Shown here in pieces: positions 1 to 24,000 of a stretch of DNA of 24,000 bases. The translations under genes were made by a program, and so were the position numbers. The stretch lies in assembly GCA_041389785.1 (NCBI GenBank), contig JAWKRH010000026.1, forward strand, positions 1 through 24,000, in the 5' to 3' direction. Position 1 is the stretch's first letter; each line of letters begins with the position of its first letter. The notes beneath the pieces were generated by a model, which did no database searches, had not been told where the DNA came from, and saw only the letters and a list, made by a program, of their open reading frames with translations. Source of the DNA: Polyangiaceae bacterium (lineage in GTDB: Bacteria; Myxococcota_A; Polyangia; Polyangiales; Polyangiaceae).

Positions 1-1
1 C

Positions 2-982
2 CACCCGATCCGTCTGAAGCGAGGCGGGACGACGGTCTTCTTGGAGCTAGACCTCGCCGGCAACGTGAGGCGACTGCGCGCGCCAGGCGGCGGAGACCTG
101 GGGGGATACGGCTACAGCGCGTTCGGCAAGCAGCTCGAGGACACAGCGAGCGCAAGCTTCACGCAGCCGTACCGGTGGAAGGGACGCCCCCGCGACGTGC
201 TCGGCGGCGTCGAGACGTATGACATGCGGGCCCGCGTGTGGCTGCCCGAGGTGGGGGTGTTCAGCGCGATTGACGAGCTCGCGTTCCATTCGAGCCGCAC
301 CACGCTGTGGGGCTGGCCCAGTCAGAGCCCGGTGCGGTGGGCGGACCAGGACGGGAGGTGCGGGCAGTACTGCGTCGGCGCCGTCATCGGCGGCGTGCTG
401 GGCGGGCTCTACTACGCGGCGACCGCATCGACGGACCAGACGTGGGGAGAGTTCGCCGCGGGCGCTGCGCAAGCAGCCGCCATCGGCGCCGGTATCGGCG
501 TGCTCACTGCCGCGAGTCCGCAGGCTGGGTTCGTGCTGCTCGGCGGGCTCGGCGTCAGCAGCGATCGGGATCTGTGGAAGCTCGGCCTGGGCGTCGGACT
601 CGTTACGAGCGGCGGAGGGGCGTCCTGCCCGACGCGCAGCGGCGGCCCGGACGCAGCTCCGCGGGTTCACGGCAACTCGACACAGAGTGCGAAAGCCCAG
701 CACGGCTACGAGATCGTCGACACGACCACGGGTGATGTTGTGAAGACAGGCGTCAGTGGTGGGAGGCGAACAGCAACGGGCGGCTCGGCGCGCGCGAACT
801 CTCAGGCGAATCGCTGGAACAGGGAAGCGGGGGAGCCTGGCCGTTACGAGCCACGAGTAGTAAAGGAGGTTCCGGCTGGCGCAGGTTCGCGGCAGGAAAT
901 CCTTGAGTGGGAGGCCGAGCACGCAGCTGAGCTGCGCGCCGCTGGGCACCTGCGGGACCCAACGAAGCACAAGAGACCCTGA
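2..982 (+). CDS. RHS/YD-repeat protein C-terminus with polymorphic toxin tail (5' partial, continues upstream of the window)
   Basis: The frame is open from the window edge (nt 2: HPIRLKRGGTTVFLELDLAGN). YD-like segments (GGYGYSAFGKQ, FTQPYRWKGRP) precede the core-tip motif YDMRARVWLPEVGVFSAIDELAF..WGWPSQSPVRWADQDGR. A Gly/Ala-rich hydrophobic stretch follows, then a ~110-aa tail with GIY-YIG/URI-like layout (HGYEIVDTTTGDVVKTGVSGG..R..EWEAE). Nt 1-230 are nearly identical to 15785-16014. Confidence 0.85.
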   Translation, partial: HPIRLKRGGTTVFLELDLAGNVRRLRAPGGGDLGGYGYSAFGKQLEDTASASFTQPYRWKGRPRDVLGGVETYDMRARVWLPEVGVFSAIDELAFHSSRTTLWGWPSQSPVRWADQDGRCGQYCVGAVIGGVLGGLYYAATASTDQTWGEFAAGAAQAAAIGAGIGVLTAASPQAGFVLLGGLGVSSDRDLWKLGLGVGLVTSGGGASCPTRSGGPDAAPRVHGNSTQSAKAQHGYEIVDTTTGDVVKTGVSGGRRTATGGSARANSQANRWNREAGEPGRYEPRVVKEVPAGAGSRQEILEWEAEHAAELRAAGHLRDPTKHKRP

Positions 983-1638
983 TGCTCCTGAAGTACATCG
1001 ATCTCTTTCTCGCGCTCGACGAGTATCCGCGGGAGGTAGCGACTCCGTTCGGGTTTCGCACGCGATACGTCTGCAACTACTTGGAGCGGCGTGTACGCGC
1101 GCTCAAGTTCAAGACCGCGAACCTCAACAAGATCTGCGTGCGCGGCTGTCACAATCCGGGCGACGAGTGCCCCATCGTCTCAGACGCCTCCGCTGTACCA
1201 TCTGTGCGCTTCGACGAGGACGCGTACGCCAAGCTGGGGGAGGACGAGCAGCACGAGTTCTTCATCGCCATGCTGAGCGAGGGCTTTGCTAAGTGCGCCC
1301 GAGTTCACTCGATCCCCAGGGAGGAACTCGCGCGATACATCAACGAGTTTCGCGGCGACGGGTACCGGAACGCGTGGACGCACGGGAGCTTCCGGCTGGA
1401 CCGCGATGGGCTTGTTGCGCTTCTCCACTGCCGGTTGGATCCGGCCAAGTTCGTCCTACAGCTCGAGCTGCGACGCGCGGGAACCACCATCTTCGATCAG
1501 TCGATCCTAGAGACCCTGCCAGACGAGACGATCTTCGCGTATCGATTCAAGGACGTGGTCCTTGCGGACGATTCGATCGTCGTACGGAGCAAGTTCGACA
1601 AGCCGACGTTCACACTCCCACTTCTGGGTCTCCCGTGA
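982..1638 (+). CDS. putative immunity protein for the upstream RHS toxin tail
   Basis: 218-aa ORF. Its ATG overlaps the toxin stop (TGATG at 980-984). No recognisable domain; the call rests on position immediately after a polymorphic toxin. Confidence 0.65.
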   Translation: MLLKYIDLFLALDEYPREVATPFGFRTRYVCNYLERRVRALKFKTANLNKICVRGCHNPGDECPIVSDASAVPSVRFDEDAYAKLGEDEQHEFFIAMLSEGFAKCARVHSIPREELARYINEFRGDGYRNAWTHGSFRLDRDGLVALLHCRLDPAKFVLQLELRRAGTTIFDQSILETLPDETIFAYRFKDVVLADDSIVVRSKFDKPTFTLPLLGLP

Positions 1639-1709
1639 CCGTGTGCGCGTCGACCGACGCTGAGGCAGCGGAATGGAAGGAGGAGCGCGCCGTGACATCG
1701 CCCGCGAGC

Positions 1710-2045
1710 CTACCCGGCGATCCCCGCCGCGATCTTCGCGAGAGCCTCCTCGACCGGCTCCTCGTTCGCGACTCAGACGACCCGCCACCCCGCGCGCGCG
1801 AGCCGCGCGTCCCGCTTCGCGTCCGCCTCGCTGCGCTCGGCGTGATACCCCCCATCGACCTCGACCACGACGCGCACACTTGACGGCGCGAAGTCGACGA
1901 TGACCCCGGCGATCACCACCTGTCGCCGAAACACCACCCCGAGCCGCGCCGCGCGCAGCGCGCGCCATACGCGCTCCTCGCTCGCCGTGGGCGCGTGACG
2001 CATGCGAGCCGCGTGAGCACGAAGGACCTGAGCGCGAGTGACCAT
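1710..2045 (-). pseudogene. DUF559 (Vsr-like) endonuclease domain gene with premature in-frame TGA
   Basis: Reads MVTRAQVLRAHAARMRHAPTASEERVWRALR..FRRQVVIAGVIVDFA..VVVEVDGGYHAE..RDARLARAGWRVV, then TGA at 1773-1775 where the intact paralog (7361..7696) has Arg. The frame continues VANEEPVEEALAKIAAGIAG to TAG at 1710-1712. A GGAGG lies upstream of the ATG. Confidence 0.75.
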
Positions 2046-2492
2046 GAGCACCTCCCGTCCCGGCGGGGCGCCGGGCGCAGCGACCCGAGCGCAGGCGGCG
2101 TGACGCGCGTCCACGCCTCGACGCGCGTGACGCGTTGGAGCGCGGCGCGCCGCGTGCGCGTCAGAGCAAGCCCGGCGCCCCACCGGGACGGGAGCACGCG
2201 GGAGTGAGCGCGTGGCGCATGTATACGCAAGCTTTAGCGCTCGAGTGCCTGTTCGCGATCTTGCCCGCACTCGCCGCACAAGCGTCGGCGGCGCGTCTCC
2301 GCGATGCTCCCGCCCTCGGCCCACGCCCGCCCCCGCGCGTCTTCACCCCATGATTCAGGGCCGGCGCTAGGGCCGGGTACGGGTCTCCCCCGCGCGCCCG
2401 CAGCGCGGAGCGCGAGGACGCGCTTGGGGGAGCGGCGTGGCGAGACACGCGAGAGCTCGCGCCGCTGACCCACGCCCGTGGGGGCAACTCCA
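2046..2492. repeat. inter-cassette conserved module, variant 1 (with ~48-bp insertion)
   Basis: Same sequence family as 7697..8096, 3762..4032 and 13457..13728. Contains the GCATGTATACGCA box, TGATTCAG, helix P-a (CTCCCCCGCGCG/CGCGCttGGGGGAG), helix P-b (GGCGTGG/CCACGCC) and the junction CGTGGGGGCAACTCCA. Confidence 0.85.
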
Positions 2493-3232
2493 ATGCGGGC
2501 CCGCGTGTGGCTGCCCGAGGTTGGGGTGTTCAGCGCGATCGATGAGCTCGCGTACCACGACGCGACCTCGACGCTGTGGGGTTGGCCGGGGCAGAGCCCG
2601 TATCGATATTCGGACCCGAGCGGTCGCTGCCCCGCCTGTGTCGCGGCGTTGGTGACCCTCATCGGCTTCGGCGTGGCGGCGCGCCGTCCGACACAGCGAG
2701 TGCTCCGGCGGACCTTCCTGGAATGATGGCGGCGGTGCCCGGGCTGGGCCAGGCGGCCGGGGCCGGGCTCCGGGGCATCGCCGGCTTCTTCGCGCCCTAC
2801 GTGGAGCGGACCGCGCCAGGCCTCGCCAACGCGCTGCGAGGCGCCCCGCGCGCGAGCGCCGCTGCGGAAGCAGCTGGGGGCAGTTGCGGCGGGGGCGTGG
2901 CAGCTGGCGGGGCTGCGCCTGGAACGATCGCACAAATTGCCGAGGGCAAGAGTATCCAGGGAGGAGTGCGGGCGCTCAACGAGGCGGGCGCCTCGCAACA
3001 GGAGGCGGTGCAAGCCTTGACGCAAATCGTTGCCAACTCTGGTCGAGAGCTTATTCAGACGACGGTGCAGGGCGAGGCCGGCAGCGTAGGTCTAGCAGGT
3101 GTTCAGTTCGTCCACGGCGGAGCAACCAAGGCCGTGGTCGTTGGCGCAGACGGCGTCGCTAGGTACGGCTCTGCGACCGCCACGTATTCGGCGGACGGCT
3201 CGCTCGTGCTCTCGAACTTCGTTCCGTACTGA
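2478..3232 (+). pseudogene. orphan RHS tip + toxin tail (family B/F), frameshifted
   Basis: Starts MGATPMRARVWLPEVGVFSAIDELAYHDATSTLWGWPGQSPYRYSDPSGRCPACVAALVTLIGFGVAA. A 2-nt insertion near 2681 (ggcggcgcgccgtcc here, ggcggcgccgtcc at 12371) shifts the frame. The rest of the tail continues in ORF 2576..3232, identical to the tail of 11493..12926. Confidence 0.75.
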
Positions 3233-3246
3233 GTACGCTTGCCCCC

Positions 3247-3645
3247 ATGAGCATCCCCCCGAACATCTCCCATCGCATTGAGCGTGCGATCGGCATGTTG
3301 GAGCCCGAGCCGCTCGGGCACGTCAACTACGAGGGGCGGCGGCATCGAGCGCTTCCGCTCTTCGGCACGGTGGGTGAAGTTTGGCTGCTCCGGCCCGACG
3401 GCACACTGTGGAGAGCAGACTCCGACGCGGGGCTGCCACTGGAGCCTCTCCCCGCAGAGCTGCACACGATGGCGCTCGTCGCTGGCTCGCTGCGATATCC
3501 TTGGCTTGGCGCGTTGCTGCCCGTGCGACCGCTTGGAGCCATCGAGTGCGGAACTTGCGACGGGGCGGGAAGGTTGGGCGCGACGAAGACGGTCTTCTGC
3601 AACACCTGTGGCGCGCTTGGGTGGCGCCCGCCGCCACCCGGGTGA
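3247..3645 (+). CDS. putative immunity protein with DnaJ-type CxxCxGxG zinc-finger pair
   Basis: 132-aa ORF starting 14 nt after the toxin stop. The protein is identical to 12941..13339. The C-terminus carries ECGTCDGAGRLGATKTVFCNTCGALG. Confidence 0.7.
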   Translation: MSIPPNISHRIERAIGMLEPEPLGHVNYEGRRHRALPLFGTVGEVWLLRPDGTLWRADSDAGLPLEPLPAELHTMALVAGSLRYPWLGALLPVRPLGAIECGTCDGAGRLGATKTVFCNTCGALGWRPPPPG

Positions 3646-3665
3646 GCACTCCTGGTTGACGGTCG

Positions 3666-3761
3666 CCGCCGCAGCGCGCGCCATACGCGCTCCTCGCTCG
3701 CCGTCGGCGCGTGACGCATGCGAGCCGCGTGCGCACGAAGTAGTTGAGCGCGAGCGACCAT
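3666..3761 (-). pseudogene. DUF559 endonuclease 5' stump
   Basis: Encodes MVARAQLLRAHAARMRHAPTASEERVWRALR, then homology stops. The leader and RBS are also deleted (gaccatgag|ccccaccggg here, against ~130 extra nt in the intact copy). Confidence 0.7.
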
Positions 3762-4032
3762 GAGCCCCACCGGGACGGGGGCACGCCGGAGCGAGCGCAC
3801 ACTGCATGTGTACGCACGCTTACGCACTCGAGTGACTGTTCGCGATGCTGCCGCCCTCGGCATACGCCCGCCTCCGCGCGTCTTCACCCCATGATTCAGG
3901 GCCGGCGCTAGGGCCGGGTACGGGTCTCCCCGCGCGCCCGCAGCGCGGAGCGCGAGGACGCGCTTGGGGGAGCGGCGTGGCGAGACACGCGAGAGCTCGC
4001 GCCGCTGACCCACGCCCGTGGGGGCAACTCCA
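3762..4032. repeat. inter-cassette conserved module, variant 1 (short form)
   Basis: Nearly identical to 13457..13728, with one C missing in the CTCCCCC run. Confidence 0.8.
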
Positions 4033-4097
4033 ATGCGGGCCGCGTGTGGCTGCCCGAGGTGGGGGTGTTCAGCGCGATCGACGAGCTCGCGTACCAA
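4019..4097 (+). pseudogene. 5' fragment of orphan RHS tip, cut by IS21 insertion
   Basis: GTG GGG GCA ACT CCA ATG CGG.. tip motif carrying a 1-nt deletion (atgcgggccgcg here, atgcgggcccgcg elsewhere). It ends at ..gagctcgcgtaccaa, directly abutting the IS left end. The continuation resumes at 6291. Confidence 0.75.
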
Positions 4098-4223
4098 TGT
4101 TGAGCGTCAGTAAAACTGACCCCCTGGCGACACTAAAACTGACCCCCCTCCCGGTGGCGGGAAGGATGGGAAAAGTCGATGGAATCAGGGCAAATTGTGG
4201 CACCTCCGGAGGCGGAGGTCGTG

Positions 4224-5447
4224 ATGGTCGAGCCGGAGCTCGTACGGCAGATCCGCTTGTTGCACGAGGCGGGATGGGGCGCGAAGAGCATCGCGCGGGA
4301 GGTCGCGGTCGCACGCAACACGGTGCGGCGGTACCTGCGTAGCCCACAGGCCGAGGTTCAGGTCCGGCCTGCGCGACGCGCGCTCGATGCCGAGGCGTGC
4401 TCGCGAGCTCGCGAGCTCTTCGCCGGCGCAGCGGGCGGCAACGCGGTCGTCGTCCAGCAGATGCTCGAAGCGCAGGGCGTCGAGGCGAGCGTGCGCTCGG
4501 TCCAGCGCGCGGTCGCGGAGCAACGGCGCCAGGCGCGCGTCGCCGCGCTCGCGACGGTTCGGTACGAGACCGCGCCGGGCGAGCAGATGCAGATCGACTT
4601 CGGCGAGAAGTGGGTCGACATCGCGGGCGAGCCAACGCGCGTGTTCCTCCTCGTTGCCGTGCTGAGCCATTCGCGCAGGCTCTTCGTGAAGCCGTTCCTC
4701 AACCAGCGCTCGGACGACTGGCGTGAGGGCATCGCCGCCGCGTTCCGGCACTTCGGCGGCGTCCCGCGCACGCTCCTCGGCGACAACGCCAAGGCGCTCG
4801 TCCTCGGTCGCGATCGGACGAGCGGCGCGGTGACGTTCCATCCGACCTACGTCGCGTTCTGTCGTGACTGGGGCGTCCAGCCCCGCGCATGCGGGCCGTA
4901 CCGCGCCCGGACCAAGGGCAAGACCGAGAGCGGCGTGAAGTACGTCAAGCGCAACGGACTGGCCGACCGCGCGTTCGAGTCGTTCGCGGCGCTCGAGCAG
5001 CACCTCGGCGAGTGGATGGTCCTCGCCGACCAGCGCGAGCACGGCACGACGCACGAGCGGCCGTTCGACCGCTTCGAGCGCGACGAGCGACGCGCGCTCC
5101 GGCCGCTACCGGCGCAGCCGCTCGTCGTGCGTCACCGTCGGCTCCGCCGGCGCGTCAGCAACGACGCCTTCGTAGACGTCGACACCGTCCGCTACAGCGT
5201 GCCGTTTCGGCTCGTGCGCGCCGAGGTCGAAGTCGTCGTCGGCGACGACGCCGTCGACGTGTTCCTCGGCGTCGAGCGCGTCGCACGCCACCTCCGCTCG
5301 AGCGAGCCCCACGCCCGCATCGTCGATCCGGCGCACTTCGATGGGCTCTGGCGTCGCTCCCCTGCGCCCGTCGTCACTGGCGGTGCGCTCGAAGCCCTCG
5401 GCCGCAGCCTCGCGGACTACGAGGCCGTCCTCGAGGTGGCGTCATGA
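4224..5447 (+). CDS. istA: IS21-family transposase IstA
   Basis: N-terminal HTH (ELVRQIRLLHEAGWGAKSIAREVAVARNTVRRYL). DDE core pattern (QIDFGEKW..VFLLVAVLSHSRR..AFRHFGGVPRTLLGDNAKALV). The start is uncertain: ATG 4224 follows GGAGGCGGAGG, and the ORF is open from ATG 4179. Confidence 0.9.
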   Translation: MVEPELVRQIRLLHEAGWGAKSIAREVAVARNTVRRYLRSPQAEVQVRPARRALDAEACSRARELFAGAAGGNAVVVQQMLEAQGVEASVRSVQRAVAEQRRQARVAALATVRYETAPGEQMQIDFGEKWVDIAGEPTRVFLLVAVLSHSRRLFVKPFLNQRSDDWREGIAAAFRHFGGVPRTLLGDNAKALVLGRDRTSGAVTFHPTYVAFCRDWGVQPRACGPYRARTKGKTESGVKYVKRNGLADRAFESFAALEQHLGEWMVLADQREHGTTHERPFDRFERDERRALRPLPAQPLVVRHRRLRRRVSNDAFVDVDTVRYSVPFRLVRAEVEVVVGDDAVDVFLGVERVARHLRSSEPHARIVDPAHFDGLWRRSPAPVVTGGALEALGRSLADYEAVLEVAS

Positions 5448-6223
5448 AGGACCTCGTCCACGCCCGCGTCGTCGATAACCTCGCTCGCCTCCGGCTCGGT
5501 CACGTCGCGGAGCGCGTCGACGCTTTGCTCTCCGAGGCGGCGAAGAAGGACTCGACGTACCTCGACTTCCTCGACGGGCTCCTCTCCGAGGAGCTCGCGA
5601 GCAAGCAACGCAAGCGCATCGCGATGCACGTGCAGATTGCGCACTTCCCGGCCGTGAAGACGCTCGACGACTTCGATTTCAAGTTCCAGCCGAGCCTGGA
5701 CCAGAAGCTCGTGCGCGAGCTCGCCACCGGCCGCTACATCGCCAACGCCGAAAACGTCCTCGTCTTCGGGCCGCCCGGCGTCGGCAAGACGCACCTCGCG
5801 ATCGCGCTCGGCCGCGCCGCCGTCGAGACCGGCCACGCTGTGCTCTTCGTCAGCGCCACGACCCTGCTCGCGCAGCTCGCCCGCGCCGAGGCGGAAGGAC
5901 AGCTCGACGCCAAGCTCGCCTACTTCGCGAAGCCGAAGCTCCTCGTCATCGACGAGCTCGGCTACCTGCCCTTCGAGAAGCGCGCCGCGCATCTCTTCTT
6001 CCAGCTCGTCGCGCGGCGCTACGAGCGCGGCAGCCTCCTCATCACGACCAACCAGGTCGTGACGCAGTGGGGCGCCGTCTTCGGCGACGACGTGCTCGCG
6101 GCGGCGATCCTCGACCGCCTCTTGCACCACTCCCACACCCTCATGATCCAAGGAGAGAGCTACCGCTTGAAGCAGAAGAAAAGGGCCGGCCTGCTCGGTA
6201 GCAGCGCGGCCTCGAAGGGCTGA
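5444..6223 (+). CDS. istB: IS21-family helper ATPase IstB
   Basis: ATGA overlap with the istA stop. Walker A GPPGVGKTH, Walker B LLVIDELGY, and a typical IstB tail (LLITTNQ..WG..F.D..LAAAILDRLLHHS). Confidence 0.92.
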   Translation: MKDLVHARVVDNLARLRLGHVAERVDALLSEAAKKDSTYLDFLDGLLSEELASKQRKRIAMHVQIAHFPAVKTLDDFDFKFQPSLDQKLVRELATGRYIANAENVLVFGPPGVGKTHLAIALGRAAVETGHAVLFVSATTLLAQLARAEAEGQLDAKLAYFAKPKLLVIDELGYLPFEKRAAHLFFQLVARRYERGSLLITTNQVVTQWGAVFGDDVLAAAILDRLLHHSHTLMIQGESYRLKQKKRAGLLGSSAASKG

Positions 6224-6290
6224 TCGCAGGCCTCTGGGAGGGGGTCAGTTTTACTGTCGTAAGGGGGTCAGTTCTCGCTGACGTTGCACA

Positions 6291-6979
6291 ACCAATCGTC
6301 GCGGCACACGCTGTGGAGCTGGCCTGGGCAGAGTCCATATCGCTATGCGGACCCGAGCGGTCGCTACGCGGTCCCCGGTCTAGCTCCGTTCCTGACCGCC
6401 CCGCTTGCACCCGGCGGCGCCGTGTCGTTCGAGGTTGGCATCGCGACTGCTTCGAGCGCGGGGACGTTCGGGGCCTTCGCACTCGCGGCCGGCGCGATCA
6501 TCACCGCCGCGACGTACGATATCCTCACCCAGCTCGACCAGCTCGAGCACCCAACCGTGACCACGGACGGGGGCAGCAGCCCTGCCGGCTCTGGCCGGGG
6601 TTGCCCGAGCGCCGCGGGAGGTGGCAACATCAGTGGCGGCGGACCACCGGCGCCCCCCACGTCGAGTTCTGGTGGGGGCGGTGCTTCGGACGCAGGCTCT
6701 GATGGAGGGGACCCATTTGCGATTCTCCGCAGCCTGCCACGAGGCCGCCAATCGCATGTTCGTACGGTGGGCTCGGAGCAACAGCTCGAGGCCATCTTCG
6801 ATCAGCTGGCGTCCGGGGGCACGCCGGTCCAGAACTATCCGGGCCGCGCGGTTCGGCTGTCGGACGGCACCTTCGTCGGAATCCGCCAGGGATCGGCGTC
6901 AGGTGGTCCAACGATCGACATCAACCGCGCAGGCATTCGAACGAAGATTCACATCGAGCCATGGCCACCGAACCCGTGA
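6291..6979 (+). pseudogene. 3' part of IS-split orphan RHS tip + toxin tail (family C)
   Basis: Resumes ..QSSRHTLWSWPGQSPYRYADPSGRYAVPGL.. right after the IS. Joining 4097 to 6296 restores DELAYQSSRHTLWSW. The tail ends ..SHVRTVGSEQQLEAIFDQLASGGTPVQNYPGRAVRLSDGTFVGIRQGSASGGPTIDINRAGIRTKIHIEPWPPNP, a domain I cannot assign. Confidence 0.75.
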
Positions 6980-7332
6980 GCACCATCGTGGAAGAGATCC
7001 TCGTGCACGGCGCAGACGACTGGGTAGACATGCCTGAGGTCTACGCGATCGTGCGCGAGAAGCTCCCAGAAGCCGACGGCGCGACCCTTCGAGAGCAGGC
7101 GATCGCCGCCATATGTCATGTCGTGAGGCTCGGTCTCATGGAGGTGGGGACCGTCACGACGGCGGGCTTCGTGGGCAGCACAGAAACGGTGGCGTCGTTC
7201 GAGTCGCGCCTCCGTGCCGAGTGGAGTGTGAGCTCTCCGCCCTTCGTCCCGGGAGAGATCTGCTGGCTTCGTCTCACTGAGCGAGGAGCCCCCATAGCTG
7301 AGAAAGCACTCGAGCGACGGCGTAGCGAGTGA
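6961..7332 (+). CDS. putative immunity protein (family C)
   Basis: 123-aa ORF overlapping the toxin end by 19 nt. An intact paralog lies at 18781..19152 and a decayed one at 8825..9192. Confidence 0.7.
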   Translation: MATEPVSTIVEEILVHGADDWVDMPEVYAIVREKLPEADGATLREQAIAAICHVVRLGLMEVGTVTTAGFVGSTETVASFESRLRAEWSVSSPPFVPGEICWLRLTERGAPIAEKALERRRSE

Positions 7333-7360
7333 ATTCGTGGCTTCCGGCGCGGTGCTTAGG

Positions 7361-7696
7361 CTACCCGCCGACCGCCGCCGCGATCCTCGCGACCGCCACC
7401 TCGATCGGCTCCTCGCTGCCAACCCTGACGACGCGCCACCCCGCGCGCGCGAGCCGCGCATCCCGCCTCGCGTCCGCGGCGACGCGCTCCGCATGATACC
7501 CGCCATCGACCTCGACCACGAGCCGCACCGAGGACGCCGCGAAGTCGACGATGCAGCCACCGACGACGACCTGCCGCCGAAACACGACGCCGAGCTGCCG
7601 GCCGCGCAGCGCGCGCCACAGGCGCTCCTCGCTCGCCGTCGGCGCGTGACGCATGCGAGCCGCGTGTGCACGAAGGACCTGAGCGCGATCGACCAT
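7361..7696 (-). CDS. DUF559 (Vsr-like) endonuclease domain protein, the only intact copy
   Basis: 111 aa: MVDRAQVLRAHAARMRHAPTASEERLWRALRGRQLGVVFRRQVVVGGCIVDFAASSVRLVVEVDGGYHAERVAADARRDARLARAGWRVVRVGSEEPIEVAVARIAAAVGG. GGAGGTG sits 5 nt upstream of the ATG. Confidence 0.85.
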   Translation of the reverse strand: MVDRAQVLRAHAARMRHAPTASEERLWRALRGRQLGVVFRRQVVVGGCIVDFAASSVRLVVEVDGGYHAERVAADARRDARLARAGWRVVRVGSEEPIEVAVARIAAAVGG

Positions 7697-8096
7697 GAGC
7701 ACCTCCCGTCCCGGCGGGGCGCCGGGCGCAGCGACCCGAGCGCAGGCGGCGTGACGCGCGTCCACGCCTCGACGCGCGTGACGCGAGGAGCGCGGCGCGC
7801 CGCGTGCGCGTCAGAGCAAGCCCGGCGCCCCACCGGGACGGGGGCACGCCGGAGCGAGCGCGTAACGCATGTATACGCATGCTTACGCGCTCGAGGGCCT
7901 GTTCGCGATGCTCCTGCCCTCGGCCCACGCCCGCCCCCGCGCGTCTTCACCCCATGATTCAGGGCCGGCGCTAGGGCCGCGTACGGGTCTCCCCCGCGCG
8001 CCCGCAGCGCGCAGCGCGAGGACGCGCTTGGGGGAGCGGCGTGGCGAGACACGCGAGAGCTCGCGCCGCCGACCCACGCCCGTGGGGGCAACTCCA
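7697..8096. repeat. inter-cassette conserved module, variant 1 (full form with DUF559 leader)
   Basis: Contains the leader hairpin 7753-7780, the GCATGTATACGCATGC box 7867-7882, helices P-a and P-b, and the junction CGTGGGGGCAACTCCA ending at 8096. Confidence 0.85.
7753..7780 (-). promoter_or_regulatory. hairpin in DUF559 leader
   Basis: GACGCGCGTC cacgcctc GACGCGCGTG gives a 9-bp stem with an 8-nt loop, 57-84 nt upstream of the DUF559 ATG. Also present at ~2101-2135 and ~9605-9640. Absent from the two stump copies. Confidence 0.35.
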
Positions 8097-8843
8097 ATGC
8101 GGGCCCGCGTGTGGCTGCCCGAGGTGGGGGTGTTCAGCGCGATCGACGAGCTCGCGTACCACGACGCGGCACACGCTGTGGAGCTGGCCTGGGCAGAGTC
8201 CATATCGCTATGCGGACCCGAGCGGTGCTACGCGGTCCCCGGTCTGGGGCCCACCCTGACCGCCCCGCCTGTACCCGGCGGCGCCGTGTCGTTCGAGGTT
8301 GGCATCGCGACTGCTTCGAGCGCGGGGACGTTCGGGGCCTTCGCACTCGCGGCCGGCGCGATCATCACCGCCGCCGCGACGTACGATATCCTCACCCAGC
8401 TCGACCAGCTCGAGCAACCAACCGTGACCACGGACGGGGCAGCAGCCCTGCCGGCTCTGGCCGGGGTTGCCCGAGCGCCGCGGGAGGTGGCAACATCAGT
8501 GGCGGCGGACCACCGGCGCCCCCCACGTCGAGTTCTGGTGGTGGGGCGGTGCTTCGACGCAGGCTCTGATGGAGGGGACCCATTTGCGATTCTCCGCAGC
8601 CTACGAGGCCGCCAATCGCATGTTCGTACGGTGGGCTCGGAGCAACAGCTCGAGGCCATCTTCGATCAGCTGGCGTCCGGGGGCACGCCGGTCCAGAACT
8701 ATCCGGGCTGCGCGGTTCGGCTGTCGGACGGCACCTTCGTCGGAATCCGCCAGGGATCGGCGTCAGGTGGTCCAACGATCGACATCAACCGCGCAGGCAT
8801 TCGAACGAAGATTCACATCGAGCCATGGCCACCGAACCCGTGA
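8082..8843 (+). pseudogene. decayed orphan RHS tip + toxin tail (family C paralog)
   Basis: Collinear with 4019..4097 + 6296..6979 but carries several small indels (gcggtcgctac>gcggtgctac, gacgggggcagc>gacggggcagc, agcctgccacgagg>agcctacgagg). Reading needs at least 3 frame changes. Confidence 0.7.
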
Positions 8844-9192
8844 GCACCATCGTGAAGAGATCCTCAGGTACGGCGCAGACGACTGGGTAGACATGCCTGA
8901 GGTCTACGCGATCGTGCGAGAGTTCCGCAGCCGACGGCGCGACCCTTCGAGAAAGCAGGCGATCGCCGCCATATGTCGCGTCGCAGGCTCGGTCTCATGG
9001 AGGTGGGGACCGTCACGACGGCGGGCTTCGTGGGCAGCACAGAAACGGTGGCGTCGTTCGAGTCGCGCCTCCGTGCCGAGTGGGAGTGTGAGCTCTCCGC
9101 CCTTCGTCCCGGGAGAGATCTGCTGGCTTCGTCTCACTGAGCGAGGAGCCCCCATAGCTGAGAAAGCACTCGAGCGACGGCGTAGCGAGTGA
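8825..9192 (+). pseudogene. decayed immunity gene (family C paralog)
   Basis: Collinear with 6961..7332. It carries 1-nt and multi-nt deletions (cgtggaagag>cgtgaagag, gagaagctcccagaagcc>gagagttccgcagcc). Confidence 0.65.
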
Positions 9193-9220
9193 ACGCGGCT
9201 TCCGGCGCGGTGCTTTCAGG

Positions 9221-9548
9221 CTACCCGCCGCCGCCGCGATCCTCGCGACCGCCACCTCGATCGGCCTCGCCGCCAACCCTGACGACGCGCCACCCTGCGC
9301 GCGCGAGCCGCGCATCCCGCCTCGCGTCCGCGACGCGCCCGCATGATACCCGCCATCGACCTCGACCACGAGCCGCACCGAGGACGCCGCGAAGTCGACG
9401 ATGCAGCCACCGACGACGACCTGCCGCCGAAACACGACGCCGAGCTGCCGGCCGCGCAGCGCGCGCACACAGGCGCCCTCGCCTTCGCCGTCGGCGCGTG
9501 ACGCATGCGAGCCGCGTGTGCACGAAGGACCTGAGCGCGATCGACCAT
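9221..9548 (-). pseudogene. DUF559 endonuclease gene, frameshifted
   Basis: Starts MVDRAQVLRAHAARMRHAPTA, then loses frame. The FRRQVVVGGCIVDFAASSVRLVVEVDGGYHA segment is found in another frame (ORF 9013..9468). Confidence 0.7.
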
Positions 9549-9930
9549 GAGCACCTCCCGTCCCGGCGGGGCGCCGGGCGCAGCGACCCGAGCGCAGGCG
9601 GCGTGACGCGCGTCCACGCCTCGACGCGCGTGACGCGAGGAAGCGCGGCGCGCCGCGTGCGCGTCAGAGCGCGCGCCCGGCGCCCCACCGGGACGGGGGC
9701 ACGTTGAGCGCGTAACGCATGTATACGCATGCTTACGCGCTCGAGGGCCTGTTCGCGATGCTCCTGCCCTCGGCTCCACGCCCGCCCCCGCGTCTTCACC
9801 CCAAGCGATTCAGGGCCGGGTTAGGCCGCGTACGGTCTCCGCGCCCGCAGCGCGCAGCGCGAGGACGCGCTTGGGGAGCGGCGCGGCGAGACACGCGAGA
9901 GCTCGCGCCGCCGACCCACGCCCGTACCCA
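9549..9930. repeat. inter-cassette module, variant 1, decayed
   Basis: Collinear with 7697..8096 with many small deletions. The junction is reduced to cccgtacccaATG. Confidence 0.7.
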
Positions 9931-10677
9931 ATGCGGGCCCGCGTGTGGCTGCCCGAGGTGGGGGTGTTCAGCGCGATCGACGAGTTCGCGTACCACGACG
10001 CGCGGAGCACGTTAGGTTGGCTCGCATTCTCGGTCAGGTGGCGGGATCCGTACGGACGCGGTGTAGTGCCGCGAGGCCCGGACTTCCTGAGGTTGCTCGG
10101 AGACGCAGCGTTCGACAACGCAGCAGACCTTCGGGACTTCGCGGTCGCAGACTACCAGGCGGGGAACTACACCAGCGTACTTCCACGGGGACTGGCGTTC
10201 GACATGGCGCTGATCGGGGTGGCGGCGAAGGCGCTACCCGCGATCGACGACGCTGTCGCGATGGCGGAGGGCATAGCGCAGCCGCTGCAAGCTGGGGAAT
10301 AGCCCACGCGCCGGCGGCGCGCGCGGTACTGGGGCTCGACCCGCGAACAACGGGGTCTCGCCGCAATGGCAGCCTGGCGCACGACGCGCGCGTGCGGAAG
10401 ATCGCGAGCTCGATGAAGAAGAAACGGTGTAGAGGATGTTCGAGTGAACCAGCAACAGGTCGACGCGAAGGGCAACGTCGTCGGCCGGAATCGGCCAGAC
10501 GTGCAGGGGACCCACCCCGAGACAGGTCAACGCGTAAACATTGAGATCGACACGAGCGAGTCGGGCTCGCTGAGGCACCAGCGGGTGGTGCCAGCGAACG
10601 ATCCCGACGCAGTGAACACCTTCATCGGCATCGATGGCGAAGGTCGACCGACCTCGGCTACAACGAGGAGACCATGA
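9931..10677 (+). pseudogene. decayed orphan RHS tip + pre-toxin module + toxin tail (family E/G paralog)
   Basis: Collinear with 13729..14484: MRARVWLPEVGVFSAIDEFAYHDARSTL.., VRWRDPYGRGVVPRGPDFLRLLGDAAF.., and NQQQVDAKGNVVGRNRPDVQGTHPETGQRVNIEIDTSE in ORF 10444..10677. Several indels break the frame. Confidence 0.7.
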
Positions 10678-11282
10678 CGCGGCTGTCTGCGCATCTTCAT
10701 GAAATCTGCGCCTTGAGGCGGACCTGACGCGAGCGGCGGACACAAACGAAGCGTGGATGGGGATGCCGCGGACCCGTCCAGCGTTGCGGAATCGCGGAGC
10801 CGACGAGGCACTCGCGCGCCTACCTGCTGGCGTCGTTTGCGAGTCGTTACCTGCACGTCCCATGGGCAGGGTGGACACTTGTCCTCCGGAATAAGCGTGT
10901 TATCGCGGCCGACGATGTCCTCTTCTCGTTGTCCAAAGAGCTGGCGTGTCGTGGCATGTACGGATCGTGGGCGACGAACGGCTGCATGTGGCGCGTGGTG
11001 GAGAACGGGGAGCTGCGGCGTGCGGTGCACTGCTTCTTGATCTTCGGATCGGTGGGAGTTCTGGTGGGAGCTCGCTACCCGTTCGAGCATCCGAGCTCTA
11101 CGAGAAGCGACGAAAGAAGGATCGGATGCCACCTGCGGTCGTGCTCGAGTACCTCGAGCAGGTGATGGGCGTGCCCCCACCCGATCGGCGGAGCCTCCTG
11201 TCGCAGGAGACGGTGCTTCGAGCGGTCGACGCACAAGCTGCGTCGCCCGATCGAGGAGTATGCGGTCGAGGTCGACATCTAG
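10674..11282 (+). pseudogene. decayed immunity gene (family E/G paralog)
   Basis: Collinear with 14481..15101. Same ATGA start and same TAG end context, but fragments lie in three frames (for example ORFs 10929.. and 10946..). Confidence 0.65.
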
Positions 11283-11512
11283 CCAGCCGATGCCGCGGGC
11301 GGAAGCCCGCTGCACCGTTGGAAGCGCTCATCGCCAGCACGTGCTGCGGATGTACATACACGCAGTGACGCCCTGATTCAGCGGGTGAGAGAGCCGCGGA
11401 GGGGTCTCCCCCGTCCGCCTGCAGCGCGAAGCGCGAAGCCGGACTTGGGGGAGCGGCATGGCGAGACACACGCCGCATCGCGCCTGTGAGCCATGCCCGT
11501 GGGGGCAACTCC
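11283..11512. repeat. inter-cassette module, variant 2 (no DUF559)
   Basis: Contains GGATGTACATACACGCA, TGATTCAG, P-a (CTCCCCCGTCCG/CGGACttGGGGGAG), P-b (GGCATGG/CCATGCC) and the junction CGTGGGGGCAACTCCA. Identical to the 15102..15331 copy over the helices. Confidence 0.8.
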
Positions 11513-12926
11513 AGCGCTGGACCGCCTCACGAGCGTCACGCGAGAGGTGGGCGGCGCGCCCGTCGCGCTCGAGACGTACGCGTTCAACCGCCTCGGCGCC
11601 TTGAAGACCCACGCGGGCGCGCCCGTAGACGACCAGCGCCCGCGGCTCGACGGTGGAGGCCTCGCAGACGCGGCCGTGCCGGCCACGGCGGGAGGTCAAC
11701 CCATCACGGTCGACGCGGCGGGCCGCCTCACCGCGCTGCGCGGAGTGAGCCTGGGCTACTCAGGCATGGGCTACCTGATCGAGGCGGCCCCACCCATCCC
11801 CGGGGTGTCGCAGCACTTCTTGATGGATGCCTCGATGCGTCGAGTGCTCAAGGCGAGCGCCGACGGAGCAGAGGTAGAGCGGTACGCGTACGAGGGAGCG
11901 AACCGCGTGGCGGTCCTCGACCGCTTCGGAACCGTGACCGAGTCGACGCTGTTCGACGGGGTGGATCACCTGCTGCGCATGCGCAGGGGCGCGACGACCG
12001 TCTTCTTCGAGCTCGATCTCGCCGGCAACGTACGGCGACTGCGCGGTGCGGGTGGCGTGGACCTCGGCGGGTACAGGTACTCGGCGTTCGGCAGGCAGCT
12101 CGAGGACACCGCGAGCGCGAGCTTCGCGCAGCCGTTCCGGTGGAAGGGGCGGCCGCGCGATGTGCTGGGCGGGGTCGAGACGTATGACATGCGGGCGCGC
12201 GTGTGGCTGCCCGAGGTGGGGGTGTTCAGCGCGATCGACGAGCTCGCGTATCAGGACGCGCGGAGCACGCTGTGGGGTTGGCCCGGGCAGAGCCCGTATC
12301 GATATTCGGACCCGAGCGGTCGCTGCCCCGCCTGTGTCGCGGCGTTGGTGACCCTCATCGGCTTCGGCGTGGCGGCGCCGTCCGACACAGCGAGTGCTCC
12401 GGCGGACCTTCCTGGAATGATGGCGGCGGTGCCCGGGCTGGGCCAGGCGGCCGGGGCCGGGCTCCGGGGCATCGCCGGCTTCTTGGCGCCCTACGTGGAG
12501 CGGACCGCGCCAGGCCTCGCCAACGCGCTGCGAGGCGCCCCGCGCGCGAGCGCCGCTGCGGAAGCAGCTGGGGGCAGTTGCGGCGGGGGCGTGGCAGCTG
12601 GCGGGGCTGCGCCTGGAACGATCGCACAAATTGCCGAGGGCAAGAGTATCCAGGGAGGAGTGCGGGCGCTCAACGAGGCGGGCGCCTCGCAACAGGAGGC
12701 GGTGCAAGCCTTGACGCAAATCGTTGCCAACTCTGGTCGAGAGCTTATTCAGACGACGGTGCAGGGCGAGGCCGGCAGCGTAGGTCTAGCAGGTGTTCAG
12801 TTCGTCCACGGCGGAGCAACCAAGGCCGTGGTCGTTGGCGCAGACGGCGTCGCTAGGTACGGCTCTGCGACCGCCACGTATTCGGCGGACGGCTCGCTCG
12901 TGCTCTCGAACTTCGTTCCGTACTGA
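11493..12926 (+). CDS. long orphan RHS protein: ~230 aa of YD-repeat shell + core tip + toxin tail (family B/F)
   Basis: 477-aa intact ORF. YD-type repeats (VERYAYEGANRVAVLD, GGYRYSAFGRQ, FAQPFRWKGRP), the tip motif ..YDMRARVWLPEVGVFSAIDELAYQDARSTLWGWPGQSPYRYSDPSGRC, a hydrophobic linker, then a ~130-aa tail of unknown fold ending SLVLSNFVPY. The start could be ATG 11493 or the conserved GTG 11499. Confidence 0.85.
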   Translation: MPVGATPALDRLTSVTREVGGAPVALETYAFNRLGALKTHAGAPVDDQRPRLDGGGLADAAVPATAGGQPITVDAAGRLTALRGVSLGYSGMGYLIEAAPPIPGVSQHFLMDASMRRVLKASADGAEVERYAYEGANRVAVLDRFGTVTESTLFDGVDHLLRMRRGATTVFFELDLAGNVRRLRGAGGVDLGGYRYSAFGRQLEDTASASFAQPFRWKGRPRDVLGGVETYDMRARVWLPEVGVFSAIDELAYQDARSTLWGWPGQSPYRYSDPSGRCPACVAALVTLIGFGVAAPSDTASAPADLPGMMAAVPGLGQAAGAGLRGIAGFLAPYVERTAPGLANALRGAPRASAAAEAAGGSCGGGVAAGGAAPGTIAQIAEGKSIQGGVRALNEAGASQQEAVQALTQIVANSGRELIQTTVQGEAGSVGLAGVQFVHGGATKAVVVGADGVARYGSATATYSADGSLVLSNFVPY

Positions 12927-12940
12927 GTACGCTTGCCCCC

Positions 12941-13339
12941 ATGAGCATCCCCCCGAACATCTCCCATCGCATTGAGCGTGCGATCGGCATGTTGGAGCCC
13001 GAGCCGCTCGGGCACGTCAACTACGAGGGGCGGCGGCATCGAGCGCTTCCGCTCTTCGGCACGGTGGGTGAAGTTTGGCTGCTCCGGCCCGACGGCACAC
13101 TGTGGAGAGCAGACTCCGACGCGGGGCTGCCACTGGAGCCTCTCCCCGCAGAGCTGCACACGATGGCGCTCGTCGCTGGCTCGCTGCGATATCCTTGGCT
13201 TGGCGCGTTGCTGCCCGTGCGACCGCTTGGAGCCATCGAGTGCGGAACTTGCGACGGGGCGGGAAGGTTGGGCGCGACGAAGACGGTCTTCTGCAACACC
13301 TGTGGCGCGCTTGGGTGGCGCCCGCCGCCACCCGGGTGA
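12941..13339 (+). CDS. putative immunity protein with DnaJ-type zinc-finger pair
   Basis: Identical protein to 3247..3645. It follows the intact toxin by 14 nt. Confidence 0.75.
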   Translation: MSIPPNISHRIERAIGMLEPEPLGHVNYEGRRHRALPLFGTVGEVWLLRPDGTLWRADSDAGLPLEPLPAELHTMALVAGSLRYPWLGALLPVRPLGAIECGTCDGAGRLGATKTVFCNTCGALGWRPPPPG

Positions 13340-13358
13340 GCACTCCTGGTTGACGGTC

Positions 13359-13456
13359 GCGCCGCGCAGCGCGCGCCATACGCGCTCCTCGCTCGCCGTC
13401 GGCGCGTGACGCATGCGAGCCGCGTGCGCACGAAGTAGTTGAGCGCGAGCGACCAT
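13359..13456 (-). pseudogene. DUF559 endonuclease 5' stump
   Basis: Same truncated form as 3666..3761 (MVARAQLLRAHAARMRHAPTASEERVWRALRG..). Confidence 0.7.
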
Positions 13457-13728
13457 GAGCCCCACCGGGACGGGGGCACGCCGGAGCGAGCGCACACTGC
13501 ATGTGTACGCACGCTTACGCACTCGAGTGACTGTTCGCGATGCTGCCGCCCTCGGCATACGCCCGCCTCCGCGCGTCTTCACCCCATGATTCAGGGCCGG
13601 CGCTAGGGCCGGGTACGGGTCTCCCCCGCGCGCCCGCAGCGCGGAGCGCGAGGACGCGCTTGGGGGAGCGGCGTGGCGAGACACGCGAGAGCTCGCGCCG
13701 CTGACCCACGCCCGTGGGGGCAACTCCA
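13457..13728. repeat. inter-cassette conserved module, variant 1 (short form)
   Basis: P-a is 13621-13632 paired with 13655-13668. P-b is 13670-13676 paired with 13706-13712. The conserved GTG is at 13714. Confidence 0.85.
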
Positions 13729-14484
13729 ATGCGGGCCCGCGTGTGGCTGCCCGAGGTGGGGGTGTTCAGCGCGATCGACGAGCTCGCGTACCACGACGCG
13801 CGGAGCACGCTGTGGGGTTGGCCCGGGCAGAGCCCGGTCAGGTGGCGGGATCCGTACGGACGCGGTGTAGTGCCGCGAGGCCCGGACTTCCTGAGGTTGC
13901 TCGGAGACGCAGCGTTCGACAACGCAGCAGACCTTCGGGACTTCGCGGTCGCAGACTACCAGGCGGGGAACTACACCAGCGCGTACTTCCACGGGGGACT
14001 GGCGTTCGACATGGCGCTGATCGGGGTGGCGGCGAAGGCGCTACCCGCGATCGTCGACGCCGTCGCGATGGCGGAGGGCGGCGGGCGCAGCTGCAAGTTG
14101 GGGAACAGCCCACGCGCCGGCGGCGCGCGCGGTACTGGGGCTCGACCCGCGAACAACGGGGTCTCGCCGCCGCACGGCAGCCCGGCGCACGACGCGCGCG
14201 TGCGGAAGATCGCGAGCTCGATGAAGAAGAACAAGTGGGAGGATGTTCGAGTGAACCAGCAACAGGTCGACGCGAAGGGCAACGTCGTCGGCCGGAATCG
14301 GCCAGACGTGCAGGGGACCCACCCCGAGACAGGTCAACGCGTAAACATTGAGATCGACACGAGCGAGTCGGGCTCGCTGAGGCACCAGCGGGTGGTGCCA
14401 GCGAACGATCCCGACGCAGTGAACACCTTCATCGGCATCGATGGCGAAGGTCGACCGACCTCGGCTACAACGAGGAGACCATGA
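13714..14484 (+). CDS. short orphan RHS tip + pre-toxin module + toxin tail (family E/G; possible PD-(D/E)xK-like nuclease)
   Basis: Intact 256-aa ORF from the conserved GTG (MGATPMRARVW..; alternative ATG 13729). Contains VRWRDPYGRG and the shared module PRGPDFLRLLGDAAF..GGGRSCK. The tail reads HDARVRKIASSMKK..GRNRPDVQG..GQRVNIEIDTSE. The fold assignment is weak. Confidence 0.75.
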   Translation: MGATPMRARVWLPEVGVFSAIDELAYHDARSTLWGWPGQSPVRWRDPYGRGVVPRGPDFLRLLGDAAFDNAADLRDFAVADYQAGNYTSAYFHGGLAFDMALIGVAAKALPAIVDAVAMAEGGGRSCKLGNSPRAGGARGTGARPANNGVSPPHGSPAHDARVRKIASSMKKNKWEDVRVNQQQVDAKGNVVGRNRPDVQGTHPETGQRVNIEIDTSESGSLRHQRVVPANDPDAVNTFIGIDGEGRPTSATTRRP

Positions 14485-15101
14485 CGCGGCTGTCTGCGCA
14501 TCTTCATGAAATCTGCGCCTTTGAGGCGGACCTGACGCGAGCGGCGGACACAAACGAAGCGTGGATGGGACGTTACGGACCCGTCCAGCGTTGGCGGAAT
14601 CGCGGAGCCGACGAGGCACTCGCGCGCCTACTTCCGCTGGCGTCGTTTGCGAGTCGTTACCTGCACGTCCCATGGGCAGGGTGGACACTTGTCCTCCGGA
14701 ATAAGCGTGTTATCGCGGCCGACGATGTCCTCTTCTCGTTGTCCAAAGAGCTGGCGTGTCGTGGCATGTACGGATCGTGGGCGACGAACGGCTGCATGTG
14801 GCGCGTGGTGGAGAACGGGGAGCTGCGGCGTGCGGTGCACTGCTTCTTGGATTCGGATCGGTGGGAGTTCTACGAGGAGGGAGCTCGCTACCCGTTCGAG
14901 CATCCGGAGCTCTACGAGAAGCGACGAAAGAAGGATCGGATGCCACCTGCGGTCGTGCTCGAGTACCTCGAGCAGGTGATGGGCGTGCCGTTCCCACCCG
15001 ACTGGCGGAGCCTCCTGTCGCAGGAGACGGTGTGCCTCGAGCGGTCGACGCACAAGCTGCGTCGCCCGATCGAGGAGTATGCGGTCGAGGTCGACATCTA
15101 G
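14481..15101 (+). CDS. putative immunity protein (family E/G)
   Basis: 206-aa ORF with ATGA overlap on the toxin stop. No recognisable domain. Confidence 0.72.
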   Translation: MTRLSAHLHEICAFEADLTRAADTNEAWMGRYGPVQRWRNRGADEALARLLPLASFASRYLHVPWAGWTLVLRNKRVIAADDVLFSLSKELACRGMYGSWATNGCMWRVVENGELRRAVHCFLDSDRWEFYEEGARYPFEHPELYEKRRKKDRMPPAVVLEYLEQVMGVPFPPDWRSLLSQETVCLERSTHKLRRPIEEYAVEVDI

Positions 15102-15331
15102 CCAGCCGATGCCGCGGGCGGAAGCCCGCTGCACCGTTGGAAGCGCTCATCGCCAGCACGTGCTGCGGATGTACATACACGCAGTGACGCCCTGATTCAG
15201 CGGGTGAGAGAGCCGCGGAGGGGTCTCCCCCGTCCGCCTGCAGCGCGAAGCGCGAAGCCGGACTTGGGGGAGCGGCATGGCGAGACACACGCCGCATCGC
15301 GCCTGTGAGCCATGCCCGTGGGGGCAACTCC
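15102..15331. repeat. inter-cassette module, variant 2 (no DUF559)
   Basis: P-a is 15225-15236 paired with 15259-15272. P-b is 15274-15280 paired with 15310-15316 and contains ATG 15312. The conserved GTG is at 15318. Confidence 0.8.
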
Positions 15332-16712
15332 AGCGCTGGACCGCCTCACGAGCGTCACGCGAGAGGTGGGCGGCGCGCCCGTCGCGCTCGAGACGTACGC
15401 GTTCAACAGCCTCGGCGCCTTGAAGACCCACGCGGGCGCGCCCGTAGACGACCAGCGCCCGCGCCTCGACGGCGGAGGCCTCGCAGACGCGGCCGTGCCG
15501 GCCACGGCGGGAGGTCAACCCATCACGCTCGACGCGGCGGGCCGCCTCACCGCGCTGCGCGGAGTGAGCCTGGGCTACTCAGGCATGGGCTACCTGATCG
15601 AGGCGGCCCCACCCATCCCCGGGGTGTCGCAGCACTTCTTGATGGATGCCTCGATGCGTCGAGTGCTCAAGGCGAGCGCCGACGGAGCAGAGGTAGAGCG
15701 GTACGCGTACGAGGGAGCGAACCGCGTGGCGGTCCTCGACCGCTTCGGAACCGTGACCGAGTCGACGCTGTTCGACGGGGTGGATCACCCCATCCGTCTG
15801 AAGCGAGGCGGGACGACGGTCTTCTTGGAGCTAGACCTCGCCGGCCACGTGAGGCGACTGCGCGCGCCAGGCGGCGGAGACCTGGGGGGATACCGCTACA
15901 GCGCGTTCGGCAAGCAGCTCGAGGACACAGCGAGCGCAAGCTTCACGCAGCCGTACCGGTGGAAGGGACGCCCCCGCGACGTGCTGGGCGGGGTCGAGAC
16001 GTATGACATGCGAGCCCGCGTGTGGCTGCCCGAGGTGGGGGTGTTCAGCGCGATCGACGAGCTCGCGTACCACGACGCGCGGAGCACGCTGTGGGGTTGG
16101 CCGGGGCAGAGCCCGGTGCGGTGGAGTGATCCGTACGGGCGAGGTGTCACGCCGAGGGGCCCCGACTTTCTCGGGCTGCTCGGAGACGCCGCTTTCCAGA
16201 ACGCAGCGGACCTGCGGGACTTCGCGGTCGCAGACTACAACGCGGGTAACTACACGAGCGCGTACTTCCACGGGGGTCTGGCGTTCGACATGGCGCTGAT
16301 CGGGGTGGCGGCGAAGGCGCTACCCGCGATCGTCGACGCCGTCGCGATGACCGAGGGCGGCGGGCGCAGCTGCAAGACCGGCGCGAGGGGGTCCTCAGGC
16401 CGGGGCCAAGCAACTGCGACTGGCGGAGGGGAGACCAAGCAGACGGGTTCCTATACCAACACGCATGCCAGCGGCAAGACCTATTCGGGCAAGGGTTCCC
16501 GAACGCGCTCTCAGCAGTCCGGTCGGCGTCAGGCTCGCGCCAACGACGATCCCCACACGGCCACAGACTGGACTCCGGCAGAGAACACGCGGGAGGCATT
16601 CAAGCAGGAATCTCGACGGCTAGATGGTCAAGGTGGGGTAGAAAGCCCGTCGAACTATAACGAGGTCGAATCGCCCGGGAAGCGGTTCCGGATCGAGGAT
16701 GGTGAGCTGTGA
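15312..16712 (+). CDS. long orphan RHS protein: YD-repeat shell + core tip + pre-toxin module + GIY-YIG-like toxin tail (family H)
   Basis: 466-aa intact ORF. The N-terminal 160 aa are nearly identical to 11493..12926. Contains the tip ..VRWSDPYGRG and the shared pre-toxin module up to GGGRSCK. In the tail, GSYTNTHASGKTYSGKGS gives Y-x9-Y-x-G, followed by RTRSQQSGRR; the E of FKQESRRLD and the first N of SNYN lie 15 residues apart. This is GIY-YIG-like spacing. Confidence 0.85.
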   Translation: MPVGATPALDRLTSVTREVGGAPVALETYAFNSLGALKTHAGAPVDDQRPRLDGGGLADAAVPATAGGQPITLDAAGRLTALRGVSLGYSGMGYLIEAAPPIPGVSQHFLMDASMRRVLKASADGAEVERYAYEGANRVAVLDRFGTVTESTLFDGVDHPIRLKRGGTTVFLELDLAGHVRRLRAPGGGDLGGYRYSAFGKQLEDTASASFTQPYRWKGRPRDVLGGVETYDMRARVWLPEVGVFSAIDELAYHDARSTLWGWPGQSPVRWSDPYGRGVTPRGPDFLGLLGDAAFQNAADLRDFAVADYNAGNYTSAYFHGGLAFDMALIGVAAKALPAIVDAVAMTEGGGRSCKTGARGSSGRGQATATGGGETKQTGSYTNTHASGKTYSGKGSRTRSQQSGRRQARANDDPHTATDWTPAENTREAFKQESRRLDGQGGVESPSNYNEVESPGKRFRIEDGEL

Positions 16713-17122
16713 CGAGTGTAGAACACGCTGTCGTCGTCCTCCTTGAGCGACTAGAGTGCATTTTGGCTGAGCACGAGGAACTCACGGATACTGATGTGCG
16801 AGAGTCAATGCATCTTACGCTCAACTGGTACTTCGTGTGGGCCCAGGATCGCTCGCGATTTCCGCGGTGCTTCGGCATGTTCTCCGCGGATGGCGACGCA
16901 CTCGTCGCAAGCGCTATCCGTCAGTTTCTCGAGGCGACTGAAGGCTCCGGTGAGCTTTCATGCATCCCCGTCGGTCAGGCACGACTCGACGTCCTGCAAG
17001 CTGACACCGCCATCACGGGGAGCGGCATGCTCTACGACGAGTTTATTGGTCACCGCGATAGTCCGCTCCCGCCAAGACCTCTTCCGGAGCACATGTTCGC
17101 CGACGGCGACTACGGGCAATAG
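16709..17122 (+). CDS. putative immunity protein (family H)
   Basis: 137-aa ORF with GTGA overlap on the toxin stop. Codon usage is visibly less GC-rich than in the flanking genes. Confidence 0.62.
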   Translation: MTSVEHAVVVLLERLECILAEHEELTDTDVRESMHLTLNWYFVWAQDRSRFPRCFGMFSADGDALVASAIRQFLEATEGSGELSCIPVGQARLDVLQADTAITGSGMLYDEFIGHRDSPLPPRPLPEHMFADGDYGQ

Positions 17123-17134
17123 CGGAGTTGGGAT

Positions 17135-17482
17135 GTGAAGAATCAGCATGCGAACGCGACGCGTGTGGCACTTGAGCGGATCGCTCAAGATGGTTCGGAT
17201 CTGGGTCGGCCGCTGAAGACGGACTTCTTCGTTGCTGTGCCCGATGAGAGCAGCGGACGAGTCATGGCTGCTCGCGCCTCGGATCTTGGATTCGATACGA
17301 GTGTGGAGGAGGACGCCGAGACGGGAGACTGGACCTGCTACTGCACCAAAGTCTTCATTCCAGCGTATCAGGCGGTGGTCGCGATTGAGTCGAAGTTGGA
17401 CTTGCTTGCCCGTGAGATAGGGGGCTATGCCGACGGGTTTGGCACTTTCGGAAACGCAGACCTGGCAAATGACGAACGGTGA
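17135..17482 (+). CDS. RraB-like (ribonuclease E inhibitor RraB family) protein
   Basis: 115 aa. GGAG lies 7 nt upstream of the GTG. The pattern LERIAQDGSDLGRPLKTDFFV......ARASDLGF......ETGDW.C......P....V.AIESKLDLLAREIGGYADGFGT matches the RraB layout (..DGSD...P..IEH.F.., ..LGY.., ..YDGWGT). Confidence 0.65.
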   Translation: MKNQHANATRVALERIAQDGSDLGRPLKTDFFVAVPDESSGRVMAARASDLGFDTSVEEDAETGDWTCYCTKVFIPAYQAVVAIESKLDLLAREIGGYADGFGTFGNADLANDER

Positions 17483-17879
17483 GGGCCTGTCGTCGTGGTT
17501 CAGCGGCTCTTGCCCGTCGCCTTCCGGCTCTTCGCCGGATCCGGGGCCCGTGCGATCACGCGGCGGCAGGTAGCAGGGTGGGCGGCGTGATGCCGAGGGC
17601 GGGGAATCGCCGTATGCTGTCGTGGTCCATCGACCTTTCCCACTCGTTCTCGTCGAAATTCCTCTGGCCTCCACGATGCATGTAGCTCGGACGCGGCCGA
17701 GGCCGGCGCCAGCACTCGTGGCGAGAGCGCGATTCCGCGCGCCGGGGTCGCGGCAGCTCGGGAGCATCGGACAGGGTGCCGCCGCAGCGGCGCCGGCCGC
17801 CGGGGCACTGGGGTCGGGGGGACTCGGGGGTGCGGCCGCCAGCAGTCAGTCCTGTGCGGGGCGAAGCAGTCAGGCTGGC

Positions 17880-18195
17880 GCGAGCGCGAGCGGAGTGCTC
17901 AACTTCACCTCGAGAAGCCTACAAAAGGGTTCGACAAGCACGGCGCGGACTTCGGGCTTTCCGGAAACTGGAACCCCGGCAGAGCCGCAGACTTCAGCAG
18001 GGCGCGCAATCAGCACGTCAACAGCCCCTCCGTGACTGTGGTGCAAGGACCAATCGTGGCAGCCCCGCCACGCACCACTTCGATCCGTCTAGCGGTTTGA
18101 ACGTGGTTGCCAACCAGAGCGGCAACTACGTGACGGGCTTCCGCCTGGGAGTCGATCAGATGCAGAACCTACTTCGATCAGGAGCTCTCCAGTGA
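17880..18195 (+). pseudogene. frameshifted remnant of a non-RHS polymorphic toxin tail (possible colicin-D/BECR-type RNase)
   Basis: Three frames must be read together. Frame 0: ..GAAASSQSCAG..ASASGVLNFTSRSLQKG. Frame 2: GFDKHGADFGLSGNWNPGRAADFSRARNQHVNSPSVTVVQG. Frame 1: HHFDPSSGLNVVANQSGNYVTGFRLGVDQMQNLLRSGALQ*. The KHG.(D/E)FG ... FDP..G..VV....G...T.F pattern resembles RNase toxin tails from memory; this is unverified. Confidence 0.4.
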
Positions 18196-18434
18196 CCGAA
18201 AGACGGGAAACCGAGGTCGTCGTCGCGTTGACGCGCGCGGAGGCGTTGGTCCTGTTCGAATGGCTCGCCTCGAGGGCGGGCGAGCTCCGCTTCGACGATC
18301 CGGCAGAGCAGCGTGTGCTGTGGCGAGTCGAAGGCGCCTTGGAGCGGGCGTTGAGTGAGCCGTTCGCCCCCGACTATCGAGCTCTGGTCGCGGCGGCGAG
18401 GAGGACCGTAAACGAAGATGAAGCACCTGAGTGA
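18192..18434 (+). CDS. putative small immunity protein
   Basis: 80-aa acidic ORF. Its GTGA overlaps the stop of the toxin remnant. Confidence 0.5.
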   Translation: MTERRETEVVVALTRAEALVLFEWLASRAGELRFDDPAEQRVLWRVEGALERALSEPFAPDYRALVAAARRTVNEDEAPE

Positions 18435-18516
18435 CTTGGAGCTCGGCGACGGGCAGATTTGGCTCGCCCCTGAGCCGCGCCGCCGAGAACATCGCAGGGG
18501 AGCCTGCGCGCCGAGC

Positions 18517-18795
18517 GCCGCCGCGCTCCTCGCGACCGCCACCTCCAATGCGAGCCCGCGTGTGGCTGCCCGACCGGCGATTTGGTGAAGACTGGGATCA
18601 GCGGCGGCACCCGAACCGCAGCGGGTGACTCGAAGGCTCCAAGCGGCCGCACGGGCAGCAACGCGCTTGGGTGGCGCCTTCGGACGGCACCGTCGTCGGC
18701 ATCCGCCAGGGATCGGCGTCAGGTGGTTCAACGATCGACATCAACCGCGCAGGCATTCGAACGAAGGTTCACATCCACCCATGGCCACCGATCCC
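18517..18795. other. mosaic of six short fragments from other cassettes
   Basis: In order: the DUF559 3' end (matches 7374-7402); the RHS tip start CCAATGCGAGCCCGCGTGTGGCTGCCCGA; a URI-like toxin core TGDLVKTGISGGTRTAAGDS (compare 727-790); 32 nt equal to the reverse complement of 3509-3540; 17 nt equal to 3611-3627; and the last ~115 nt of toxin family C (compare 6858-6965). Confidence 0.7.
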
Positions 18796-19152
18796 CTGAG
18801 CACCATCGTCGAAGAGATCCTCGTACACGGCGCGGACGACTGGGTACACATGCCCGAGGTCCACGCGATCGTGCGCGAGACGGTCCCAGAAGCCGACGCC
18901 GCGACCCTTCGAGAGCAGGCGATCGCCGCCATATGTCATGTCGTGAGGCTCGGTCTCATGGAGGTGGGCACCGTCACGACGGCGGGCTTCGTGGGCAGCA
19001 CAGAAACGTTGGCGTCGTTCGAGTCGCGCCTCCGTGCCGAGTGGAGTGTGAGCTCTCCTCCCTTCGTTCCGGGAGAGATCTGCTGGCTTCGTCTCACCGC
19101 ACGAGGGGCGCGTCTCGCGGACCAGGCGCTCGAGCGCCGGGGCAGTGAGTGA
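18781..19152 (+). CDS. orphan immunity protein (family C paralog), intact
   Basis: 123 aa, MATDPLSTIVEEILVHGADDWVHMPEVHAIVRE.., highly similar to 6961..7332. The cognate toxin upstream is reduced to a 3' stub. Confidence 0.75.
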   Translation: MATDPLSTIVEEILVHGADDWVHMPEVHAIVRETVPEADAATLREQAIAAICHVVRLGLMEVGTVTTAGFVGSTETLASFESRLRAEWSVSSPPFVPGEICWLRLTARGARLADQALERRGSE

Positions 19153-19337
19153 GCCGGGCTCTGTTCGACATTCTAGATGCGAGCGTCAGCGAAGAGTGGA
19201 GAGTCCGCCCTCATCGAGACGGACTTTCGATGCACGCGATCGAGCTCGACGACGAATTCTTCTGCGATGATGTTCAGGAGCGGCGTGAGGGGGCGTTGGA
19301 GCGATACCGTCGAATGAAGGCACGTCTTCGCGTGTAG
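19149..19337 (+). CDS. hypothetical small protein
   Basis: 62-aa ORF with GTGA overlap on the upstream stop. There is no other support. Confidence 0.3.
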   Translation: MSRALFDILDASVSEEWRVRPHRDGLSMHAIELDDEFFCDDVQERREGALERYRRMKARLRV

Positions 19338-19363
19338 GCCGCGCATGGGCATAGGGGTGGGCG

Positions 19364-19984
19364 ATGCTGGAGGCCGACATCTGGAACGAGATCGACGCGA
19401 TGCGAGACGAGGAGGACCCCGCTCTCCGCGGCGCGCGCTGCTCAGACCTCGCCCAACGGCTCCGAGGAGTCCGCCCTGCCTCCGCGCAGAGCCTGTATGC
19501 GCTGGGCTACGTGCTCTACCACCACCCGAGCCGAGTACGAGACGCGGAGCTCCAACAAGAGACCGACGACGTCCTTCGACGCGCGCTGGAGCTCGAGCCC
19601 GGCGACGCCTGGTCCCACATGTATCGTGGGTACAATGCGTACGACGTGGGAAGGTACCGCGAGGCGCGAGCCTTCTTCGAAGCGGCAGACGCGGCGCAAC
19701 TCACGACCAACTTCGCCCTCAATCGCGAGGAGATGATGTTGTGCATAGACATGCGAACCAAGGGCATTGCCAAGTGCATGCCGTCGCTTGACGCGTACGT
19801 CTCGAGCGCAGAGCGGTACGAGGAGCCAGACGTCTTCCCGATGACCCTCGCGCGGACGCTGGAGGAGCTGCATGCGGAGCTTCTTCGGTTGCCTCGTCGC
19901 GATCGGACTCACGCGAAGTGGCTCGCCTCGCGACTCGACAAGGCAGGCGGCTCGAACGACTGGTTCACCGCGCTCGTTCCTTGA
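19364..19984 (+). CDS. hypothetical helical-repeat (TPR-like) protein, possible orphan immunity
   Basis: 206-aa ORF with a purine-rich tract upstream of the ATG. TPR-like segments (SLYALGYVLYHH.., AWSHMYRGYNAYDVGRYREARAFFEAA). Confidence 0.55.
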   Translation: MLEADIWNEIDAMRDEEDPALRGARCSDLAQRLRGVRPASAQSLYALGYVLYHHPSRVRDAELQQETDDVLRRALELEPGDAWSHMYRGYNAYDVGRYREARAFFEAADAAQLTTNFALNREEMMLCIDMRTKGIAKCMPSLDAYVSSAERYEEPDVFPMTLARTLEELHAELLRLPRRDRTHAKWLASRLDKAGGSNDWFTALVP

Positions 19985-20345
19985 ACGCATTGTTCGGCCC
20001 AAGGAGTCTCCGGAAGAGGCCACTCGCGTGCGGTGCCGCCGGACGCGTCGCCGACGGCCACGCCGTCCTCGCTGCCCGGTCTACCTGCCCCGTCGAGCGC
20101 AGCACGCCCACCGGAGGCGCGATGGGACGGCTACACCCTGCGATTCGGTTGAGTCTTACGTCGGTCTGCCTCGTAATCTCCTGCTCCAGCGCACCGCCCT
20201 CGTCATCGACTCGAGCGTCGCGAAGCTCCCGATGTAGGATCCGCCCGACGTCGTCTGTGGGAATCGCCTCCGCGCCTGGATGGACTGCTGCCGAGTGATC
20301 CCACGCGGCGGTTAGCTGCCAGGCGCTTCGCACCAGCTGATACTG

Positions 20346-21335
20346 ATGAAGACCGCAAGATCGAGCACCGACCGAGATCCTGCAGCGCAGGAGTCGCCGG
20401 GAAGTGTGGCGGCCTCGAGGTCGACCCACCTCAGGAGGGCGCTCGCCTGCACACTGGTGCTGATCAGCCCCGGACTCACGTACGCTCTTGCTCGTCCGTA
20501 CCCACCCGCGAGCATGGACGGCTCGACGGCGTTCTCCTTTCTCGTTCTCGGTGTGTGGAGTCTCGCCGCTTCCCTTGCGATGTGGTGGGCACGAACGACG
20601 CTCGAGGACGCGAAGCTCGCGCGCGTGCTCGCCTTGAATGTCGTCCTTCTCGATGTCATGCACGCGGGTCTAGTCGCTGTCGTTGTCCCGCGCTCTCTTC
20701 CAGGCGCTGCGGTGGCGTTCGCGACCCACGCCGCGATCTCCGCGCTCCTGGTCCTCCCCACTCCTCAGGTGCCGTCGCCTCGACCAGCGGTAGGCGCCGC
20801 CGTCCATGTCGTCATCGGGTCGGCGCTCTTTCTCGTGCTGCTCGTCGTCGCCTACCAGGGGTGGCGTGCGCTTCGCAAACGGGCCGCTCTGGTCGAAACC
20901 ATCCACATGGTTGGTGAGATTCGCAACGCGCAAGAGGTCTTCCGGTCAGAGACAGGAGGCTACGCGAATGTCTCCGCTGCTTTGGCTGCCAACCAAAGCA
21001 CGAACCACTTCGCGCTCTATCCTCAGGCTCCCCTGCGTCCCGGCCGGCATGCGTTTTCTTGGGGTGTTGATTGTCCCAAGTCGGCGTGCAGGCTCAGTTG
21101 GCTGGTGATTCCCGTCCTCGCCGACAGAGTGGTCTACGGATATTCGACAGTCGCCGGTGTGGCGGCGGCACCGCCGCCGGCAACGATCGTGGTCGATGGA
21201 AGGGAGTTGACCTGGTCGCCACCTGGGCAAGAGTGGTTTCTCGTGACTGCTGTCGGTGACCCTATGGGGGACGGTTCATATACGACAGTCGTTGGCGGCT
21301 CGCTCTGGCCGGAGCTCAGGATCGACAACCCGTGA
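20346..21335 (+). CDS. hypothetical multi-pass membrane protein with pilin-like C-terminal domain
   Basis: 329 aa with several hydrophobic helices (LVLISPGL.., FSFLVLGVWSLAASLAMWW, LALNVVLLDVMHAGLVAVVV, HVVIGSALFLVLLVVAY). These are followed by ..RKRAALVETIHMVGEIRNAQEVFRSETGGYANVS, resembling the helix after a type IV pilin TM segment. The start is uncertain. Confidence 0.5.
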   Translation: MKTARSSTDRDPAAQESPGSVAASRSTHLRRALACTLVLISPGLTYALARPYPPASMDGSTAFSFLVLGVWSLAASLAMWWARTTLEDAKLARVLALNVVLLDVMHAGLVAVVVPRSLPGAAVAFATHAAISALLVLPTPQVPSPRPAVGAAVHVVIGSALFLVLLVVAYQGWRALRKRAALVETIHMVGEIRNAQEVFRSETGGYANVSAALAANQSTNHFALYPQAPLRPGRHAFSWGVDCPKSACRLSWLVIPVLADRVVYGYSTVAGVAAAPPPATIVVDGRELTWSPPGQEWFLVTAVGDPMGDGSYTTVVGGSLWPELRIDNP

Positions 21336-21569
21336 CCGAAGGTGGAAACGTGCGTGGGTTCCACCACACACCTCGCCTTGGGCGCCGGACATCCCCGATG
21401 TACGATCCGAGGACGTGGCGCCGTCGAATCCCGCCCCCGAGCCGCGAACCTTTCCATATCGCGTACTGCGGCGCGCCACGACCTTGACTCATAGAGGTAG
21501 GCACGAGCTCGCTCTCGCGCTGCTCGAACGGGCGTTCGGGCGAGTCCCCAACGCGGGGAGGCGGGGGCA

Positions 21570-22268
21570 TTGAAGGACGGCGTGCGGGCAAATCGGATCC
21601 GCGAGGCGGTCGCGCAGGCCCGCAAGCTGCTCGGCGACGACCGAATCGCGCAGGCGTGCGACGTCGCGTTCAGGGCGCTGGAGTCTCTCGCAGACGAGCA
21701 GGGCTTCGACGCGGCGATGCGGCGCGAGCTCCTGTCGGCGTTGAGCTTGGCATTCGACGGTGGCCCGACGATGTGGGGGGAGCCATATCCGAGAGTGTCG
21801 AGAGACGTGGTCATCTCGTATGAAGCTCAGCGCGGCGGCGTTCCTCTGGCGGACGCCTTCGTGCGAGCGTCCGACGCATTGCCCGAGCAGGGCTCGCGCG
21901 CCGTCGCCTATCGCTACCTGTGTGCCGCGGGAACCATCTATTCGGCGTTCGGCGCGGCGGGCGCGCGGCGCCGTGAGGTCTTGAGGAAGCTATGCACGAC
22001 CGCCATTGGCTTGGGGAACCTCGACGACGCGGTGACAGCTTCGAACGCTTGGCTCGCGCTGACGCGTCCCGATGACCTGTCGGTAGAGTCGCTCCAGTAC
22101 ACGGTCGGAGTGGCCTTGTTCGACGCAGGCCGGCTGCCCCAGGCGCTCGAACGATTCGAGGACGTGCTGTCGAGGCGGCGCGCGATGGACGCGTCGAACC
22201 TGCGAAGCGCATGGGTAGACGAAGCCGAAGCGTGGGTCACGAGGGCGCGCCTCGCGACGCGCCGGTGA
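21570..22268 (+). CDS. hypothetical helical-repeat protein
   Basis: 232-aa ORF. TTG start with GGAGG 8 nt upstream, in a TTGA overlap with the stop of a short upstream ORF (..HELALALLERAFG..). It may be one frameshifted gene. The last codons run into a 41-bp module fragment. Confidence 0.5.
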   Translation: MKDGVRANRIREAVAQARKLLGDDRIAQACDVAFRALESLADEQGFDAAMRRELLSALSLAFDGGPTMWGEPYPRVSRDVVISYEAQRGGVPLADAFVRASDALPEQGSRAVAYRYLCAAGTIYSAFGAAGARRREVLRKLCTTAIGLGNLDDAVTASNAWLALTRPDDLSVESLQYTVGVALFDAGRLPQALERFEDVLSRRRAMDASNLRSAWVDEAEAWVTRARLATRR

Positions 22269-22269
22269 G

Positions 22270-22310
22270 CGCGAGAGCTCGCGCCGCTGACCCACGCCCG
22301 TGGGGGCAAC
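22270..22310. repeat. isolated 41-bp copy of the 3' end of the inter-cassette module (island boundary)
   Basis: CGCGAGAGCTCGCGCCGCTGACCCACGCCCGTGGGGGCAAC is identical to 13684-13724. Homology stops after GGGGCAAC, followed by AAAAGCTGG. Confidence 0.8.
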
Positions 22311-22346
22311 AAAAGCTGGCCCCACCCCTCATGATCCTGCATACTG

Positions 22347-22366
22347 ATAGTTGGAGCTCAAACTAT
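22347..22366. promoter_or_regulatory. AT-rich near-perfect 20-bp palindrome upstream of the infA-like gene (candidate operator)
   Basis: ATAGTTgGAGCTCaAACTAT (18/20 symmetric), 23 nt upstream of the TTG start. Confidence 0.35.
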
Positions 22367-22388
22367 TCACCCCGAGCCGGAGCAGTCA

Positions 22389-22697
22389 TTGCGCAAGAAA
22401 AAGAAGAAGAAGACCCCCCATGCCTTTCAGTCCCCCGAGCAGAGCGAGCCGCGCCAGGACCACCTGGAGCTCGAGGGCACCGTCGCCGATGTCTATGCCG
22501 GCGGCCACTTCACCGTCACGCTCGACGCCGGGCCGACGATCAAAGCCGTCGTCAGCGGCCGCATGCGCCGCTATCGCGTGCGCGTCCTGCTCGGTGATCG
22601 CGTGAAGGTGGCGCTCTCGCCCTACGATCTCACGCACGGCCTCATCACGTACCGCACGCTGAATCGCACGCCACAGGGCGTACGTCGCGCGGCCTGA
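22389..22697 (+). CDS. infA: translation initiation factor IF-1 homolog with Lys-rich N-terminal extension
   Basis: The core LELEGTVADVYAGGHFTVTLDAGPTIKAVVSGRMRRYRVRVLLGDRVKVALSPYDLTHGLITYR aligns with the IF-1 S1/OB domain (IEMQGTV...F.V.L.NGH.V.AHISGKMRKN.IRIL.GD.V.VELTPYDL..GRI..R). The only in-frame start is TTG 22389, with GGAG 6 nt upstream, giving the MRKKKKKKTPH.. extension. Confidence 0.78.
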   Translation: MRKKKKKKTPHAFQSPEQSEPRQDHLELEGTVADVYAGGHFTVTLDAGPTIKAVVSGRMRRYRVRVLLGDRVKVALSPYDLTHGLITYRTLNRTPQGVRRAA

Positions 22698-22775
22698 CGG
22701 CGGCCGACCGTCGGCTCCTCGGGGGGGGAGCCCGCGGGACAACGAGAGCGATCGCCCGGCGGGCGCGGCGCTCGG

Positions 22776-23999
<1,224 letters not shown>

Positions 24000-24000
24000 G

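Follow-up and report, generated by a model that had tools for sequence, protein, structure and literature searches.

The window analysed here, a 24,000-nucleotide stretch of Polyangiaceae DNA, contains an array of orphan RHS toxin cassettes in which a small DUF559 gene recurs in antisense orientation at the cassette boundaries, and this raises the question of whether a nuclease linked to these boundaries drives the switching of toxin tips or is carried along by it. The diversification of polymorphic-toxin arrays, RHS included, is usually ascribed to simple homologous recombination of a main gene with its silent orphans. A nuclease gene together with a fragile palindrome in the constant joint of such arrays across diverged myxobacteria would be a testable candidate for initiating or biasing the rearrangements, and if the driver role failed it would still show cleanly how a selfish gene can take advantage of a hot spot of recombination.

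The product of the gene at 7361..7696 matched Pfam DUF559 (PF04480) with an E-value of 1.4e-25 and 89.7 bits (cut-off 20.6) over profile positions 4-92 of 109, and its sequence matches in the PDB were 3HRL (E 4.7e-22) and 3R3P (E 1.7e-4). 3HRL is NGO0050 of Neisseria gonorrhoeae, a DUF559 structural-genomics target and the closest solved relative by sequence, for which we know of no RHS context. The AF2 model (pLDDT 90.5) has the Vsr-like alpha/beta fold, and the top three Foldseek matches were 3R3P (E 8e-5), 3HRL and 1VSR, each with a probability of 1.00. In an alignment of 32 sequences D51, D64 and R78 were found invariant and E62 and H68 nearly invariant, all of which are kept in 7361..7696. 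The acidic/His motif hhDF ... E-V-D-G-x-x-H ... D..R is present in this protein and in most of its relatives, with a D to N change in locus L034. From the profile and PDB matches and the modelled fold, the protein is a DUF559/Vsr-like member of the PD-(D/E)XK group and a predicted nuclease, which bears out the identity proposed in the sequence-only reading. The likeness to Vsr is in fold only, the score in the Vsr model TIGR00632 being 18.1 bits, below the cut-off of 97.85, and the YcjD-type equivalog NF007294 gave 69.9 bits, below its cut-off of 218. PADLOC and PHROGs returned no meaningful family, and the product is therefore not a known defence protein. Its 111 residues are all catalytic core, the extra DNA-recognition domain of homing-type enzymes being absent.

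Five minus-strand copies of the gene were recovered in the window by tblastn and alignment, all where they had been placed from sequence alone. Copy c3 at 7361..7696 is the sole intact one, as had been claimed, with 111 codons and a stop. Copy c1 (1710..2045) is a full-length pseudogene carrying the premature stop described earlier, one in-frame TGA at codon 91 (1773..1775 on the plus strand); it is a distinct allele with an ORF body 80-84% identical to that of c3. Copy c4 (9221..9548) had been read as frameshifted, and it is indeed damaged, but by five indels (+1, +1, -4, -2 and -4 relative to 7361..7696) and not by a single frameshift. Copies c2 (3666..3761) and c6 (13359..13456) are 5' stumps of the first 32 codons, c6 being the duplicate of c2 within the 1.6-kb repeat at 12189-13793. 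The two had been called identical; they share 98% identity over the first ~100 nt and differ at their truncated ends. Both stumps have lost the ~130-nt interior of the upstream palindrome and the ribosome-binding site, and the upstream ~400 nt is kept in every full-length copy. A candidate sixth remnant at 18510-18806 was rejected; it aligned at 31% identity with 25% gaps, was interrupted by a stop and lacked the catalytic motif.

The array in which these copies lie begins, at the start of the window, inside an RHS core fragment. The RHS core fragment of the window was 97% identical by tblastn to a 1913-aa RHS protein of locus L002, where a full-length RHS gene, an immunity ORF and an antisense DUF559 gene are contiguous in that order. 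The orphans of the window carry just 24 or ~230 codons of RHS core, and the core-end motif (...DPxG) stands directly before the variable C-terminal tips, with ...TLWGWPGQSPYRYSDPSG followed by divergent tips. Only tip 1 matched a toxin family (Tox-URI2, E 1.9e-11), the remaining tips and the small downstream ORFs having no Pfam match; relatives carry Tox-ART-HYD1 with DUF6881. Cassettes 2 and 6 are a 1.6-kb duplicate with 98.8% identity (2493-4096 = 12189-13793) and cassettes 3 and 4 a duplicate with 94.7% identity (6297-8168 = 8162-10002), so the five DUF559 copies represent at most three lineages. The five decay states noted earlier are present, but they are not independent events; they came about by duplication followed by pseudogenisation. 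Copies c1 and c3 are 98-99% identical over the junction core and leader, dropping to 80% over the ORF body, and the breakpoint of the stumps falls in this transition. Recombination within the joint block is evident. The orphan toxin tips have decayed too, by frameshifts and an IS21 insertion, and the decay of DUF559 is therefore part of an array-wide decay.

The DUF559 unit measures ~0.6 kb (7361..~7952) and is made up of the ORF, a leader of ~170 nt (7697..7867, minus strand) and ~85 nt further upstream (7868..7952, minus strand). This distal segment has the AT-richer motif ACGCATGTATACGCATGCTTACGCG, is kept in all five copies and is missing from the DUF559-less junctions. It is possibly a promoter; since a sigma-70 consensus scan of 7300-8200 gave no promoter-like site, such a role of the ATGTATAC segment is only inferred. 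Beyond it lies a junction core of ~145 nt (7953..8096, plus strand), which stands before all orphan tips, whether DUF559 is there or not, and whose homology to 11368-11525 and 15187-15344 begins at TGATTCA. The DUF559-less junction cores at 11368..11492 and 15187..15311 (plus strand) stand before long RHS-core orphans at 11493..12926 and 15312..16712, respectively, and have in common with the DUF559 joints only the last ~145 nt. The ~390 nt upstream of the gene, which had been taken for one conserved module, is therefore conserved but composite, with ~255 nt of leader and distal segment followed by the junction core. The 75-nt RHS core end is present in eight copies in the window; that of orphan cassette 4 (8097..8226, plus strand) reads MRARVWLPEVGVFSAIDELAY... 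and has its DPSG motif in a shifted frame. The homology of this block to loci L001, L002, L003, L004, L015 and L018 stops on one side at 7358-7361, the DUF559 stop codon, and on the other side continues into the RHS core end. The putative immunity ORF of cassette 3 (6961..7332, plus strand), which has no Pfam match and is convergent with DUF559 across a 28-nt gap, therefore belongs to the variable part.

The leader of c3 was found to be palindromic and structured by a covariance model (R1), by folding and by covariation. R1 matched it at 7694-7867 with 106.8 bits, and matched the leaders of c1 (2046..2217, minus strand; match 2043-2217, 114.8 bits) and c4 (9549..9725, minus strand; match 9546-9725, 114 bits). 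The c3 leader is self-complementary over 7705-7842, with a DNA fold of -68.6 kcal/mol (z -4.9), and its 3' arm holds a GGGAGG ribosome-binding site 6 nt before the ATG, which pairs with a CUCC-type anti-SD at the base of the palindrome. Across 26 loci, compensatory changes were seen in 15 of the 24 predicted pairs; 92.6% of cells were paired against 27-49% with slid partners, and none of 500 shuffles matched the observed values. When the strands were compared, the sense fold was more stable in 13 of the 26 and the G-U counts were 124 vs 92. On the strand of the gene, the R1 matches that score more than about 50 bits, all myxobacterial, end without exception at a DUF559 start codon, once that of a truncated stump (L038), in RHS and non-RHS loci alike; the palindromic leader therefore belongs to DUF559 and not to RHS. 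Rfam 15 gave no gathering-score match anywhere in the window and only chance-level ones at E up to 10 in 7600-8150, and the R1 search gave no equivalent covarying leader beyond myxobacterial loci. Inverted repeats upstream of DUF559 genes are enriched both in myxobacterial loci (68% vs 6%) and elsewhere (35% vs 8%). A strongly covarying ~170-nt hairpin that is absent from Rfam and buries the ribosome-binding site of dozens of DUF559 genes offers a handle on the control of this very widespread family of unknown role.

The linkage to RHS loci was then followed beyond the window. All seven contexts looked up for homologues of at least 72% identity were toxin-linked. An RHS gene or core end was found within ~3 kb of 10 of the ~33 myxobacterial DUF559 loci in species-representative genomes and of none of the ~45 non-myxobacterial ones, these being raw counts, as against an enrichment over the background density of RHS, from three myxobacterial RHS queries, 20-kb windows and many short contigs. 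The repeated link to RHS cassette boundaries suggested by the sequence-only reading thus recurs outside the window, in about nine other myxobacterial lineages. Three arrangements were seen: antisense between cassettes, divergent from a full-length RHS gene (L019, L101) and co-oriented directly upstream (L034), with the opposite strand used in all but one of the RHS-linked lineages. In the reverse direction, a metagenome scan with the core-end peptide gave only four contigs of about 2-3 kb, none with DUF559 or the module, an uninformative sample for the share of RHS cassettes that carry DUF559. In a weakly resolved NJ tree of the 111-aa proteins the window clade was monophyletic and the other RHS-linked copies were scattered, a topology that would be compatible with one ancient capture of DUF559 by RHS loci as well as with repeated capture and cannot tell them apart. 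No paper relevantly joining DUF559 with Rhs or with polymorphic toxins was found, and the 2012 polymorphic-toxin survey has no mention of Vsr or homing endonucleases. The DUF559-RHS link is real and, as had been supposed, undescribed in the literature searched. The recurrent position, the near-invariable opposite orientation and the long retention of intact copies in diverged RHS lineages speak against a neutral passenger, and this pattern would fit a functional role of DUF559.

Further paralogues have ordinary non-toxin genes as neighbours, and some of them are discrete units of ~650 nt with unrelated flanks. Loci L022, L023 and L042 have in common only ~650 nt ending at the stop codon, individual MAGs contain repeats 735-763 nt long, and the non-toxin paralogue loci L028 and L032 are syntenic. 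The unit is present at some joints of this array and absent from others, and it is discrete at non-RHS sites, with no orthologous empty or cleavage site identified; the search for terminal repeats, target duplication or an empty site, as a transposition or homing signature at the ~650-nt unit, was likewise negative, which counts against a selfish cassette. Most single DUF559 copies are intact, and intact copies show moderate purifying selection (dN/dS 0.2-0.5). The suggestion that the gene is a selfish passenger gains support from the discrete ~0.6-kb unit, its sharp boundaries at unrelated sites and its presence or absence among junctions.

We consider it somewhat more probable than its negation that DUF559 is a self-contained, mainly hitch-hiking and possibly selfish nuclease cassette, now lodged in the constant joint of RHS orphan arrays. 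The gene, its leader and the distal segment form a self-contained unit, and Polyangiaceae-type myxobacteria have a family of such units in multiple copies. Some of these are discrete cassettes among non-toxin genes with homology ending at the stop codon. One lineage of the unit would have been built into the constant joint of orphan-toxin RHS arrays, where the block of DUF559, leader, junction core and RHS core end (7361..8226) separates variable toxin-tip/immunity pairs. In the window its multiplication has been passive, through the duplication of segments and homologous recombination between joints, and the redundant copies have then decayed alongside the orphan tips, leaving one intact gene. 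The cassette would mainly hitch-hike, possibly selfishly and under tight repression, and profit from a recombination-prone joint. The placement of H-rpt (H-repeat, ISAs1-type) beside Rhs tips in E. coli is known from the classical Rhs literature, and the DUF559 unit is like H-rpt in being repeated, seemingly selfish and adjacent to Rhs C-terminal tips. H-rpt encodes a transposase-like protein, whereas the unit in the window encodes a 111-aa Vsr-like nuclease and lacks both a transposase and terminal repeats; its palindrome looks regulatory. No transposition of H-rpt was observed (PMC3032704).

The DUF559 enzyme could instead be the active driver, nicking or cutting in or near the constant joint, or acting on joints that lack DUF559 as a free-standing homing endonuclease would. 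Repair of the break from another joint would duplicate or exchange the neighbouring tip/immunity cassettes and spread the nuclease gene, and one intact copy would act in trans, therefore allowing the others to decay. The best structural match, the catalytic domain of the homing endonuclease I-Bth0305I (3R3P), points this way, as do the presence or absence of a discrete unit at otherwise homologous joints, the recurrence of the RHS linkage in several arrangements, the maintenance of intact copies under purifying selection and the tight SD sequestration, which fits a dangerous enzyme. I-Bth0305I and the window protein share a Vsr-like catalytic core, and both are encoded by discrete, selfish-looking genes; however, 3R3P was deposited as the catalytic part of a longer, intron-encoded protein, whereas the window protein is a bare, free-standing core of 111 aa. 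In I-Bth0305I the rest of the protein beyond the catalytic domain mediates DNA recognition. I-Bth0305I was grouped with Vsr and DUF559 in a survey of PD-(D/E)XK proteins (PMC3424549). Against the driver stand the absence of that additional domain, the lack of an identified target site, the two joints of this array that have no unit although their flanking region is duplicated, and the many paralogues far from any toxin gene. Orphan Rhs switching elsewhere is explained by ordinary homologous recombination, as for the Salmonella orphan rhs-CT STM0291/0292, without a dedicated nuclease, a word that is absent from that paper (Koskiniemi et al. 2014, PMC3967940). The window is like the Salmonella locus in having a conserved core end (PxxxxDPxG-type) before variable tips, with small downstream ORFs, and orphans homologous to the main gene, which allows recombination, but unlike it in having a non-coding junction core and, at most joints, an antisense nuclease gene and a long palindrome. 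On this balance we hold an active driver to be unlikely. A regulated homing-type cassette, in which opening of the leader would let the enzyme break the joint or a DUF559-less allele and repair would copy the neighbouring toxin/immunity cassettes, also seems to us rather unlikely. If it were true, tip duplication, switching and horizontal spread would be nuclease-driven and not the outcome of spontaneous recombination, and the covarying leader would represent a hitherto unknown kind of cis-regulator controlling a toxic nuclease.

It is a doubtful, low-probability proposition that the near-perfect palindrome of ~140 bp is itself the relevant element, a fragile site open to hairpin formation and SbcCD-type cleavage that would increase recombination and deletion at the cassette boundaries, with the DUF559 ORF incidental. 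The hairpin is very stable, its interior has been deleted at least twice independently (in the window stumps, and in another deletion common to L001 and L018), and stumps that keep the leader without the ORF also occur in L038. The even split in fold stability between the strands agrees with a palindrome at the DNA level. Predicted inversion targets show an excess of DUF559 genes (odds ratio 14; PMC9881135), and upstream inverted repeats are enriched at DUF559 genes generally. However, the palindrome always lies at the same distance from the start codon, with its base paired to the ribosome-binding site, a position that points to gene regulation, and its conserved, covarying internal boxes speak for a structure under selection over a mere fragile site.

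Equally improbable is a housekeeping role, in which the protein would carry out Vsr-type T:G mismatch repair for a cytosine methyltransferase and lie near RHS only because variable islands tolerate extra genes. Apart from the Vsr-like fold, this could draw on VsrA of Caulobacter crescentus (CCNA_02930), a member of the same Pfam family functionally tied to the unlinked methyltransferase ScmA, and on the several paralogues among ordinary genes, including the syntenic pair. VsrA is, unlike the window gene, alphaproteobacterial, single-copy and without toxin context. The sub-threshold TIGR00632 score counts against repair, and every RHS-linked copy has an RHS gene or core end no more than ~3 kb away, nearly all being on the opposite strand; the block boundary is at the stop codon in several loci, and a repair enzyme would not normally have multiple paralogues per genome. 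Neither the scanned window ORFs nor the genes called beside close homologues yielded a methyltransferase domain. Collapse or mis-joining of repeats during metagenome assembly is highly improbable. The metagenome contigs of close relatives do break exactly here, with the ends of L002, L003 and L001 lying 69-366 nt away from the gene, but numerous contigs and samples independent of each other repeat the architecture (P0012 on 18 contigs, the 10 listed all with the same layout), the copies differ by allele-like substitutions, recombinant alleles occur in other samples (P0003, P0006) and the indels are not homopolymer errors.

The module was also considered as an N-terminal extension of the orphan tip ORF and rejected, the indels between copies not being multiples of three; among these is a 46-nt insertion in c1, and the extension comes to only 5 codons in c1 and c6. 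The tip shares its frame with ORF 7869..8843, and the homologous region of L004 is called as a 414-aa ORF.

The RHS orphan-toxin array occupies positions 1 to ~19,000 of the window (G+C ~68-70%). Metagenome contigs carrying the labels Polyangiaceae or Myxococcales are the nearest relatives of the window, which suggests a myxobacterial source. Repeat detection located eight copies of the core-end sequence MRARVWLPEVGVFSAIDELAY...SPYRYSDPSG at 221, 2490, 4029, 8094, 9928, 12186, 13726 and 16005, each followed by a different C-terminal tip and then by a small ORF. Tip 1 matched Tox-URI2 in Pfam (E = 1.9e-11), and no Pfam family matched the remaining tips or the putative immunity ORFs of the array. 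The array is structured by large segmental duplications, in which 2493-4096 corresponds to 12189-13793 (98.8%), 6297-8168 to 8162-10002 (94.7%) and 9682-12296 to 13459-16115 (93.8%). Several tips in the window carry frameshifts when compared with their duplicates, such as cassette 2 (2493-2726) against its duplicate 6 (12189-12926) and cassette 5 (9931-10302) against its duplicate 7 (13729-14484). The core end of cassette 3 (4029-4103) has a 1-nt deletion and is interrupted by an IS21-family element (istA/istB; ~4097-6296), with istA at 4179-5447, an istB-like ORF ending at 6223, and terminal inverted repeats containing multiple ACTGACCCCC at 4105-4147 and 6239-6273. In cassettes 3 and 4 (4029-4103; 8097-8226), the ATG frame differs from that of the DPSG motif.

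The sequence-only reading had placed antisense DUF559 genes between immunity gene and module in five cassettes, and exactly five were found by tblastn and alignment, at 1710..2045 (c1), 3666..3761 (c2), 7361..7696 (c3), 9221..9548 (c4) and 13359..13456 (c6). The intact minus-strand ORF of c3 encodes 111 aa and matches Pfam DUF559 (PF04480; E = 1.4e-25; 89.7 bits, cut-off 20.6). A profile of this product and its relatives matched the DUF559 structure 3HRL (E = 4.7e-22) and the structure 3R3P (E = 1.7e-4), which covers the catalytic domain of I-Bth0305I, a homing endonuclease. Foldseek with the AlphaFold model of c3 (pLDDT 90.5) returned 3R3P, 3HRL and E. coli Vsr (1VSR) as the best three, and the protein scored below the NCBIfam cut-offs for both Vsr proper and the YcjD equivalog. 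The decay states were also as described: c1 has a premature in-frame TGA at codon 91, c4 is frameshifted, by five indels in the alignment, and c2 and c6 are stumps of 32 codons each. These states do not represent five separate events, because the stumps share one duplicated 1.6-kb block and c3 and c4 another, leaving at most three lineages. Since the toxin tips are decaying too, the decay of DUF559 is not special. Elsewhere, most single copies are intact with the catalytic motif, RHS-linked or otherwise, and decayed copies occur in multi-copy arrays, namely the window, L030/L031 (frameshifts) and L038 (5' stump). The RHS-linked intact copies are under moderate purifying selection (dN/dS 0.2-0.5). 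A weak match at 18510-18806, considered as a sixth copy, was spurious.

The ~390 nt upstream of the gene had been read as one conserved module. Its conservation was borne out and its unity was not: the DUF559-less joints that precede the long-core orphans (11493, 15312) match only its last ~145 nt (alignment A5), beginning at TGATTCA (~7953), and the module is therefore composite. It consists of a DUF559 unit (7361..~7952), comprising the 336-nt ORF, a ~170-nt leader and ~85 nt with ACGCATGTATACGCATGC, and a non-coding junction core of ~145 nt (7953..8096) that lies ahead of every orphan, the DUF559-less junction cores being at 11368-11492 and 15187-15311. The module was rejected as coding sequence in the tip direction because its copies differ by indels of lengths not divisible by three. 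A role as promoter or leader of the orphans, or as a substrate for recombination, is conceivable for the junction core, whose last bases supply the start MPVGATP in the long orphans.

The proposed tie of the nuclease to RHS cassette boundaries was followed in 12 context look-ups of DUF559 homologues, taken in order of similarity. All seven homologues with at least 72% identity adjoin toxin cassettes on the opposite strand, and the five with 71% or less had no evident toxin linkage. In L001 and L014 the gene adjoins a toxin cassette on the opposite strand; in L002 it lies downstream of a 91-aa ORF and a 1913-aa ORF, the latter 97% identical to the RHS core fragment of the window; in L003 it lies downstream of a 2467-aa SpvB/TcdB/YD-shell protein; in L004-L013 and L015 it sits between a Tox-ART-HYD1/DUF6881 cassette and another cassette (at least 10 of 18 contigs); and in L101 it is divergent from a 2548-aa teneurin-like RHS. 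Module DNA accompanies the gene, being 93-95% identical in L001, L002 and L018 and 70-72% identical in L004-L015. L018 (CALFYL010000256.1) is labelled a Planctomycetia MAG, yet its RHS/DUF559 block has 91-93% nucleotide identity to the window, and it is probably mis-binned.

Furthermore, co-occurrence was checked in a scan of species-representative genomes, which gave 79 DUF559 loci, with RHS detected through Pfam and through tblastn searches using three RHS proteins. An RHS gene or core end was found within ~3 kb in 10 of ~33 myxobacterial loci (L018, L019, L021, L025, L030, L031, L034, L035, L038 and L090) and in none of ~45 non-myxobacterial loci. DUF559 is on the opposite strand in all of these except L034, where it is co-oriented with a 2000-aa teneurin-like RHS gene that follows 200 nt downstream. 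In this L034 copy (9968-10357), Asn replaces the Asp that is conserved in the hhDF motif (FIGNF), and the copy, judged from its sequence, may be catalytically inactive. L030 repeats the window architecture on non-homologous joint DNA: its 1912-aa TcdB/RHS gene is followed by an orphan and a small ORF, then by DUF559 in antisense with its leader and by another orphan. The chance of ~7-9 independent lineages all lying within 3.1 kb would be of the order of 1e-4 to 1e-5, a rough figure, biased by short contigs, that assumes RHS genes placed randomly within ±10 kb windows. The RHS linkage of DUF559 is recurrent.

DUF559 and its upstream region also behave as a discrete unit. Two sites in one genome (L022, 9686-10335; L023, 9694-10342) and one in another (L042, 9695-10347) have only ~650 nt in common, ~260 nt of upstream sequence plus the ORF, which stop exactly at the stop codon with 76-85% identity and unrelated flanks; L028 and L032, in contrast, are syntenic. 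The RHS-block homology of the window with L001, L002, L003, L004, L015 and L018 likewise ends at the stop codon (7358-7361). Within single MAGs, gene-containing repeats of 735-763 nt occur at contig ends (L037/L041, L040/L047) and, in L052, twice within 2.7 kb. No terminal repeats or target duplication were evident at the L022, L023 and L042 units. A separate 62-72-nt repeat lies near them (L023 11087-11158; L042 11099-11170; L022 9622-9683 and 10433-10501).

Immediately 5' of the c3 ATG is an imperfect palindrome of ~140 nt (7705-7842; DNA fold -68.6 kcal/mol, z = -4.9) with a GGGAGG ribosome-binding site in its 3' arm, and an equivalent long hairpin lies within 200 nt 5' of the start in most myxobacterial DUF559 paralogues (47-73% aa identity). 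This ~170-nt leader has conserved, mutually paired boxes, GCGCAC...GCGCC and GTCAY.....CTGCGC, and its outer stems vary in sequence among loci with complementarity kept. In an alignment of 26 leaders (A3), RNAalifold predicted 24 pairs, and compensatory changes occur in 15 (one pair being GC 11 times, UA 10 times, CG three times and AU once). Of the cells, 92.6% were paired, sliding the partners by 1-3 columns lowered this to 27-49%, and not one shuffle out of 500 attained the observed values. With a covariance model (R1) searched against 1.25 Mb, all gene-strand matches above ~50 bits ended at a DUF559 start codon, one of them that of a truncated stump, and all were in myxobacterial loci, RHS-linked and not. 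They include 2043-2217, 7694-7867 and 9546-9725 (minus strand) in the window, and the leader is also directly 5' of DUF559 in L020, L021, L024-L027, L029-L031, L033-L035, L037-L041, L044, L045, L047, L048 and L052. The leader is therefore a property of DUF559 genes, RHS-linked or otherwise. It is a conserved structure undescribed so far; no Rfam family matched it. Of the 26 minimum-energy folds, at least 20 pair the ribosome-binding-site GGAG with CUCC near the leader 5' end. Sense and antisense strands fold equally well (13/26), which fits an mRNA leader and a DNA-level palindrome alike. Inverted repeats of at least 20 nt were found upstream of 68% of myxobacterial DUF559 genes against 6% of random windows of the same loci (non-myxobacterial, 35% against 8%), in line with a published finding that DUF559 genes are over-represented among the predicted targets of inversion (odds ratio 14.3; PMC9881135).

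In L038, a second leader (3704-3910; R1 82 bits) is followed by only ~9 DUF559 codons and then unrelated sequence, a stump resembling those of the window in a different RHS-linked lineage. In one DUF559 sub-clade, the long hairpin is substituted by a simple near-perfect hairpin of 50-63 nt ending in AAGGAG just before the ATG (L016/L023 9862-9958; L042 9865-9961; also L022, L028, L032 and L017).

Copies c1 and c3 are 97.9% identical over the junction core and 99.2% over the leader interior; within the ORF, identity is 90% over codons 1-32, 80% in the middle and 84% at the 3' end, the stump breakpoint at codon 32 falling in this transition. The gradient indicates that homogenisation of the joint reached as far as the 5' part of the ORF. 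The ORF exists as two alleles, c1-type and c3-type, and other samples contain recombinants (protein P0003). Homologous recombination between constant joints is expected to give such a homogenised joint with recombinant alleles, and it does not require a dedicated nuclease. Activation of orphan Rhs in Salmonella has been explained by duplication and homologous recombination over 522 bp (PMC3967940).

On balance, we lean towards the DUF559 unit being a passenger or selfish cassette of the RHS joints. A tightly repressed nuclease cassette would have become part of the constant joint, where it would multiply passively and decay once redundant; the need for tight repression is plausible by analogy with a distant relative. 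The other role proposed earlier, in which the enzyme supplies the breaks and, on the model of a homing endonuclease, actively initiates cassette recombination, appears unlikely; the evidence that makes break-making plausible comes from the same distant relative. The palindrome is unstable, its interior being deleted in both window stumps and differently in L001 and L018, and it is a doubtful candidate for the recombinogenic element itself. That DUF559 is an unrelated repair enzyme is equally doubtful, with the Vsr-like fold in its favour and the recurrent RHS linkage against it. An assembly artefact is scarcely credible. The unit has its nearest precedents in free-standing genes for homing endonucleases and in the H-rpt elements of E. 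coli Rhs loci. Its protein adds a member to the known DUF559 family, and what is new in the architecture is a nuclease with a palindrome in a constant RHS joint. As the sequence-only reading had supposed, the association appears undescribed: in the searchable literature, no relevant paper combined DUF559 with Rhs and none combined it with polymorphic toxins, and neither Vsr nor homing endonucleases appear in the polymorphic-toxin survey of 2012.

Towards the distal end of the array, 17776-18195 (+) has a marginal match to Colicin_D, a tRNase toxin (E = 1.5e-4; 22.5 bits, below the cut-off of 25), and may represent one more tip that lacks a core end. The region 18680-19152 is a third copy, 88-92% identical to 6860-7332 and 8724-9200, of the cassette 3/4 tip end and putative immunity ORF; no recognisable RHS core end or DUF559 lies near it, and it may be an orphan immunity gene.

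What the first reader, a model, noticed from the sequence alone, without database searches (positions are those of the whole stretch)
13621..13716. SD-like GGGGGAG locked in helix P-a and bridged by hairpin P-b to a conserved GTG: orphan toxins may be conditionally translated
In both variants the layout is GGGGGAG-C-[P-b hairpin of ~43 nt]-C-GTG GGG GCA ACT CCA, then RHS sequence in frame. If P-b folds, the purine tract sits next to the GTG. If P-a folds, the same tract is paired with CTCCCCC. In variant 2 the alternative ATG (15312) lies inside the 3' arm of P-b. This resembles a translation switch and would give each orphan a common MGATP leader. It argues against the usual view of orphans as silent spare parts. 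This is speculative.
Basis: inference. Interest (0 to 1): 0.7.

Follow-up and report, generated by a model that had tools for sequence, protein, structure and literature searches.

The report
Structured start-codon leader on orphan toxins
Each spare ("orphan") toxin cassette in this myxobacterial RHS array is preceded by the same ~110-base folded leader, which supplies a start codon in frame, so the orphans and the immunity genes coupled to them are probably translated rather than silent.

Summary
CTCCCCC (13621-13627) pairs with GGGGGAG (13662-13668). One C follows, then the 43-nt hairpin P-b (13670-13712), one C, then GTG (13714) GGG GCA ACT CCA and RHS sequence in frame. Variant 2 (15225-15332) has the same layout.

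The element is a ~110-nt leader with three hairpins: P-a, P-b and a small GCAA-loop hairpin P-c. The window holds seven copies. More lie in other toxin arrays of related Polyangiaceae/Myxococcales metagenome contigs.

Across 13 distinct copies, 99% of stem cells pair. Four pairs show compensatory changes. One lineage shrinks P-b to 19 nt but keeps its stem.

The leader is fused to six unrelated downstream sequences, and all six are in frame with the GTG. Most immunity genes overlap the toxin stop codon.

Best reading: a portable, strongly structured translation-initiation leader that keeps displaced toxin/immunity cassettes translated.

The "switch" is not supported as stated. P-a and P-b are compatible, P-a is about -30 kcal/mol, and no conserved alternative pairing was found. 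Hairpin bridging of the SD-like tract to the GTG (T4 gene 38/25 style) is plausible but untested.

Verdict: partly supported; a new variant of known kinds; moderately interesting.

The parts
13586..13620 (+). Upstream block shared by variants 1 and 2 and the L020/L027/L030 variants (TGATTCAGGG...). Its role is unknown and it is not part of the minimal unit.
   Evidence: Alignments. The L027 copy at 9430-9548 lacks this block, so the conserved unit starts at the foot of P-a.
13621..13668 (+). Hairpin P-a. The CUCCCCC/GGGGGAG foot is followed by a UU bulge, a 5-bp stem, a 2-bp stem, and a GCGC/GCGC tip with a 3-nt loop.
   Evidence: Three pairs show compensatory change. Predicted energy is -32.7 kcal/mol.
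13662..13668 (+). SD-like tract GGGGGAG (GGAG core), which forms the 3' foot of P-a.
   Evidence: It is invariant in all full copies. Its mean predicted unpaired probability is 0.002-0.017 in 7 of 8 variants and 0.17 in this copy.
13670..13712 (+). Hairpin P-b: a 7-bp stem GGCGUGG/CCACGCC with a variable interior.
   Evidence: pair 4 shows GC, AU and GU. In L030 the interior is reduced to 5 nt while the stem is kept.
13714..13728 (+). Conserved GTG plus four codons (V/M-G-A-T-P). Positions 13715-13728 also form hairpin P-c (UGGGG-GCAA-CUCCA).
13714..14484 (+). Orphan ORF: leader codons, then the RHS core end (MRARVWLPEVG...WPGQSPVRWRDPYG), then the C-terminal toxin. An alternative start is ATG 13729.
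14481..15101 (+). Putative immunity ORF. Its ATG overlaps the toxin stop codon (ATGA).
15225..15332 (+). Variant-2 leader. P-a is 15225-15272, P-b is 15274-15316 with ATG 15312 in its 3' arm, and GTG is at 15318. It is fused to a 230-aa-longer RHS fragment (ALDRLTSV...).
11406..11513 (+). Second copy of the variant-2 leader, 100% identical and part of a duplicated block.
2385..2492 (+). Variant-1 leader copy.
3926..4032 (+). Variant-1 leader copy with one C missing from the C-run. Its orphan is split by an IS21 insertion.
7989..8096 (+). Variant-1 leader copy with two substitutions, both at unpaired positions.
9831..9933 (+). Degenerate variant-1 leader copy. The C-run is shortened and GTGGGGGCAACT is lost.
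22211..22327 (+). Leader remnant at the distal end of the array. The 42-nt block 22269-22310 is identical to variant 1. No toxin ORF follows; infA lies downstream.
   Evidence: It is conserved in L015 and L016.
7364..7699 (-). DUF559 (Vsr-like PD-(D/E)xK nuclease) gene in the same inter-cassette module. Other copies or remnants lie at about 1776-2110, 9016-9663, 3663-3771 and 13358-13466.

Best explanation
The region is the 3' two-thirds of a conserved ~110-nt RNA leader (hairpins P-a, P-b, P-c). The leader belongs to a modular spacer between toxin cassettes and acts as a portable translation-initiation region for 5'-truncated RHS/polymorphic-toxin fragments.

When a new toxin tip displaces the old one downstream, the old fragment has lost its own start. 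The leader gives it one: GUG at the P-b/P-c junction, plus an AUG two codons upstream in copies where P-b pair 4 is A-U. The result is a short M(P)VGATP fusion.

Translating the truncated toxin ORF then lets ribosomes reach the immunity gene. In most cassettes that gene's start overlaps the toxin stop (ATGA, GTGA, TGATG), often with no SD of its own. The cell therefore stays immune to toxins its relatives still use.

The leader is built to keep initiation low. The only SD-like tract (GGGGGAG) is the foot of the very stable P-a. The AUG lies in the P-b stem, and two bases of the GUG lie in P-c.

If the tract is ever used as an SD, P-b would bring it next to the GUG (one C on each side of the helix), as in the split ribosome-binding sites of phage T4 genes 38 and 25.

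Shown: the helices, their covariation, the modular in-frame fusions, and the overlap with immunity starts. Inferred: that initiation occurs at the GUG/AUG, that it serves immunity expression, and that the SD-like tract is bridged or unlocked.
For: 1. The structure is under selection.
- 95.8% (8 variants) and 99.2% (13 variants) of stem cells pair, against 36-58% when partners are slid.
- Compensatory changes occur at 3 pairs of P-a and 1 pair of P-b, including a G.U intermediate.
- The interior of P-b is replaced or deleted while its stem and both flanking Cs are kept.

2. Six independent leader/toxin junctions are all in frame with the GTG (chance about 1/243 given the first). They continue into ORFs of 193-491 aa with Tox-ART-HYD1, PT-HINT and YD-shell matches.

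3. In variants 1 and 2 an in-frame TGA lies 12 nt upstream of the GTG. This confines any common start to the leader.

4. Immunity ORFs overlap or abut the toxin stop in most cassettes examined.

5. Other genes at these loci use GGAGG-type SDs: DUF559 has GGGAGG-5 nt-AUG, and immunity gene 14481 has GAGGAG.

6. The leader always lies on the sense strand directly 5' of a toxin ORF, in at least 4 different arrays.

7. Precedents:
- Orphan immunity protein is made in E. coli EC93, even though orphan toxins usually lack initiation signals (PMC3150448).
- Salmonella Rhs orphans are translated at low level from an internal CTG (PMC7043789).
- A hairpin-bridged SD operates in T4 genes 38 and 25 (PMC3014915).
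Against: - There are no expression data of any kind, and no promoter-like site was found.
- P-a at -29 to -33 kcal/mol leaves the SD-like tract almost fully paired, and nothing that would open it was identified.
- With P-b closed the nominal SD-to-GUG spacing is only 2 nt, shorter than the 5 and 11 nt of the T4 cases.
- The GTG block also occurs in a non-coding remnant (22268-22310), so its conservation may partly reflect shared ancestry.
- Variant 1 has an ordinary alternative start: GGGGG, 8 nt, then ATG 13729.
- Several orphans in the window are frameshifted or IS-disrupted, so not every copy is under selection.
- All copies come from one narrow lineage (Polyangiaceae/Myxococcales metagenome contigs), so the number of independent evolutionary events is small.
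- Strand assignment by G.U pairs rests on two positions, and energies do not separate the strands.
Confidence: 0.5

Rival explanations
1. The hairpins are intercistronic RNA punctuation, not a translation device. P-a, and perhaps P-b, would stop or insulate read-through from the upstream cassette (U-less, I-shaped terminators of high-G+C bacteria). Alternatively they protect mRNA ends after processing. On this view the in-frame GTG is a passenger.
For: - A P-a-like hairpin without P-b, without the GGGGGAG tract and without a GTG sits between a cassette's last gene and the convergent DUF559 stop codon (L006:7002-7060, L007, L001).
- The 3' half of P-b plus the GTG block follows the stop codon of a TPR gene at 22268-22310, like a terminator.
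- P-a is very stable.
- The minimal unit starts exactly at the foot of P-a.
Against: - It does not explain six of six in-frame fusions ending at the same nucleotide.
- It does not explain why exactly one C is kept on each side of P-b.
- No T-run follows either hairpin, and the terminator scan found none.
- The two roles are not mutually exclusive.
Confidence: 0.2
2. The element works at the DNA level. It would be the fixed end of a cassette-stacking or mobile module (DUF559 nuclease gene, a ~150-nt palindrome, and the leader), and the hairpins would be recombination or cleavage signals. The in-frame property would be a by-product of where the joining occurs.
For: - All six junctions end at the same leader nucleotide...GCAAC(T/C)CCA|.
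- For the three junctions with a known full-length parent, the toxin side starts right after a Tyr-Asp codon pair (TATGAC|, TACGAC|, TACGAT|). YD occupies only about 1.3% of codon positions.
- The module starts at the DUF559 stop codon and is conserved at about 74% identity across arrays.
- DUF559 is intact in several arrays.
Against: - No recombinase or integrase is present in any locus.
- There are no attC-type core sites.
- Variant-2 and L027 units lack DUF559.
- A G.U intermediate and G.U pairs point to an RNA helix.
- A single junction can spread to many toxins by ordinary homologous recombination in the short core fragment, so few joining events are needed.
- A DNA-level role would not by itself demand in-frame joins.
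Confidence: 0.15
3. The element is a neutral relic. One ancestral intergenic sequence was copied with each cassette by segmental duplication and homogenised by gene conversion, and it has no function of its own.
For: - The window holds many 100%-identical 300-nt duplications that include leader copies.
- Variation among copies is low (89% mean column identity).
- Some copies are degenerate or truncated: 9831-9933, L017, and the second L030 copy.
Against: - Every substitution in a stem is compensated, or is a wobble, in the intact copies.
- Loops and the interior of P-b diverge freely while stems persist.
- In-frame joins at six different partners would not be expected from neutral copying.
Confidence: 0.1

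Closest known systems
Split (hairpin-bridged) ribosome-binding sites of phage T4 genes 38 and 25
   Same: An SD-like tract lies too far from the start codon in the linear sequence: 45 nt here, and 21 nt in the L030 variant. A conserved hairpin fills the gap and would bring the two together. In T4 this reduces 22 nt to 5 and 27 nt to 11, and it enhances initiation (PMC3014915).
   Different: Here the SD-like tract is itself locked in a second, far more stable helix (P-a). The residual spacing would be only 2 nt. The start is GUG and is partly inside a third hairpin. Nothing has been tested experimentally.
SD-sequestering 5' leaders (translational riboswitches, RNA thermometers, repressor hairpins)
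   Same: A purine tract with a GGAG core is paired with a C-rich anti-SD strand, and covariation in the adjoining stem shows that the helix is selected.
   Different: No aptamer, no alternative conserved fold and no Rfam match were found. P-a at about -30 kcal/mol is far too stable for a thermometer-type melting switch.
Orphan rhs-CT/rhsI and cdiA-CT/cdiI modules ('silent cassettes')
   Same: 5'-truncated toxin fragments retain the end of the conserved core and a downstream immunity gene. They are stacked after a full-length gene (L005: a main RHS of over 2068 aa, an immunity gene, then a leader and an orphan).
   Different: Described orphans generally lack translation initiation signals (PMC3150448). 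Here every orphan is preceded by a common non-RHS leader carrying start codons in frame.
Internal expression of Salmonella Rhs-CT main and orphan as TA-like modules
   Same: Truncated Rhs toxins are translated at low level from a weak non-AUG start together with their immunity protein (PMC7043789).
   Different: In Salmonella the promoter and the CTG start lie inside conserved rhs coding sequence. Here the start comes from a separate structured leader that is fused to different fragments, including one with no RHS core (VGATP|SPAAGAV...).
Integron attC sites
   Same: A structured repeat lies between co-oriented cassettes, and P-a has a conserved 2-nt bulge.
   Different: There is no integrase, no GTTRRRY/RYYYAAC core sites, and the element lies at the 5' coding junction of the next cassette. 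This comparison was rejected.

Membership tests
Hairpin-bridged (split) SD translation initiation region, T4 gene 38/25 type | A purine tract complementary to the 16S anti-SD sequence lies upstream of the start codon. | tested here: met
   GGGGGAG with a GGAG core is invariant in all full copies. Neighbouring genes use GGAGG-type SDs.
Hairpin-bridged (split) SD translation initiation region, T4 gene 38/25 type | The linear SD-to-start spacing is too long, and a stable intervening hairpin restores a functional spacing. | tested here: inconclusive
   The spacing is 45 nt, and 21 nt in L030. The P-b stem is conserved with GC/AU/GU covariation. However, the residual spacing is 2 nt, against 5 and 11 nt in T4 (PMC3014915).
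Hairpin-bridged (split) SD translation initiation region, T4 gene 38/25 type | Disrupting the hairpin lowers translation, and compensatory changes restore it. | not testable with these tools
   This needs reporter fusions or toeprinting.
SD-sequestering regulatory leader (riboswitch or RNA thermometer) | The SD is paired with an anti-SD strand. | tested here: met
   The P-a foot CUCCCCC/GGGGGAG forms in all folds. The unpaired probability of the tract is at most 0.017 in 7 of 8 variants.
SD-sequestering regulatory leader (riboswitch or RNA thermometer) | A conserved alternative conformation, ligand pocket or meltable weak helix frees the SD. | tested here: not met
   P-a and P-b co-fold. P-a is -29 to -33 kcal/mol. 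There is no Rfam hit at the gathering threshold or at E up to 10. Only two rearranged copies lack the 5' arm (L017 and L030 rc 1885-1969).
RHS orphan (silent) toxin/immunity cassette | A 5'-truncated rhs core fragment with the core-end motif, a variable C-terminal toxin and a downstream immunity gene, located after a full-length rhs gene. | tested here: met
   Window ORFs at 13714-14484 and 14481-15101, and at 15318-16712 and 16709-17122. The main RHS in L005 is 93-100% identical to the orphan core fragments. Tox-URI2, Tox-ART-HYD1 and PT-HINT matches were found.
RHS orphan (silent) toxin/immunity cassette | Translation initiation signals are absent (the usual description). | tested here: not met
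   GTG, and in some copies ATG, lie in frame in a conserved leader at all six junction types.
Integron attC recombination site | An IntI integrase nearby, and R''/L''-L'/R' arms with a GTTRRRY core. | tested here: not met
   No integrase was found among the called genes of any locus or in the window. There is no GTT core in the element.
Intrinsic (rho-independent) terminator | A G+C-rich hairpin followed by a U-run. | tested here: not met
   Hairpins are present, but no T-run follows. The scan of 12900-15500 found 0 sites. U-less terminators cannot be excluded.

The most novel reading that the evidence does not exclude
The whole inter-cassette module (a DUF559 nuclease gene, its ~150-nt SD-locking palindrome, and the P-a/P-b/P-c leader) is a dedicated cassette-stacking device with two roles. 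First, the nuclease cuts rhs DNA after Tyr-Asp codons (TAYGAY|) to start exchange or stacking of toxin tips, analogous to endonuclease-initiated mating-type switching from silent cassettes. Second, the leader is then joined at a fixed nucleotide and gives every displaced toxin/immunity pair a regulated start codon.
Probability: 0.1. Interest if true: 0.85.

Novelty: new variant of a known kind. Interest (0 to 1): 0.55.

Why it matters
Orphan toxin cassettes are usually described as promoterless, start-less spare parts that become active only after recombination into the main gene. A conserved leader that is repeatedly fused in frame to unrelated truncated toxins would show otherwise. At least one bacterial lineage would have a built-in way to keep displaced cassettes translated.

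The most plausible purpose is to keep making the immunity proteins, whose starts overlap the toxin stops. A second possible purpose is low-level, TA-like toxin expression.

The finding also gives a compact, testable RNA of about 110 nt. Natural "arm-deleted" variants already exist, which makes it useful for studying how an SD locked in one helix and bridged by another controls initiation in a high-G+C bacterium. The non-random junctions after YD codons hint at an unknown joining mechanism for building toxin arrays.

Tried and rejected
1. Exact-pattern scan of 185,579 species genomes. Only one true hit was found: L001, from the same lineage. Three others were chance hits.
2. Pattern scan of JGI metagenomes for the P-a family. 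The only hit was a chance match inside an rdgB-like gene. The element is therefore narrowly distributed in the data available.
3. Rfam at the gathering threshold over the window, and at E up to 10 on 13300-13900. Nothing meaningful was found.
4. Sigma-70 promoter and intrinsic-terminator scans of 12900-15500. None were found.
5. By-eye checks for sigma-54 (GG-N10-GC in P-b), CsrA GGA loops, a G-quadruplex upstream of P-a, and attC core sites. None is conserved between variants, so all were dropped.
6. Folding z-scores. These were too weak to decide anything in 70% G+C sequence.
7. Plus-strand versus minus-strand energy of the fixed structure. This did not discriminate between the strands.
8. 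Exact-protein look-ups for window ORF 15312-16709 and for P0007. Neither is on record.
9. The idea that the GTG frame is read from an upstream ORF. It was rejected because in-frame stops lie at -12 in variants 1 and 2, and upstream open frames differ between variants.
10. The idea that all junctions follow YD. This holds for the three junctions with known parents but, by analogy, probably not for the FGARY and FRPDRW junctions.

Full report
**Setting**

The window has about 70% G+C. It carries a co-oriented array of 5'-truncated RHS toxin fragments, each followed by a small putative immunity ORF.

The array is full of recent segmental duplications, including several 300-nt blocks at 100% identity. 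An IS21 element (IstA/IstB) splits one orphan at 4114-6273. The array ends before a TPR gene, infA and a sigma-54 activator.

Protein look-ups place the source in a Polyangiaceae (myxobacterial) MAG. Related ENA metagenome contigs gave useful context. L005 holds a full-length RHS of more than 2068 aa, then an immunity gene, then a leader and an orphan. L015 and L016 hold the distal end of the same array.

**The observation**

- CTCCCCC 13621-13627 is complementary to GGGGGAG 13662-13668.
- C13669 follows.
- P-b is GGCGTGG...CCACGCC, 13670-13712, 43 nt.
- C13713 follows, then GTG 13714, then GGG GCA ACT CCA and RHS sequence in frame.
- Variant 2 (15225-15332, duplicated at 11406-11513) has the same plan. 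Its ATG 15312 lies inside the P-b 3' arm and is in frame.

Three things should be added:
- P-a is much longer than the 7-bp foot. After a UU bulge come a 5-bp stem, a 2-bp stem and a GCGC/GCGC tip. The predicted energy is -29 to -33 kcal/mol.
- The last 14 nt form a third hairpin, P-c (UGGGG-GCAA-CUCCA). It holds two bases of the GTG.
- The window has seven copies plus a remnant.

**Is it more than chance?**

Folding z-scores are unimpressive in this composition (-2.2 and -1.3). Copies inside the window are mostly recent duplicates, so comparison between variants carries the weight.

Variant 1 and variant 2 differ at eight positions in P-a. Six of these form three compensated pairs, and the other two are unpaired.

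More variants came from tracing the DUF559 gene that sits on the opposite strand between cassettes to other contigs: L020/L029, L027 and L030.

- On a MAFFT alignment of 8 distinct copies, 95.8% of stem cells pair, against 36-53% when partners are slid by 1-3 columns. Four pairs change on both sides.
- On a model-based alignment of 13 distinct copies, 99.2% pair. P-a pair 15 shows CG, UA and GC. P-b pair 4 shows GC, AU and the GU intermediate. P-c has a GU/GC pair.
- In L030 the apical part of P-a is expanded by about 38 nt, and P-b is cut down to GGCGUGG-CGUAG-CCACGCC. The stems and the single C on each side of P-b are retained.

The helices are therefore real and selected. The number of independent events is small and the lineage is narrow. 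Scans of 185,579 species genomes and of JGI metagenomes found no other carriers.

**What it is attached to**

Every full copy lies on the sense strand directly 5' of a toxin-type ORF, in at least four different arrays. The leader always ends at the same nucleotide...GCAAC(T/C)CCA, and is joined to six unrelated sequences:
- MRARVWLPEVG...
- ALDRLTSV...
- FGARYLNARLGRWMSPDP...
- FRPDRWAAFREDYRFTGKEED...
- SPAAGAVINHV...
- PNAELPSADGSLLHVYLSLGDHLGS...

All six are in frame with the GTG. They run on for 193-491 codons into Tox-ART-HYD1, PT-HINT or YD-shell sequence. Given the first junction, five more in-frame joins have a chance probability of about 1/243.

In variants 1 and 2 an in-frame TGA lies 12 nt before the GTG, so reading cannot come from further upstream. 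In other variants the upstream frame is open for different lengths, so no upstream ORF is conserved.

Where P-b pair 4 is A-U, an ATG appears two codons upstream in frame, and the public gene calls start there. Variant 1 has another candidate start, ATG 13729, with GGGGG 8 nt upstream. Gene callers chose it. The other five junction types have no start codon at that place.

**Why translate a truncated toxin?**

In most cassettes examined the next ORF starts on or within a few bases of the toxin stop: TGATG at 982, ATGA at 14481, GTGA at 16709, ATGA in L020, and GTGA twice in L030. Several of these have no SD of their own.

Such overlaps are the usual signature of translational coupling. This is established knowledge, not tested here. 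A displaced cassette that has lost its start would then also lose its immunity protein, unless something supplies a start. The leader does exactly that.

This fits published work. Orphan immunity protein is made in E. coli EC93, although orphan toxins generally lack initiation signals (PMC3150448). Salmonella Rhs orphans are translated weakly from an internal CTG and behave like TA modules (PMC7043789).

**The proposed switch**

P-a is so stable that the SD-like tract is at least 98% paired in the predicted ensemble of seven of eight variants. I found no conserved competing pairing and no match to any Rfam family.

What remains plausible is the geometry. If P-a is opened by some factor, or is absent, P-b would place GGGGGAG one C away from the helix on one side and the GUG one C away on the other. 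This resembles the split ribosome-binding sites of T4 genes 38 and 25 (PMC3014915), though the residual spacing is shorter.

Two natural copies have lost precisely the 5' arm of P-a: L017 and the second L030 copy. They would make ready-made "unlocked" controls.

The same design appears on the other strand. The DUF559 SD (GGGAGG, 5 nt before its AUG) is buried in the foot of a ~150-nt near-perfect hairpin (-124 kcal/mol, z -6.8). Locking SDs in long helices therefore seems to be a habit of this module.

**Rivals**

- RNA punctuation. A P-a-like hairpin without the GGGGGAG tract, P-b or GTG lies between convergent genes (L006:7002-7060). A leader remnant follows the TPR gene's stop codon at 22268-22310. 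P-a may therefore also act as a terminator, insulator or stabiliser. This does not explain the in-frame joins, and no T-run is present.
- A DNA-level role. This is suggested by the invariant leader end and by a striking pattern. For the three junctions whose parent gene is known, the toxin side begins right after a Tyr-Asp codon pair (TATGAC|, TACGAC|, TACGAT|). YD occupies only about 1.3% of codon positions. No recombinase is present, and some units lack DUF559. A single junction can also spread to many toxins by ordinary recombination in the short core fragment.
- Neutral copying. This is contradicted by the compensated stems.

**Verdict**

I regard it as a new variant of known kinds: a repressed or bridged translation-initiation region, used here as a portable start for orphan toxin/immunity cassettes.

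Noticed in passing
window 7364-7699 (-); also about 1776-2110 (-), 9016-9663 (-, frameshifted); remnants at 3663-3771 and 13358-13466: A DUF559 (Vsr-like PD-(D/E)xK nuclease) gene lies on the opposite strand in the spacer between toxin cassettes. The same DUF559-plus-leader module, at about 74% DNA identity, separates cassettes in other toxin arrays (L020/L029, L027, L030, L026, L028).
   Followed up: partly
window 7685-7850 (- strand); equivalent at 2052-2194 and 9557-9697: A ~150-nt near-perfect palindrome lies just upstream of the DUF559 start. As RNA it folds at -124 kcal/mol (z -6.8) and buries the DUF559 SD (GGGAGG, 5 nt before the AUG) in its foot.
   Followed up: partly
L005:5435-5470 and 4760-4795; L028 (rc) 5533-5568; window junctions 13728/13729 and 15332/15333: For the three junction types with a known full-length parent, the RHS-derived part of the orphan starts exactly after a Tyr-Asp codon pair (TATGAC|, TACGAC|, TACGAT|). 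YD makes up only about 1.3% of core codons. This non-random pattern is unexplained.
   Followed up: partly
window 22211-22327 (identical block 22269-22310); L015:6627-6743; L016:8519-8635: A leader remnant lies at the distal end of the array. It overlaps the end of a TPR gene and lies upstream of infA. It is cut after ...GTGGGGGCAAC and no toxin follows. It may mark the oldest end of the array or a deletion scar.
   Followed up: partly
L006:7002-7060, L007:6781-6839, L001:3507-3565: A P-a-like hairpin stands alone (GGGCAGG instead of GGGGGAG, several G.U pairs) between a cassette's last gene and the convergent DUF559 stop codon. It looks like a terminator or insulator relative of P-a.
   Followed up: partly
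L017:51-167 and L030 (rc) 1885-1969: Two natural leader copies have lost the CUCCCCC 5' arm of P-a by replacement or an 8-nt deletion. This leaves the SD-like tract unpaired.
   Followed up: no
window 4114-6273: An IS21-family element (IstA with an rve domain, plus IstB) with 34-nt inverted ends splits an orphan cassette. IS66 elements interrupt the equivalent orphan in L005-L010.
   Followed up: partly
window 18435-18547: A different upstream sequence (...GGGGAGC...GACCGCCACCTCCA) is joined to the same ATGCGAGCCCGCGTGTGG core start. It again ends in CTCCA and again has a GGGGAG tract about 50 nt upstream. It may be a highly decayed leader, but the covariance model did not detect it. The same junction is in L016:4856.
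   Followed up: no
window 3925-3945, 4033-4045, 9831-9933, 2493-3229, 8097-8843: Duplicated cassettes differ by single-base homopolymer length changes and frameshifts (for example C4 versus C5, and GGGCCGCG versus GGGCCCGCG). These could be real decay of orphans or assembly errors, and I could not tell which.
   Followed up: no
window 7856-7892, 9706-9742, 13488-13524; variant-2 equivalent 15168-15185: A relatively A+T-rich dyad (GAGCGCGTAACGCATGTATACGCATGCTTACGCGCTC) lies between the DUF559 palindrome and the leader. It is partly shared with variant 2. It is a candidate operator or promoter region for the divergent genes.
   Followed up: no
window 13714-13728 and all leader copies: The five leader codons use A/T-ending codons (GCA, ACT, CCA) in a genome where third positions are about 85% G+C. 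The only variation seen is ACT to ACC, which is synonymous and also converts a G.U pair in P-c to G-C. The nucleotide sequence, not only the peptide, appears constrained.
   Followed up: partly

Follow-up and report, generated by a model that had tools for sequence, protein, structure and literature searches.

This locus raises the question of how one and the same short sequence comes to be joined to different points of rhs genes. RHS orphan arrays have been described in Salmonella, E. coli, and others, where they arise through C-terminal displacement (PMC3967940, PMC3150448). The origin and stacking of orphan cassettes behind rhs, cdiA, etc. have so far been put down only to homologous recombination together with an illegitimate join that itself lacks an explanation. 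The window (the whole 24-kb stretch analyzed, from a Polyangiaceae MAG) carries the C-terminal end of a main rhs gene, truncated rhs-CT genes, and downstream immunity ORFs, that is, an RHS orphan toxin/immunity array. Its orphans keep either MRARVW...DPxGR or 225 core codons, and their homologues are annotated as RHS repeat-associated proteins. Six exact copies of CGTGGGGGCAACTCCA are found in the window, all on the + strand (starting at 2477, 4017, 8081, 11498, 13713, and 15317), compared with 0.02 expected; none of 100 dinucleotide shuffles reached six. The initial annotation had reported this identical 16-nt junction, and the counts bear it out. Directly 3′ of the 16-mer is ATGCGGGCC (MRARVW; ATGCGG) in four of the six copies and GCGCTGGACCGC (ALDRLTSV; GCGCTGG) in the other two (11498 and 15317). 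The former had been placed ~45 aa before the RHS cleavage site and the latter ~230 aa further upstream, and both placements hold (~43 aa to DPSGR, and 225 codons before MRARVW, from 15333 to 16008).

The answer that we favor, with a probability of roughly 0.5 for the whole, is that the 16-mer forms the 3′ terminal block of a distinct spacer of ~105–150 nt (112 nt here) with a structure of its own, that in RHS loci of Polyangiaceae-type bacteria this spacer separates one rhs-toxin/immunity cassette from the next, and that it has a defined DNA end that was joined to rhs core. The copies and remnants in the window are as follows (bit scores are for the covariance model CM R1, described below).

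2381..2492, + strand: element, short type, joined to ATGCGG (MRARVW); 71.1 bits
3922..4032, + strand: element, short type, C-run shortened by a 1-nt deletion; 60.7 bits
7985..8096, + strand: element, short type; 73.7 bits
9833..9930, + strand: decayed element, with P1 deletions and 8 nt missing from the terminal block (CGTA--------CCCAATG); 38.7 bits
11402..11513, + strand: element, long type, identical to 15221-15332 (recent duplication)
13617..13728, + strand: element, short type; 71.1 bits
15221..15332, + strand: element, long type, with P1 at 15221-15276; 74.5 bits
15317..15332, + strand: the flagged 16-mer, comprising the last base of the linker between P2 and the G-run plus the 15-nt terminal block
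18540..18573, + strand: deletion remnant, the 3′ end of a DUF559 gene fused to CTCCAATGCGAGCC
22270..22310, + strand: truncated element at the far end of the array, reduced to the 3′ half of P2 and GTGGGGGCAAC

Two of these were missing from the initial annotation: the decayed seventh copy (the 16-mer minus 8 nt) and the deletion remnant, whose intact counterpart is present in a sister-strain contig (L019). There is one element per cassette boundary, on the coding strand in every case.

In the P1 domain, a 5′ C-run (CTCCCCC) pairs with the first G-run (TTGGGGGAG), and within this helix lie a stem that covaries, the conserved internal loop CGCGCA/GAGCA, and a hairpin that likewise covaries. P2, 3′ of P1, is another GC-rich hairpin built to the same plan (GGCATGG...CCATGCC in the copy at 15221-15332), followed by the second G-run (GTGGGGGC) and a 7-nt tail. 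The 15-nt terminal block is thus GTGGGGGC plus the tail AACTCCA, and at the flagged copy RHS sequence (GCGCTGGAC, ALDRL) begins at 15333. All 12 variants start with CTCCCCC and end in GTGGGGGC plus 7 nt, and MFE folds of the 12 distinct elements recover the same architecture. The last 6–7 nt differ in some lineages (TCAAAA, TCCCGG, GCCTCT, CATAAG), thus the sequence of the 16-mer is lineage-specific and what is conserved is the length and position of the end.

Because whole-element MAFFT alignments misplace the variable hairpins, the covariance model was built on P1 only, from six well-aligned training sequences, with the remaining elements serving as held-out tests. Among the training sequences, 98.2% of P1 cells are paired and both partners have changed in 9 of the 19 pairs, which none of 500 shuffles matched. 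With held-out sequences included (17 distinct sequences), 97.1% are paired and 11 of 19 pairs (48 cells) are compensatory, versus 38–57% paired in slid controls. Compensation is almost purely Watson-Crick (G.U in two of 313 cells), and the + and − strands fold equally well. CM R1 matches held-out elements at L009 (52.7 bits), L020, L008, L023, and L024 (twice). Its matches in the window are confined to the seven boundary copies, with no further significant match in 179 kb; this restriction to cassette boundaries, and the lack of an IS200-like gene, do not fit REP/BIME elements with a RAYT, which are short palindromes scattered in many copies between genes and accompanied by a linked Y1 transposase. 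Group II introns have inserted in the element twice, independently, at two related loci, just 3′ of the hairpin and G-run, which we count as support for the stem-loops forming in vivo. The sampling of other occurrences is thin: a strict-pattern search of 241 million metagenome records gave only five true matches, and a scan of the genome collection with a module-internal 22-mer gave L002 as the only related contig.

The joint between the element and rhs involves the following genes.

2..982, + strand: C-terminal part of the main RHS gene, ending in a Tox-URI2 tip; the gene is truncated where the window and contig begin
11493..12926, + strand: second long RHS orphan, with the same core fragment as 15312..16712 and another toxin tip
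13714..14484, + strand: short RHS orphan (P0093), VGATP / MRARVW...
15312..16712, + strand: long RHS orphan, MPVGATP / ALDRL..., 225 core codons, then the toxin tip

Alignments of full-length RHS proteins (1955–3220 aa) with the long orphan begin no earlier than residue 7–9. The initial annotation would have been undermined if GATP-ALDRL were simply contiguous sequence of full-length RHS genes. It is not, as ALDRL there is preceded by ...TACGAC (YD); the natural context in the main RHS gene is ACG TAT GAC / ATG CGG. Judged by these alignments, GATP is not RHS sequence. In tblastn against full-length genes, the alignment starts at residue 6 of VGAxx| in nine junctions, and in four cases (window, L020, L021, and L024b) the main gene belonging to the orphan itself gives an exact start. 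Across the related loci, RHS homology begins exactly 15 nt past the G of GTGGGGGC, in frame, at at least 10 core positions, with N-terminal overhangs of (V/M/E)GA plus two residues; the in-frame rule is partly a matter of ascertainment, in that most foreign junctions were found via predicted proteins and ~4 via DNA. The boundary at L016 is ambiguous by 3 nt, and the element at 22310 is 5 nt shorter. Junctions of the ALDRL, HPL, and LAGN types that recur across lineages may each be a single old event; the count of independent joinings is ~10 and not that of the loci. The same tail is found on two core positions within single lineages, both in the window and at L024a/b. Most junctions show no microhomology between the tail and the natural upstream sequence (the two L024 junctions share CAG). 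The partner rhs sites have no common motif (ATGCGG, GCGCTG, CATCCG, CTCGCC, TGGCTC, CAGTAC), and neither a conserved target tetranucleotide nor a junction-flank motif was found; an Asp codon (GAY) precedes four of the ~10 sites, by a post hoc count.

The use of one element nucleotide at at least 10 core positions is not what random homologous displacement would produce. Of the fixed boundary that was originally described, the spacer side stands (precise and not RHS), whereas the rhs side is ragged. We infer that joining at the 16-mer is by a site-specific process, and the fixed in-frame joint to differing points of toxin genes suggests a defined joining mechanism that is new to description. 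The idea of cassettes moving as module-first units is not established. At the distal end, homology stops at 22310, as had been noted, after GGGGCAAC, with core DNA and infA beyond: positions 22295-22310 are CGTGGGGGCAAC, followed by AAAAGCTGG and then infA. This partial element (41 nt, 97.6% identical to 8052-8092) lies directly against core DNA, with the stop of a TPR gene on one side and the region upstream of infA on the other, an arrangement that an "element-last" order fits at least as well.

One alternative, which we think rather unlikely, is that the element is an ordinary conserved intergenic spacer (a terminator, promoter, or leader of rhs-immunity operons) copied by tandem duplication and homologous recombination, the fixed boundary going back to very few illegitimate fusions of long ago, without any special joining. 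Within the window, much of the repetition is indeed due to duplication: 9682-12296 matches 13459-16115 at 94%, 2493-4096 matches 12189-13793 at 98.8%, 6297-8168 matches 8162-10002 at 95%, and 11213-11512 is 100% identical to 15032-15331. Given these segmental duplications, the six copies represent two independent junctions (plus one truncated copy), not six events. The ALDRL junction could also be common by descent across lineages (the orphans are 58–72% identical, with drifting tails), and homologous exchange at the conserved core end reshuffles arrays; L019 is 99.98% identical to the window over 5.3 kb, yet has a different array. All of this agrees with how orphans have been proposed to form and recombine (PMC3967940). 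It does not readily account for the joining of at least 10 core positions at one element nucleotide, or for the identical tail on two positions within single lineages. Moreover, the composite overhangs expected of deletions starting inside rhs were not recognized, and a scan for intrinsic terminators and promoter consensus found none at the elements, which have neither T-runs in their flanks nor a sigma-70 promoter consensus.

Under the reading that we prefer, a structured spacer with a defined end, the cassette would be handled as one unit (core fragment, toxin tip, immunity gene, DUF559 in some cases, and element). The element would provide the end through a cut or nick at a set distance from the second hairpin and G-run, and this end would be joined, homology-free, to a broken or copied rhs core. 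In-frame joints would be kept by selection because the terminal block offers a start codon (GTG, the long-type ATG, or the natural ATG of MRARVW), so that translation would, we propose, continue for the displaced toxin fragment and for the immunity gene that overlaps it. Later, ordinary homologous recombination at core ends and elements would duplicate and shuffle cassettes into the present array. The candidate enzyme for the cut or nick is a recurrently linked DUF559 nuclease, represented in the window by the following copies.

1773..2090, − strand: DUF559 gene copy, upstream of the element copy at 2381
7361..7765, − strand: intact DUF559 gene (Vsr-like PD-(D/E)XK), Pfam PF04480 E=2.6e-25
9221..9620, − strand: frameshifted DUF559 copy, upstream of the decayed element

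The intact gene is divergent from its element, starting ~220 nt from P1. Its protein matches NF007294 (E=3.4e-19, below the equivalog cut-off) and PDB 3HRL (E=1.2e-12), and omega is 0.48; from the profile match and the Vsr-like fold it belongs to the DUF559 family and is predicted to be endonuclease-like. DUF559 genes adjoin the element in five loci from three lineages (window, L019, L002, L020, and L024), always divergent and 220–290 nt from P1, with 57–61% identity between lineages. Counting against a role in joining, DUF559 is absent from the long-type spacers in the window, the second L024 element, L016, L018, and L022. It may instead be an independent selfish gene lodged beside the element, a reading on which the decayed half element on the far side of DUF559 at L002 bears.

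Going further, and more tentatively (we doubt it on balance), the element and the divergent DUF559 gene might together form a previously unrecognized system that captures cassettes for polymorphic toxin tips without a recombinase. The hairpin and G-run would be recognized, by the nuclease or by some other factor, and an end made exactly 7 nt past GGGGGC. This end would be ligated to rhs and occasionally to other coding DNA (e.g., TIR), yielding an in-frame, self-starting orphan cassette that could be re-armed by homologous recombination. If the end is enzymatic, this would be an integron-like acquisition platform made from different parts, and a function would be at hand for DUF559, an orphan domain that is found very widely. 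Otherwise, the element is nonetheless a structured DNA/RNA motif, not catalogued so far, that gives start codons to displaced toxin fragments. Either way it is a testable handle, with a precise end, presence at cassette boundaries in several lineages, an adjoining candidate nuclease, and strain-level variants of the locus. Searching the literature by sequence, for REP elements of myxobacteria, and for DUF559 in combination with myxobacteria or Rhs brought up no description.

As in the enterobacterial orphan arrays, a main rhs gene is followed here by rhs-CT/immunity pairs that keep a core piece, toxin tips are swapped by homologous recombination in the shared core, and close strains differ. 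However, no structured element with a nucleotide-precise end has been described at the 5′ edge of enterobacterial orphans, which "usually lack translation initiation signals" (PMC3967940). Here, in contrast, each orphan is preceded by an element that ends 15 nt past GTGGGGGC and offers a start codon, which bears on the expression of orphan cassettes. The long-type ATG at 15312 arises from the covarying P2 pair GGCATGG/CCATGCC, and in three of the four short copies there is an in-frame TGA four codons 5′ of the GTG. Omega between the core fragments of the two long orphans is 0.26. The immunity ORFs overlap the stops of the orphans: one starting at 16709 (immunity-like) overlaps the long orphan at 15312..16712, and another (14481-15101) the short orphan at 13714..14484. 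The orphan following the element at 3922..4032 is broken 64 nt further on by an IS21 element. In Salmonella, internal starts can express orphan rhs (PMC7043789).

The start codon also enters into a reading at the RNA level, which we consider distinctly improbable: the element would be a 3′ stabilizer or terminator of the immunity mRNA, or a 5′ leader or translation control of the orphan, and its precise end an RNA end, possibly with reverse-transcribed cassette copies. Every copy is on the coding strand, the start codon at the element end would be under selection, and the C-run/G-run and CUCC/GGGG pairings could mask an SD-like GGGGGAG. Reverse transcriptases are present in two related loci (the group II introns). 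The 16-mer has a small hairpin of its own (U-GGGG/GCAA/CUCC-A), with a GNRA loop and a G.U pair that only the + strand has, but it is weak (−1.6 kcal/mol; z +0.54, no better than shuffles) and not kept across lineages. Also against an RNA are the near-exclusive Watson-Crick covariation, which is unusual for RNA, the equal folding of both strands, and the lack of a U-tract. An Rfam cmscan of the whole window at E<=1 gave only a chance flg-Rhizobiales match (6182-6317, inside the IS21 right end).

The closest analogues of the element are integron attC sites and rAID-1 repeats. The attC sites are cassette-terminal and 57–141 nt long, with conserved structure and variable sequence; it is their folded single strand that is recognized, and group II introns are known to target them. 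Like them, the element has a conserved imperfect hairpin of covarying sequence; the resemblance is in kind only, and unlike attC it lacks R″/R′ core sites and joins arbitrary in-frame gene positions rather than a second att site. Hairpins with a precise end at a fixed distance and arbitrary flanking DNA, the other boundary being variable, also characterize single-strand transposon and rolling-circle ends (IS200/IS605 RE, IS91/ISCR, the Helitron 3′ end, relaxase nic). The element resembles these in its hairpin, fixed-distance end, and arbitrary flanks; Pfam scans of the window found no HUH transposase, Rep, or relaxase gene nearby. The rAID-1 arrays of Bacteroidales are recombinase-associated orphan-immunity arrays thought to reflect active cassette acquisition (10.1101/471110). 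They share with the present locus orphan immunity genes with toxin remnants and repetitive intergenic sequences between them, and differ in element sequence and structure, in the linked DUF559 nuclease, and in phylum (Myxococcota here). rAID-1 arrays have a 5′ XerD-family recombinase and co-directional, low-GC immunity genes in Bacteroidales, whereas this Polyangiaceae locus has no recombinase and 68% G+C.

An integrase or recombinase, for which the initial annotation suggested looking, is not found in the window, where the sole linked nuclease gene is that of DUF559, which lies inside the spacer; among the window ORFs, Pfam scans gave only IS21 IstA/IstB and DUF559, and neither these scans nor the gene tables of the related loci include intI/attI. 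That the element is an attC-type site at which a tyrosine recombinase encoded outside the window inserts and excises cassettes is very improbable, because, although structure is conserved while sequence varies, length is 100–150 nt, there is one copy per cassette with the last abutting core DNA, and En-less group II introns insert into it (IIC introns insert into attC sites and terminators), no recombinase is present in the window, in 4 kb beyond it in L019, or in related loci L016–L025, the core sites RYYYAAC (inverse core) and GTTRRRY are absent from the element ends in 12 of 12 variants, and the partner rhs sites lack the shared motif expected given that tyrosine recombinases normally need overlap identity.

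Several further readings were considered and set aside. An origin from a tRNA or att site was suggested by a tRNA-Ser at L013 that matched the pattern (acceptor GGGGGAG, variable arm GTGGGGGCAACTCCAC), which we judge a coincidence; ARAGORN found no tRNA or tmRNA in the window. A viral contig scan with the conserved sub-motif gave a single match, attributable to chance. The CGCGCA/GAGCA loop was considered as a K-turn, and retron, CRISPR, DGR, and oriT readings were weighed as well, but no gene or motif was found in their support, and no guide-like complementarity between the variable tail and the rest of the element was seen by eye. The "MGATP" of P0026 (L005) is the same peptide, with four of four wobble positions different and no upstream element, and we judge it coincidental. 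At two related loci (L008 and L012), the elements stand without any ORF after them.

The best-supported reading of the 16-nt repeat CGTGGGGGCAACTCCA, from a thin and partly biased sampling of related loci, is that it terminates a ~112-nt element that marks cassette boundaries and whose 3' end is defined. In the window (68% G+C), six exact copies occur on the + strand (2477, 4017, 8081, 11498, 13713, and 15317; shuffles expect 0.02). Four are followed by ATGCGGGCC (MRARVW, the short type) and two by GCGCTGGACCGC (ALDRLTSV, the long type), and CGTGGGGGCAAC at 22295-22310 is followed by AAAAGCTGG and the infA upstream region. The initial annotation was thus correct in describing an identical 16-nt junction with differing downstream sequence. 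The array consists of truncated rhs-CT genes (orphans), and behind each lies a small immunity-like ORF that often overlaps it; the core genes present are infA and a sigma-54 activator.

Features of the window
2-982, C-terminal end of the main RHS gene, with a Tox-URI2 tip
4099-6290, IS21-family IS that interrupts a short orphan, 64 nt past the element (IstA 4179-5447, IstB 5444-6223)
9833-9930, decayed seventh element copy
16.7 to 22.3 kb, decayed toxin/immunity remnants
18540-18573, deletion remnant

Because segmental duplications pervade the array (9682-12296 vs. 13459-16115, 94%; 11213-11512, equal to 15032-15331; 2493-4096 vs. 12189-13793, 98.8%; 6297-8168 vs. 8162-10002, 95%), the six copies reduce to two independent junctions; the truncated copy at the array end is additional. 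The orphan split by the IS continues from 6297, and ACCAA is found at both IS ends. A weak Rfam match to flg-Rhizobiales over the IS21 right end/orphan junction (6182-6317; 23 bits, E = 0.64) was judged to be chance. The contig of a sister strain (L019) is 99.98% identical to positions 18680-24000, its upstream array differs, and the remnant at 18501-18573 is a deleted form of its arrangement. A partial element abutting core DNA closes the array; an "element-last" cassette would account for this as well as the "module-first" one proposed initially. Within the distal array (17135-18192), 17135-17479 is an RraB-like ORF and 17776-18192 the decayed remnant of a Colicin-D-like toxin, of which P0104, from a related metagenome, is an intact version. 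Parts of the Polyangiaceae-labeled window are 96-100% identical to L002 (CALFYL010000256.1), from a MAG labeled "uncultured Planctomycetia"; this looks like a binning or labeling conflict.

The possibility that GATP-ALDRL is simply contiguous sequence of full-length RHS genes can be discarded. Full-length relatives have ...TAC GAC (YD) ahead of ALDRL and ACG TAT GAC ahead of MRARVW, and the alignment of full-length RHS proteins with the long orphan starts no earlier than residue 7-9, so GATP is not RHS sequence. At every junction with DNA, RHS homology begins exactly 15 nt past the G of GTGGGGGC (L016, a related locus, is ambiguous by 3 nt), and the boundary is nucleotide-exact in the four cases comparable with the orphan's own main gene.

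Junctions (element / rhs) in the window and related loci
Window, short type: ...AACTCCA / ATGCGG
Window, long type: ...AACTCCA / GCGCTG
L006: CACCTCCA / GCGCTG
L023: GTGGGGGCCCATCGA / GCGCTG
L020: GTGGGGGCATCCCGG / CATCCG
L018: GTGGGGGCTCATAAG / CACCCG
L022: GAGGGGGCTCATCAT / CTCGCC
L021: GTTGGGGCAGCCTCT / TGGCTC
L024, two junctions: GTGGGGGCATCAAAA / CAGCAATTC and GTGGGGGCATCAAAA / CAGTACGAA

The final 6-7 nt of the element vary in sequence among lineages and are constant in length. As one tail meets two core positions within the same lineage (window; L024), the tail is part of the element and the joint lies at its end. In the proteins, an overhang of (V/M/E)GA and two further residues stands ahead of RHS sequence at no fewer than 10 different core positions. 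The initial annotation had set a fixed boundary against the ragged ends expected of random displacement; the end is indeed non-random, the spacer side being fixed, but the framing was reversed, in that the rhs side is ragged. No microhomology was seen at most joints; the two in L024 have CAG in common. In uninterrupted genes, 4 of ~10 junction positions follow an Asp codon, GAC or GAT (YD/ALDRL, VD/HPL, LD/LAGN, and YD/MRARVW; 1634, 1779, 1797, and 1864 in L020-main numbering), a post hoc observation expected by chance at ~0.5%. Other RHS orphans have conserved N-terminal overhangs of another kind, ...RRLASDAG/FYLFDG and ...TASGPCS/YLFDG, at the same core position as VGAAS/WLYDG (P0052, P0057, P0061, P0063, P0071, P0181; P0060, P0065, P0076, P0184); these probably reflect further spacer families, a hot spot on the rhs side, or both. 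In the related locus L009 (3823-4100), an unrelated gene with an AgmX/PglI-like C-terminus ends ~50 nt upstream of an element, and a TIR-like C-terminal fragment follows that element in frame; thus, the phenomenon may not be confined to RHS.

Over ~160 nt, the two variants of the module share 78% identity and differ by compensatory changes (GCGCG/CGCGC vs. GTCCG/CGGAC; GGCGTGG/CCACGCC vs. GGCATGG/CCATGCC). A metagenome pattern scan and DNA around homologous orphans provided ten further variants of the architecture, which MFE folds recovered in most variants. At the 5' end, a C-run (CTCCCCC) pairs with the first G-run (TTGGGGGAG). This helix encloses a 4-6-bp stem that covaries, the conserved internal loop CGCGCA/GAGCA, and a hairpin that also covaries (together, the first domain). 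A second hairpin (P2), often of the same design as the first, and a second G-run, GTGGGGGC, then 7 nt, complete the element. In six training sequences, 98.2% of first-domain cells are paired and 9 of 19 pairs show two-sided change (equaled in 0 of 500 shuffles). A covariance model built from these six matches held-out copies in L009, L020, L008, L023, and L024; within the window its matches are confined to the seven boundary copies, all of them + strand, and the 179 kb scanned gave no further significant match. Across 17 distinct sequences, 97.1% of cells are paired (38%-57% in slid controls), with compensatory change in 11 of 19 pairs (48 cells) and G.U in two cells. This near absence of wobble pairs, together with the equal fold stability of the + and - strands, points more to a hairpin or inverted repeat at the level of DNA than to an RNA. 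The 16-mer as a conserved helix was dropped: its own hairpin (UGGGG-GCAA-CUCCA) is weak (-1.6 kcal/mol, z +0.54) and gone in several lineages, leaving a "G-run box plus tail." The element has no match in Rfam, and literature searches found no description of it. A tRNA-Ser in L013 (~8893-8952, - strand; acceptor GGGGGAG, variable arm GTGGGGGCAACTCCAC) matches both element-pattern anchors, which we treat as a probable coincidence; ARAGORN found no tRNA in the window.

All joints fall at codon boundaries in frame with a GTG, partly through ascertainment, as foreign cases were mostly found via predicted proteins; DNA-ascertained joints are in frame in 4 of 4 cases (two in the window, the L009 TIR-like fragment, and L024a). 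In three of the four short-type copies, an in-frame TGA lies four codons upstream of the GTG, and the joint is directly at the natural MRARVW ATG. The long type, joined without an ATG, has gained one two codons before the GTG, a change compensated in the P2 stem. Immunity ORFs overlap the orphan stops. These sequence features point to translation. Omega between the two long core fragments is 0.26, and orphan rhs in Salmonella is expressed from internal starts (PMC7043789). We infer that in-frame joints are kept because the element allows translation of the displaced fragment and, via the fragment, of the immunity gene. New joints between the element 3' end and rhs coding DNA would have arisen repeatedly, those in frame being retained by selection and then multiplied by homologous recombination. 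The end might be produced by a nuclease or nickase, for which DUF559 is one candidate, by a recombinase not yet seen, or by stalled replication, or it might correspond to an RNA end.

Neither the window, nor the next 4 kb as represented in L019, nor the related loci yielded a recombinase. The element works similarly to integron attC sites, but has neither a tyrosine recombinase nor core sites; it also resembles rAID-1 array repeats (10.1101/471110), but, having no tyrosine recombinase, does not belong with them. Its hairpin-defined end recalls single-strand transposons, although neither an HUH gene nor a target motif accompanies it. The window carries three copies, one of them intact, of a DUF559 (Vsr-like PD-(D/E)XK) gene that also occurs in L019, L002, L020, and L024. 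It is encoded on the strand opposite the element, at a distance of 220-290 nt from the first domain, and its proteins share 57%-61% identity across lineages (omega 0.48). Given that it is absent from long-type spacers and several other loci, and that L002 has a decayed half element on its far side, DUF559 may lodge beside the element and not be what drives the joining. A long inverted repeat with ~27-nt arms (GACCTCCCGGGCCCGAGGCGAGTGGCCGGGCC...; L020 9630-9800, L024 1990-2140) separates the start of DUF559 from the element; in L021 (2850-2885), only its left arm is left, without the DUF559 gene.

Two independent group II introns (Rfam RF00029/RF02001) lie inside the element, just past a hairpin and G-run (L023 481-2425; L007 1-613), one at the first G-run and the other at the second. 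Their proteins have RVT_1 and GIIM domains and no endonuclease domain. Endonuclease-less group II introns target terminator or attC-like stem-loops, and the intron positions would fit stem-loop formation in vivo.
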